IMG/VR virus record: IMGVR_UViG_2690316161_000023
Coordinates: 1-47,532 of that record
Strand: one strand, 5' to 3'
DNA: 47,532 bases
Source of the DNA: a virus
Lineage: Duplodnaviria; Heunggongvirae; Uroviricota; Caudoviricetes
Shown here in pieces: positions 1 through 47,532 of this stretch. A program made the translations under genes and the position numbers. Positions within the stretch are counted from its first letter, which is position 1. Every line of letters starts with the position of its first letter. Under the pieces are notes generated by a model that saw only the letters and a program-made list of their open reading frames with translations, was not told the origin of the DNA and made no database searches.

Positions 1-276
1 ATGGCGGGTTATTTGTCCTGGTTATTCCCCCGTTGTAAAATCTCTCCTAAACTTAACGGTACGGCACCACACTTCGGGGATGAAATGTTCGCGCTGGTAC
101 TTTTTGTTTGCTACCTGGATGGCGGTTGTGAAGATATTGTTGTGGATGTCTACAACACGGAACAGCAGTGTCTTTATTCTATGAGCGATCAACGGATCCG
201 CCATGGCGGTTGTTTTCCGATTGAGGATTTTATAGATGGTTTCTGGCGACCAGCACAGGAGTATGGTGATTTTTAA
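1..276 (+). CDS. Small host hypothetical protein immediately upstream of pphA (YebW-like position)
   Basis: 91-aa ORF outside the prophage, adjacent to pphA; identity from recalled synteny only. Confidence 0.4.
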   Translation: MAGYLSWLFPRCKISPKLNGTAPHFGDEMFALVLFVCYLDGGCEDIVVDVYNTEQQCLYSMSDQRIRHGGCFPIEDFIDGFWRPAQEYGDF

Positions 277-936
277 TTATTGCAATTGCACAAGAGTCAG
301 TTCGCCCCCAAAGACAGCACCGGTATCAATATAATGCAGGTTGCCAATATCCACGCGATGTCGCAACGGTGTATGACCAAACCAGAAATGATCAGCACCT
401 GTAATTCCCTGCCCTTTTTGGCGTTCACCTAATCGCGAGCGGCTCCACAAGACCTGATGCAAATCAACGTCCTTTTGCCATTCATAAACATCATCTGGAT
501 AATCGGCATGAGCAATAACATGTTTGCCGGTACGACTGTGTACTTCAAGAATAAAGGGCAAATGCTGACATTTTTCCAGCGCCGTTTTCGCTTGTTTCTG
601 TTGATTATCTGCCAGCGCAATAAACCAGTCGCCGCCATTCATCAACCACAAAGACATCTGCTGGGATGCCAGCGCATCCATCGCCATCTGTTCATGATTG
701 CCTCTTACCGCACGAACCCAATGTTGTTCCAGTAACTGCAGGCAACGTAAACTTTGCGGCCCACGATCGATAACGTCTCCCACTGAGATAAGTAAATCTC
801 GCCACGGATCAAAACCACAATGCCATAATTTGCGGCGCAACTGCTCAAGACAACCGTGTATATCGCCAGAAAGCCAGATATGTCGCCATTGATGACCCGC
901 AATTCTCTGATAAACGGGCGCAGGCTGTTTCATCAA
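277..936 (-). CDS. pphA: Serine/threonine protein phosphatase 1 (PP1/PP2A-family metallophosphatase)
   Basis: 219-aa ORF with the diagnostic motifs GDIHG, GDVIDRG and GNHE. Confidence 0.88.
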   Translation of the reverse strand: MMKQPAPVYQRIAGHQWRHIWLSGDIHGCLEQLRRKLWHCGFDPWRDLLISVGDVIDRGPQSLRCLQLLEQHWVRAVRGNHEQMAMDALASQQMSLWLMNGGDWFIALADNQQKQAKTALEKCQHLPFILEVHSRTGKHVIAHADYPDDVYEWQKDVDLHQVLWSRSRLGERQKGQGITGADHFWFGHTPLRHRVDIGNLHYIDTGAVFGGELTLVQLQ

Positions 937-1064
937 TATTTTCCTCCCGCGCTAAAGATCACATAATCTTAACAAGAATGTTAAAAAACGCTGGACTCAG
1001 ACAGTAGAGTGTGTGTTATGGTTGACTATAAAGTCAGCGAAGGAAATGCTTCTGGCTTTTAACA

Positions 1065-1098
1065 GATAAAAAGAGACCGAACACGATTCCTGTTTTCG
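1065..1098. repeat. attR: displaced host sdsR 3'-end remnant (core about 1075-1093)
   Basis: aaaaagagaccgaacacgattcctgttttcg matches 46929-46960 with 2-3 mismatches; ends in the cggtctcttttt form recalled for the host sdsR terminator. Confidence 0.6.
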
Positions 1099-1397
1099 TC
1101 AACAAACGACAAAATCCTTTAGAATTAATGTGTTAAATAAATTTATGCTCATCTTTTAATCCCTAACACATACCATTACATATTAATACATTCAATTAGT
1201 TACCATTTTTTTCGAGTTTTTTAGAGAAATTTTCGGGAATATTTCAGGTCAATCCATGCATACACAAGCAATTCCTGTATTGAATAATTCCGTAGCAATT
1301 ATGTAAAATCACCTTCGGCTGATTTTCATTCAAACTCGCGCTATCGAACGTCCATCAGCCAGCCGTGGCACGTTCTTGCATACGACGTGCTGCGGTT

Positions 1398-1987
1398 TCA
1401 TTTATCTCCGACCGGAAACTTCTTATACAAAGTCGATACGCCAACATCATAGATGATCTCCACATTCTGGCGATGAACTCCTGATGCAATTAGTCGCCCG
1501 GCCTGCGCCCATTGTTCTGATGAAAGTTCGGGACGGCGACCGCCAATTCGTCCCTGTGCGCGAGCAGCTTCCAGTCCAGCTTTTGTTCGTTCAACAATCA
1601 GTTCACGCTCCATTTCAGCCAGGGCACCCATGACATGAAAAAAGAAACGGCCATTGGGGTGCTGGTATCAATACTGTCAGTCAGGCTTCGGAAATTCACG
1701 CCACGCTGACGCAACTCTTCTATCAGCGTAACAAGATGCCGCATACTGCGCCCCAACCTGTCCAGCTTCCAGACAACCAGAGTGTCTCCTGCCGATAGTG
1801 TCCTGAGCAGTTTTTTAAGCCCCGGTCTGTCGGACTTAGTGCCACTGATTTTATCCTCAAAAACCCGCTCACATCCCGCGCAGTTCAGTGCATTACGTTG
1901 CAGATCGGTGTTCTGGTCATTTGTTGATACGCGTACATAGCCAATAAGCATGTTAAATCCCCTTGGTAAAAGCAGGAATGATGCCAT
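1398..1987 (-). pseudogene. pin: Pin/Gin/Hin-family serine DNA invertase, frameshifted
   Basis: Two overlapping ORFs (1598-1987 catalytic part MLIGYVRVSTNDQ...; 1398-1631 C-terminal HTH part MGALAEMERELI...) in different frames; the join reads PMAVSFFMSW where family members have PMGRFFFHVMG, consistent with loss of one G. Confidence 0.8.
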
Positions 1988-2520
1988 TTGCTTGTTATTT
2001 CTGCATTTTCATAAACGTTGGTTTGGGAGAAGGCTCTGCATTACCGGTTGGGGTGCCTGTTCCGTGGCCTTCAGCCACTCCGCCAACAGGCTGGCTGAAA
2101 TGCAACGGTGCCGCTTTTTCTGCTGAAGAATACCCGGAACTGGCAAAGGCTTATCCGGCAAATAAATTGCCTGATTTACGTGGTGAGTTTATTCGTGGCT
2201 GGGATGACGGGCGTGGTATTGATGCTGTACGTGCCTTGCTAAGTCTTCAGAATGGAGGAGTGGAATCACACACCCACCAAGGGCAGCTCTTCAGAGTTAG
2301 TGATTATCGTACAAAAGAAATACCAGCATCAGAAGTTATGGGAAGAGGATATATTGCAAGCCTGACGCCGGGTGCTGATAGCCCACTTGATTTTGATGAT
2401 TATCCTGTATCTTCTAATCCAAATGGATATTTTGTCGGGAATCAGAGAACAACAGCATATGGGATAAATGAAACCCGTCCACGGAATATTGCATTTAACT
2501 ATATCGTGAGGGCTGCATAA
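1963..2520 (+). CDS. Alternate tail-fibre C-terminal segment (Sv'-like), not fused to a fibre N-terminus in this copy
   Basis: Residues from [15 protein letters not shown] onward are identical to the C-terminus of the 285-aa fibre at 7502-8359; the upstream part of the ORF is not fibre sequence. Confidence 0.6.
   Translation: MVKAGMMPFACYFCIFINVGLGEGSALPVGVPVPWPSATPPTGWLKCNGAAFSAEEYPELAKAYPANKLPDLRGEFIRGWDDGRGIDAVRALLSLQNGGVESHTHQGQLFRVSDYRTKEIPASEVMGRGYIASLTPGADSPLDFDDYPVSSNPNGYFVGNQRTTAYGINETRPRNIAFNYIVRAA
2006..2031. other. hix/gix-like 26-bp crossover site (outer site of copy A, invertase side)
   Basis: ttttcataaacg-tt-ggtttgggagaa; the ggtttgggagaa half is shared with the site at 7992-8017. 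Confidence 0.5.
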
Positions 2521-3122
2521 TGGATAACGCTGTATTAAATAGCGAGTTTATTGCTACAAAGGCGGGGAATATTACCGTCTATAACTATGATGGCGAAACA
2601 CGGGAATATATTTCCACATCAACTGAATATCTTGCCGTTGGTATCGGTATCCCTGCATATTCCTGTTTAGATGCCCCTGGCACATACAAAGCTGGTTATG
2701 CAATCTGCCGATCTGTAGATTTTAACTCATGGGAATATGTGCCAGACCATCGCGGTGAAATCGTCTTTAGCACCGAAACAGGAGAATCAAAAGAAATCAC
2801 AGCTCCGGGTGATTACCCTGATAATACAACCACTATCGCCCCGTTAACGCCATACGATAAATGGGATGGTGAGAAATGGGTGACGGATACCGAAGCACAG
2901 CATAGCGCCGCAGTAGATGCAGCAGAAGCACAGCGCCAGTCACTGATTGATACTGCAATGGCTTCAATCAGTCTGATTCAGCTGAAATTGCAGGCCGGAC
3001 GTAAACTGACGCAGGCAGAAACAACCAGCCTTAACACTGTGCTGGATTACATTGACGCGGTGACGGCAACAGATACCAGCACCGCGCCGGATGTCATCTG
3101 GCCTGAACTGCCGGAGGCGTAG
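2520..3122 (+). CDS. Tail fibre assembly protein (cognate to the Sv' segment)
   Basis: 200-aa ORF directly after the fibre C-terminal segment; identical copy at 6900-7502. Confidence 0.7.
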   Translation: MDNAVLNSEFIATKAGNITVYNYDGETREYISTSTEYLAVGIGIPAYSCLDAPGTYKAGYAICRSVDFNSWEYVPDHRGEIVFSTETGESKEITAPGDYPDNTTTIAPLTPYDKWDGEKWVTDTEAQHSAAVDAAEAQRQSLIDTAMASISLIQLKLQAGRKLTQAETTSLNTVLDYIDAVTATDTSTAPDVIWPELPEA

Positions 3123-3534
3123 GCCATTCAATATCTGGCGCACTGGCGGTATCGACCAGCTCCAGTGCGCCCAGATAATCCAGCCACAAATTATATTGTG
3201 CCAGTTCCTCACCTTTCAGACGACCAATAGCTGCTTTACCAGGCCATTGCTTACCGTTCATGTAATCATTGGCTAAATCTATTCTTTTTTGCTTCTCCAC
3301 ATCAGCAGCGACAATTAATTCTTCTCGTGTAAGTGGAGGAATATCACCCCATGCTGGCATGTTATTTAAAGTTATAAGTTGCTTACCTGTAGGGGGAGTG
3401 CCGGAAAACTCATAATAAATGCTGTCACTAACGTTAATGGCATCATGTGGCCAACAATTATTATCAACATAATCAGCCTGCCACTCGATGGCATAAAAAC
3501 GGGACTCAGATGGACTGAACACAAAACGATTCAT
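3094..3534 (-). CDS. Tail fibre assembly protein (cognate to the Sv segment)
   Basis: 146-aa ORF directly after the fibre gene 3536-4201; identical copy at 6488-6928. Confidence 0.7.
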   Translation of the reverse strand: MNRFVFSPSESRFYAIEWQADYVDNNCWPHDAINVSDSIYYEFSGTPPTGKQLITLNNMPAWGDIPPLTREELIVAADVEKQKRIDLANDYMNGKQWPGKAAIGRLKGEELAQYNLWLDYLGALELVDTASAPDIEWPTPPAVQAR

Positions 3535-3535
3535 A

Positions 3536-4201
3536 TTAATATCCTATAGCTAAAAACATAGCGTCTGAGGTGTTTGTATTTACAGCAATATTCATCATGA
3601 CCTGAGCGGTAAATCCTGTATTGCTTACCCACTCGCATGAGTTAGTTATCTGAACCCATGTTAATTTGGTAGAAAAAACGCCCCAGCAATTAACAGGGAA
3701 CGGGACAGGGAAAGTCACTGGCACAGAATTTACTACACCGACAGTAGTCAAATTTGCGAGCGTCCGGCGAAACACCTGAATCTTAAGACCATCAGGACCT
3801 GTAAATAACAAATTATCGGTGTACTGCCCGCTTGCTCTTAAACCAAGGTTTTCGAGAGCCGTTTTCACTGTGCCGTCCGATTTGATATCGCCAAACGGAT
3901 TTTTGCGGCTCAGGTATTCAACAGCAAACCCCGATCCAAGCAATTCAACAAAACCGGGCAGATCACCATTATCAAGCACATCCCGTTGCGTTTTGTCACT
4001 TACAAACTGGGCCAGAGCTGCAGCAATAAAGCTGGCCTGTCGAATGGCTTTGTTCACCTGCGCACTGGATGCTTTCCCTGCTGTAAATCCGGATAAAAGC
4101 GCAGGCAACGCTTCCCATTCCTCCTGCGACATAACATTGGCATTTCGATCCGTTGCAAACGCTTTAAAGTCATTTTTCGCCATCAGAGTAATACTCCCCA
4201 T
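3536..4201 (-). CDS. Tail fibre protein, constant N-terminus fused to the Sv variable C-terminus (copy A)
   Basis: 221 aa; first ~120 aa identical to the 285-aa fibre at 7502-8359 and diverging after ...TALENLGL. Confidence 0.72.
   Translation of the reverse strand: MGSITLMAKNDFKAFATDRNANVMSQEEWEALPALLSGFTAGKASSAQVNKAIRQASFIAAALAQFVSDKTQRDVLDNGDLPGFVELLGSGFAVEYLSRKNPFGDIKSDGTVKTALENLGLRASGQYTDNLLFTGPDGLKIQVFRRTLANLTTVGVVNSVPVTFPVPFPVNCWGVFSTKLTWVQITNSCEWVSNTGFTAQVMMNIAVNTNTSDAMFLAIGY
3833..3858. other. hix/gix-like crossover site inside the tail fibre gene (copy A)
   Basis: tgctcttaaacc-aa-ggttttcgagag resembles the recalled Hin hixL site; lies exactly where constant and variable fibre sequence meet. 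Confidence 0.6.
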
Positions 4202-4863
4202 GCTCCTACATCAAAACCACTGATGAATTCGTTATCCATATCAAAACCAAAAAATTTTGAGCCTTCCGATGGGGTTTCCACCGAAGGTGTTTCAATGCCA
4301 CCCGCCCATACCCCGGCGGCTTTTACTGTGAGATACCCCTGTTTAATTGCCGCAATTAACTCACGCGATACATCTGAAATATCAGTATCAGGAAAGACCC
4401 AGACCGATATCGTCATGTCCTGGTTATCGACTATCTGCATTCGCAGCCCGGATCCTGCTGTTGCAGCGTCAAGAATTGCCGGAAGAGAATCATTCCGTCC
4501 ATCCCAGTTATTAATCGCAATCTTCGCTTTAAGAATGACACGATAAGTTTCATCGCTGAGGTACATGTATCCGGAATCAGGATCGTATGGTCCCTGCCAT
4601 ACCCCCTGATCATATCCAAGCCCGTCGGTATCCCAGCTGAAATAGACACCTGAGATAGGCTGGCTGACAACACGGCTACGTCCGATCCACAATCCCAGAA
4701 TGTCAAGTTGCACACCAACCGCAGAGTCAATATCAAATGCAGTAATCAGCCCTCTGGTGGCAGCCGCAACATCAATAAGCGGCCGGGTCATCAGATCAAC
4801 ATGCGCAAGAAATTTAGGTTTAGTGGCGTGGTAGTTCGTGATTAGTTCGGTGTATTTGCTCAT
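4183..4863 (-). CDS. Baseplate/tail protein (Mu gp48 / P2 gpI-like), copy A
   Basis: 226-aa ORF between the baseplate J-like gene and the tail fibre gene; identical copy at 8341-9021. Confidence 0.55.
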   Translation of the reverse strand: MSKYTELITNYHATKPKFLAHVDLMTRPLIDVAAATRGLITAFDIDSAVGVQLDILGLWIGRSRVVSQPISGVYFSWDTDGLGYDQGVWQGPYDPDSGYMYLSDETYRVILKAKIAINNWDGRNDSLPAILDAATAGSGLRMQIVDNQDMTISVWVFPDTDISDVSRELIAAIKQGYLTVKAAGVWAGGIETPSVETPSEGSKFFGFDMDNEFISGFDVGAWGVLL

Positions 4864-6059
4864 GACTCCACCGTTATAACGATATTTTCCGGGGTACAGG
4901 ACGCAGATTCGTTGTATCTGATATCAATGTTTGATGACGACAAAGCCCCCGGGGATTTCCCAATCGTCAGTTCCTGAATATCGTAATAGCGTGCATCCCC
5001 GCCACTCACCACGCCAAGATTCGCCGGTGAGTAAATGCGACTTAAAAGGACCGAATCACCAATCATCAGACTATTGATATAGTCGGAAATAGCCTGCTGG
5101 ATCTGCTGCCCTATCTGTGAGGTATAACCCGTAAAAACTTTTAATTTAATCCGGGCATAAACAGGCACATCACTGGAACGCGAGAATTTGATTACATGGG
5201 GATTGCCGTATTTATCCGGAACCGTAACGGATGTTGTACCGTGAGTGGCTGTCCCCTGGCCTTTATTCCCTCTGATAGCCTGAGCAATATCCGTCACATC
5301 ACCGCCATCCACAATTACAGCAACAGAGTGTGGCGGTAACCCGTTACCGTCCTCCGAACCAGTATCGTTTTCATAGAGTTTGTGGCGGGTTACACCGGTA
5401 ACATTAGAAACAGCACCATCCAGTGCTTCAAATGGGGTTATTGATGGCAACGCAACACTTTGCGACTGACGGATACGTAACTCCGCGTCAGTTTCTGCCG
5501 GAGTGCCCACAGTAGCCGCAGCAGGATTAGTTACCGAAACCCAGCCACGGGTTGGCGTATTAATTTCAGTGATAGTTCCAGCCAGCGCCGCCACTGCACC
5601 ACTGACGGAACATGTTGCGGTCGCCATCACTGTACCATCCACGCCGACCACTACTGAAGCAGGCAAACGCCATATCACATTATTACTGTCTTTCACGCTG
5701 CCATTAATGATGGTTGTTCCGGCAGTTCCTGCAAGAAGCAAATCAACCGTAGAGTTCGTCGCGCCTTTACGTGAAATACCATTTATTTTCACGTTACTGG
5801 TCAGTGCAGCCCCATAGCCGGTTGCCGGTGAAAAACAGTTGTAGACAGTTATCGCCATATTATTGGCATCATGAATCGCCAGCGCCATCAGAGCCACCAT
5901 CTGGCCGTCTTTGCTGTCCGGTTCGAGGTAGGCATCACTGCCATAAATCTGCTGAAAATAGCTAATCAGGGTGCTGAGTATCGTCTGATAATCAGGCGCA
6001 CTGATCCCCTCCGCGGTTACCTTTGCAGATAAACCGAGAGAATCAAGGTTCAGAGCCAT
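4860..6059 (-). CDS. Baseplate J-like protein, copy A
   Basis: 399-aa ORF in the baseplate wedge position; differs from copy B (9018-10217) by one residue (D here, N there). Confidence 0.65.
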   Translation of the reverse strand: MALNLDSLGLSAKVTAEGISAPDYQTILSTLISYFQQIYGSDAYLEPDSKDGQMVALMALAIHDANNMAITVYNCFSPATGYGAALTSNVKINGISRKGATNSTVDLLLAGTAGTTIINGSVKDSNNVIWRLPASVVVGVDGTVMATATCSVSGAVAALAGTITEINTPTRGWVSVTNPAAATVGTPAETDAELRIRQSQSVALPSITPFEALDGAVSNVTGVTRHKLYENDTGSEDGNGLPPHSVAVIVDGGDVTDIAQAIRGNKGQGTATHGTTSVTVPDKYGNPHVIKFSRSSDVPVYARIKLKVFTGYTSQIGQQIQQAISDYINSLMIGDSVLLSRIYSPANLGVVSGGDARYYDIQELTIGKSPGALSSSNIDIRYNESASCTPENIVITVES

Positions 6060-6174
6060 TACGCCTCCGATGTAACAGTCGTTATTCCATAAAGAGTGTC
6101 GATTTCAGCGGAAAACATGACACGTCGGGTCGTGGTATCCACTGTCGTATTGAAAGAGAGGATTGATTTAACGC
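6060..6174 (-). pseudogene. Duplicated 3'-terminal fragment of the gp46-like baseplate gene
   Basis: ~115 bp matching 10218-10332 (last ~37 codons of the 117-aa gene) with no 5' part. Confidence 0.7.
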
Positions 6175-6189
6175 ATTGGTTTAAGAGCA
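6164..6189. other. Duplication junction formed on a crossover-like site
   Basis: tgatttaacgca-tt-ggtttaagagca: gp46 3' sequence joined to the Sv-side half-site. Confidence 0.5.
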
Positions 6190-6210
6190 AGCGGGCAGTA
6201 CACCGATAAT

Positions 6211-6486
6211 TTGTTATTTACAGGTCCTGATGGTCTTAAGATTCAGGTGTTTCGCCGGACGCTCGCAAATTTGACTACTGTCGGTGTAGTAAATTCTGTG
6301 CCAGTGACTTTCCCTGTCCCGTTCCCTGTTAATTGCTGGGGCGTTTTTTCTACCAAATTAACATGGGTTCAGATAACTAACTCATGCGAGTGGGTAAGCA
6401 ATACAGGATTTACCGCTCAGGTCATGATGAATATTGCTGTAAATACAAACACCTCAGACGCTATGTTTTTAGCTATAGGATATTAA
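6211..6486 (+). CDS. Sv-type tail fibre C-terminal segment, inverted and unfused (copy B)
   Basis: 91 aa identical to the C-terminus of the fibre at 3536-4201 but on the opposite strand; homology begins at the site near 6178. Confidence 0.6.
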   Translation: MLFTGPDGLKIQVFRRTLANLTTVGVVNSVPVTFPVPFPVNCWGVFSTKLTWVQITNSCEWVSNTGFTAQVMMNIAVNTNTSDAMFLAIGY

Positions 6487-6487
6487 T

Positions 6488-6928
6488 ATGAATCGTTTTG
6501 TGTTCAGTCCATCTGAGTCCCGTTTTTATGCCATCGAGTGGCAGGCTGATTATGTTGATAATAATTGTTGGCCACATGATGCCATTAACGTTAGTGACAG
6601 CATTTATTATGAGTTTTCCGGCACTCCCCCTACAGGTAAGCAACTTATAACTTTAAATAACATGCCAGCATGGGGTGATATTCCTCCACTTACACGAGAA
6701 GAATTAATTGTCGCTGCTGATGTGGAGAAGCAAAAAAGAATAGATTTAGCCAATGATTACATGAACGGTAAGCAATGGCCTGGTAAAGCAGCTATTGGTC
6801 GTCTGAAAGGTGAGGAACTGGCACAATATAATTTGTGGCTGGATTATCTGGGCGCACTGGAGCTGGTCGATACCGCCAGTGCGCCAGATATTGAATGGCC
6901 TACGCCTCCGGCAGTTCAGGCCAGATGA
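6488..6928 (+). CDS. Tail fibre assembly protein, inverted copy (copy B)
   Basis: Identical to 3094-3534, opposite strand. Confidence 0.7.
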   Translation: MNRFVFSPSESRFYAIEWQADYVDNNCWPHDAINVSDSIYYEFSGTPPTGKQLITLNNMPAWGDIPPLTREELIVAADVEKQKRIDLANDYMNGKQWPGKAAIGRLKGEELAQYNLWLDYLGALELVDTASAPDIEWPTPPAVQAR

Positions 6929-7502
6929 CATCCGGCGCGGTGCTGGTATCTGTTGCCGTCACCGCGTCAATGTAATCCAGCACAGTGTTAAGGCTGGTTG
7001 TTTCTGCCTGCGTCAGTTTACGTCCGGCCTGCAATTTCAGCTGAATCAGACTGATTGAAGCCATTGCAGTATCAATCAGTGACTGGCGCTGTGCTTCTGC
7101 TGCATCTACTGCGGCGCTATGCTGTGCTTCGGTATCCGTCACCCATTTCTCACCATCCCATTTATCGTATGGCGTTAACGGGGCGATAGTGGTTGTATTA
7201 TCAGGGTAATCACCCGGAGCTGTGATTTCTTTTGATTCTCCTGTTTCGGTGCTAAAGACGATTTCACCGCGATGGTCTGGCACATATTCCCATGAGTTAA
7301 AATCTACAGATCGGCAGATTGCATAACCAGCTTTGTATGTGCCAGGGGCATCTAAACAGGAATATGCAGGGATACCGATACCAACGGCAAGATATTCAGT
7401 TGATGTGGAAATATATTCCCGTGTTTCGCCATCATAGTTATAGACGGTAATATTCCCCGCCTTTGTAGCAATAAACTCGCTATTTAATACAGCGTTATCC
7501 AT
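6900..7502 (-). CDS. Tail fibre assembly protein cognate to Sv' (copy B)
   Basis: Identical to 2520-3122, opposite strand. Confidence 0.7.
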   Translation of the reverse strand: MDNAVLNSEFIATKAGNITVYNYDGETREYISTSTEYLAVGIGIPAYSCLDAPGTYKAGYAICRSVDFNSWEYVPDHRGEIVFSTETGESKEITAPGDYPDNTTTIAPLTPYDKWDGEKWVTDTEAQHSAAVDAAEAQRQSLIDTAMASISLIQLKLQAGRKLTQAETTSLNTVLDYIDAVTATDTSTAPDVIWPELPEA

Positions 7503-8359
7503 TATGCAGCCCTCACGATATAGTTAAATGCAATATTCCGTGGACGGGTTTCATTTATCCCATATGCTGTTGTTCTCTGATTCCCGACAAAATATCCATT
7601 TGGATTAGAAGATACAGGATAATCATCAAAATCAAGTGGGCTATCAGCACCCGGCGTCAGGCTTGCAATATATCCTCTTCCCATAACTTCTGATGCTGGT
7701 ATTTCTTTTGTACGATAATCACTAACTCTGAAGAGCTGCCCTTGGTGGGTGTGTGATTCCACTCCTCCATTCTGAAGACTTAGCAAGGCACGTACAGCAT
7801 CAATACCACGCCCGTCATCCCAGCCACGAATAAACTCACCACGTAAATCAGGCAATTTATTTGCCGGATAAGCCTTTGCCAGTTCCGGGTATTCTTCAGC
7901 AGAAAAAGCGGCACCGTTGCATTTCAGCCAGCCTGTTGGCGGAGTGGCTGAAGGCCACGGAACAGGCACCCCAACCGGTAATGCAGAGCCTTCTCCCAAA
8001 CCAAGGTTTTCGAGAGCCGTTTTCACTGTGCCGTCCGATTTGATATCGCCAAACGGATTTTTGCGGCTCAGGTATTCAACAGCAAACCCCGATCCAAGCA
8101 ATTCAACAAAACCGGGCAGATCACCATTATCAAGCACATCCCGTTGCGTTTTGTCACTTACAAACTGGGCCAGAGCTGCAGCAATAAAGCTGGCCTGTCG
8201 AATGGCTTTGTTCACCTGCGCACTGGATGCTTTCCCTGCTGTAAATCCGGATAAAAGCGCAGGCAACGCTTCCCATTCCTCCTGCGACATAACATTGGCA
8301 TTTCGATCCGTTGCAAACGCTTTAAAGTCATTTTTCGCCATCAGAGTAATACTCCCCAT
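7502..8359 (-). CDS. Tail fibre protein, constant N-terminus fused to the Sv' variable C-terminus (copy B)
   Basis: 285 aa; same N-terminus as 3536-4201; C-terminus identical to the segment at 2020-2520. Confidence 0.72.
7992..8017. other. hix/gix-like crossover site inside the tail fibre gene (copy B)
   Basis: ttctcccaaacc-aa-ggttttcgagag. Confidence 0.6.
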
Positions 8360-9021
8360 GCTCCTACATCAAAACCACTGATGAATTCGTTATCCATATC
8401 AAAACCAAAAAATTTTGAGCCTTCCGATGGGGTTTCCACCGAAGGTGTTTCAATGCCACCCGCCCATACCCCGGCGGCTTTTACTGTGAGATACCCCTGT
8501 TTAATTGCCGCAATTAACTCACGCGATACATCTGAAATATCAGTATCAGGAAAGACCCAGACCGATATCGTCATGTCCTGGTTATCGACTATCTGCATTC
8601 GCAGCCCGGATCCTGCTGTTGCAGCGTCAAGAATTGCCGGAAGAGAATCATTCCGTCCATCCCAGTTATTAATCGCAATCTTCGCTTTAAGAATGACACG
8701 ATAAGTTTCATCGCTGAGGTACATGTATCCGGAATCAGGATCGTATGGTCCCTGCCATACCCCCTGATCATATCCAAGCCCGTCGGTATCCCAGCTGAAA
8801 TAGACACCTGAGATAGGCTGGCTGACAACACGGCTACGTCCGATCCACAATCCCAGAATGTCAAGTTGCACACCAACCGCAGAGTCAATATCAAATGCAG
8901 TAATCAGCCCTCTGGTGGCAGCCGCAACATCAATAAGCGGCCGGGTCATCAGATCAACATGCGCAAGAAATTTAGGTTTAGTGGCGTGGTAGTTCGTGAT
9001 TAGTTCGGTGTATTTGCTCAT
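8341..9021 (-). CDS. Baseplate/tail protein (Mu gp48 / P2 gpI-like), copy B
   Basis: Identical to 4183-4863. Confidence 0.55.
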
Positions 9022-10217
9022 GACTCCACCGTTATAACGATATTTTCCGGGGTACAGGACGCAGATTCGTTGTATCTGATATCAATGTTTGATGACGACA
9101 AAGCCCCCGGGGATTTCCCAATCGTCAGTTCCTGAATATCGTAATAGCGTGCATTCCCGCCACTCACCACGCCAAGATTCGCCGGTGAGTAAATGCGACT
9201 TAAAAGGACCGAATCACCAATCATCAGACTATTGATATAGTCGGAAATAGCCTGCTGGATCTGCTGCCCTATCTGTGAGGTATAACCCGTAAAAACTTTT
9301 AATTTAATCCGGGCATAAACAGGCACATCACTGGAACGCGAGAATTTGATTACATGGGGATTGCCGTATTTATCCGGAACCGTAACGGATGTTGTACCGT
9401 GAGTGGCTGTCCCCTGGCCTTTATTCCCTCTGATAGCCTGAGCAATATCCGTCACATCACCGCCATCCACAATTACAGCAACAGAGTGTGGCGGTAACCC
9501 GTTACCGTCCTCCGAACCAGTATCGTTTTCATAGAGTTTGTGGCGGGTTACACCGGTAACATTAGAAACAGCACCATCCAGTGCTTCAAATGGGGTTATT
9601 GATGGCAACGCAACACTTTGCGACTGACGGATACGTAACTCCGCGTCAGTTTCTGCCGGAGTGCCCACAGTAGCCGCAGCAGGATTAGTTACCGAAACCC
9701 AGCCACGGGTTGGCGTATTAATTTCAGTGATAGTTCCAGCCAGCGCCGCCACTGCACCACTGACGGAACATGTTGCGGTCGCCATCACTGTACCATCCAC
9801 GCCGACCACTACTGAAGCAGGCAAACGCCATATCACATTATTACTGTCTTTCACGCTGCCATTAATGATGGTTGTTCCGGCAGTTCCTGCAAGAAGCAAA
9901 TCAACCGTAGAGTTCGTCGCGCCTTTACGTGAAATACCATTTATTTTCACGTTACTGGTCAGTGCAGCCCCATAGCCGGTTGCCGGTGAAAAACAGTTGT
10001 AGACAGTTATCGCCATATTATTGGCATCATGAATCGCCAGCGCCATCAGAGCCACCATCTGGCCGTCTTTGCTGTCCGGTTCGAGGTAGGCATCACTGCC
10101 ATAAATCTGCTGAAAATAGCTAATCAGGGTGCTGAGTATCGTCTGATAATCAGGCGCACTGATCCCCTCCGCGGTTACCTTTGCAGATAAACCGAGAGAA
10201 TCAAGGTTCAGAGCCAT
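9018..10217 (-). CDS. Baseplate J-like protein, copy B
   Basis: 399 aa; one substitution relative to copy A. Confidence 0.65.
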   Translation of the reverse strand: MALNLDSLGLSAKVTAEGISAPDYQTILSTLISYFQQIYGSDAYLEPDSKDGQMVALMALAIHDANNMAITVYNCFSPATGYGAALTSNVKINGISRKGATNSTVDLLLAGTAGTTIINGSVKDSNNVIWRLPASVVVGVDGTVMATATCSVSGAVAALAGTITEINTPTRGWVSVTNPAAATVGTPAETDAELRIRQSQSVALPSITPFEALDGAVSNVTGVTRHKLYENDTGSEDGNGLPPHSVAVIVDGGDVTDIAQAIRGNKGQGTATHGTTSVTVPDKYGNPHVIKFSRSSDVPVYARIKLKVFTGYTSQIGQQIQQAISDYINSLMIGDSVLLSRIYSPANLGVVSGGNARYYDIQELTIGKSPGALSSSNIDIRYNESASCTPENIVITVES

Positions 10218-10570
10218 TACGCCTCCGATGTAACAGTCGTTATTCCATAAAGAGTGTCGATTTCAGCGGAAAACATGACACGTCGGGTCGTGGTATCCAC
10301 TGTCGTATTGAAAGAGAGGATTGATTTAACGCCCCGCGTTTCGAGGATGCGCTTACGGATCGCCAGGTTGTAGGTTTCCGGCTTCTGCTTTCCGAGCACG
10401 GACTGGATCCACGGAGTCCCTTCGGTGGTGTCGAGAAACCATTGCCCATACCACAATTCGAATCGCGTTTTTACCGCCTGCGCCACGGCCTCCGGTGAGT
10501 TAATCAGCCAGGTGTCATCACCGCTGCCAAAGGTGTAATCGCCATCGGCGTCTTCACGTCTGTATCGCAT
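10217..10570 (-). CDS. Baseplate protein (P2 gpW / Mu gp46-like)
   Basis: 117-aa ORF between the gpV-like and J-like genes. Confidence 0.55.
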   Translation of the reverse strand: MRYRREDADGDYTFGSGDDTWLINSPEAVAQAVKTRFELWYGQWFLDTTEGTPWIQSVLGKQKPETYNLAIRKRILETRGVKSILSFNTTVDTTTRRVMFSAEIDTLYGITTVTSEA

Positions 10571-11322
10571 CAGTTTACCCCATCGGTATTGCTTCCACCG
10601 CGCTGAACACCGCCATGAGTGTGCGTATCATCGATTGACTTGCCGTTAGCCTTAACGCTCCCCAAGAACTCAACAGCACCAGTGATTTTTGAAGCCACAC
10701 CAGAAACAACAGACCCCACCATGCCACCCATCCAGGTTAACAGGCCATGAATGGTTACTTTCTCAGAAAAATCAGCCAGAGGGGCAACCACATCAAGACC
10801 ACCCGGAGCGACAATTTTAATTTTCCTGGTGTCAGGATTAAGCTCAAAATAGGTGCTGCCGTCGTCACTACGCAACTGTGTGGCACTGGTATTAATACCG
10901 CTAATCTTCCTCGCCTGCGACTGGGGACCGACAATACAAAACGCATCCGATAAATCATGCATTCTGTCATCAACAGGCTCCTGTATCCCGCCGTTCTGCC
11001 ACCAGAAATCAATACAACGATCGGCAAAAACGACAAGACACTCATCCCTGGCTTTTACCGGAAAAGTCAACGTACAGCCTCCTCCGCGCGGGAATACCAC
11101 TGGCACATCCACCAGCAATGGGTAATTTTGGGTAATGCGGTTGCCGTCATTATCCTTTTCAACCGAACGTATAGCAGGCTGCACAACTGCCGTAACCGCA
11201 TCAGGATCGAATGACTGAATAATGCCAGGCAAGGCGACACGGATCTGGTTCTTTGTTGTTTCCCGTTCAGATTTGAATGTTTCGGCAAGGTCGCCGCAGC
11301 GGGTCTGGTCAGATACTGCCAT
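10570..11322 (-). CDS. Baseplate assembly/spike protein V-like
   Basis: 250 aa with a C-terminal THTHGGVQRGG motif resembling P2 gpV. Confidence 0.65.
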   Translation of the reverse strand: MAVSDQTRCGDLAETFKSERETTKNQIRVALPGIIQSFDPDAVTAVVQPAIRSVEKDNDGNRITQNYPLLVDVPVVFPRGGGCTLTFPVKARDECLVVFADRCIDFWWQNGGIQEPVDDRMHDLSDAFCIVGPQSQARKISGINTSATQLRSDDGSTYFELNPDTRKIKIVAPGGLDVVAPLADFSEKVTIHGLLTWMGGMVGSVVSGVASKITGAVEFLGSVKANGKSIDDTHTHGGVQRGGSNTDGVN

Positions 11323-11340
11323 TTAGTAGGCTCCAGAAAG

Positions 11341-11371
11341 CAAAAAACCCGCCATCCGGCGGGTTTTATGT
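11341..11371 (-). terminator. Rho-independent terminator after the lipoprotein gene
   Basis: Minus-strand hairpin aaaacccgcc-ggat-ggcgggtttt followed by a T-rich run. Confidence 0.6.
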
Positions 11372-11387
11372 GACTAATTTGATCTTT

Positions 11388-12113
11388 TCAGTTTATAAGC
11401 CCCATCTTACCGGCGCTTCGATAGTTAATTACATCGCCTGAAGAGCCGCAAGGCACAGCTACAGTCGACATTTTGACAAATCCTTTACCGCCCTGCTTTT
11501 GGCATAAAGTGGCATGCATTTTTGCTAAACGCGCAGCATGACCAAAATCAATTTTGGTTCCGTAAGTTGAATCTCGTAGAGCTGCTTTTTTGGCAATTCC
11601 AGTAATATTTTTGTCTTTAATTACAGATGCAAACAAACTCAAATCATTTCCAATTTGATTGAAGCAAGTACGATTAATATCAACATCGGCATACGCTGAA
11701 ATGCGTTTGCAATCTGAGATCTGAGAAAGCACAGATGTGTTAACCAGTTGCAAATTTAATTTGTAGTCACCGACATAGGTATAAACTTTGTTAGGGTCCG
11801 TGGTTCCCGGATAACGAGTTACGAATGGAATGCTGTTGTACGCATCTCGCAAAGATTCTGCACCCTTACTTTTAAGCTCGTTCCCAACACCAGCAACGAT
11901 AACCTCTGGATGTGAAACTTCAAATTGAGACTTTTCTTCGCGCTGTATTTGAAGCCTGCTTTTCTGGCTCTCCTCAACTTGCTTATCGTACGCTTGTTTT
12001 TCTTCATTTTTTTGGGATAGCCATTTTTCCTGCGCTTTAGCACCATTAGGATCCCAACTACATGAAGTTAAAAAAAGAGAAAATACGATTGTGGTTATCG
12101 CAAGCCTGCTCAC
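11388..12113 (-). CDS. Lipoprotein of unknown function (inserted gene within the baseplate operon)
   Basis: 241 aa; N-terminal signal peptide with lipobox LTSC; charged K/E/Q-rich segment; visibly AT-richer than neighbouring tail genes. Confidence 0.6.
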   Translation of the reverse strand: MSRLAITTIVFSLFLTSCSWDPNGAKAQEKWLSQKNEEKQAYDKQVEESQKSRLQIQREEKSQFEVSHPEVIVAGVGNELKSKGAESLRDAYNSIPFVTRYPGTTDPNKVYTYVGDYKLNLQLVNTSVLSQISDCKRISAYADVDINRTCFNQIGNDLSLFASVIKDKNITGIAKKAALRDSTYGTKIDFGHAARLAKMHATLCQKQGGKGFVKMSTVAVPCGSSGDVINYRSAGKMGLIN

Positions 12114-12115
12114 TA

Positions 12116-13180
12116 TTATGCACCTCGATTCATCGCTGACTGGCTAGGAATATCACTAGCACCTCGAGCAAAGCACATCATATCCATGTACCACGCCTGG
12201 CCCCTTGTGTCGCCAGTGTACATAATACCGCGCACAATATAAACGCCATCCGTTGCGATGCTGGCAGGCTGCGATGTGGTGCCGCTTAGCGTGATATTTC
12301 CATCCGTGTTCTGGTCGGTGATCTGACCACCAGCCATCGCAATATCGTTGTTCGACAAGGCGGTACGATACACGGAAGCCTGATCCAGCTGAATGAGTCC
12401 GTTAACCCGGATGTTCGGATTAATAAGCGCGCGGACGTTTACGCCGTTACCGATAGTCTGCTGCGGCATGCCAATAAGCCCGGTAGCGCTGTTGAGCACA
12501 ATCGCTTCATGAACATATTCGTTATTCGCCACCATCTGGCGCTGACCGTCCACGAATTGCCATGTTGCGCCACATTGCCCGGCTACGTTATCCATTAGAT
12601 GCCGCGTCATGCCAAAGAGTACCCGCCCCCGGGGGAATACAGTAGCAGGCATTTCAGGCGTCAGGCCTTCGGTCGCACCTTTGGCTTCGAAGTCTTTCAT
12701 CAGCGCACGGTTTACATCAGCGACCGTGTAACCGGCAGCCAGCGTCTGTGAGGTTATACTGGTGGCAAAAGCCAGATCAGTATCTGCTGCCTGAATCAGG
12801 ACGTAGGAATCAACCGGACTGTCTTTTCCTGTGACCGAGTAGCGAATTTCACCGCTGAAAATCAGTCCGTAGTTGCGGCCATCACTCTGACCCACGTCCG
12901 CCGCGTCAACTTCCCGCACGGTCCCGACGTCGCTTGCCGACACCTCCGGCGCGATACCGTCGTAACCGGCAATCAGACGCACTTTCGAAAACTCCTGCCC
13001 GGTGATTCGGTTCACAGTATCTGCCGAGAGGTTATAAATTTTGATAGTCCCTACCCGGGACGCGCTGCTGATGTTGAACCAGTCGATCGTAAAGGTGACT
13101 TTAAAATCACTTAGCTCAATTCCCTGACCGTTCCCGTCCACAAGCTGCAGCTCGAAATGTCTCATCCAGTTCTGTGACAT
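12116..13180 (-). CDS. Baseplate hub / tail structural protein (Mu gp44 or P2 gpD position)
   Basis: 354-aa ORF between the tape measure region and gpV-like gene; assignment by position. Confidence 0.45.
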   Translation of the reverse strand: MSQNWMRHFELQLVDGNGQGIELSDFKVTFTIDWFNISSASRVGTIKIYNLSADTVNRITGQEFSKVRLIAGYDGIAPEVSASDVGTVREVDAADVGQSDGRNYGLIFSGEIRYSVTGKDSPVDSYVLIQAADTDLAFATSITSQTLAAGYTVADVNRALMKDFEAKGATEGLTPEMPATVFPRGRVLFGMTRHLMDNVAGQCGATWQFVDGQRQMVANNEYVHEAIVLNSATGLIGMPQQTIGNGVNVRALINPNIRVNGLIQLDQASVYRTALSNNDIAMAGGQITDQNTDGNITLSGTTSQPASIATDGVYIVRGIMYTGDTRGQAWYMDMMCFARGASDIPSQSAMNRGA

Positions 13181-13182
13181 GC

Positions 13183-13485
13183 TTACTCCGTTGATACCAG
13201 TAAATGGCTGCGACAGCCCAGGTCAGTTTTTGTGGGGTAATCCTGTGTGTTGTCATCACAGACCACCACCAGCTTAAAACCAAGCCCCATACAGGCGTAC
13301 TGCGCCAGCAGGTCAGCACCAGTGACGAGAGGAATACCGGAGATTACCGGCTCCCCTCTGTCGTTCTGCAGGTCCATAATCCAGTACAGATCGCGCCATA
13401 TGATGCTAATCCGCCAGGTGACACCACCCAGGACGATGCTGAACTGCTGGTTGTCCGCTGTCAGCGGAATTTCCTGAATTGTCAT
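13183..13485 (-). CDS. Hypothetical tail protein
   Basis: 100-aa ORF in the tail operon. Confidence 0.35.
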   Translation of the reverse strand: MTIQEIPLTADNQQFSIVLGGVTWRISIIWRDLYWIMDLQNDRGEPVISGIPLVTGADLLAQYACMGLGFKLVVVCDDNTQDYPTKTDLGCRSHLLVSTE

Positions 13486-14072
13486 TAGCCGCCCCCCAGT
13501 AATGACGCCACGTTACCCGTGATGCTTTTCAGCAGTGAAGTATCTGGAGGTTTTGTGGTTTTGTTGCCGCTGTTCTGTACCGCCGACGTGCTGGCCCCTT
13601 CCTTCATGTTGGTTTTATCCGCGACGGTAATCTGCTGTGTCCGGGAGATAATGACCTCCCTCAGGGTGAGGACGGCGGACAGGACGTTTTCGCTTGTCTT
13701 GTCCGTCGTCACTTCCAGCGCCCGGATCAACATGTTGCTGTACAGCCGTTTACCGGTTACCACATCGAAGGGGATACGGCTTTCCTGCAGATCCAGTAGC
13801 TCCTGATACGTCTGCTGAGGACTCAGGCCGAGCAGGCTGGTAGCCGTCAGGTTACTGGCAAAATCCAGCAATGCGCCGCCACCGGCGAAACCAACCTCCA
13901 TCACCACTTCTGACGGTTTTTTATAGGCATGATCAGCGACAGCGGCCCCGACCTCTACCGGATGCTCGGTTATTTCAAGCATATCTGTATGCTTCTCTGA
14001 AATAACAACACTGGGAACAATCATTCCTATTTTTCTGCTCTGCTGATGAAAAAGTGTAGAGAGAATATCCAC
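13485..14072 (-). CDS. Hypothetical tail protein
   Basis: 195-aa ORF directly after the tape measure gene. Confidence 0.4.
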   Translation of the reverse strand: MDILSTLFHQQSRKIGMIVPSVVISEKHTDMLEITEHPVEVGAAVADHAYKKPSEVVMEVGFAGGGALLDFASNLTATSLLGLSPQQTYQELLDLQESRIPFDVVTGKRLYSNMLIRALEVTTDKTSENVLSAVLTLREVIISRTQQITVADKTNMKEGASTSAVQNSGNKTTKPPDTSLLKSITGNVASLLGGG

Positions 14073-16081
14073 TAACCCACCCTCACCTGATTACTTCGCA
14101 TGACCTGAGCATTTGCAGACTGTTGCCGACGTGCAACCTCATTACCGACAGCGTGCGGATCTCCGCCACCGTAAATGTGGTAGGTATTTTGCTGGTTAAC
14201 CTCTGTCACTTTGCCACTAATTCCCGCCACGGCAGCCTTATTAATCAGCTCCCGAGAATAGATATTTCTTCCATTCTCATGCTGGATAATGCTGCTCATC
14301 AATGCTGACATGGTTTGCGGATCGCTCATATTCAGGGCAGCCCGGGAATCCACTCCCAGTCGTTGCGATACAGCCCTGATATACGCAGTTGTGTTGTTAT
14401 TATCAGACGCAGGAGCCCAGGTAGAGATAATTTTCTCCACACTGTTTATTCCCCGTCCAGCGTACAGCATTAACTGACGAGCAAGAGCCCGTAATCCATC
14501 AAAGGCAGTTTCAAATCTGGCAAATCGCCCGCCCGGGCGTTCAAGAGAAGCCCCTGCCTGACCAGCAAAATTAAGGTTTCCCGGATTGTTATTCCGTTCT
14601 CCTCGTTTCGTAGCCTGTGCATGTTGTTCCGGCTCATCATCACCAAACCAGCCGCGTACCGTCCGGCCCACACTGCGGGGATCGAATCCCCAGTGCTCTT
14701 TAATCCAGTCGGCAGTACTGTTAGCGCTGTCTGTAACCATCGGCATCGCTGACGGATTTTCGCTGCCCTGATTAAGTATCTGTTTGCCGATGCTGACGGC
14801 ATCAGCCCAGCGGCCATCTTTGATAGCGTTGAGCAGGTCAGCGATCATGTTCAGCATTTTGCTGAATTCGCCCATCTGGTCGATGAAGTTGCTGAAATCC
14901 CACTTCAGGGACCATGATTTGGGGTCAATATTGAGCAGTTTCGCCAGCGCTTTCACCAGGTCGTTAACGGTCGTTTTAAGGTCACGAACCATCTTCAGCG
15001 CGGCATCGACCTCCGGTTTCCACTTGCCCCAGTCAATCAGGCTGTCGCCGCCTTCCTTCCAGGTCTGATAGTCCTCCCACAGGAGGGCAATACCCGCCGC
15101 CAGCGCGGTAATGAGGCCAATCGGCGACATCCAGAACGTACTGTTCAGAATGCGCAGCGCAATCGTCAGTGCGCCAAACAGCGAGATCAACTCCCGCGTT
15201 TGCTTATCCAGCGATTGCCACCAGGTGATAAGGCCTGATGTCCCCTCAATCAGTCTGAAGAACAGCCGCCCAATAATATCCCCGAGCGCCAGAATGCCTT
15301 TTATGGCTTTCGTCAGGGTCTGCTCGATACGAGGGAAGTTGTCCAGGATATGGCGGCGCAGGGTGTCCAGCGAACCCGCAAGCCCCCCCGCAAGATTAGA
15401 GCCGATTTTGTCACGGGCCATGCCTGCCATCGCGCCAAACTCACGCAGGGAGGTCATAAATTTGTTGGAGCTTCTGGCCGCCTCGTCAGCATTGAAGCCG
15501 ATAGCTTTCGCCATTGCGCTGTACTGCCCGGAGAAGCCACCCACACCCCGGCGCATCGCCATAAGGGTATTTTCGTCAATGCCCAGCATCTGCGCATACT
15601 GGTTAGCCCGGTAATACGGCATGCTGCTGAGTTTCTGTCCAACGCCCGTAAAAATAGCGGCCATGTCACGCATGTTACCGCTGGCATCACGGGTCTGTAC
15701 GCCCAGGCGATTCAGAAAGCCTTCTGCACCGGGATTGTTACGAATAAACCGGGAGAGGCTTTCCAGAGAAGATCGCGCAGCGTCCACGCTGCCGCCAACC
15801 TGCGAAACCGCATAGCCAATAGACTGAATTCCCTGGACTGTCGCGCCGGTGCGCTGTGACGCCCAGTAAAGATTATCCAGGCCGGAGGCGATCTTAGCCG
15901 TGAAGGCCACCACGGACAGCGCAGCTCCTTCAACAGCCAGCCCCATTTTGATGACATTTGCAGTTGTACCGGCGAGGACAGAACCGAACTTTTTCGCTCC
16001 TGCATCATCCACACTGAAGCCAAGCGAGACGAGGAAATCTTTAATAGTTTCAGCGTTCATTATCCTCTCTCCATTTCTCAA
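14072..16081 (-). CDS. Tail tape measure protein
   Basis: 669-aa ORF after the tube and chaperone genes; ORF call starts on TTG, a downstream ATG (MNAETIKD, about 16060) is the likelier start. Confidence 0.7.
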   Translation of the reverse strand: MRNGERIMNAETIKDFLVSLGFSVDDAGAKKFGSVLAGTTANVIKMGLAVEGAALSVVAFTAKIASGLDNLYWASQRTGATVQGIQSIGYAVSQVGGSVDAARSSLESLSRFIRNNPGAEGFLNRLGVQTRDASGNMRDMAAIFTGVGQKLSSMPYYRANQYAQMLGIDENTLMAMRRGVGGFSGQYSAMAKAIGFNADEAARSSNKFMTSLREFGAMAGMARDKIGSNLAGGLAGSLDTLRRHILDNFPRIEQTLTKAIKGILALGDIIGRLFFRLIEGTSGLITWWQSLDKQTRELISLFGALTIALRILNSTFWMSPIGLITALAAGIALLWEDYQTWKEGGDSLIDWGKWKPEVDAALKMVRDLKTTVNDLVKALAKLLNIDPKSWSLKWDFSNFIDQMGEFSKMLNMIADLLNAIKDGRWADAVSIGKQILNQGSENPSAMPMVTDSANSTADWIKEHWGFDPRSVGRTVRGWFGDDEPEQHAQATKRGERNNNPGNLNFAGQAGASLERPGGRFARFETAFDGLRALARQLMLYAGRGINSVEKIISTWAPASDNNNTTAYIRAVSQRLGVDSRAALNMSDPQTMSALMSSIIQHENGRNIYSRELINKAAVAGISGKVTEVNQQNTYHIYGGGDPHAVGNEVARRQQSANAQVMRSNQVRVG

Positions 16082-16289
16082 TGCGTCGCTGGTTATCCGC
16101 TTTTACCGCCAGATGGTCATTCAAGAGAGCAATGTCATACAAATCGACAGAGCCATCTTTAAGTGCTGTATAAGGAATTAACCCGGCGTCAACCGGATTG
16201 AGAAGGTAGGACAGCCCGTCCGGCAGGCTGTTAAACGTCAGCCCTGTTGCAGGCTCTGCGTCGTGCTGGTAAGGGGTGTAGGCAAAAAA
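16050..16289 (-). other. Predicted -1 frameshift extension of the tail assembly chaperone
   Basis: Slippery heptamer T_TTT_TTG about 16283-16289, nine codons before the chaperone stop; the -1 frame stays open ~79 codons and stops just after the tape measure ATG. Confidence 0.5.
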
Positions 16290-16690
16290 TTTCCCAGCGA
16301 ATCGGCGACCACCCGCGCCACCAGTTGCAGCATGACCAGCAGGTCAATATCATCAAACATCAGTTCACCCTGGGTAAATACCGGCACCCATCCGTCCATA
16401 TGACGCCGCGATACCACCGCAAGACAGGGATGAATAATCGCATCGGTGTCATCTTCGGTCAGGGAAGACAGTTCCTCAGCGATACGCGGGAGCATGGTTT
16501 CAAACACCGGTTTTAACTGTTCGAATTTCACGGTGTCGATTTTGCCGTCAGCAGGCAAACGGGAGCGAATACTCCCGAAATCTGACATCATTCCTGCCAG
16601 CACCGGCAGAAGTTTGCGGGTCACTTTCAGCTGGTCAAAAACGCTGAGTTTTGCCGTGCGATATTTCACGCCTTTAATTTCGAATTCCAT
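16238..16690 (-). CDS. Tail assembly chaperone
   Basis: 150-aa ORF between the tube and tape measure genes. Confidence 0.6.
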   Translation of the reverse strand: MEFEIKGVKYRTAKLSVFDQLKVTRKLLPVLAGMMSDFGSIRSRLPADGKIDTVKFEQLKPVFETMLPRIAEELSSLTEDDTDAIIHPCLAVVSRRHMDGWVPVFTQGELMFDDIDLLVMLQLVARVVADSLGNFLPTPLTSTTQSLQQG

Positions 16691-16693
16691 GTA

Positions 16694-17134
16694 TTAAAAC
16701 TCCCCGAGAACCTGGTCAATCTTGCCGCAGTCAAACACCCACGGCATCGTATTACCGGTTTTAGCGTTGGCGTTATCCGGTTGTTTCTGGAACGCAACAC
16801 TGCGTGCCGTGATGATGTCGCCGCTGACCTTGTTGCGGATCACGATAACGTTATTCCCCCATGTGGCAGAAGACTGGCTCTGTGCGTTATACGCCAGCGA
16901 CAATTTTTTATTTGTCGGTGATGTCTTCAGAAGGTTAACGGTAATCGTCCCGCTTTTATCTGCATGGAGGCTGTGCATCACTTCACCATCAGCACCGATG
17001 GTCATGGTGTTTTTAGGACCACCCATCGCAACCACAATCCCCTCTTCAGAACTTGCCGAACCGTACCCGAGGTCAATCGAACCGGTCGGCCCGGTCAGCG
17101 TCGCAGTGACATCCATAAAAGAATAGGTAGACAT
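16694..17134 (-). CDS. Tail tube protein
   Basis: 146-aa ORF directly after the sheath gene. Confidence 0.55.
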   Translation of the reverse strand: MSTYSFMDVTATLTGPTGSIDLGYGSASSEEGIVVAMGGPKNTMTIGADGEVMHSLHADKSGTITVNLLKTSPTNKKLSLAYNAQSQSSATWGNNVIVIRNKVSGDIITARSVAFQKQPDNANAKTGNTMPWVFDCGKIDQVLGEF

Positions 17135-17144
17135 TCACTTCCCC

Positions 17145-18290
17145 TTAGCGAACAACGTTAATCTGTACGTCAGCGTAATGAACCGCGCCTGCAAGTTTTA
17201 TTGCAGCCTGAATCACCGGAGCCTTACGGGCTTCACGTTCTGATTGTGCCTGTTCATCCAGCGGCTGGGCGTATACGTAATAACCTTTGGGCAGCGTGTC
17301 ACCTGATGACAACTGGCCAAGGTCGCCCCCGTTCCATACGCCCGGAGCAATCAGTCCATTCTGAACGGCCTGATCCAGTGATTTTTCAACATTTGATAAC
17401 AGTCGGGTAATACCGGCTTCAGTCTGGGGAACTTTCGTGGTGCTGGTATAAAGCAGGTTATAGAGGCTGGTCTGCACATAATTCTGTAACCAGTCCAGGC
17501 CGTGGCGTTCATCAAAGAAATCGCCGTTAGCCATCACTCCCTGCTGGAGGATAGCCGTATCATTCTGGTAGTACACGAACACATTGCAGTTTTTTGCATC
17601 AAGTGCCGATGCCTGGCTGACTGTCAGTGTTTCATACCCGACACCCGGCTCCTGCTTAAACTTGAGCGTAATCGCGGTATTACTGCCATTGAAATTAACC
17701 GTGAATGCCCGGCCAAATGCAGATAACGCAGCGTATTTATTACCCGATGAATACTGAATAAAACTGCGTGAATATCCGGCGGTTTTCAGTTTTGATGCCA
17801 AATCATCTCTGGATGCAGTCTGCAGGCATTTCTCATCGCTTGTCGTAATCGCCAGAATACGGCTTACAGAAGAGGATTCGATCGCCGCAGCCACTTGCAG
17901 CCAGTCTGCATCCGGAATATCTGCATCGTCTGCAATCCCCAGCCCATACCATGAAGTATAATCAAGCATGGCATTCACAGCCTGCTCCAGCGTCTCAGGC
18001 GTGGCCTGTTCGCTGTCTCCCTTCGTTTTCACCCAACGACCAACAAAAACCTCCTGAGGTTTCGGTGATTGTGAGAAAAACACCTGCGCAGCCTTATATT
18101 CTGGTGATTCCACGCCAAAATCTTTTCCAATATCTTCCGCGGCAGAATAACGGCGAATGCGCTCACTTACCGGAATGATTGTGGATGGGCCGAGAATGAG
18201 TAATGCACCAAAATTTCGCCCTGATGCTGCACGCGGCGACATGATCACATCAACATTAACAACGTTTGATACAGGCAAGCCCTGTGCCAT
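17145..18290 (-). CDS. Tail sheath protein
   Basis: 381-aa ORF preceding tube, chaperone and tape measure genes. Confidence 0.55.
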
Positions 18291-18293
18291 AGC

Positions 18294-18860
18294 TTAATCT
18301 CCGAAAAAGATGACTGGTGCTTCCACCAGCGATTTAATACCGTACTCGCGCACAACCTTCCGGCGCAGGCGCACCGTCATATCGTAGCGGCGGACCCATT
18401 GCTGATTAATAAGTTCAGGGAAGGGAGTCAAACCTGTGTAATCGCCAAGAGACAGCCCCAGCGCATTCAGTGCTGCATTGTTCTGCGGCACAGATATACC
18501 GTCACGAAACCGGGACGCATACACCATCCCCGCCGGTCCATAAAACGAAGCCATACACTCAATCGTTTCATGCCGCCAGAGCTGAGAGCCATTATCGGTC
18601 TGTCTGGTGAATGCCGGACTGTCATCACCTGACCATCCGATAACCCCAAACGCACACCAGTTCGTTTCAACCGGTAGCAGTGGCGGCTGCTCTTTCTGCC
18701 AGCGCGGGCGAACCATCCCGGCAGACAGGCCGGAAACGTTACGCATCCACTGGCTTAACAGCCTGTCGAGCGCTTCGTCATAATCCGGATCGCCACTGGT
18801 TGGTATTAACCATCCGCGCTCTGTACTGGTGTTATTGCTCAACCGGAGTTCCCCCATCAA
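18294..18860 (-). CDS. Hypothetical head-tail joining / tail completion protein
   Basis: 188-aa ORF between head and sheath genes. Confidence 0.35.
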   Translation of the reverse strand: MMGELRLSNNTSTERGWLIPTSGDPDYDEALDRLLSQWMRNVSGLSAGMVRPRWQKEQPPLLPVETNWCAFGVIGWSGDDSPAFTRQTDNGSQLWRHETIECMASFYGPAGMVYASRFRDGISVPQNNAALNALGLSLGDYTGLTPFPELINQQWVRRYDMTVRLRRKVVREYGIKSLVEAPVIFFGD

Positions 18861-19221
18861 ACGGCATCAACTCACAATGCGCCTGAACGAATCCGGCCCC
18901 ATAAGCTGTATACGGGTCGACGAAGGTCACACGATAATCACGACCCTGATACGTCACGATATCGGCATCACGGCCAGTCTGTCCCTGTGTCAGTCGCTCA
19001 GTCGTCACAATCAGAATTGCACCGCTGATTACCTGCCCTGCCTGCATACGGCGGTTTTCCAGAGAGCGATCAACAGTTACGACTCCGGCAAACTGCTTTT
19101 TAACTTCACTGTCGCTGCCGATCCCGTCCTCATCAACCGTTTGCACTCGGCGTGTTACCCACAAATTGAAGTCGCAAAAATCGGGGTCAAAAAGCACATC
19201 TGTTACATCAAGAGTCGGCAT
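18832..19221 (-). CDS. Hypothetical head-tail joining protein
   Basis: 129-aa ORF in the head-tail connector region. Confidence 0.35.
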   Translation of the reverse strand: MPTLDVTDVLFDPDFCDFNLWVTRRVQTVDEDGIGSDSEVKKQFAGVVTVDRSLENRRMQAGQVISGAILIVTTERLTQGQTGRDADIVTYQGRDYRVTFVDPYTAYGAGFVQAHCELMPFDGGTPVEQ

Positions 19222-19762
19222 CTTTATCCCTCACTACATGGGTAATCGCTCTGCGATATTGCCCGGTGTCAATTAATGGTTTCGCCAGTTCGGTTCCCGG
19301 GGATTCGCCAGCAGCACGCCGGGTAAGTTCCAGTGTTGCCCCCTTGCGCCCCCGACGAGCCCGGGCTTCAACAGTACTGTCAGCAAGCGGCGTAAAGCCG
19401 GTAATGGTCATGTAACGCCTGACGCCATTAGCGGCCAGCGTTCCGGCACGGTTGAGCGCTCTTTCCGCACCCGCCGCATTACCATCAAGCGCAGCCTGCG
19501 CCGCTGCTTTGAGCTGCGGCACTGTCTGTTCTTCTACCGATTTAACGCCGGGGACCAGGTGAGGTCGTGGCGGGATGTTTTGCGCCGGTGAGCCGTATTC
19601 GTTGAGGTAACCGATGCCCGCATTACCAAACGGAACATCATCCCGCTCGCTGTCTTCCGAAGGGATGCCGACCAGCACATCTTTTTTGGTTAACGACCTG
19701 AGCGCATCCAGAATGGCCTGAGCGTTATCCACCCTCGTTGTTACACCGCTTTTGAAACTCAT
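19208..19762 (-). CDS. Hypothetical head-tail joining protein
   Basis: 184-aa ORF in the head-tail connector region. Confidence 0.35.
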
Positions 19763-20166
19763 AGCTGGCGACCGCCTGCACCGAACATCGTGATCAACTG
19801 ATAAAATTCAGCGCCATATCGGGTGTTATTCCAGAAACCTGCATCAGGATTCAGCGTCGCGCTGGTGTCATAACTGACGCTTACCTTATCCACGGACTTT
19901 GAGGACTGAACACCATTGGTTGAACCGCCCGGACCACCAGCCAGCATCGCCCGGCTGTCTGCCGCCCAGAGCGTCATGTAGTGCGCAACGAACAACCCGG
20001 CAAAGTACGGAAACAACTTTTTTCCGGTGACGTTTTCGCTCAGCAGTTCATCGGCCAGATTCAGACGAAACTGGATTTGCGCTTCGGGATATTTGGCAGG
20101 GTCAGCAAACTGCGGGAAGTCGCGGCGAAAATCACTTACCGCTGGCAGACTTTGATTCTTTGGCAT
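19759..20166 (-). CDS. Hypothetical head completion protein
   Basis: 135-aa ORF in the head-tail connector region. Confidence 0.35.
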
Positions 20167-20353
20167 TTTTTACCTCGTTACGCGCGTCTGTGGCTTTGCC
20201 AACGGATACCTCCGCGTGCGCACGAGTGAACCAGTGCGTGGCAACTTCTTCCTCCACAGCATGACGGCCTTTAACAAACTCGCGCCGTGAACCGTCGGGA
20301 AGCGTGAGCACAAACGGGGTATGTACGTGTATTACTGCATTATTTTTTGCCAT
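20132..20353 (-). CDS. Small hypothetical head protein
   Basis: 73-aa ORF directly after the major capsid gene. Confidence 0.3.
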
Positions 20354-20395
20354 CGGGTCATCCTTAATGGCCCCCGCCAGGGGGCCATGTGGCTG

Positions 20396-21337
20396 TTAAA
20401 TGCCATCAACGTACGAAATGGTTTCTTTGTACACTGGCTCAACCGCACCCAGCTTGCCGTAGTAAGTGACGATCTGATACAGACTGCGATACTGCACCGG
20501 CACGCTCTGAAGCGGAACCAGCGGGTAGCGGACGTATTTTTTATCGTTGGTATACGCAACCATGCGATCCTTTTTCCCCACACCACGGCCTTTCAGCCAT
20601 TTAACCGCGCGGATATTCAGCGGAACACCGTTCTGGTGATAGCTGATGGTGTTGGTCTGAAGGTACGTCAACAGGGACTGGTTACCCGCAGATGAAACGA
20701 TGATGCTGGACAACAGAGCAAACTGCTCAGGTGGGATCAGCAAATCACTCGGAACCACAGAGTAACCGGAAGCGGCCCACGCATCAGACAGCACCTGGTT
20801 AATGCTTGCGCGGATTTCGTCCGGTGTTGAGGTTGCCCACGTTTTGGCAGCGTTGTTGACAGGCACGCCGTCCAGGGTAACAAGGCCTTTCAGGTTTAAT
20901 GCTGAATCGCCAACATATACCTGTTCATCGTTATCCATCTGCCATTTCAGTTGCATCCCGTCATACTTCTGCGTATCAATCGGGCGTCCGACCTGCTGAG
21001 CAGCCTGCAATTCTATGACCGTCCAGCCAAGTTCCATCCCCCACAGGTTCAGCGGGTTACCGGATTTGCCGATATCCACGTTCACGCCAGCAATAGCGGT
21101 TGAGTCTTTGCCTACCCAGTTTTTGCCATTCGGATTTGCGCCAGTACCCGCAGCGGCGAAGCTGGTATTCGTCCAGCTGGAAATGTCATCTGCGATGGAG
21201 ACATCTTCACGCAGTTGGATATCGCGGGTCCAGGTGTACCCCACCAGTGGCAGGTTCAGCGTCTGGTCGAGTCGTTCCAGCTCCCCGATGAGAAAGGCAC
21301 CAGAGCTGTCAACGGTTGCCTGATCAAAAGTAATCAT
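20396..21337 (-). CDS. Major capsid protein
   Basis: 313-aa ORF after the protease/scaffold and decoration-like genes. Confidence 0.6.
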   Translation of the reverse strand: MITFDQATVDSSGAFLIGELERLDQTLNLPLVGYTWTRDIQLREDVSIADDISSWTNTSFAAAGTGANPNGKNWVGKDSTAIAGVNVDIGKSGNPLNLWGMELGWTVIELQAAQQVGRPIDTQKYDGMQLKWQMDNDEQVYVGDSALNLKGLVTLDGVPVNNAAKTWATSTPDEIRASINQVLSDAWAASGYSVVPSDLLIPPEQFALLSSIIVSSAGNQSLLTYLQTNTISYHQNGVPLNIRAVKWLKGRGVGKKDRMVAYTNDKKYVRYPLVPLQSVPVQYRSLYQIVTYYGKLGAVEPVYKETISYVDGI

Positions 21338-21348
21338 TCGTCTGTTCC

Positions 21349-21855
21349 TTAAATCTTCCAGGAAATTTCTGCATTGCCGTTAGCATCACCGGCACCTGTG
21401 AATTCAGCGTTGGTCAGCACCACGTTTTTGCCACTGACTGACGTGGCCATGAATCCACCCAGCGGCACTTTGATGGATGCATCAGTGGAGACGACAACGT
21501 ATACCGGGTCGCCTTTTTTGATGGTGCTGGCATCAAAATCAGAACCGAGATTAACGGTCACGTAGCCACGCTTCATGGCGTCGCCCGGGAAGTTCTTGCC
21601 TGTTCCCACCTGGCGAACCATGTCCGGCTGCGACGTGGTCGGATAAGGGCGCACGTAGATCCCCTTCACCTTGTCTGCGGTATCACCATCTGCCAGCGGC
21701 ACGAAAAAACCGTCATCATCGTATTTACCAGCCAGGCCATAGGCAGCGAAGGCGTTATCGGATTTAAGGACCACCGGTTCGACGGTTAAGTCCTGCGGGC
21801 GAGAGACAGCCCCGGCAATGCCAACAGGCATCCGGTACAGAAATACATTATTCAT
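21349..21855 (-). CDS. Putative head decoration or scaffold protein
   Basis: 168-aa ORF between the protease/scaffold and capsid genes. Confidence 0.4.
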   Translation of the reverse strand: MNNVFLYRMPVGIAGAVSRPQDLTVEPVVLKSDNAFAAYGLAGKYDDDGFFVPLADGDTADKVKGIYVRPYPTTSQPDMVRQVGTGKNFPGDAMKRGYVTVNLGSDFDASTIKKGDPVYVVVSTDASIKVPLGGFMATSVSGKNVVLTNAEFTGAGDANGNAEISWKI

Positions 21856-21858
21856 TTT

Positions 21859-23079
21859 TTACCCTTTACGGTTTGCCCAGAATTCAGCGTTTTGTTTGTT
21901 CAGGGAAGCGATACTGGTCATGCCCATGTTTAGGCGCTGTGCATCGCCGGTGGTGGCGCGGGTGTTTCGCCCTTTGGCAATCTCAGACACGGCATTAAAC
22001 GCCATGTCGACCGATTGTTTCGGCAATTTGCGGATATCCGCATCACCGACGATCTGGCGAACCAGCGTTTTATCTGCGGAAGCCAGAACCTCGCGTTTGA
22101 ACTCGGTCGGTTTCATCTTACGGCTCAGATCGATACCCGGAACGATAACTTCGGCACGCCAGGCTGAGTCACCAGTAATCGTGGTTTCCTCTTCATCGTC
22201 CTCGCCGTCACCGGTCGGATTATCGTCAGGCTTATTATCGTTATCGCCCGTGGCATTTCCTTCCAGCTTAGCCAGCAGGGCTTTCAGTAATGTTTTGAGG
22301 TCATCATCACTGTCGCCGGTTGGACCTCCACCCATCTCTGGTGCTTTGTCCGGTAGTGGTTGCTGCGGGGACAGGTTGATGTTGAGATTAACGCCCTGCG
22401 GCAAATCCCCCTCATCTCCTGTAACCGATGCGGGAGCCGACTCCACCAGTTCGTTCATGGTGTCGGCATCTCCTGTCTTGATGGCTGCGCGCATGCGGTT
22501 CCACCAGTTTTTCTTTTGATTTGCCATTGTGTCTCTGTCTCCAATTGCACAACGATTTCCGGCTCTGCCTTTGGGGACAAGAGCCACATGGTTTCCGGTA
22601 ATATCGACCTGCTCGGCTTTACCTGGCTCGGTCTGCTCGTACTCCGCGTCATAGCCGCACGACACTTCACGCAGGCCATCTTCGATAAGCTGAATGGCGT
22701 TTTCGTCTTTGACGATAAGGTCAGCCAGCATCAAATCAGACTGCTCACCCGTCCCGCGCCGGACATTCTGGAGGTGCCCGACAGCAAGCTCTTTCCAGTT
22801 CTCGGGATTTACCAGCCGCACATTCCCGTTTTCATCTTCAGGATGCAGGATCGTGATGCTCATCCCTTCGAATGAGGCAAGCGTGGCCGGATGGAATACC
22901 TGCTCAGGAGAACGTGTGACGACTATTTCACCGAACTTATCGGGTTTCAGTTTTGGCAGGTCATCAGCACCATAGAGCTGCTTACCTGTTCGTCCTATCG
23001 GCACGTCTTTGCACAGCAACGAGCCGTCAGCCAGCTGGTAGCGGGTTTCTCCCAGCCGGGTATTGAAAAAATATTTCAT
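21859..23079 (-). CDS. Putative prohead protease/scaffold protein
   Basis: 406 aa with an acidic, low-complexity central region; sits between the Mu F-like and capsid genes. Confidence 0.45.
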   Translation of the reverse strand: MKYFFNTRLGETRYQLADGSLLCKDVPIGRTGKQLYGADDLPKLKPDKFGEIVVTRSPEQVFHPATLASFEGMSITILHPEDENGNVRLVNPENWKELAVGHLQNVRRGTGEQSDLMLADLIVKDENAIQLIEDGLREVSCGYDAEYEQTEPGKAEQVDITGNHVALVPKGRAGNRCAIGDRDTMANQKKNWWNRMRAAIKTGDADTMNELVESAPASVTGDEGDLPQGVNLNINLSPQQPLPDKAPEMGGGPTGDSDDDLKTLLKALLAKLEGNATGDNDNKPDDNPTGDGEDDEEETTITGDSAWRAEVIVPGIDLSRKMKPTEFKREVLASADKTLVRQIVGDADIRKLPKQSVDMAFNAVSEIAKGRNTRATTGDAQRLNMGMTSIASLNKQNAEFWANRKG

Positions 23080-23093
23080 GGGTTACCTGCGAT

Positions 23094-23867
23094 TCAGGCG
23101 GGATAAGATTGGGAGGTGGGAAAAACGATTTCTTTATAACAGCGACAATTCGGGAGCTCGCCAGCATGACCTGTCATGCCGTCAAGCGTTGGAGGTTTAC
23201 CCCATTCGACAAATTTACCTTCCATTTCCTGATGAGAATGCCTGACGTCACCATCTTCGGCTGTACGCCAGATATAACCATTCGAACCAATTGACAGCGC
23301 ACGCGCCTGATCCAGCGCTCCGGTTGCACGTCCAAGTTCAGTACGGGCAATCAGGTCAGCTCTGGACTTTGCTATATCACCCGATGCGGCTATTTCTTTA
23401 GCAAAATGTTCCGCTCTCCCACCGGTAACAACAGCTTCTATCGCCCGATTCTGGATGTCGTACACCCTGTCAGCCGCCTCGAGGGGTAGCGATTTGATGT
23501 ACTTAACCTGTTCAGCAACGATGGATTTCATCACCTGCCCTGGAGGGGCACTGTTTACCAGATTGCGTAGCTCACGGCTGATGGTTTTGCTGTGTTTACG
23601 CCACTGCTCATCATTCTTGCGCACAATGTCGGCGGTAAAGTTTTCCGCGACCTTTGTCGCCCAGGGGGTGATGATTTCACTGTAGCGTTCCAGCGCCTCA
23701 ATAATTTCCGTGATACTGTCATTTGAACCATCGTAGCGACCATTTACGATGTCCCCGACCGCCCGCGCTATCCTGCGTAGACTGGTTCGATACCGGATTT
23801 CCGCCTGACGGTTCCTGCGGTTCGTCATCAGGTTCGCCGATGCCGGGCGGCGCTTCGTCTTCGGCAT
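23094..23867 (-). CDS. Head morphogenesis protein (Mu F-like)
   Basis: C-terminal NCRC motif typical of the family; follows the portal gene; true start probably internal. Confidence 0.6.
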   Translation of the reverse strand: MPKTKRRPASANLMTNRRNRQAEIRYRTSLRRIARAVGDIVNGRYDGSNDSITEIIEALERYSEIITPWATKVAENFTADIVRKNDEQWRKHSKTISRELRNLVNSAPPGQVMKSIVAEQVKYIKSLPLEAADRVYDIQNRAIEAVVTGGRAEHFAKEIAASGDIAKSRADLIARTELGRATGALDQARALSIGSNGYIWRTAEDGDVRHSHQEMEGKFVEWGKPPTLDGMTGHAGELPNCRCYKEIVFPTSQSYPA

Positions 23868-25185
23868 TCTCTATGTCCTCGTCGGTAATGGATGCCCCGA
23901 TGCCGGTTACGTCAGAATTTTCGCGCAAATCAGTCATAGCGGCTTTCAGTGTCATCAGACCATCACCCAGCGCTGTACTGATTGCGTTGGTGGTATTTAA
24001 CGCCACCGTTGAACGATCGACATCAGACATTTGCCAGAGCGGGTTAAACTCAAACGTGAAATCATCCGGGAGCGGCTTGCCAAGTTCCGAACGATGCATG
24101 ATGTCCAGTATCCGCCGCACCGGAAGACGTAAACGCCTCTCCTGCAACGAGCTTACCCGGTCGTAATAGTTGGCAAGGTCTGCATCGCCGGTAGAAAATC
24201 CCTTCGGTGACTGTCCGAACAACCGCACCAGTGGGATACCAACAGCGCCACTAATCTGTTCTGCAAACTGTGAAAGGATGTCATCCAGACCACTGAAGCT
24301 GTACTGATGGGTTTCAAACTTATCCCGCGAGTCCATGAGAGTCATGCCTTCATTGCTCTGGAACTGTCGAATCAGGTCAATATTCTTCAGCAACGCTTCA
24401 TACGCAGGACCACCAAGTGCGATAAGCTCGCGTAGTTTCTCCACGCTGTAGGTACGCAAATGCGCTTTGTAGACCAGCTGCGCCGCGCCGACAGTAGCGC
24501 TGTCGAACGCGGTAAGACGATCCCAGATACGCTCTACAACCGACATTCCCCATTCGTTCTCGGTCATCTTCTGCTGAAATGGCAGCGTGACGCCATCAAA
24601 GCGAATCAGGCGACTGTGATGAATGCGCCAGGCAGGAATTCCCGTTGCTGTGGTCACCACATCGTAAAACTCAGGTTTACCCAGGTCCGGCCCCATATCT
24701 TTAATGCGGCGGGTCAGTACCGGGTCGATCATCCAGCGGTCAAGCGGGAGAATCCCCTTAAACTTGCCCTTACCGATGGTTTCGGGTCGCAGCGGGGTCA
24801 TTGGTGCCTGCCCCTCAATCATGATGAAACCCACCGCGCCGCCGTAGAGGCGCGACCATTTCAGCACGTCATTCAGCGCATCCCAGATTTGCAACTCATC
24901 CAGTTGTGATTCGAGAATGCCACGATCTTTTGCATCAATTTCCGACGTGATGCGAATGCCTTTGCGGGTCATATCATCCGGGATAGCATCGACCGCTTCG
25001 CCGATGATCCAGGACGAACGATAGGACCATTCCACCAGCATGCGGTTACGACTGGTGAAATTAGCCCGGTAGGTGGATGCTGAGTGCTGGTTAGATGTCT
25101 GCATCCCTACGCGGGCAATAAAATTCTCATAACCATCAGCTGTGGCCTGCGCAGTTCGCCGCAGGGCTTGTTTGTTTCGTGCCAT
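23719..25185 (-). CDS. Portal protein
   Basis: 488-aa ORF directly after the large terminase gene. Confidence 0.6.
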   Translation of the reverse strand: MARNKQALRRTAQATADGYENFIARVGMQTSNQHSASTYRANFTSRNRMLVEWSYRSSWIIGEAVDAIPDDMTRKGIRITSEIDAKDRGILESQLDELQIWDALNDVLKWSRLYGGAVGFIMIEGQAPMTPLRPETIGKGKFKGILPLDRWMIDPVLTRRIKDMGPDLGKPEFYDVVTTATGIPAWRIHHSRLIRFDGVTLPFQQKMTENEWGMSVVERIWDRLTAFDSATVGAAQLVYKAHLRTYSVEKLRELIALGGPAYEALLKNIDLIRQFQSNEGMTLMDSRDKFETHQYSFSGLDDILSQFAEQISGAVGIPLVRLFGQSPKGFSTGDADLANYYDRVSSLQERRLRLPVRRILDIMHRSELGKPLPDDFTFEFNPLWQMSDVDRSTVALNTTNAISTALGDGLMTLKAAMTDLRENSDVTGIGASITDEDIENAEDEAPPGIGEPDDEPQEPSGGNPVSNQSTQDSAGGRGHRKWSLRWFK

Positions 25186-26696
25186 CAGGCCTGTCTCCCC
25201 AGCTGTTCCCAGATATCCAGCGATGTATCAATTGGCGCGAAGGCCATAATGAATGCGTCAGCAACGTTTGGTGACGGTATCTCGCGTTTTGCGAGGTCTT
25301 TTTTACTTTCGACCATCACACGTCCGTTACGGTCAAAATCGCGATGAGGTGTTGTCAGTTCCAGTTTCAGCTTTTCAAGCAACGGACAACGAGAATCTAT
25401 GCTGATCAGCTCATCCACAGGATACTGTTCTCCGTTGTTAATGGCGTTAAACGTATTTCTGAAACGGTCAGCCACCAGCCACCATGCCTGAGCCTTAAGA
25501 TTTGCGAAAAAGTCTTTGTTGGGGATGCCGTTGTATTCGTCATCTGGCTCATGCACACCAGCACTGGCGTTAAACCTCTGGTAATTCACACGTCTCGCGT
25601 ATGCATTCTCGCTCTTCCGGTCAGCGTTAATTTCAGAGAATTTAGCACCGGCAGACGCACCAACACCGATAGAGTCGTAAACAATATCTGCTTCACGCTC
25701 CAGCGCCGCCTGATAAGTACGCTGGCAGCTCTTCAGTAATTCATCTTCTTTGGCCTTCCATTCGTCGGCCCAGAAAACAACGGATCCGTGACGGTAAACG
25801 TTAGCGCACTTATCTGTACCACTGTCAGCCACGTCAAAGCCAATACGCTTTCTTCCACTGGGTTCGAAATTTAACGTTTTGTGCGCATCCACTGCGGCTT
25901 CTATCCAGGACAGTTTGATGATTGCCGCATCATCATCAGACTCCGGAACGCCCTCATACACATGTTTAAAACCATCCGGATCACGGCGTCGCGCCGCGTC
26001 GATAACCTTAAGCATGGTGTCAGACAGAAACGGATTTTCGTCATAGTTAATTTTGCGGATGAGAGTGCCTTCGGGCGGATCAACAACGAAGTTGCGCCAG
26101 ACGAAATCAGTAACAAGTCCGGGGTTGAATATGAACCAGCATTCCGACCCCTCTTTACGGATCGTTGGCTCCAGAATTTTCCACTGGTATTCCGTCAGTG
26201 CGTGGGCTTCTTCCAGCCACAACACATCGATCCCCTCCAGTGACTTAATTTCTTCGATGTTGCGCCATAATCCATAAAAAACAAATTCCGAGCCTGTAAC
26301 CCGGTTAATGATTTTGTTGTTCAGAATACGGAAACGGTGCCGCAGGCCAAACCTGTCTATCTGAATTTTGAGCAGGGTATACACCGACTCTTCGATTTTA
26401 TTCTGGATCTGGCGGGCACAACAAAAACGCAGGGTGTATTTATTCGACAGAAATATGGCAATGCCAGCGGCATCCCATGATTTTGACGATGACCGGCCAC
26501 CATAAAGCACTTTGTTACGTGCCCGCGTAGTCCAGAAACTACGTAAAGCCGGATTAAGCGTCGGTTTGGATGTCAGAGTAGAAGTCATTGAGGTCACGCT
26601 CTCCATTGCCATCATCAATACCTGCATCACGGCGAAGACGATCAGCCTCCAGAGACACCTTATCAGTGGCGGCCTTGCGGTAGGCTGTATCAGCAA
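25185..26696 (-). CDS. Terminase large subunit
   Basis: 503-aa ORF following the small subunit gene; true start probably an internal Met near 26588-26609. Confidence 0.75.
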   Translation of the reverse strand: MLIQPTARPPLIRCLWRLIVFAVMQVLMMAMESVTSMTSTLTSKPTLNPALRSFWTTRARNKVLYGGRSSSKSWDAAGIAIFLSNKYTLRFCCARQIQNKIEESVYTLLKIQIDRFGLRHRFRILNNKIINRVTGSEFVFYGLWRNIEEIKSLEGIDVLWLEEAHALTEYQWKILEPTIRKEGSECWFIFNPGLVTDFVWRNFVVDPPEGTLIRKINYDENPFLSDTMLKVIDAARRRDPDGFKHVYEGVPESDDDAAIIKLSWIEAAVDAHKTLNFEPSGRKRIGFDVADSGTDKCANVYRHGSVVFWADEWKAKEDELLKSCQRTYQAALEREADIVYDSIGVGASAGAKFSEINADRKSENAYARRVNYQRFNASAGVHEPDDEYNGIPNKDFFANLKAQAWWLVADRFRNTFNAINNGEQYPVDELISIDSRCPLLEKLKLELTTPHRDFDRNGRVMVESKKDLAKREIPSPNVADAFIMAFAPIDTSLDIWEQLGRQA

Positions 26697-27303
26697 ATAT
26701 CTTTCCTACCGTCGCAAGCGTGCCAACGATGGACTCAATACGAACTGTATTGCGCATCATTGCTTTCTCGGCGGCGCTGATATTTTCCATCAGCATCTTC
26801 CTTTCCTGGTCCCCACTAGCATCTTCCAGCGACACCAGCCACCGACCAATATTCTCTGCAGCGACAAGGTTGTTAGCACGAAGGCGAAATAATTCGTCCT
26901 CGAGCGTCAACGCTTTAGCGTCCTCTATCACCTCATCTTTGAGCAGAAGGCGACGGGCATAACCACCGTGTTTTAATGCCTGCTGGTTACCGGGTTGGAA
27001 TGGGTTAGTCGGGGGATCGGTACGCATTCCGCGTATCGGTTTCGTATCCAGTGTAGGTTCTGTTTTTAGTTGCGTACCTTTTTGTGTAAGGCCAGTAATG
27101 GCAGGCTTTCTGCTGGTACGCACTTTTCTTTTTTGCGTACCATTTTTGCAAACCTGCGTACCGCCACTGCGTACCCAACCAAGCTTTTTGGCCCTCTTCC
27201 TGATAGCCCCTTCTGTAACGCCGTATTTCTCGCCTATATCACGGAGGCTAAGGACTCCGGCCCGGTATGCCGATTCGATGGCCTCCCAGTCCGGTTTTGC
27301 CAT
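26554..27303 (-). CDS. Terminase small subunit
   Basis: N-terminal HTH-like segment (LSLRDIGEKYGVTEGAIRKRAKKLGW); first gene of the packaging module. Confidence 0.65.
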   Translation of the reverse strand: MAKPDWEAIESAYRAGVLSLRDIGEKYGVTEGAIRKRAKKLGWVRSGGTQVCKNGTQKRKVRTSRKPAITGLTQKGTQLKTEPTLDTKPIRGMRTDPPTNPFQPGNQQALKHGGYARRLLLKDEVIEDAKALTLEDELFRLRANNLVAAENIGRWLVSLEDASGDQERKMLMENISAAEKAMMRNTVRIESIVGTLATVGKIFADTAYRKAATDKVSLEADRLRRDAGIDDGNGERDLNDFYSDIQTDA

Positions 27304-27360
27304 GAATTTTTCCTCTTAGTGACATTATCGAAGCCCCTTATCAAAGGAGCTTCTGTAATG

Positions 27361-27573
27361 TCAGTCCCGAACAAACGTAACCTTCGTGTTTGTCGCTCGC
27401 CTTACAAGGCGCGCCGCTTCGCGTTGCATTTCATCGATAACTTTTTGCGTCATCGGCTGATGCGCATATTTACGTTCAATCTCTGCAAAAATTCCGTTCA
27501 TCGTTTCGCTGTCTGGTGGGATAACTTCAACGTTTAATCGTGCCATTGGTTTGTGCTGCCCTGTTTTTCTCAA
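27361..27573 (-). CDS. Small hypothetical protein
   Basis: 70-aa ORF between the spanin and terminase genes. Confidence 0.3.
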   Translation of the reverse strand: MRKTGQHKPMARLNVEVIPPDSETMNGIFAEIERKYAHQPMTQKVIDEMQREAARLVRRATNTKVTFVRD

Positions 27574-27805
27574 AAGTCCTGATATCGGCCTTATCCCTGT
27601 TGCACTGTGCTAACGCTGACAGCAACGCAACATTCAGGTTAAGGCTGGCTCCCCACGTAAACGGGTCGGGTAAATCTGGCTGGGGTGTTTCATCCGTCAG
27701 ACTGGCTGGTAACGGAACGACCGGCACCGACACGTATACCGTTCGCGTATTCGTGCAACCGCTTAACTGCGCCAGAAGGAACGATACGAACAGCGCAATC
27801 ATCAT
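27527..27805 (-). CDS. o-spanin (Rz1-like outer-membrane lipoprotein)
   Basis: Second-frame ORF overlapping the 3' end of the Rz-like gene; signal peptide with lipobox LSGC; proline-rich. Confidence 0.6.
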   Translation of the reverse strand: MMIALFVSFLLAQLSGCTNTRTVYVSVPVVPLPASLTDETPQPDLPDPFTWGASLNLNVALLSALAQCNRDKADIRTFEKNRAAQTNGTIKR

Positions 27806-28082
27806 CCGCAACAGCCACTTTGATATCTTCCTGGGTTCTCTGTGACTCCAGTGCGATCTGCTGTTTTGCATGCTGGTTAGCCTCTATAACTGTATTGATG
27901 ATTTGCAGTGATTGCAGGACGTTACTGGTAATGGCTGTTGCAGATTCAGCATTTCGTACAGCCTCATCAGCACGCTCCTTTTCGTACTGATATTTGCTGT
28001 AGTAATGCCCGGCATACCAGATAAAAGAACCGATGACGGTAACAAAGAAGGCAACAATAACCAGCTTATATCTCAGCTTCAT
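27690..28082 (-). CDS. i-spanin (Rz-like)
   Basis: 130 aa; N-terminal transmembrane helix then coiled-coil-like segment; directly after the endolysin gene. Confidence 0.65.
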   Translation of the reverse strand: MKLRYKLVIVAFFVTVIGSFIWYAGHYYSKYQYEKERADEAVRNAESATAITSNVLQSLQIINTVIEANQHAKQQIALESQRTQEDIKVAVADDDCAVRIVPSGAVKRLHEYANGIRVGAGRSVTSQSDG

Positions 28083-28542
28083 TTACCACCCCACCAGCTT
28101 CTTTAAATCGGGAAATCAGGTCACCGATTCTATGTTCATACTGACCGTAACCTGCACCAGGTAACGACGCCCAGATATTGCTGCAACGGTCGATTGCCTG
28201 ACGAATATCGCCACGGTCAATCATCGGTAAAGCGCCACGCTCTTTAATCTGCTGCAGCGCTACAGCATCCTGACTTTCTGGGGAATAATCTTTCAGGCCA
28301 AGTTGCTTGCGGTAGGCATCCCACCAGCGAGAAAGAAGCTGGTAACGTCCGGCGGCTGTTGATTTGAGTTTCGGATTTAGCGTGACAAGTTTGCGGGGGT
28401 GATCGGAGTAATCAGTGAACAGTTCGCCACCGACAATAACATCATAACCGTGATTTCTGGTTTTCTGCCGTCCGTTATCTGTTCCTTCTGACCATGCCAC
28501 CATATCAAGGAAAGCTTTACGCTGGGAATTAAGTGTCTGCAT
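28066..28542 (-). CDS. Endolysin (lambda R-like lytic transglycosylase)
   Basis: 158 aa closely matching recalled lambda R (NSQRKAFLDMVAWSEGTDNGRQKTRNHGYDVIVGG...). Confidence 0.85.
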   Translation of the reverse strand: MQTLNSQRKAFLDMVAWSEGTDNGRQKTRNHGYDVIVGGELFTDYSDHPRKLVTLNPKLKSTAAGRYQLLSRWWDAYRKQLGLKDYSPESQDAVALQQIKERGALPMIDRGDIRQAIDRCSNIWASLPGAGYGQYEHRIGDLISRFKEAGGVVNEAEI

Positions 28543-28545
28543 TAA

Positions 28546-28905
28546 TTACTCCTTATGGACACCGAACTTGTTACCGATGACCCTCATTGCCGCACCACGA
28601 ATAGCATCGACACCAATCAGCCCCACCCCACCACCAATGGCAACAGAAAGTGATTTAGGCCATCCGACATACTCAAGCGCGGATGCAAAGGTCAGCGTCA
28701 GGGCACCACAGAGCAAAATCTCAAGCGTTTTTCGTTTCCAGCCCCCACCACCGCCAAAATAGGCGATGCGCAAACCAGCCATAACGATCGACATAATCAC
28801 TGCACCCAGCGGTGTGTCTCCACGCCACCAGCTCTGAAACAACTCCAGCCAGTCCGGCCAGGTATTTGGGTTATGAGGCATTTCATCATCTCTCACCTCG
28901 CACAT
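28546..28905 (-). CDS. Putative holin
   Basis: Small protein with hydrophobic helices immediately upstream of the endolysin; start uncertain. Confidence 0.55.
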   Translation of the reverse strand: MCEVRDDEMPHNPNTWPDWLELFQSWWRGDTPLGAVIMSIVMAGLRIAYFGGGGGWKRKTLEILLCGALTLTFASALEYVGWPKSLSVAIGGGVGLIGVDAIRGAAMRVIGNKFGVHKE

Positions 28906-29260
28906 ATCGCGGGTGCAAATTGAGGGAATAAAAAATCCCCGAATATTCCAGGAGCGGAAACGGGGAAAAGCGTTGCACTAAATGGGCCTGTCTGCGGCCT
29001 TAAATAAAAAAACCCCGGCAAATGCCGAGGTCAGTTAATCGTTGCCGCTGTTAGTGCTGCGGTGCACTATCTCTTTATCAGGCTACTTACGCGTTAAACC
29101 GGGTGCCAACCGTAACTCAGTGATGCTTTACGCTTCCTCTCCCTCACTACGTCGCCATGGGAGCCCGACCAGATTAACGCTGTCGTCACGTTGCCAATAT
29201 ATGGCATCCAATGCATTCTTTTTATTTAGCTATTTCATTTTTCTATCCGTCAGAAACAAC

Positions 29261-29300
29261 AAAACCCGCTCAATGGCGGGTTCTGGTAAAGTTCATGCGC
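29261..29300 (-). terminator. Rho-independent terminator after the ORF6N-domain gene
   Basis: Minus-strand hairpin aacccgc-cattga-gcgggtt followed by ttgttgtttct. Confidence 0.5.
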
Positions 29301-29377
29301 TTGATTCGCCTCGCGATACAGCTTTGCGAAGCGTACCGGAATTGAAGCAGTTTATGTGCAAAAATGCAAGAACTTTT

Positions 29378-29959
29378 TTAAAGCTGCATCAACCTTTCCA
29401 CCAGTTTATCTCTGCGAACAACAAACCAACCATTGGCTCTCGCCAGTTCCAGCCATGACTCAAGGGAAATAACAATATCATCATCCCGCAACTGAATTGT
29501 GGAAACAGTGACACCGCCTCGCTGATAACAGAGAACTCGCGTGTCGTAACTTTTCTGGCATGAAACTGGCGCTGACGGATCCTTTTGTCTGAAATAGCAG
29601 TCTTCCAGCTTTTCGAACACATCCCACGCCTGATCGGTTTCGAGCATTTTGGCATGACGGGCTGCTCCGCGTTCTGTCCAGAGGATGAGGGAGCGGGCTT
29701 TCGGGGAAATTTGTAACCCTCTTAAAGATGGTTGCAAATTTTGTGAGTAGTTTAAAGCTACCCGCAAATTTTTCAGGGCATCACCAGCCACTTTGAAAAA
29801 ATGCTTTCCTTCAATAAAGCGCTCAGCATTTCTGGCGTAGTTATTTTGAATGTTCTTAACTTCAGCACCGTACAACTGCGCCAAAAGTTCGGTGGTAATA
29901 ACAGGAATCTGGTTATGGGTGATCGGGGAGAGAGTTTCAACAGAAATTTGAGTTGTCAT
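29378..29959 (-). CDS. ORF6N/KilA-N-like (antirepressor-type) domain protein
   Basis: 193 aa; N-terminus LAQLYGAEVKNIQNNYARNAERFIEGKHFFKV typical of the domain; lies between the late promoter and the lysis genes. Confidence 0.45.
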   Translation of the reverse strand: MTTQISVETLSPITHNQIPVITTELLAQLYGAEVKNIQNNYARNAERFIEGKHFFKVAGDALKNLRVALNYSQNLQPSLRGLQISPKARSLILWTERGAARHAKMLETDQAWDVFEKLEDCYFRQKDPSAPVSCQKSYDTRVLCYQRGGVTVSTIQLRDDDIVISLESWLELARANGWFVVRRDKLVERLMQL

Positions 29960-30114
29960 AATGACGCCCTCTGGTGGTTTCTAAACCATCACCACCGTCA
30001 GGTTCCTAATCATCGGGTGGTGAGACGTACAGGGTTAGGAACTACCGGGAAACCAACCGGCGAGCTTTTCAGCTCCCCCATACGCCCCACCATAATTCAG
30101 ATGTGCGCGTGCAT

Positions 30115-30232
30115 ACGACAATAAAAAACACGCTCGCGGCGTGTGTCTGTCGCGGTCTCTATCCGGGGTTCCTAATCCCGACGCCAGATTTTGCTGGCGC
30201 GTGAGGAATATAGCCCCGGATAACAGATTGAG
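30115..30232 (-). promoter_or_regulatory. Late promoter (pR'-like) with short leader and tR'-like terminator
   Basis: Minus strand TTGACT-18 nt-TATATT (about 30207-30226) just downstream of the Q-like gene; then hairpin acacgc-cgcgag-gcgtgt plus T-run (about 30121-30145). Confidence 0.55.
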
Positions 30233-30787
30233 TCAACAGACAGTTTTTAAATACCCGGAAGAGAATGCATCACGCATCGGCAGATAGAGCATATATTCAG
30301 CAAGATTTAGCCATACATCTACCCGACTGCAGCACGTCCGAAAACACCACTCAGGGTGTGCATCATTTAGCAATTCAGCCATTTTGCGCTTAGTCATCCC
30401 CCGTCCTTCATACCGTTGCCGGAGGACACTAATCAATCCAGGATGCTCTGCTAGCACCTCACTTATGACTCTATCAATACATAACGCCTCTGCATCAGTA
30501 CAATGCGCCAGCCAGGTCTTTTGCTTGCCATTGATCATCTCTCGCAAAAACGCTTCCAGCTCAGGTTTCTCTATTCCCGCTTTTTTCATCCTGCGCAGGG
30601 CTTCATTGACGGCTGTTTTCGTCAATTTTTTGGATGCCAGCAACTGGTTAAACATATTTCCCGTCTTACCGCCGCCAATATACGACCAGCGCCCCCACAT
30701 GCGCAGTTTTCCCTGAATCCAGACACTTTCCAGCGTGGTGAGACGAAGGTGTTCCCCGCTTTTGCCTGTATTTGTTGGGTAAATCAT
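30233..30787 (-). CDS. Late-gene antitermination protein Q-like
   Basis: Contains LRMWGRW-type segment; positioned directly upstream of the late promoter and lysis genes; start taken at internal Met MIYPTNTGK. Confidence 0.55.
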   Translation of the reverse strand: MIYPTNTGKSGEHLRLTTLESVWIQGKLRMWGRWSYIGGGKTGNMFNQLLASKKLTKTAVNEALRRMKKAGIEKPELEAFLREMINGKQKTWLAHCTDAEALCIDRVISEVLAEHPGLISVLRQRYEGRGMTKRKMAELLNDAHPEWCFRTCCSRVDVWLNLAEYMLYLPMRDAFSSGYLKTVC

Positions 30788-31074
30788 AAATAACCTTCCT
30801 TTCTCCAGATTTCTTGTGTGCGAAAAACACCTTCTGCATGCATCAGGCGTAATTCTTCTTTGGTGTAATCGCTGTTTTTTACCCGCCCGTCGATTAAATC
30901 GTGGCATGAGCTACAGGCAATCGCTGCCTGCATATCGTGTGGTTTTGTCGCTGTTCCGCACGTCCCCGCCAGCCTGTAATGCGCCAGCACAGAAGTTTCG
31001 GGATTGTGATTGCAGTAGCCAGGAATTCTGACGGTGCACATCTGCCCCCGCGCCGCTTTACGTAAATCCACCAT
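30784..31074 (-). CDS. YbcO-like nin-region protein
   Basis: 96 aa with conserved Cys/His residues; resembles recalled DLP12 YbcO. Confidence 0.5.
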   Translation of the reverse strand: MVDLRKAARGQMCTVRIPGYCNHNPETSVLAHYRLAGTCGTATKPHDMQAAIACSSCHDLIDGRVKNSDYTKEELRLMHAEGVFRTQEIWRKEGYL

Positions 31075-31673
31075 TACGCAAACTCCAGTAACTGCGCGGC
31101 CACATTTTCGACTTCCTCCGGAGAGGAAAATTTACGGAACAGGATCCAGTTCCACAGCACATTCAGTACAGATTTATAAACCTGCTGAAACTCGGTTTCG
31201 TCCATGTTCGCAAATGCGATAGATTTTGCCCTGCGCCCACGACTACCATCAGGATAAATATGCTCGGTGTAAAATCCGGCCTGAATGGTTACCCATTCGC
31301 GAAAAGCGTCAAATGACTTGAGTAAGGCCGTATCCCGGGTTCTGCAAGTCGCAACGGTGTTAAGGTATTGCTCTGCGGCATCACTCAGGGCTGGCGTATG
31401 TTCCCGACCTACTGATTCGCACAGGAAATCAACGAAACCGGACACCAGTTCTCGTTCGCGAGGCGTGATCGCCCCACCGTTCGGAGTCCAGTAATCGAAT
31501 CCCAGTTGCAGGAGTTTGAAAAAACGCTTGTGGAACGCGTAGTTACGCACTCGCTTAAAGTCCGCGTGTATCCACTCACCTATTTTGATTTGATGCAAAA
31601 AATCGCAACTCTCCGGCGTCGCCGGGAGAAGTAATCCAGAAGAGGTTTGTTTGACCAGTTGTATATGCGCCAT
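31074..31673 (-). CDS. Hypothetical nin-region protein
   Basis: 199-aa ORF upstream of the YbcO-like gene. Confidence 0.35.
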   Translation of the reverse strand: MAHIQLVKQTSSGLLLPATPESCDFLHQIKIGEWIHADFKRVRNYAFHKRFFKLLQLGFDYWTPNGGAITPRERELVSGFVDFLCESVGREHTPALSDAAEQYLNTVATCRTRDTALLKSFDAFREWVTIQAGFYTEHIYPDGSRGRRAKSIAFANMDETEFQQVYKSVLNVLWNWILFRKFSSPEEVENVAAQLLEFA

Positions 31674-31744
31674 CGTAGTTCTCCGCTGGCGCAGTAGAAT
31701 GGGTGTTCAGCCCGTTATGTAGTATACCAGAATTAATGCCAATA

Positions 31745-31957
31745 CTAACAGGATGCTCTGACTCGCAATTCATCCAGCAGTTTATCATTTCCCATAATGT
31801 CACTTACCCTCATCGGTAAAAAAATTGCCTTTCGACCATTACGATACATCATTGATTTTGGGGTTTCAGGGAAGTAATCCATTTCGACTATAACTGACAG
31901 GTCATCACGACGTATGACTGCGTATTTGCTACTAAATAGTTTCTTTATTTTTTCCAC
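31745..31957 (-). CDS. Small hypothetical protein
   Basis: 70-aa ORF. Confidence 0.3.
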   Translation of the reverse strand: MEKIKKLFSSKYAVIRRDDLSVIVEMDYFPETPKSMMYRNGRKAIFLPMRVSDIMGNDKLLDELRVRASC

Positions 31958-32264
31958 GATGCCTCCAGGTTTATAAGTACAAACGGTTATATCTACATAG
32001 AGACAAAAATATTAATCTGAAAAATATTTATTTCACGCCGTATATTTGATTATTTAATGTGCAGGTGCAATGACTTTTATTTTATGTTGTGTATATAATC
32101 AAATATATGGTTATTTTTCACCCTGCGCATTCAGCGCGCAACAAAAAACCCGCCGAAACGCTGAGGGATCCCCATAAATCAGCGCTGAAGCGGGTTAAGT
32201 GCGGGTGCGTTGAGGATGCCTGACACATCAGAGGTGGCGGGAGATTTCTCCCCCGCCAGGTCTC

Positions 32265-32417
32265 TTACTCCTCAGGTTCGTAAGCTGTGAAGACAGCGAC
32301 CTCCGTCTGGCCGGTTCGGATTCGTACCTCGCAGAGGTCTTTCCTCGTTACCAGTGCCGTCACTATGACGGTTAAACAGATGACGATCAGGGCGACTAAC
32401 ATCGCCTTTTGCTGCTT
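32265..32417 (-). CDS. hokD: Hok-family type I toxin (HokD/RelF-like)
   Basis: 51 aa MKQQKAMLVALIVICLTVIVTALVTRKDLCEVRIRTGQTEVAVFTAYEPEE; the ORF call includes an in-frame upstream extension. Confidence 0.8.
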   Translation of the reverse strand, partial: KQQKAMLVALIVICLTVIVTALVTRKDLCEVRIRTGQTEVAVFTAYEPEE

Positions 32418-32520
32418 CATAGCCTGCTTCTCCTTGACCTTTCGGTCCGTAAGAGGCAATCTATATGTGACGAGCATATAGGGGCCTCACTTCGATTTAT
32501 AGTCGGGTGGGGCTTTTATC
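32418..32520 (-). promoter_or_regulatory. hok 5' regulatory region (expected mok/sok-type control)
   Basis: By analogy with hok/sok loci; no promoter or antisense RNA was mapped here. Confidence 0.3.
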
Positions 32521-32824
32521 TATCTGCCGTTGGTGTTCATGCCCGAGGCAGACAGCCTCAAGCACCCGCAGCTATTCTACTTAACTATCCTTTTCCCGCA
32601 AATCGTTTTATCCTCAACGCAAATTTCACCAATCCTCCTCCAACTCGTGTCCCTTACCCTAAGGCTGTTTCCCTCTTTACACAGAAGATAATTAATGTAT
32701 TATTTTTTACAAACAATCAGTTAAGAGCTATCTGTGGGTGGAGTCGCCTTGCGGTAGCTTTTCCTTTTATGCATTGCACACATACATGCTCTAATATATT
32801 CCTATATGTTCAAAAGGACTTTTC

Positions 32825-33757
32825 ATGCACAGCGTTAACTTCTATTCATTCCGTGTGTTAACCCACAAGGGCAGCCGAACCAGCAAAAGACTAAACAACC
32901 TAGGTTTAAGCGATAAAAAAACAGCATATGAATTATTTGTTGAGTATTTTAATAGCTATAAAAACACACCTATTGAATTTGGTCTCTCGAAAACAAAGGT
33001 TTCTCTTGAACAACACACATCACTCACCTTTGATGCTCAAAACCAAGTAATATATGGATATGTAAAGGTTGGGAAATATGGTGAGAGCAGTGAAATAAAA
33101 GACGATAAACTTACTAAAATACGTTATACAACAACTATCAACGATGTAACTCTCAAACAGCGTTACATTTTAATATTTTTGCCAGACAATTTAGAAGAAG
33201 GGATTATAGCATTTCACGCTAATGACAATATTTCTGCTCGCAGCACACTCTCTGATGCATTACTAGACCACTTGAAAACAAAATATAAACTTGAAGCGAG
33301 AATCAATCCCCTTTGCCACAAAAAAATTCCCCAACACATCCTTGATTCAGAATTAAAACAAATAAAAGCCCAAGGTTACAAAGCACCAAAGGACATCACG
33401 GATTCATTCGGAAATAACAAAACAAACATCAAAACTGATTTGGTAATAAAAGCAAATCAAGGCGTATTTGGTAGTTTTAAAGACTTAAAAGACAAAAAAC
33501 TAGGAAATATAATAGAAATAATTGAAGATAAGTGTGACGCAATAAAAGTTAGTTTACAATTAGGCAATAGAACAGTCATTTTTAATTACGACACCATCTT
33601 AAGAAAAGGAATTTCTGCCGAATTAGATGATAACGACTTAAACATAAACGCATCTACAGGAATCCCCGATCTTAAAGCACTTCATGACACTGTTAAAATC
33701 ATTGCGAATGATATACTAAGTGAGTTACATAGTGGTAATGGGGGAGTAAAAATATGA
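32825..33757 (+). CDS. Unrecognised 310-aa protein, first gene of a low-GC two-gene module
   Basis: AT-rich ORF with RBS aaggac before the ATG; opposite strand to the surrounding early operon; overlaps the next gene by 4 bp. Confidence 0.6.
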   Translation: MHSVNFYSFRVLTHKGSRTSKRLNNLGLSDKKTAYELFVEYFNSYKNTPIEFGLSKTKVSLEQHTSLTFDAQNQVIYGYVKVGKYGESSEIKDDKLTKIRYTTTINDVTLKQRYILIFLPDNLEEGIIAFHANDNISARSTLSDALLDHLKTKYKLEARINPLCHKKIPQHILDSELKQIKAQGYKAPKDITDSFGNNKTNIKTDLVIKANQGVFGSFKDLKDKKLGNIIEIIEDKCDAIKVSLQLGNRTVIFNYDTILRKGISAELDDNDLNINASTGIPDLKALHDTVKIIANDILSELHSGNGGVKI

Positions 33758-34011
33758 ACAAGATTAACGTAATGAGTGTAATAAAAAAACATTACACAAC
33801 AATGTCGGATCAACGCGGAAATATTTTACTCGAAGACATCGCAATACACTTCATCATTCCTCTTACATTATCATTAATCATATGTTTTACCTATGGGATA
33901 ATGAAAACCTCTATCGCATCTGTTTTTGTTAACTTTGGAGCAATTACTACCGCACTATTAATGAGCGCGGTTATTATGATCTACGATCAAAAACAAAAAA
34001 ACTGTATTTAA
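33754..34011 (+). CDS. Small membrane protein (two predicted transmembrane helices), probably the 5' part of a longer frameshifted gene
   Basis: 85 aa with hydrophobic stretches IAIHFIIPLTLSLIICFTYGI and IASVFVNFGAITTALLMSAVIMIY; stop follows an A-run. Confidence 0.55.
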   Translation: MNKINVMSVIKKHYTTMSDQRGNILLEDIAIHFIIPLTLSLIICFTYGIMKTSIASVFVNFGAITTALLMSAVIMIYDQKQKNCI

Positions 34012-34309
34012 AATTTCAGACATTGAGGAAAACAACAAACCACGTTCAAATCTAATAATTTTAAATAATAATAAAACCGTATATGAGCAATTATGTCACA
34101 ATGTTTCTTATGCCATATTAACATCTGTAGCGTTAGTTATTTTTTCGGTTGCAATATATTTTCTCCCAGAACCCCCAAGTGAATTAAAAAAATGGTATTT
34201 CGCAACCCCTGCTTACATAATCAGTTATTTAGCATACTCATCCTTCTTTTTTACCGTAGTAACATTCTTGATGGTTATAAAAAGATTTAGCACAATATTA
34301 GATAGTTAA
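34001..34309 (+). other. Open +1-frame continuation encoding two more transmembrane helices, no start codon
   Basis: About 102 stop-free codons in AT-rich DNA (...YAILTSVALVIFSVAIYFL...YIISYLAYSSFFFTVVTFLMVI...); removing one A from the run at about 33995-34001 would fuse it to the 85-aa ORF. Confidence 0.5.
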
Positions 34310-34318
34310 ACAATGGAA

Positions 34319-34342
34319 CCGCCGCCCTTTCGGGCGGCTTCC
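34319..34342. repeat. GC-rich hairpin, copy 1
   Basis: gccgccc-tttc-gggcggc; near-identical hairpin at about 35384-35406. Confidence 0.5.
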
Positions 34343-34370
34343 TGATGTTCTAAGGGTGCAGAAATCCCTC

Positions 34371-34430
34371 CGGTTAAGGATTAAATTTTTAACAGAGCTA
34401 AATTTAATTATTCAGTTCTGGATTTTGTCG
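34371..34430. repeat. ~60-bp leader/promoter-like repeat, copy 1
   Basis: ccggttaaggattaaattttt...ttaattattcagttctggatt, about 80 percent identical to 35635-35700. Confidence 0.5.
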
Positions 34431-34821
34431 CCCTGCGTATCCGCGCTTTCGCGTTACGCTCAATCTGAATTAGCTTTTCTATATTTTTTCGCCTTTCCCG
34501 CTCCTCCTGACGCAAGAGCCTTACATCATCTGCCAGTCTGGTTTCTCTTTTCGCCACAGAGAGCATCCAGTCAAATGGTTCCACAACTGCACCGCAGATT
34601 TTACAGCGGACCTGACGCTCTTTTTCGTCAACCCGGACAGAGGCGTGATGACAATATGGTCTTTCCGATGGCTCATAAAGAAAATTAACCTGATTACGAG
34701 GGTCATCCTCTTTTACCGGAAATAAAACGATATTGCTTAACTCATCCTCTGGTTTTATTTCCATGCTCCTCTCCTTTGATGCGAATGCCAGCGGTAATTG
34801 AAGCCTGATAGCTAATTTCAC
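34408..34821 (-). CDS. Hypothetical protein with a putative zinc-ribbon
   Basis: 137-aa ORF with YCHH and CKIC motifs; likely true start at internal Met (MEIKPEDE) with RBS ggagaggag. Confidence 0.35.
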   Translation of the reverse strand: MKLAIRLQLPLAFASKERSMEIKPEDELSNIVLFPVKEDDPRNQVNFLYEPSERPYCHHASVRVDEKERQVRCKICGAVVEPFDWMLSVAKRETRLADDVRLLRQEERERRKNIEKLIQIERNAKARIRRATKSRTE

Positions 34822-34895
34822 TCACAGTACCGCCTCCTGAAAATTTAATGAACAATTCAATACGTTCTTTGGTAATAGTGGTCATGTGTTACTCC

Positions 34896-35159
34896 TTAAC
34901 CCGCAGTGCTTTCAACTGATGAGGGGAACAAAATCTTTTCATCAAACCCTGCATTCATATCATGAACAGCAACACACCAATCCATCGACGAACGATTATC
35001 AAGAGCCTCCATGATTTCATCCATGCGGCGTAGGTCATACAGGTAAATGCTTTTATCGCCAATGGTGTAAAAGCCAATTTTTTTCGGTGATGGACAGCGA
35101 TCAAGAACTTCCTGTAATTCGTTCAACCATGCCCGTTCTTTTTTTGTCAAAGTTGCCAT
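34896..35159 (-). CDS. Small hypothetical protein
   Basis: Start taken at internal Met MATLTKKERAW of the 117-aa ORF, which otherwise overlaps the preceding gene. Confidence 0.3.
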   Translation of the reverse strand: MATLTKKERAWLNELQEVLDRCPSPKKIGFYTIGDKSIYLYDLRRMDEIMEALDNRSSMDWCVAVHDMNAGFDEKILFPSSVESTAG

Positions 35160-35160
35160 A

Positions 35161-35379
35161 TCAGTTTTCCTTATACGGATTAATTTTATTGTGCAGTGTG
35201 TTGAATGACGCCCATACCACGTCGTTATACAATTCAGTAACTGGCTCAATTATTTTCCCGATTGCCCAGACAAAAATTAGAGGGGATATCGGTATCATCA
35301 ATACGATAAACAGAATGAGAAACAAAAATTCTGTCGCCCTACTTTTTTGCGGATATTCTTTTCTGAATAATGTAGTCAT
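35161..35379 (-). CDS. Small membrane protein
   Basis: 72 aa with hydrophobic stretch FLFLILFIVLMIPISPLIFVWAIG; begins just after the GC-rich hairpin. Confidence 0.35.
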   Translation of the reverse strand: MTTLFRKEYPQKSRATEFLFLILFIVLMIPISPLIFVWAIGKIIEPVTELYNDVVWASFNTLHNKINPYKEN

Positions 35380-35383
35380 TTCT

Positions 35384-35406
35384 TACCGCCCTTTCGGGCG
35401 GCCTCC
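35384..35406. repeat. GC-rich hairpin, copy 2
   Basis: ccgccc-tttc-gggcgg. Confidence 0.5.
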
Positions 35407-35411
35407 CGACA

Positions 35412-35624
35412 TTAATCGTTGTGGTAACTCATGGCTTCATTTGCAGCATCAACCGGATCAACCTCCCACCAGCAATAATTTGGTGCGTTTCCTTCAGGTG
35501 TCCACGGTTCCAATTCATTTTTTGCCACATTCTCGTCGCCAGTAATTTTAAAAATCTGCTCAGAGAATTTTTTCACCCACTCGTTATATTTTTCAGTGTT
35601 AATAATTTTCTGTGTATTTGACAT
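35412..35624 (-). CDS. Small hypothetical protein (cassette gene)
   Basis: 70-aa ORF with RBS ggaggt; flanked by repeat copy 2 upstream and hairpin copy 2 downstream. Confidence 0.4.
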   Translation of the reverse strand: MSNTQKIINTEKYNEWVKKFSEQIFKITGDENVAKNELEPWTPEGNAPNYCWWEVDPVDAANEAMSYHND

Positions 35625-35634
35625 AGATATACCT

Positions 35635-35700
35635 CCAGTTAAGGATTAAATTTTATTTACAGTGCTGAACTTAATTATTCAGATTTGGATTATGCTTTCT
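35635..35700. repeat. ~60-bp leader/promoter-like repeat, copy 2
   Basis: Matches 34371-34430. Confidence 0.5.
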
Positions 35701-35729
35701 CTTCACGAAGTTCCGATTGTTAATTTGGC

Positions 35730-36167
35730 TCACAACAGCACCTTCTGAAAATTACCCTGATAGAAAGCCAGTACACGCTGCATAGCTTCGCTCTTCCGGC
35801 ACTCGCTACAGATTATGTTTTGACGCCTGTCGTAGCGGCGTATTTCTCCGTCTGGTAATGGCCAGATAAGGTCAGGATCAACCACAGATGGTTTCTTCAG
35901 ATTTGCCCTTGAGAGTTTTTTGCGGGCGTTTTGCCAGTCCTTACGCGCCTGTTCAGACGGGAATAACCCGTAACCAGAGTTGTATACATCGCCACTGGCA
36001 ACCAGCTCTCTGGCAAGAGCACTCATCAGATATCTTGTCGCACCTGTCTTGGCTTCCAGTTGCCGTAACGTCTCGCGTCCGCTCTGGCGCACGAGTTCAA
36101 CAACCTGCCCCTTAATTTTTTCCCGCTCTTCTTGTGTAAATACTTTTGCCATAAGCGCCTCCGACAA
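35730..36167 (-). CDS. Hypothetical early-region protein
   Basis: 145-aa ORF. Confidence 0.3.
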   Translation of the reverse strand: MSEALMAKVFTQEEREKIKGQVVELVRQSGRETLRQLEAKTGATRYLMSALARELVASGDVYNSGYGLFPSEQARKDWQNARKKLSRANLKKPSVVDPDLIWPLPDGEIRRYDRRQNIICSECRKSEAMQRVLAFYQGNFQKVLL

Positions 36168-36980
36168 TCACTTTTCCGACACAATACGACCGGATGAATC
36201 GACAATCTGTCGGACAATATCCCGGTGTTTGTTCAGCTCCCGCAGCGCGGCGCAGACACGCTCCCACTTCTGGACATGATTTTTCGCCCGACGCAGTTCG
36301 CGATTTGCCATATGCAGCGATGGTAAAAACAGATTATCCGCTTGCGTTTCAGTGAACGATGGCAACGACTTCACAATGTCCGCTACAGTTTCTGTTTTAA
36401 TATCTTCCTGTGTAGCAGCTTCCTGTACTGGTAACGCAACACCTGCTGGCTGAGGAAGGGGTTTACCATCAGTTTCCGCTACCGATGCTGCTTTCGGCTC
36501 TGCTGGTAAATTATCGCCCGGTATGCAGTAACGAAATTTACCGCCCTGATTTACGCGAATCAGACGACCTTTGCTGATTGCCATTGCCAGCGTTGAAGCC
36601 ACTTGGCGTGATGTGGTACCAAACAATGTAGCCAGCTCATCAGCCGTTTGTGGTCCGCGTTGTTCAATCGTTGCGGTTAAATCGCACTCTGAGATTTTCG
36701 CTACTGTTGCTGTGGTGGTTTCTTCCGGCAGTTCTGCCTGCGCTGGCTGTTCCTGCTGAACGTTGTTATCAGCCACACGCCAGGTGTACGCGCTTTTATC
36801 AACAAAACCAGCCTTTTTCAGTTCCCATAGTTCGTTCAGCACTTCTTCACGACTGATATCAAGTCGCGCAGCAAGTTCTATGGATGTGGCTTTTCCCATT
36901 GCTTTCAGTGCGTCAAAAACAGTCTCCATTAAAACTTCCTCCCGGTAAAAATTACTTCTCAATTCCTGGCTGACCAACAT
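36168..36980 (-). CDS. Hypothetical protein with two winged-helix-like segments
   Basis: 270-aa ORF downstream of the replication genes. Confidence 0.35.
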
Positions 36981-37698
36981 TCGGACGCCAGCTCTCCCAG
37001 TTAAAATTCACCCATCGCCCTCCGTTCATGGTCATGCGATCCATAATCCGCTCGCCGAGCAATGTTTTCATGGCCTCATAGTTCAGGTTTGTCAGCATCC
37101 CCACGCTGCGCATCGACGCTGTCCGGCGATCAACAATCTGGTGCAGCACCACCTGCTCGTTTTTCGTCTCGCGCTGAATGCCAATTTCATCAAGAACCAG
37201 CAGATCCACTTCGCACAGCTCCCGCAAAAATTTTTCGCCTGACTGCCCGTCGTCATAGCTGGCGTGCAGGGCGCTCATAACATCAGCCACGGTAACCACA
37301 ATCACTGTCTGACCGTCTTTCAGCAGGCGATTCCCTATAGCTGCCGCTAAGTGATTCTTCCCGGTACCAGGTTTTCCGCTGAACGCAAAATTTGTACACC
37401 CGGTCATCAGTTCATCGGCGATGGATTTCGCCTGGCTTAACGCGTATCGCTGGCCGTCGTTCAGCACCTGGTAATTCGCAAACGAGCATTTACGGTGCAA
37501 CGGCTGGATGCCAGAGCGATTCAGAATTTTTTCCACCCGCAACTGACGATTCAGGCGGTTGATCTCCTCGCAACGTTTCTGGCCTTCAGCAAGTTGCCAC
37601 TCACGCCACTCCGCAACCGTTCTGAATGGGGCGGTTACATGTGGTGGGGTCAGTCTGCGGATACGCTCCAGAACGCCTCCTGTCGCAATATTTTTCAT
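36952..37698 (-). CDS. DnaC-like helicase loader (AAA+ ATPase)
   Basis: Walker [16 protein letters not shown] and Walker B LLVLDEIG. Confidence 0.8.
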
Positions 37699-37704
37699 GG
37701 TCTG

Positions 37705-38493
37705 TTACCCCCTGAAGCCTGGCGGGATCGCACTGTCCGGCAACGAGACGGTGTTAACCTGTCGGAGCAACGTCTCAGGCCGAACACCTTTCGGCGCGAA
37801 CAGGCCCTGGTATTCATTGGCGATGCTGTGTCGAATCACCTGCTCAGGTGTAAAACCCTGCTGACGGAATTTTTCCAGTTCCCGTATCGCCCCGTTAGCG
37901 CCCTGCTCCGTTCGAATCGGTTTTCGCAATGCCTGTCTGAACCGGACCCACTCATGCCAGAGTGTTTCCGGCAACCAATCGGGCAGCTCAATAGCCTCCG
38001 GCTCGAATTTTTTAGACGCTCGTTTTTGGCGAGGGGGATTTAGGGGGAGATCAGTATTTAGATCTTCCTCTTCCTCTTCCTCTGGTAACGCTTTTTGATC
38101 CGTTTGTGTAACGCTGGCAGCGTTACCTTTTCGTTTCAGTTCGCGTATTTTTGTAACTCGCTCGTTTGTAACCGCCCGTTTTTTTGAGCTTTTTCCGTTA
38201 TGACGTTCAAAGTTAGGTAGAGAAAGCCCAACGTCATTTTCGACCAGCCATCCAACCTGAATTAACGCATCAGCAAAACCAGCCATAAAAGTGATGCGAT
38301 CTATTGCACTTTTTGTAACGCCGCGAGCGTTACAATCTGCATTACCGTCTATCATTTGTTGATCCGCCCATGCCCAGAAGCGAATAACCTTCCCTAATGC
38401 GGCATCTGGATCAATATTCAGAATCTCAGCAAGCCTGAATATTTCCGGCTTATCCGGCGTAATAACCTCGAGCTTTATCCAGTTTGAAGCCAT
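37705..38493 (-). CDS. Replication initiation / replisome organiser protein
   Basis: 262-aa ORF immediately upstream of the DnaC-like gene; acidic linker. Confidence 0.5.
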   Translation of the reverse strand: MASNWIKLEVITPDKPEIFRLAEILNIDPDAALGKVIRFWAWADQQMIDGNADCNARGVTKSAIDRITFMAGFADALIQVGWLVENDVGLSLPNFERHNGKSSKKRAVTNERVTKIRELKRKGNAASVTQTDQKALPEEEEEEDLNTDLPLNPPRQKRASKKFEPEAIELPDWLPETLWHEWVRFRQALRKPIRTEQGANGAIRELEKFRQQGFTPEQVIRHSIANEYQGLFAPKGVRPETLLRQVNTVSLPDSAIPPGFRG

Positions 38494-38570
38494 TTGTTTT
38501 CACCTTGTAACGCTCGCGTCGTTACATTTAACTGATACCGAACAAAACAATCCGGCACGATTAATTTCAA

Positions 38571-38996
38571 TCAATGCACTACGACAGAATCGCCGGGCGA
38601 CCCACCACCGCTGAAATGTGCTTTCCGGTAAACGGCCTGGACTGCATCATCATGCGCATCAATTGCCGTACTCAACGCTTCCTGCGCCGCCAGTAATGCA
38701 CGGCGTTCCAGGGTATCGAAGATGCAGAGTCGGTGACGCAGCTCGCGCGGAAGAATTGCCAGAACCGCAGGGATCAGTTTCTGAATTTTTTCCCTTTGCG
38801 CTTTCGTTTCACCTTTCAACCAACGGTGATAGATATTCTGCTGATTGTTCCAGTCCTTGCCTGGTACAAGGGGCAATTCGCCGCCCCCCCCCTGGCGCAG
38901 ATATTCTTCAGTAATTGCGTTAGCGACCCACGCCTGCCCTTTTTCGGCTGCCAGGGCTAACAACACTGATTCGATGTGCTTATGCCTGATTTTCAT
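38571..38996 (-). CDS. YdaT-like protein (CII-position; reported toxin in Rac)
   Basis: 141-aa ORF following the Cro-like gene; resembles recalled Rac YdaT. Confidence 0.5.
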   Translation of the reverse strand: MKIRHKHIESVLLALAAEKGQAWVANAITEEYLRQGGGGELPLVPGKDWNNQQNIYHRWLKGETKAQREKIQKLIPAVLAILPRELRHRLCIFDTLERRALLAAQEALSTAIDAHDDAVQAVYRKAHFSGGGSPGDSVVVH

Positions 38997-39235
38997 GAAT
39001 CAACCGCTCCTATGCTGTTTTCGCTATGCTTACCGTCTGGGGGGAATACATCGTCAAGTCCACAATGAGCGCCAAGCCGATTAAGGGTAGAAACAATTTT
39101 TCTGCACTCCTCTAGTCCAGGGGTACGAAAATTTGCTTCGTAATTTGCCAGTCGGCTTTGTATCCACCCTAACTGAACAGCAAGTTGTCTTTGAGACAGC
39201 CCAAGCTGTTTTCGATATGTTGAAATTTTGTTCAT
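38993..39235 (-). CDS. Cro-like HTH regulator (YdaS-like)
   Basis: 80 aa with HTH (LGLSQRQLAVQLGWIQSRLANYE); divergent from the repressor gene. Confidence 0.6.
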   Translation of the reverse strand: MNKISTYRKQLGLSQRQLAVQLGWIQSRLANYEANFRTPGLEECRKIVSTLNRLGAHCGLDDVFPPDGKHSENSIGAVDS

Positions 39236-39331
39236 TGAAAACCTCCGATGACAATTTTAAACACACCTTGTGTTATATGGTCAAGCTATTTTGTGTTTTA
39301 TGTAAATCACGATTCGTGATACAAGGATGCA
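39236..39331. promoter_or_regulatory. Immunity-region divergent promoter/operator region
   Basis: Between divergent repressor and Cro-like genes; palindromes aacacaccttgtgtt (about 39250-39264) and atcacgattcgtgat (about 39296-39310). Confidence 0.45.
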
Positions 39332-39751
39332 ATGGAAAAAGAAAACGAAAAAATTGCCGCTAGTAGGCTCAATGACAAAATTGCAATGCGTCTTAAAGAG
39401 CGCAGGCAGAAGCTTGGTTTATCTCAAGGAAAACTTGCTGAAATCTGCGGATGGACGCAATCGCGTATAGGTAACTATGAGGCGGGCAGCAGAAATGTTG
39501 GAGTGCATGACGCTGTCATATTGGGAAAGGCACTTGGCATATCTCCTCCTGAGCTCCTCTTTGGAGAACAGGAATCTTCTGAATTGTGGTTAAATGAATC
39601 CCAACGAAAACTTCTTGAGTTGTTTAACCAGCTACCGGGCTCAGAACAACAACGAATGATTGAGCTATTTGAAGTCCGGCTAAAAGAAATCGATGAGTAT
39701 GTAGAAAAATATTTGAGAGGCAGGCTTAAAGATAATCCCCCACCGGAGTAA
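39332..39751 (+). CDS. Prophage repressor (XRE-family HTH, RacR-like)
   Basis: 139 aa with HTH (LGLSQGKLAEICGWTQSRIGNYE); divergent from the Cro-like gene. Confidence 0.65.
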   Translation: MEKENEKIAASRLNDKIAMRLKERRQKLGLSQGKLAEICGWTQSRIGNYEAGSRNVGVHDAVILGKALGISPPELLFGEQESSELWLNESQRKLLELFNQLPGSEQQRMIELFEVRLKEIDEYVEKYLRGRLKDNPPPE

Positions 39752-39781
39752 TGATCTTGCTATCACAGTAATATGCCAATC

Positions 39782-39806
39782 AGCCCGCTATCAGCGGGCT
39801 TTTTTG
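39782..39806 (+). terminator. Rho-independent terminator after the repressor gene
   Basis: agcccgc-tatca-gcgggct followed by tttttgt. Confidence 0.6.
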
Positions 39807-40056
39807 TACCATCATCATATGACACCCACCACAAAACACATTCCGTGTTGACACAAGAAAACGTATTGTGTTTAATAAGCATATCCAAACAACGCCCCAC
39901 CAGAGAACGGCAGGACAATACCTCGAGTTATCCAGCCACTGAACAGGGCTAAGTAGCCAGCCTGAGGCATACGAACATGACGGCAGTTGTTGATTGATAC
40001 AAAGCGCAGTAGATAAAACGTTCCGCCACCCGGCGTTAAGGGGAAATGAGGTCAAC

Positions 40057-40209
40057 ATGGATACTATCGATCTTGGCAACAACGAATCTCTGGTATGTGG
40101 CGTGTTTCCCAATCAGGACGGCACATTCACCGCCATGACGTATACCAAAAGCAAAACGTTTAAAACCGAAGCTGGCGCACGTCGCTGGCTTGCCAGAAAT
40201 ACTTGCTAA
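40057..40209 (+). CDS. Small early protein (YdaF-like)
   Basis: 50 aa from internal ATG with RBS gagg; MDTIDLGNNESLV... Confidence 0.4.
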   Translation: MDTIDLGNNESLVCGVFPNQDGTFTAMTYTKSKTFKTEAGARRWLARNTC

Positions 40210-40617
40210 TCCATTATTTGGATTAATTCAATATTCTCGCTGTAGGGGTATAGCAGAAACCACCAAAGCCCGGAGGTGGTGAAATAAAACCGGGCACAAC
40301 ACGAAGGCGCATTTCCGATATCCATAAAGAGTCGGTCTTGTCTGTTAAATTTAAATGGTGGGAGTGCGCCTCCGGTTGTAAATAACGACATTGCTATGTG
40401 TAGTCTTTGGCGGCATCAGTTCTACTCCGTGGCTGCCCTGCCGCCCCTTTTTAAAGTGAATTTTGTGATGCGGTGAATGCGGCTAAGCGCACGCGGCACA
40501 GTTAAAAGCATCAGTGTTATGGGTGGATTATCCGGCGTTAATTGTTAACTGGTTAACGTCACCTGGAGGCACCAGGCACCGCATCGACAAAATTCATTTG
40601 TAAAAATGGAGATAATT

Positions 40618-40839
40618 ATGATTGCTCATCACTTCGGAACTGATGAAATACCACGTCAGTGTGTGACCCCTGGCGATTATGTTCTTCATGAAGGTCGGAC
40701 ATATATCGCCTCGGCAAACAATATTAAAAAGCGAAAACTTTATATTCGTAGCCTGACTACAAAAACATGCATTTCTGACTGCATGATTAAAGTCTTCCTC
40801 GGTCGTGATGGTTTACCTGTAAAGGCGGAGTCATGGTAA
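40618..40839 (+). CDS. kilR: KilR-like killing protein (cell-division inhibitor)
   Basis: 73 aa [29 protein letters not shown]... matching recalled Rac KilR; start at internal ATG with RBS ggag. Confidence 0.65.
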
Positions 40840-41009
40840 TGACTAAGAAAATAAAATGTGCTTATCACCTTTGCAATAAAGAAATTGAAGAAAGCAAAAT
40901 CATTACAAGACCACTTCATTTCATGCGTGGAGTTATACCAACGACGGAAATGAAAAAATATTGTAGTGAAATCTGTGCCGAAAAAGACCAGATGGCACAC
41001 GAACTTTAA
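40839..41009 (+). CDS. Small Cys-rich protein (YdaE-like)
   Basis: 56-aa ORF below the ORF-track size cut-off, found by eye; start overlaps the kilR stop. Confidence 0.4.
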   Translation: MTKKIKCAYHLCNKEIEESKIITRPLHFMRGVIPTTEMKKYCSEICAEKDQMAHEL

Positions 41010-41083
41010 TTAACTGACTATCCGAAACTGAATTTATGCCAGCAATGGCAGGGATTCGCTCAACCTTAATTAAGGAGAAAAAC

Positions 41084-41359
41084 ATGATTACCAGTTATGA
41101 AGCCACTGTTGTTACTACTGATGACATTGTTCACGAAGTTACCCTGGAAGGAAAGCGTATTGGCTACGTGATTAAGACAGAAAATAAAGAAACCCCATTC
41201 ACTGTGGTTGATATCGACGGTCCATCAGGCAACGTTAAAACACTTAACGATGGTGTTAAAAAAATGTGTCTGGTGCACATAGGAAAGAATCTGCCCGCAG
41301 AAAAAAAAGCCGAATTTCTGGCAACTCTGATTGCAATGAAATTAAAAGGTGAAATCTGA
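41084..41359 (+). CDS. RacC-like small protein
   Basis: 91 aa from internal ATG with RBS aaggag; directly upstream of recE. Confidence 0.45.
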   Translation: MITSYEATVVTTDDIVHEVTLEGKRIGYVIKTENKETPFTVVDIDGPSGNVKTLNDGVKKMCLVHIGKNLPAEKKAEFLATLIAMKLKGEI

Positions 41360-41458
41360 AAAAAAGAAAGCCTGCACACTGTGCAGGCCTGAGTGAAGAA
41401 CCTGGGACATTTATTCATCACTCGCATTAATTTTAATCTGAGTTGAGGTTAAAAAGCA

Positions 41459-44134
41459 ATGAGCACCGATAAACAAGTTTACCCACTGTATTACGAAGCA
41501 AAAAATGACAAAGTAAGAAAACGTCTCGGTATTAAAGGCGGTTTCTACTGGGCTGAAGCGAAAAAATTATCCATTGCCATCTCCCGTGGTGCTGTTGCGA
41601 TTGACGATGCTGGCTACGATGAAGATGACTTTAAAAAACCTGTTCGCGTCAATTTGCCCGTTGTTGATGACCTTCCACCAGAAGGCGTATTTGATACGGA
41701 ATTCTGCAACCGTTACGAAAAAGGCGGGGAAGATGGCATCACAATGGTATTTATCGCGCCCTCATCCTCTGCGCAGGACAAGCCAGCCAGCACTGACAAT
41801 ACCAATGTTAATGGCGAAGACATGACGGAGATTGAGGAGAATATGCTACTCCCGATTTCCGGTCAGGAGCTGCCCATTCGCTGGCTTGCTCAACACGGCA
41901 GCGAAAAACCGGTAACGCACGTTTCACGCAACGAACTACAGGCATTACACATTGCACGAGCTGAAGAACTACCAGCTGTTACTGCCCTGGCTGTTTCCCA
42001 CAAAACCAGCCTGCTCGACCCGCTGGAAATTCGCGATCTCCACAAACTGGTGCGTGATACTGACAGAGTTTTCCCTAATCCAGGCAATTCAAGCCTGGGG
42101 CTGATGACTGCTTTTTTCGAAGCATACCTGGACGCAGACTACACCGATCGCGGTCTGCTGACAAAAGAGTGGATGAAAGGAAACCGTGTTTCACGCATCA
42201 CGCGCACGGCTTCCGGCGCTAATGCTGGCGGCGGGAACCTCACCGATCGCGGCGAAGGTTTCATTCACGATCTGACGTCACTGGCGCGCGACGTAGCCAC
42301 TGGCGTACTGGCTCGTTCAATGGACGTGGACATTTATAACCTTCATCCGGCACACGCTAAACGTGTCGAGGAAATTATCGCTGAAAATAAACCGCCCTTT
42401 TCTGTTTTCCGCGACAAATTCATCACCATGCCTGGCGGGCTGGATTATTCCCGCGCCATCGTGGTTGCGTCCGTAAAAGAAGCACCAATTGGGATCGAGG
42501 TTATCCCCGCACACGTCACTGAATATCTTAACAAAGTACTGACTGAAACTGATCATGCCAACCCTGATCCAGAAATCGTGGATATTGCCTGCGGTCGTTC
42601 CTCTGCCCCGATGCCGCAGCGTGTAACAGAAGAAGAAAAACAGGATGATGAAGAAAAACTGCAACCATCTTGCGCAATGGCAGATGAACAGGCAACGGCT
42701 GAAACAGTGGAACCGGATGCAACTGAACATCATCAGGACACGCAGCCGCTGGATGCTCAGTCACAGGTAAATTCTGTTGATGCGAAATATCAGAAACTGC
42801 GGGCAGAACTCTATGAAGCCCGGAAAAACATTCCGCCCAAAAATCCTGTCGATGCAGACAAATTACTGGCTGCCTCTCGCGGAGAATTTGTTGAAGGGAT
42901 TAGCGACCCGAATGATCCGAAATGGGTTAAGGGAATTGAAACCCGAGATTCTGTGAACCAGAACCAGCCCAAATCGGAACAAAACAACCAGAAAGCGGAA
43001 CAAAACAGCCAAAATGCACAGAAAAATGAGCCAGAAACGAAACAATCTGAACCAGTAGCGCAACAGGAACCGGAAAAAGTCTGTGCCGCCCGCGGTCAGA
43101 GCGGTGGCGGCAACTGCCCTGATTGTGGCGCGGTGATGGGCGACACCACATATCAGGAAACCTTTAATGAAGAAAATCTGGATGAATCTCAGGAAAAAGA
43201 TCCGGAGGAAATGGAAGGCCCTGAACATCCGCACAATGAGAATGCTGGCAGCGATCCGCATCGCGATTGCAGTGATGAAACTGGCGAAGTCGCAGATCCC
43301 GTAATCGCAGGAGACATAGAGCCTGGTATTTATTACGGAATTTCGAATGAGAATTACCACGCGGGTCCCGGTGTCAGTAAGTCTCAGCTCGACGACATTG
43401 CTGATACTCCGGCTCTGTATTTGTGGCGTAAAAATGCCCCAGCGGACACCACAAAGACAAAAACGCTCGATTTAGGAACCGCTTTCCACTGCCGTGTACT
43501 TGAACCGGAAGAATTCAGTAACCGCTTTATCGTGGCACCTGAATTTAACCGCCGTACAACCGCCGGAAAAGAAGAGGAGAAAGCGTTTCTGATGGAATGC
43601 GCAAGCACAGGAAAAACGGTTATCACTGCCGAAGAAGGCCGGAAAATTGAACTCATGTATCAGAGCGTTATGGCTTTGCCGCTGGGTCAATGGCTTGTTG
43701 AAAGCGCCGGACACGCTGAATCATCAATTTACTGGGAAGATCCTGAAACAGGAATTTTGTGTCGGTGCCGTCCGGACAAAATTATCCCTGAATTTCACTG
43801 GATCATGGACGTGAAAACCACAGCGGATATTCAACGATTCAAAACGGCTTATTACGACTACCGCTATCACGTTCAGGATGCATTCTACAGTGACGGTTAT
43901 GAAGCACAGTTTGGTGTGCTGCCAACTTTCGTTTTTCTGGTTGCCAGCACAACTGTTGAATGCGGACGTTACCCGGTTGAGATTTTCATGATGGGCGAAG
44001 AAGCAAAACTGGCAGGCCAGCAGGAATATCACCGCAATCTGAGGACCCTGGCTGACTGCCTGAATACCGATGAATGGCCAGCTATTAAAACGTTATCACT
44101 GCCCCGCTGGGCTAAGGAGTATGCAAATGACTAA
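41459..44134 (+). CDS. recE: Exodeoxyribonuclease VIII (RecE)
   Basis: 891 aa; C-terminal nuclease domain; overlaps and precedes recT. Confidence 0.8.
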
Positions 44135-44936
44135 GCAACCACCTATCGCAAAAGCCGATCTGCAAAAAACCCAGGGAAACCGTGCACCAGCAGCAGTAAA
44201 AAATAACGACGTGATCAGCTTTATTAATCAGCCATCAATGAAAGAGCAACTGGCAGCAGCTCTCCCACGCCATATGACGGCTGAACGAATGATACGTATC
44301 GCCACCACAGAAATTCGTAAGGTTCCGGCGCTAGGAAACTGTGACACCATGAGTTTTGTCAGTGCGATCGTTCAGTGTTCACAGCTCGGCCTTGAGCCAG
44401 GTAGCGCCCTCGGCCACGCATATTTACTGCCTTTTGGTAATAAAAACGAAAAGAGCGGTAAAAAGAACGTTCAGCTAATCATTGGTTATCGCGGCATGAT
44501 TGATCTGGCTCGCCGTTCTGGTCAAATCGCCAGCCTGTCAGCCCGTGTTGTCCGTGAAGGTGACGAGTTTAGTTTTGAATTTGGCCTTGATGAAAAGTTA
44601 ATACACCGCCCGGGAGAAAACGAAGATGCACCAGTGACCCACGTCTATGCTGTCGCAAGACTGAAAGACGGAGGGACTCAGTTTGAAGTTATGACGCGCA
44701 AACAGATTGAACTGGTGCGCAGCCAGAGTAAGGCTGGTAATAACGGGCCATGGGTAACTCACTGGGAAGAAATGGCAAAAAAAACGGCTATTCGTCGCCT
44801 GTTTAAATACCTGCCTGTCTCAATTGAAATCCAGCGTGCAGTATCAATGGATGAAAAGGAACCACTGACAATCGATCCGGCAGACTCCTCTGTATTAACC
44901 GGGGAATACAGTGTAATCGATAATTCAGAAGAATAA
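44127..44936 (+). CDS. recT: RecT single-strand annealing protein
   Basis: 269 aa from internal ATG ([17 protein letters not shown]...). Confidence 0.85.
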
Positions 44937-44980
44937 TTCAGCCTGGCGGTGTAATGCACCGCCAACGTGAGACAGTTTTT

Positions 44981-45187
44981 ATGACAAAAATTATGAGATA
45001 TGACGATGTTAAACCATGTCCGTTTTGTGGTTGTCCATCTGTTACGGTGAAAGCAATTTCAGGATATTACCGGGCAAAATGCAACGGATGCGAATCCCGA
45101 ACTGGCTATGGTGGAAGTGAAAAAGAAGCACTCGAAAGATGGAATAAACGAACTACTGGAAATAATAATGGAGGTGTTCATGTATAA
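44981..45187 (+). CDS. ralR: Restriction alleviation protein (Lar/RalR-like)
   Basis: CPFCGC...CNGC zinc-ribbon-like motifs; start taken at MTKIMRY. Confidence 0.55.
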   Translation: MTKIMRYDDVKPCPFCGCPSVTVKAISGYYRAKCNGCESRTGYGGSEKEALERWNKRTTGNNNGGVHV

Positions 45188-45368
45188 AATTACTGCCACT
45201 ATTGAAAAGGAAGGTGGCACTCCTACTAACTGGACAAGATATTCAAAATCTAAATTAACGAAATCAGAATGCGAAAAAATGCTCTCAGGGAAAAAAGAAG
45301 CAGGCGTTTCCAGAGAGCAGAAAGTAAAGCTGATAAATTTTAATTGCGAGAAACTTCTGTCCTCGTGA
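45180..45368 (+). CDS. Small protein (YdaC/RcbA-like)
   Basis: 62 aa from ATG preceded by RBS ggaggtg. Confidence 0.4.
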   Translation: MYKITATIEKEGGTPTNWTRYSKSKLTKSECEKMLSGKKEAGVSREQKVKLINFNCEKLLSS

Positions 45369-45468
45369 GTTGCATTATATACAAATTAGAACTTCATAGC
45401 TGATTATTAAAAATCAACCACATCCGCCAGTATTCTGTATATTTACTGGCGGTCATATCGTAAGAGGT

Positions 45469-45756
45469 ATGGCAATGAATCTTGTGACACTCAAAACGTG
45501 GGGAAAACTCAGATATCCGGATAACCCACCATCAATATCAACGCTGAGACGATGGGCAAGGAATGGAAACATTTATCCTGCACCTGAACTACACGGGAGG
45601 AGTTACAGGGTGGTTCCGGAGGCTTTCTATATCAACCCAAATAAGGTTGATACCGATATAACACACCATCAGCCTAATGGGCGACAAGGGAGAGACAGTC
45701 CGTTACTGGAGAAGTTAAAACATGCAGCGGAAAAAATACGATCCCAATTTGCCTAA
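45469..45756 (+). CDS. Excisionase-like protein
   Basis: Small basic protein immediately upstream of and overlapping the integrase gene. Confidence 0.55.
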   Translation: MAMNLVTLKTWGKLRYPDNPPSISTLRRWARNGNIYPAPELHGRSYRVVPEAFYINPNKVDTDITHHQPNGRQGRDSPLLEKLKHAAEKIRSQFA

Positions 45757-46798
45757 AAACTTAACATATCGAAGGAGGGACAAAGCATATTACTGGCGCA
45801 ACCCTCTGACGAAAGAAGAATTTACACTAGGTAAAATTTCAAGAAGAGATGCAGTAGCGCAGGCAATTGAAGCAAATCATTATATATACAAAAACTACTC
45901 TCCTGCTGCCTTAATTGAAAAGCTTAAAGGGTTCGACTCATTTACTATGGCAGACTGGATTGAACGTTACAAAACGATTCTTATAAGGAGAAAAGTGTCC
46001 AGAAATACTTATAAAATTCGGGTAAATCAACTGGAGACAATAAAAGAAAAATTGGGGGAAATTTTACTGACAGAAATAACCACTCGCCATATTGCCGAGT
46101 TTCTTGATTTGTGGATTGAAGGAGGGAAAAACACAATGGCAGGATCAATGCGTTCTGTGTTGTCTGATATGTTTCGTGAGGCCATTGTTGATGGACGTAT
46201 ATCTCAAAATCCAGTAACGCCAACAAGAGCACCGAAAATAGTAGTTACAAGAGAACGACTGAAACTAAAGACATACAACTGCATCAGGGAGGCAGCAGAT
46301 CAACTTCCGGCATGGTTCCCATTAGCTATGGATTTAGCCCTTGTAACAGGACAACGTCGCGAAGACATAACGAATATGCGCTTTAGTGATATTTATGATG
46401 ATCGTCTCCACATCAGGCAAATTAAGACAGGAATGATGATTGCTATCCCCCTGTCACTCAGCCTTCCTGTCGCTGGTCTACGGCTTGGTACAGTAGTTGA
46501 ACAGTGCCGCCTGGTAAGCCGGGGAGATTATCTAATCAGTGCCGGGATTAGAAAAAACAGCCCTGACGGCAGCATTCACCCGGATGGCCTGACAAAAAAA
46601 TTTGTCGCAGCCAGAAAATTAACAGGTATCCAGTTCAGTGAAAACCCACCAACTTTTCACGAGATCAGAAGTCTGGCTGGACGATTGTACAAAGAAACAT
46701 GTGGAGAAGAATTTGCTCAGCGTCTACTTGGCCACACATCGGAGAAGACAACAAAAATGTATCTTGATGAGAGAGAAAAAACGTACTTACTACTCTGA
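45722..46798 (+). CDS. Tyrosine integrase (lambda Int family)
   Basis: 358 aa; lambda-Int-like N-terminus ([25 protein letters not shown]) and C-terminal catalytic region (...[15 protein letters not shown]); adjacent to the att repeat. Confidence 0.85.
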
Positions 46799-46928
46799 TT
46801 TTAACGTAAATGGATTGTTAAATGTATTTTGGTTGTGATATAACCAAAAAAGACCGGAATACAGAAATTCGAGTAAATTTCGGGGAATTTCGGGAAGACG
46901 TTTGCAACTAATTGATTTTAAATACAAT

Positions 46929-46960
46929 TAAAAAAAGACCGAATACGATTCCTGTATTCG
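46929..46960. repeat. attL: core inside the sdsR terminator stem (core about 46937-46955)
   Basis: aaaaaaagaccgaatacgattcctgtattcgg, imperfect match to 1065-1098. Confidence 0.6.
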
Positions 46961-47032
46961 GTCCAGGGAAATGGCTCTTGGGAGAGAGCCGTGCGCTAAA
47001 AGTTGGCATTAATGCAGGCTTAGTTGCCTTGC
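46930..47032 (-). ncRNA. sdsR: sRNA SdsR (RyeB)
   Basis: Minus strand reads GCAAGGCAACTAAGCCTGCATTAATGCC...terminator hairpin and T-run, matching the recalled SdsR sequence. Confidence 0.65.
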
Positions 47033-47121
47033 CCTTTAAGAATAGATGACGACGCCAGGTTTTCCAGTTTGCGTGCAAAATGGTCAATAAAAAGCGTGGT
47101 GGTCATCAGCTGAAATGTTAA

Positions 47122-47160
47122 AAACCGCCCGTTCTGGTGAAAGAACTGAGGCGGTTTTTT
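47122..47160 (-). terminator. Hairpin terminator downstream of yebY
   Basis: Imperfect GC-rich hairpin flanked by A- and T-runs. Confidence 0.4.
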
Positions 47161-47190
47161 TATTGGAAATCAAAAGGCTATTTTAGGTAA

Positions 47191-47532
47191 TTAACAGAGT
47201 TTTTCAGCTCGTTCTATAAACGGTGCCAGACTCATTTTTTCGCCGGGATTGTTAGGATCATCAATCTGAATCACCGAAATGGGTTGGGCTTTAGTCTTCC
47301 CACTGGCAACTTCCTTTTGTGCGATATCGTTTAAAGGATACTGCACGAGGGTACTTGGGTTGATGACATACAAAGCATTACCCGGTCGGCAAGTCAGCAT
47401 CACCTCTTCGCGATTAAACGCCCATTTGTCTTTACCCACTTCAAAACGGCTGACGGTAATCACCTGCGGTGCAGCCAGCGCCGCTGCAGAACTGGTGAGT
47501 AACAGAAACGCCAGAATACTTTTTTTCATCAT
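47191..47532 (-). CDS. yebY: Conserved host protein YebY with N-terminal signal peptide
   Basis: 113 aa; signal peptide [20 protein letters not shown]; located next to sdsR. Confidence 0.65.

Follow-up and report, generated by a model that had tools for sequence, protein, structure and literature searches.

The repeated element in this stretch of viral DNA is a single conserved intergenic unit of ~100 nt that occurs in lambdoid prophages of Escherichia/Shigella, within their arrays of small accessory genes. On balance, we favor reading it as a conserved mosaic boundary sequence at which accessory genes are reshuffled by homologous recombination, and which probably also carries a hairpin-bridged ribosome-binding site. 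As a kind of feature, the boundary sequence is already known. The window, by which we mean the whole 47,532-nt stretch that was analyzed, contains two copies of the unit, which we refer to as unit A, occupied by a 70-aa gene, and unit B, which is empty.

Two related copies of one unit

The AT-rich leader of the unit is present exactly twice in the window, as copy A (35625–35694) and copy B (34360–34427), which share ~83% identity over ~70 columns as counted from their alignment. Our repeat search reported this leader as two segments split by a 2-nt indel, D2 (42 nt, 81%) and D4 (30 nt, 90%), and reported the hairpin as D5 (24 nt, 92%), at 35386–35409 and 34322–34345. When up to 3 mismatches were allowed, both the 23-nt leader core and the 19-nt hairpin were found at exactly 2 sites in the 47.5-kb window, where dinucleotide shuffles expect 0.00 and 0.01 sites, respectively. 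The first-pass annotation had described an AT-rich repeat and a GC-rich hairpin that each occur twice at these positions, which is borne out with approximately zero occurrences expected by chance, and the alignment of the two units that it proposed as a check shows them to be related. Its length of ~60 bp for the repeat needs correction: the repeat is real, whereas the leader spans ~70 nt and begins within the last codons of the upstream gene (CTGAATAA). The repeat units and the genes of the repeat region lie on the minus strand throughout, a point missed previously. The features of the region are as follows.

35730–36167, minus strand: DUF977 (Ren-like) gene, upstream of unit A
35715–35753, minus strand: D3 repeat copy 2, at the 3′ end of DUF977
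35625–35682, minus strand: leader A, a 5′ UTR running from CTGAATAA to the last base before the ATG, with SD1 (GGAGG) at 35632–35636; limits from the repeat and the conserved unit
35412–35624, minus strand: cargo, the 70-aa orphan gene PHROG 4659, flanked by leader A and hairpin A, its ATG preceded by GGAGG at 7 nt
35385–35407, minus strand: SD2 and hairpin A; SD2 (GGGAGG) at 35402–35407, hairpin at 35385–35402, G-CCGCCC-GAAA-GGGCGG-U, about −14 kcal/mol
35161–35379, minus strand: DUF4014 gene, downstream of unit A
34807–34845, minus strand: D3 repeat copy 1, a second boundary-type repeat whose partner is at 35715–35753
34408–34767, minus strand: 118/119-aa zinc-ribbon-like gene (PHROG 1621), upstream of unit B and the commonest upstream partner of the unit
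34367–34415, minus strand: leader B, overlapping the 118-aa gene at its last codons and stop, with an orphan SD1 (GGAGG) at 34367–34371
34344–34366, minus strand: filler of the empty allele, GATTTCTGCACCCTTAGAACATC, without a start codon
34321–34343, minus strand: degenerate SD2 and hairpin B; SD2 (AGGAAG) at 34338–34343, hairpin at 34321–34338, a perfect 7-bp stem
32825–34310, plus strand: convergent AT-rich module of two genes (one of 310 aa, the other of 184 aa but truncated to 85 aa), which replaces whatever followed hairpin B

Read 5′ to 3′ on the minus strand, the unit starts with the last codons and stop of the upstream gene (CTGAATAA), followed by a ~50-nt AT-rich leader that ends in a first Shine-Dalgarno (SD) sequence, SD1 (GGAGG). 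After SD1 comes either the 70-aa PHROG 4659 gene or a filler of ~20 nt, then a second SD, SD2 (AGGAGG or GGGAGG), an 18-nt GAAA-loop hairpin (~−14 kcal/mol), a spacer of 5–9 nt and the ATG of the next gene. The leader is the 5′ UTR and SD of the orphan 70-aa gene. The limits of the unit are sharp, extending from the upstream stop codon to 5–9 nt before the downstream ATG, with near-invariant sequence inside and unrelated flanks outside. In unit B of the window, the downstream gene has been lost to the convergent AT-rich module and SD2 has decayed to AGGAAG; homology to other prophages stops at 34322. D3 is another short-repeat joint in the region, and L003 has a crossover inside it. The position of the hairpin 5–9 nt before the next start codon and the apparently wide use of the unit as a recombination joint had both been overlooked in the first-pass annotation.

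The unit joins many unrelated gene pairs

Our sample of the unit comprised about 135 copies from viral contigs and three related prophage/phage records; 133 leader copies were tabulated by exact match to the 23-nt core, and nhmmer returned 136 matches. The unit joins at least 8 upstream gene types to at least 10 downstream gene types in many combinations, and through it at least 7 downstream genes are connected to the 118-aa gene, at least 5 to an Ea22-like gene and at least 4 to DUF977. It is located both in the post-replication array (in the window and L001) and in the integrase-proximal ea region (in phage ArgO145). Comparison of these contexts shows free reassortment among the many unrelated gene pairs that the unit separates. 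Its distribution is at once dense and narrow: 2394 of 5426 complete E. coli genomes (44%) contain it, with up to 5 copies each, its E. coli copies number ~3,250 in total, and among 185,579 species-representative genomes it occurs in E. coli and Shigella only, plus one stray MAG scaffold.

The pattern of reassortment suggests that recombination takes place at the unit. We propose that it serves as a short homologous boundary sequence, such that phage or host recombinases would swap whatever lies on either side. PMC2327257 gives ~30 bp as the minimum for Red- or RecA-dependent recombination, and the unit (~100 nt) is longer; since recombinases need only ~30 bp, they could swap the flanks of the unit. 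Boundary or linker sequences at lambdoid module junctions have been described (Susskind & Botstein 1978; Clark et al. 2001, for HK620), as cited in PMC3029335 and PMC2327257. Like those sequences, the unit is short, conserved and non-coding, lies at gene boundaries, is present in a subset of related phages and is surrounded by non-homologous flanks that reassort. It differs from them in that it adds translation signals and a nested gene that can be present or absent, and in being very abundant, as its presence in 44% of complete E. coli genomes illustrates.

The hairpin lies between a strong Shine-Dalgarno and the next start codon

The distance from SD2 (AGGAGG or GGGAGG) to the downstream ATG is 22–25 nt, well above the optimal 5–9 nt. 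The intervening 18-nt hairpin was predicted in every fold (−14.4 kcal/mol), which leaves a spacing of 5–8 nt. In contexts with at most 9 nt after the 16-nt stem-loop core (5–8 nt after the closing U), that interval contains no GGAG or GAGG, and the two longer spacers (11 and 36 nt) have a GGAG of their own. For the DUF4014 gene in the window, the only SD is 5′ of hairpin A, and the ATG (35377–35379) follows 5 nt past the hairpin; as a control, the hairpin-less DUF4014 homologue of 933W starts 7 nt downstream of an ordinary SD (AAAGGAG). The closing pair of hairpin A is a G·U, valid in minus-strand RNA only, and that of hairpin B is a perfect G-C. When stem variants were tallied, 29 strand-specific cells were valid in the sense RNA versus 7 in the antisense; the natural variants include one compensatory change (L020) and several copies with an A·C mismatch in the stem.

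The hairpin would loop out 16–18 nt between SD2 and the start codon, shortening the spacing from 22–25 nt to about 5–8 nt. By analogy with T4 genes 38 and 25, it probably bridges a split ribosome-binding site. In those two genes, a hairpin-bridged ribosome-binding site reduces the spacing from 22 to 5 nt and from 27 to 11 nt (Nivinskas 1999; Malys & Nivinskas 2009; PMC3014915). The shared elements are a strong SD far from the start (22–25 nt here), a stable hairpin between the two and, probably, the lack of an SD at the canonical distance. The systems also differ: each T4 hairpin serves one gene, whereas here one portable hairpin precedes many unrelated genes, and T4 is a T-even phage, whereas the unit is carried by temperate lambdoid phages, in which the role in ribosome binding is a predicted one. 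One caveat is the AAGG in the loop and 3′ arm: were it to work as a weak SD of the conventional kind, the hairpin would hold translation back instead of aiding it.

It is possible, if unlikely, that the hairpin is no part of a ribosome-binding site and is instead an RNA-stability or processing element, acting as an exonuclease barrier after cleavage in the AU-rich leader, or a weak terminator, for example a leaky bidirectional one beside the convergent gene. The stem is indeed very stable, with a GAAA loop, and an AU-rich single-stranded leader upstream of a hairpin resembles RNase E substrates. Moreover, a convergent module of two genes stops ~10 nt short of the hairpin in the window, L041, L066 and L099, and in these the hairpin is closed by a perfect G-C pair. 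Termination is nevertheless at odds with the tails, which are UUCCUGAUGUUCU on the plus strand and UAGUUAAAUG or GGUUCCAUUG on the minus strand, so that neither strand provides a U-tract after the hairpin, and a terminator scan gave no match at the unit. As for stability, nearly all copies that precede a same-strand gene have the hairpin 5–9 nt from the start with a perfect SD just 5′ of it, and a stability element would have no need for this SD-hairpin-start geometry, which therefore counts against it.

Two allelic states with a single cargo

Among the 133 leader copies we counted 89 without cargo and about 33 with the same 70-aa gene, making the empty form ~2.7 times commoner. Only two states exist among the ~135 unit copies, a filler of 28–29 nt or the PHROG 4659 gene, and the filler is near-identical in all 89 empty copies outside the window. 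Scans of IMG/VR found no intermediate leader-hairpin lengths; leader and hairpin were never apart among the 136 nhmmer matches, and the hairpin never occurred without the leader in IMG/VR. No other cargo was present in the ~135 leader copies, and scans of IMG/VR and JGI metagenomes gave only unrelated chance matches.

The same junctions are found in both states. At the junction after the 118-aa gene, which is empty in the window, phage ArgO145 carries PHROG 4659 between the same leader and hairpin, and L023, L112 and L125–127 lack the gene at the junction after DUF977, where the window has it. Comparison across these phages shows one unit that exists in two allelic states, both window junctions being polymorphic for the cargo elsewhere. 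The first-pass annotation had recognized one occupied and one empty unit, and this holds: ORF 35412–35624 (minus strand) encodes the 70-aa protein behind a strong ribosome-binding site (GGAGG, 7 nt before the ATG), and the 28 nt from leader B to hairpin B contain no ORF. The comparison with related prophages that it suggested recovers the expected presence and absence at the same junctions and reveals no alternative cargo, so the proposed modular cassette with exchangeable cargo is not supported, PHROG 4659 being the sole cargo among the ~135 copies.

Homologues of PHROG 4659 are restricted to Escherichia/Shigella and are all labeled “hypothetical”. Its product matched nothing in Pfam or PADLOC, the PHROG itself is annotated as of unknown function, and an AF2 model of the 70-aa protein is unreliable (pLDDT 57). 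Were the filler a relic of the first codons of the cargo, the two should be similar; this similarity was nominally significant for minority variants only (p of about 0.02), versus 0.35 for the major variant. We also rejected a mini-ORF in the empty unit, as no ATG, GTG or TTG occurs from SD1 to the downstream gene and the candidate ATT and CTG starts are badly spaced or unconserved. Our preferred reading is that crossovers in the flanking leader and hairpin move the cargo in and out, and that the empty form is probably a cargo-less derivative of single origin, which kept the orphan SD1 and would then have spread by recombination.

A quite improbable alternative is that the empty unit is itself functional, as a short RNA or as a cis-regulatory leader, for example with the CCCUC of the filler pairing alternately with SD1 and SD2, or as a ribosome standby or decoy site that controls the downstream gene. 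Such a role would fit with the empty form being the commoner one, and with its length being strictly 28–29 nt with no eroded intermediates. In addition, the unit has a more stable fold than shuffled sequence does (z = −2.3 to −3.7), SD1 is paired with CCCUC and the leader UCCU with SD2 in the alifold consensus, and the filler is about 5-fold less diverse than upstream synonymous sites, a figure biased by the choice of loci through an exact 23-nt leader match. The additional helices, however, are just 4–5 bp, and compensatory changes are absent from all of the proposed pairs: RNAalifold applied to 53 distinct empty units found no compensatory pairs and no covariation beyond the hairpin, the copies being too similar. 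No sigma-70-like promoter was found in either leader on either strand, and with neither promoter nor terminator an independent transcript is not predicted. Positions 34200–35800 had no Rfam match at the gathering threshold or at E ≤ 10, and a literature search for the hairpin sequence gave no matches. A small RNA gene, for which promoter, terminator and curated RNA family match were all wanting, is accordingly unsupported, and so is the suggestion in the first-pass annotation that the empty copy could encode a short RNA. The unit does resemble the E. coli prophage sRNAs DicF, IsrK and Pas in being a short conserved non-coding sequence with a GC-rich hairpin end and several copies per genome; it differs from them in lacking an Rfam match, a promoter and a poly-U end, and in lying within an operon right before a start codon. 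The Pas family and similar known prophage sRNAs terminate in a stem-loop followed by poly-U and sit elsewhere in the prophage (bioRxiv 10.64898/2026.05.13.724894), and this difference in location and the poly-U terminators rule out Pas.

We consider it very improbable that PHROG 4659 and its flanks form an autonomous mobile cassette, a moron or site-specific insertion that targets the empty unit as its ancestral site: the clean presence and absence with identical flanks at two or more different junctions, the narrow orphan family and the HNH endonuclease gene ~1.3 kb downstream of the occupied unit in ArgO145 would agree with it, but the empty site already has the leader of the gene and an orphan SD1 without a start codon, which fits loss and not a target site, there is one cargo only, no integrase, transposase or endonuclease is consistently adjacent, and neither terminal inverted repeats nor target duplications are visible at the junctions. 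Morons of lambdoid phages, as defined by Hendrix and co-workers, are autonomous promoter-gene-terminator insertions. The cargo is like them in being a small accessory gene of unknown function that is present or absent between genes adjacent in related phages, and unlike them in that the unit has no promoter of its own and no factor-independent terminator (no U-tract) and that the flanks stay when the gene is absent; we therefore rejected a classical moron. An integron cassette was excluded by the hairpin, which has merely a 7-bp stem as opposed to an attC-like long inverted repeat, by the single cargo type and by the lack of an adjacent integrase in the window, L001, L002 and L003. A lambda-type nut site was likewise excluded, as the 25 nt before the hairpin, CTGCACCCTCAGAACATCAGGAGG, contain no boxA (CGCTCTTA-like), and the unit occupies a position deep inside the operon and recurs at gene starts.

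Implications for phage mosaicism

For annotation, the consequence is that an empty copy of the unit should not be called an sRNA or a gene. More broadly, it has long been asked whether phage genomes become mosaic through illegitimate recombination or through exchange at short conserved boundary sequences, of which few well-documented examples exist. The unit is abundant and sharply delimited, with dozens of natural reassortants and a built-in presence/absence marker, and would therefore be a convenient choice for studies that measure how often recombination occurs at joints of this kind. If confirmed, the hairpin-bridged ribosome-binding site would carry a mechanism known from two T4 genes over to many genes of temperate phages, in the form of a portable module. 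We also speculate, tentatively and with considerable doubt, that the unit is a selected portable adapter and not a passive scar, supplying a hairpin-bridged ribosome-binding site for any downstream gene, maybe a CCCUC toggle between the two SDs, and a patch of homology for plugging genes in and out. If this were true, the unit would be a natural standardized gene-shuffling junction in nearly half of E. coli genomes.

Leader and hairpin recur at two junctions of a lambdoid prophage

The window region is part of a lambdoid prophage whose genes at 34.3–38 kb all lie on the minus strand, in the order DnaC-like replication gene, DUF1627, DUF977 and a string of small genes, and the same order is annotated in a 99%-identical E. 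coli prophage. The first-pass annotation had described an AT-rich leader and a GC hairpin repeated twice here, and this was borne out: both motifs are present in exactly two copies in the window, where chance predicts 0.00–0.01, the leaders align at about 83% identity with a single 2-nt indel, and the hairpins, including flank, match at 92% over 24 nt.

35625–35694, minus strand: leader A, AT-rich, ~70 nt (repeat search and alignment)
35412–35624, minus strand: 70-aa ORF between leader A and hairpin A
35385–35402, minus strand: hairpin A, GC (repeat search)
34360–34427, minus strand: leader B, AT-rich, ~70 nt (repeat search and alignment)
34321–34338, minus strand: hairpin B, GC (repeat search)
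34807–34845 and 35715–35753: D3 direct repeat pair, 39 nt, 77% (repeat search)

In unit A, the occupied copy, a GGAGG (SD1) closes the leader 7 nt ahead of the ATG of the 70-aa ORF, the cargo, whose stop codon lies 9 nt from the hairpin. In unit B, the empty copy, leader and hairpin are separated by only 28 nt of filler, in which we found no start codon. The cargo belongs to PHROG 4659, which has no assigned function; it matched nothing in Pfam or PADLOC, and AF2 gave no reliable model of it (pLDDT 57). Its protein clusters number only about 120, every one of them from Escherichia or Shigella and annotated as hypothetical.

The unit exists in two states

Scanning IMG/VR with a 23-nt leader core gave at least 120 loci; together with the window and three relatives (L001–L003), the matches listed contain 133 leader copies. 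Of these listed copies 89 are empty (28–29 nt) and about 33 hold the same 70-aa gene, the remainder being contig ends or hairpin variants. Across the collected loci, nhmmer detected two spacing classes only, and neither a leader without a hairpin nor a hairpin without a leader; targeted scans showed no intermediate spacing lengths, and hairpin scans no hairpin lacking a leader. Thousands of E. coli prophages share homology with the window that breaks off precisely at 34322, on hairpin B's outer edge. In L001 and L003 the matching empty unit is followed by the DUF7167 ATG 6 nt beyond the hairpin; in phage ArgO145 the corresponding junction, behind the same 118-aa gene, has the 70-aa gene framed by this leader and hairpin, with DUF7167 next, so the site that is empty in the window is occupied elsewhere. 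Conversely, five relatives (L023, L112, L125–127) have an empty unit at the DUF977 junction, which in the window is occupied. The proposal of a modular accessory-gene cassette with one occupied and one empty copy holds as regards the two states, both junctions being seen in the other state in relatives, but is not supported as regards multiple cargoes: when related prophages were compared for alternatives, the sole cargo found in IMG/VR and JGI metagenomes was the same 70-aa gene, and no other continuation past the leader's SD appeared there, the matches being unrelated chance ones.

The empty unit retains the cargo's leader and SD1 with no start codon after it, which is what loss of the cargo gene would leave. 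Essentially one filler sequence is common to all empty copies listed, suggesting a single origin of the empty allele and subsequent spread. The filler resembles the cargo's first codons (TCAAAT..CAG), with nominal significance for minority variants only.

Of 5426 complete E. coli genomes, 2394 carry the unit, at up to five copies per genome. A search of 185,579 species-representative genomes placed it in E. coli and Shigella alone, apart from one stray MAG scaffold. That scaffold (L133, Collinsella sp., 3 kb) has an exact match to the leader core of the E. coli prophages and is most likely a binning contaminant.

Genes reassort freely on either side of the unit

In an alignment of distinct empty copies (62 extended haplotypes; 53 unit-level sequences), conservation begins abruptly at the last codons of the upstream gene (CTGAATAA) and stops at the hairpin, 5–9 nt short of the next ATG, and both flanks are unrelated from context to context. 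An upstream-by-downstream matrix shows that genes on the two sides reassort freely: through the unit, the 118-aa gene is linked to at least seven different downstream genes, an Ea22-like gene to at least five, DUF977 to at least four and a fourth upstream gene to four. From this reassortment we infer that the unit acts as a recombination joint, and the pattern fits the “short conserved boundary sequences” proposed for lambdoid phages by Clark 2001 and Susskind & Botstein 1978, as cited in PMC3029335. Homologous recombination at short conserved flanking sequences explains some module exchanges, and about 30 bp suffices for Red- and RecA-dependent recombination (PMC2327257); both the leader, at ~65 nt, and the segment made up of SD2 and hairpin, at ~30 nt, are long enough. 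One crossover within the unit would exchange everything to one side, and crossovers in both flanks would move the cargo in or out.

ArgO145 carries an empty unit at 2732–2863, with an Ea22-like gene before and DUF4014 after, and an occupied one at 3820–4130 behind the 118-aa gene. These lie in the integrase-proximal early-left region and the window's units downstream of the replication genes, so genes that carry the unit move between the two early operons.

The D3 repeat is a second mosaic joint with the same behaviour. The window has a 908-nt insertion relative to L003, delimited by the two D3 copies, and in L003 a crossover within D3 has fused DUF977 directly to a 137-aa gene. A 47-aa ORF of the window (34742–34885) is partly made of DUF977 3′-end-like sequence.

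The hairpin may bridge a split ribosome-binding site

In almost every copy with a same-strand next gene, the hairpin stands 5–9 nt ahead of the ATG, and a perfect SD2 (AGGAGG or GGGAGG) lies directly 5′ of the stem. These short spacers contain no SD, and the only two longer-spacer contexts (11 and 36 nt) have their own GGAG. In 933W, the homologue of the DUF4014 gene has no hairpin, and an ordinary AAAGGAG precedes its start by 7 nt. Folding would shorten the SD2-to-ATG distance from 22–25 nt to about 5–8 nt. This geometry matches two T4 split sites at which the structure in between boosts initiation, that of gene 38 (from 22 to 5 nt) and that of gene 25 (from 27 to 11 nt; PMC3014915). Stem variants are valid far more often in sense-strand than in antisense RNA (29 vs 7 strand-specific cells), and one truly compensatory change occurs, in L020; formal covariation is absent among the aligned copies because they are too similar. 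It is plausible, if at somewhat less than even odds, that the hairpin bridges a split ribosome-binding site. Alternatively, the hairpin, which is very stable (−14.4 kcal/mol), might serve stability or processing; neither strand has a U-tract after it and a terminator scan did not call it. It might instead inhibit a weak AAGG SD.

Unit B of the window is no longer upstream of a gene; its SD2 has decayed to AGGAAG, and its hairpin closes with a G-C pair. An AT-rich module converges on it, among further features:

32825–34310, plus strand: AT-rich two-gene module (30–35% GC), convergent to the early operon, ending ~10 nt from hairpin B
33754–34310, plus strand: 184-aa gene, which a premature stop or frameshift shortens to 85 aa in the window
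32418–32567, minus strand: sok antisense RNA (Rfam, 103 bits)
30013–30213, minus strand: C4 antisense RNA, its a1/b1 targets, and isrK
40395–40446, plus strand: DicF
45186–45364, minus strand: RalA, antitoxin RNA of RalR
46926–47070: ryeA/ryeB (SraC/SdsR) pair

The module genes (310 aa, PHROG 15676; 184 aa, PHROG 15250) matched nothing in PADLOC and nothing significantly in Pfam, where a single DUF6419 match fell below threshold, and could represent a moron or defence-type insertion. The module likewise ends ~10 nt from the hairpin in L041, L066 and L099, where the 184-aa gene is intact; the window's 85-aa version is probably a pseudogene. Rfam matched sok, isrK/C4, DicF and RalA in the window, with ryeA/ryeB towards its right end: the sok match implies a toxin-antitoxin locus of hok/sok type immediately to the left of the module, the C4/isrK stretch is a P1/P7-type c4-ant immunity/antirepressor RNA module within a lambdoid prophage, and ryeA/ryeB probably marks the chromosomal edge.

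Other readings of the unit

A cis-regulatory role for the empty unit is conceivable at low probability, its filler being low in diversity and fixed in length, although the diversity estimate is biased by the exact-match choice of loci. The suggestion that the empty copy encodes a short RNA found no support: we detected no promoter-like site on either strand of the leader, no intrinsic terminator in the unit, no Rfam match to it even at E ≤ 10 and no conserved structure outside the hairpin. The prophage Pas sRNAs of a recent survey all adjoin lysis genes and end in a stem-loop plus poly-U (bioRxiv 10.64898/2026.05.13.724894), and on both counts we rejected this identity. The unit failed the defining tests of a moron, as neither a promoter nor a terminator was found, and likewise those of an sRNA gene, an integron cassette and a nut site.

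The hairpin sequence turned up in none of the papers that could be searched. The unit would work like a lambdoid boundary sequence and a T4-type split ribosome-binding site combined; it is ordinary in kind, yet unusually clean and abundant.

Follow-up and report, generated by a model that had tools for sequence, protein, structure and literature searches.

A prophage in the sdsR terminator hairpin of Escherichia coli rebuilds sdsR and splits its antisense partner ryeA

The window, i.e. the complete stretch of 47,532 nucleotides that was analysed, carries pphA near its left end and sdsR (ryeB) followed by yebY at its right end, with a prophage of 45.9 kb in between (Table 1). The borders of the prophage are marked by a 19 bp direct repeat, GACCGAA[C/T]ACGATTCCTGT, that occurs in two places only, with a C in the left copy and a T in the right copy and a spacing of 45,862 bp. 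This core was searched for with the pattern GACCGAAYACGATTCCTGT, allowing up to three mismatches, on both strands of the whole 47.5 kb window; shuffled controls gave a mean of 0.01 matches, and two matches were reached in 0 of 100 shuffles. Read on the minus strand, the right copy is CGGTCTTTTTTTAATTG and the left copy is CGGTCTCTTTTTATC.

Table 1. Coordinates of the features of the window (position 1 is its first nucleotide).
Feature	Position	Strand	Basis or remark
pphA	277..936	-	Pfam Metallophos; K-12 annotation; beside the left core
Displaced native ryeA promoter region	990..1029	+	100% K-12 identity; placed from the transcription start in PMC6610125
Orphaned RyeA 5′ part, nt 1–64 of 272	1030..1093	+	nt 46–64 are the core
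attL core copy	1075..1093	+	GACCGAACACGATTCCTGT; host-type C at position 8
Prophage body	1094..46936		45.9 kb, complete-looking; xis and int at right end
Phage P′ arm	1094..1260	+	Repeats TTTCGAG / TTTTCGGGAA / TTTCAGG-type, ~1206–1250
Prophage-borne regulatory RNAs	30013–30213, 32418–32567, 40395–40446, 45186–45364		Rfam
Excisionase	45469..45756	+	Pfam PF07825 Exc, 6.5e-14; annotated 'excisionase' in RefSeq lysogens
Integrase, lambda-family tyrosine, 358 aa	45722..46798	+	Pfam domains, identity
Phage P arm	46799..46936	+	13 P arms aligned, Int 62–100% identical
sdsR (ryeB), intact	46930..47029	-	Rfam RF00111, 118.1 bits (gathering 38), model 1–100/100
attR core copy	46937..46955	+	GACCGAATACGATTCCTGT; T at position 8
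Promoterless RyeA 3′ part, nt 46–272	46937..47163	+	K-12 alignment
yebY	47532–47191	-	DUF2511; right of sdsR

The element looks like a complete temperate phage of the myovirus type, and its early region is lambdoid. Its morphogenesis genes are of the myovirus type (terminase, portal, major head, sheath, tape measure, baseplate and invertible tail fibres), and the early region holds genes for a repressor, an O-like replication protein, RecE/RecT and RalR/RalA. Genes for head, tail, lysis-side and early functions are thus represented. The integrase contains the domains Arm-DNA-bind_1 (PF09003, 2.1e-06), Phage_int_M (PF22022, 3.4e-10) and Phage_integrase (PF00589, 1.1e-16), all above the curated cut-offs, and the motifs HEIRSL and GH(x9)Y are readable in its sequence. 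With HK022 Int it shares 41% identity over 97% of its length, and its stop codon lies 138 nt before the right core. This domain architecture, a core repeat at both ends and a contiguous attP together point to a lambda-family att module. Within the prophage, Rfam also recognizes a C4 antisense RNA with its a1/b1 targets, isrK, sok, DicF and the RalA antitoxin, the latter adjoining ralR.

The stretch from 2013 to 10338 is arranged as A-B-A′(inverted)-B. An inverted repeat of 1834 nt (2013–3846 versus 6176–8009) is 100% complementary, and a direct repeat (3830–6180 versus 7988–10338; spacing 4158) is more than 90% identical. The arrangement looks like a Mu G-type invertible tail-fibre segment present in both orientations, each with a copy of the baseplate genes, and it may reflect either a genuine duplication or inversion heterogeneity that misled the assembly. 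Other lysogens cover only about 85% of the half of the prophage that holds this stretch. A Gin/Pin-type serine invertase gene (~1400–1987, minus strand) is frameshifted: the ORF of its N-terminal Resolvase domain ends at 1598, and a different frame holds the conserved C-terminal part (GRFFFHVMGALAEMERELIVERTKAG...). This gene is either a pseudogene or the product of a sequencing error. Because of the frameshifted invertase and the oddly duplicated tail-fibre region, it is not certain that the prophage is inducible.

In the empty-site alignment that an earlier note on this DNA had proposed, window positions 900–1093 and 46956–47200 were joined and found to reproduce the K-12 MG1655 intergenic region between pphA and yebY with 100% identity, the core lying inside sdsR. 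Of 5426 complete E. coli genomes, 5190 contain the joined 1 kb flanks without an interruption. The reciprocal join (46456–46955 followed by 1094–1593) is contiguous in the phage record PP818812.1, with 91% identity across the junction; attP of that phage reads ...TACAATTAAAAAAAGACCGAATACGATTCCTGTTTTCGTCAAC... and contains both the T of the core and AATTAAAAAAA. At core position 8, attP has T and attB of K-12 has C, while the lysogen has C in attL and T in attR. The same holds in IMG/VR, where, among the matches listed, the E. coli-type attL junctions all have C and attR of this phage lineage has T. The T at attR and the AATTAAAAAAA that precedes it are phage-derived, as judged from the contiguous attP, and in front of the attL core stands the host-type sdsR tail, AAAAAGA, which reads UCUUUUU on the minus strand. 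Since attL keeps the C and attR has the T, strand exchange is placed to the right of position 8, within ACGATTCCTGT, which is centred on the hairpin loop GATTCCT. Going by the boundaries of attP/attB identity, the two stem arms are probably inverted core-type Int sites with the 7 nt loop GATTCCT as the overlap region. The record PP818812.1 is deposited as 'Actinobacillus phage vB_Apl-pPE4', and its Int is 97.5% identical to that of this E. coli prophage. The host label looks doubtful because the matching attB, the sdsR terminator, is enterobacterial.

The junction of int, attR and sdsR is present in 228 of the 5426 complete E. coli genomes (4.2%), O111:H8 and O55:H7 strains being examples, and almost all of the ~236 interrupted sites are thereby explained. 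A scan for the core in IMG/VR returned at least 120 contigs, and those loci with the core followed by sdsR and more than 1.5 kb of upstream sequence, 63 in number, were counted. Among the matches listed, an Int homologue lies directly upstream in 61 of the 63, ending ~90–215 nt before the core, with identities to the Int of the window from 100% down to 49%. The P′ flanks of these loci, again among the matches listed, vary greatly from one another, a sign of many phage lineages. A Salmonella phage record with an Int of 73% identity has an identical core, GACCGAATACGATTCCTGT, and an Int scan of genome contigs gave two loci, in E. coli and Shigella. As Int homologues down to 49% identity and the Salmonella relative use the same core, the choice of attB is a property of the clade, its host breadth being taken from IMG/VR loci that carry no host identity.

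These observations bear on whether the element might instead be a fixed, defective island that borders sdsR by chance, and not a phage integrated by Int at an att site in sdsR. The frameshifted serine invertase and the duplicated or inverted tail-fibre and baseplate region would suit such an island, which we nevertheless consider quite improbable: neither att copy is damaged, int and xis have their full length, and genes for head, tail, lysis-side and early functions are present. In addition, a sequenced phage genome contains exactly this attP, most E. coli genomes show the precise empty site, and diverse integrase sequences are tied to one and the same core. Integration by Int at sdsR is thus the reading that we adopt below.

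At attR, sdsR is matched over the full length of its Rfam model, including the terminator hairpin, and is adjoined by yebY. A terminator scan finds the hairpin GGACCGAATAC-AGGAATC-GTATTCGGTCT, followed by TTTTTTT. The body of sdsR and the side of its σS promoter are host DNA, and the end supplied by the phage comprises the last ~18–29 nt, depending on the point of strand exchange within the core. The full-length Rfam match and the contiguous attP in PP818812.1 bear out the proposal of the earlier note that an intact sdsR with a phage-supplied 3′ end lies next to int, and the host-type end is indeed displaced by about 45.9 kb to the side of pphA. On the minus strand the two ends read CGGTCTTTTTTT for the right copy and CGGTCTCTTTTT for the left copy, as had been given. 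The core had also been equated with the sdsR terminator stem. It does lie in the hairpin, but it does not span the whole stem: it consists of the 3′ arm, the 7 nt loop and the first 2 nt of the 5′ arm.

In the 3′ arm of the stem the phage changes a G to an A, replacing a G·U pair by A-U, and the U-tract of sdsR is UCUUUUUUU in the lysogen versus UCUCUUUUU in the host. The energy of the terminator stem is −15.8 kcal/mol in both the host and the phage-supplied version. A strengthening of the stem by the phage T was rejected, since the energy is the same with either pair and only the U-tract differs. Folding likewise led us to reject the idea that attP or the hybrid attL forms a terminator-like hairpin that shields pphA or int. 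The values are −4.5 kcal/mol for attP (z +0.63) and −7.9 kcal/mol for attL (z −0.43), and no stable minus-strand hairpin was found at attL by folding.

The 13 aligned P arms share a conserved TGTGATATAAC. Three tandem repeats of ~10 bp, AAATTCGAG, AAATTTCGGGG and AATTTCGGGAA, lie at ~46865–46897 and have the general form AAWTTTCGRG. Their variable positions co-vary in all three copies between lineages (CGAGG three times, CGGAA three times, CGGAC three times or CGTG three times). From their position and co-variation these repeats are probable candidates for arm-type Int (or Xis) sites, a reading that fits because Int has an arm-binding domain. An IHF-consensus-like CAACTAATTGATT is located at 46905–46917. 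The repeats of the P′ arm are weaker than those of the P arm, with one match that contains a mismatch, at 1230. The motif ATTTCGGGRA is not enriched across the window (7 found versus 7.6 expected).

In the P arm the left half of the core also occurs as an additional copy, AAAAAAGACCGGAATAC, at 46846–46862; in one lineage this copy is an exact AAAAAGACCGAATACGA. Together with an A-run (AAAAAAGACCGGAATACAGAA) it extends over 46846–46866, ~90 bp upstream of the true core, and it is kept down to ~62% Int identity. A role for this half-core copy and its U-run as a back-up terminator on the minus strand was considered and rejected, as folding of 46935–46830 is no better than that of shuffled sequences (z −0.48).

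In K-12 (NC_000913.3), ryeA occupies 1923066–1923337 on the plus strand (272 nt; b4432) and sdsR 1923104–1923207 on the minus strand, and the start of RyeA is consequently found 38 nt past the 3′ end of sdsR, on the side of pphA. RyeA is a σ70 transcript of ~270 nt, the starts of which were mapped with primer extension and RACE; its 3′ ends fall at +261 to +270 (Choi et al., 2019, PMC6610125). Both the genome coordinates and this mapping agree with the statement in the earlier note that RyeA overlaps sdsR and starts on the pphA side; the alternative named there, a RyeA that lies entirely on the yebY side, is not what is found. Through the 100% K-12 alignment, the transcription start corresponds to window position 1030. 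From our own reading of the sequence we infer that the extended −10-like TGtTATGGT at 1014–1022 is a candidate for the −10 element of ryeA.

The consequence for ryeA is that nt 1–45 are found at attL only, nt 46–64 are duplicated as the core and nt 65–272 are found at attR only. RyeA of K-12 is thus not a contiguous unit in the lysogen. Its promoter and 5′ part are separated from the remainder by 45.9 kb of phage DNA, as the earlier note had anticipated. The 3′ part contains the stretch complementary to SdsR except for the last few nucleotides, and it shares a terminator with yebY at ~47125–47160. Downstream of the orphaned 5′ part, no plus-strand terminator is predicted before position 1903.

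Rfam RF00101 (SraC_RyeA) matches window positions 46926–47070 over the complete model (1–145/145) with 179.1 bits, and this could be taken to mean that RyeA is intact on the yebY side and that nothing is split. The model, however, covers only nt 35–179 of the 272 nt K-12 ryeA (L001 1101–1245), where it scores lower, at 175 bits. The phage-derived AAUUAAAAAAA is a better fit to the first 11 positions of RF00101 than is AGAUAAAAAGA of K-12, and for this reason the split RyeA scores above the intact one (179 versus 175 bits). Because the model spans nt 35–179 only, a match to it says nothing about the integrity of RyeA, and an annotation that uses it scores a split RyeA as intact. With the transcription start mapped to the pphA side, 38 nt past the 3′ end of sdsR, and with this coverage of the model, an intact K-12-type RyeA on the yebY side is refuted, and we attach next to no credence to it.

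A different possibility is that RyeA is split and at the same time replaced. A promoter of the phage within the P arm, or transcription that continues from int, could produce a hybrid antisense RNA, its 5′ end phage-derived and its body that of RyeA, which pairs with SdsR, and the balance between the two RNAs would then be retuned. The phage DNA contains a promoter-like TTTGCA-16-TACAAT at 46901–46928, identical in phage pPE4, with a predicted start at ~46935, at the edge of the core, and the stretch from the int stop codon to the core contains no predicted terminator on the plus strand. On the other hand, the promoter scan of the region returned two promoter-like sites versus 1.3 expected by chance, the 13 aligned P arms conserve neither TTTGCA nor TACAAT, and there is overlap with the IHF-like site. 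Read-through is disfavoured by the fact, established for lambda, that int is normally silent in a lysogen. A conserved phage promoter for a hybrid RyeA was rejected, the site not being conserved across the clade. The replacement of RyeA survives as a rival that deserves serious attention, even if we lean against it, and what we describe as the absence of RyeA may really be an altered RyeA, because the promoter-like site or read-through from int could give such a hybrid.

The split of ryeA without replacement, which we prefer, is accompanied by a change at pphA that goes beyond the earlier note. In K-12, pphA is transcribed mainly from the sdsR promoter via read-through of the sdsR terminator (Choi et al., PMC6610125), and an older candidate pphA promoter is located still further toward yebY than the sdsR promoter (PMC6610125). 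Both are now 45.9 kb away from pphA, which has lost its promoter. Between the left end of the phage and pphA, neither a minus-strand promoter nor a stable terminator is predicted, and pphA may therefore depend on read-out from the phage. For sdsR, a mutation of the −10 element of ryeA in K-12 raised the output of the sdsR promoter ~4-fold, the interference acting in cis. Deletion of the sraC promoter increased SdsR only ~1.5-fold (Fröhlich et al., 2012), which suggests that the phenotype may be slight. From experiments in K-12 and Salmonella we infer that RyeA would be lost, SdsR would rise and pphA expression would change in the lysogen.

We consider it very probable that the locus as a whole is to be explained by site-specific integration into an attB in the sdsR terminator, with sdsR rebuilt, ryeA split and the above effects on expression. 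On this explanation, a phage with a lambda-type Int and Xis has integrated by site-specific recombination at the Rho-independent terminator hairpin of sdsR, its P arm bringing its own copy of the sdsR 3′ end. Because the P arm carries this end, sdsR keeps its full length in the lysogen, its stem being as stable as before and its U7 tract uninterrupted. The antisense gene ryeA (sraC), which is convergent with sdsR, is cut in two because its start is 38 nt outside sdsR, on the pphA side. Its σ70 promoter and first 45–64 nt stay at attL and would read into the P′ arm of the phage, giving a 64 nt leader that runs toward the 3′ end of the oppositely oriented invertase gene. The body of RyeA complementary to SdsR, together with its terminator, stays at attR, separated from its native promoter. 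Native full-length RyeA would no longer be made, and the collision-type interference of the ryeA promoter on sdsR would be lost, so that SdsR would become higher and earlier. In parallel, pphA would be deprived of read-through from the sdsR promoter, and its expression would hang on read-out from the left end of the phage. Excision would restore the K-12 sequence exactly. This explanation is supported by the unique core, the K-12-identical joined flanks, the contiguous attP and the lambda-type Int with an adjacent Xis, and further by the co-varying P-arm repeats, the IHF-like site, the full-length SdsR and the unchanged stem energy.

The phenomenon itself has already been published. The sdsR/ryeB locus is known from the literature as a recurrent attachment site, and 'RyeB' is used as a label for an integration site in island catalogues. 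The ryeA/ryeB hot spot of Salmonella (Balbontín et al., 2008, J Bacteriol, PMID 18390661) is cited in PMC7380047, PMC3333887 and PMC3603311. According to PMC7380047, PhiW104 (DT104) integrates in the last 23 bp of ryeB in Salmonella, its lysogeny alters the 5′ part of ryeA, and RyeA is lower and RyeB higher (Balbontín, 2008). Our comparison follows the papers that cite this work. On that basis, the two sites are alike in that att lies in the last ~23 bp of ryeB/sdsR, internal to ryeA (sraC), and in that the phage regenerates the 3′ end of sdsR and replaces the 5′ portion of ryeA. In the window, too, the core falls in the last ~23 bp of sdsR, with foreign DNA directly 3′ of the gene. The imbalance of SdsR and RyeA predicted here matches the PhiW104 report, as cited, and the K-12 ryeA-promoter mutants. 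As far as the citing papers describe the Salmonella site, the present case differs in having an E. coli host with a K-12-type locus, a RyeA start ~35 nt closer, and pphA as a neighbour that is co-transcribed with sdsR and is thereby a third gene affected. Our literature searches found no paper on the E. coli case, its frequency or the uncoupling of pphA. The E. coli case extends and quantifies the Salmonella principle of 2008 and is not the discovery of a new kind; the frequency and the uncoupling of pphA are incremental.

With the modules of lambda and HK022 the element shares an Int with arm-binding, core-binding and catalytic domains, xis upstream of int, int transcribed toward attP, tandem candidate arm-type repeats and an IHF-like site that lies between these candidates and the core. 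Unlike in lambda, attB is the terminator hairpin of an sRNA and not the gal–bio intergenic site, and unlike in both phages the P arm carries a conserved extra half-core copy. The site also resembles those at the 3′ ends of tRNAs, tmRNA and sRNAs (P4/P22-type; ryeE, Bobay et al., 2013, PMC3603311) in that a conserved, hairpin-forming RNA 3′ end is used. As at those sites, the phage carries a replacement copy and the gene survives. In contrast to those sites, the sdsR locus is bidirectional, and the regeneration of SdsR necessarily truncates the antisense RyeA.

A more far-reaching proposal, which we regard as unlikely, is that integration at sdsR is a regulatory switch and not the use of a neutral landing pad. 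Three effects are conceivable. The prophage would disarm both the RyeA antitoxin and the brake that the convergent promoter puts on the 'toxin' sRNA SdsR, it would uncouple pphA from RpoS control, and in the prophage state the xis–int transcript would gain a 3′ extension perfectly complementary to SdsR. If so, SdsR and RNase III could retro-regulate int and tie excision to stationary-phase signalling, as a mirror of lambda sib, and the retention of this att choice down to 49% Int identity would reflect selection for the switch effects.

SdsR is a core RpoS-dependent sRNA that regulates porins, tolC, mutS and yhcB, and to our knowledge RyeA is its only antagonist. About one in 25 complete E. 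coli genomes carries the junction, and in these strains native RyeA should be missing and pphA should be disconnected from its promoter. Lysogens at sdsR would thus be natural and reversible 'ryeA promoter knockouts', which matters when the SdsR/RyeA biology of K-12 is carried over to wild or pathogenic strains.
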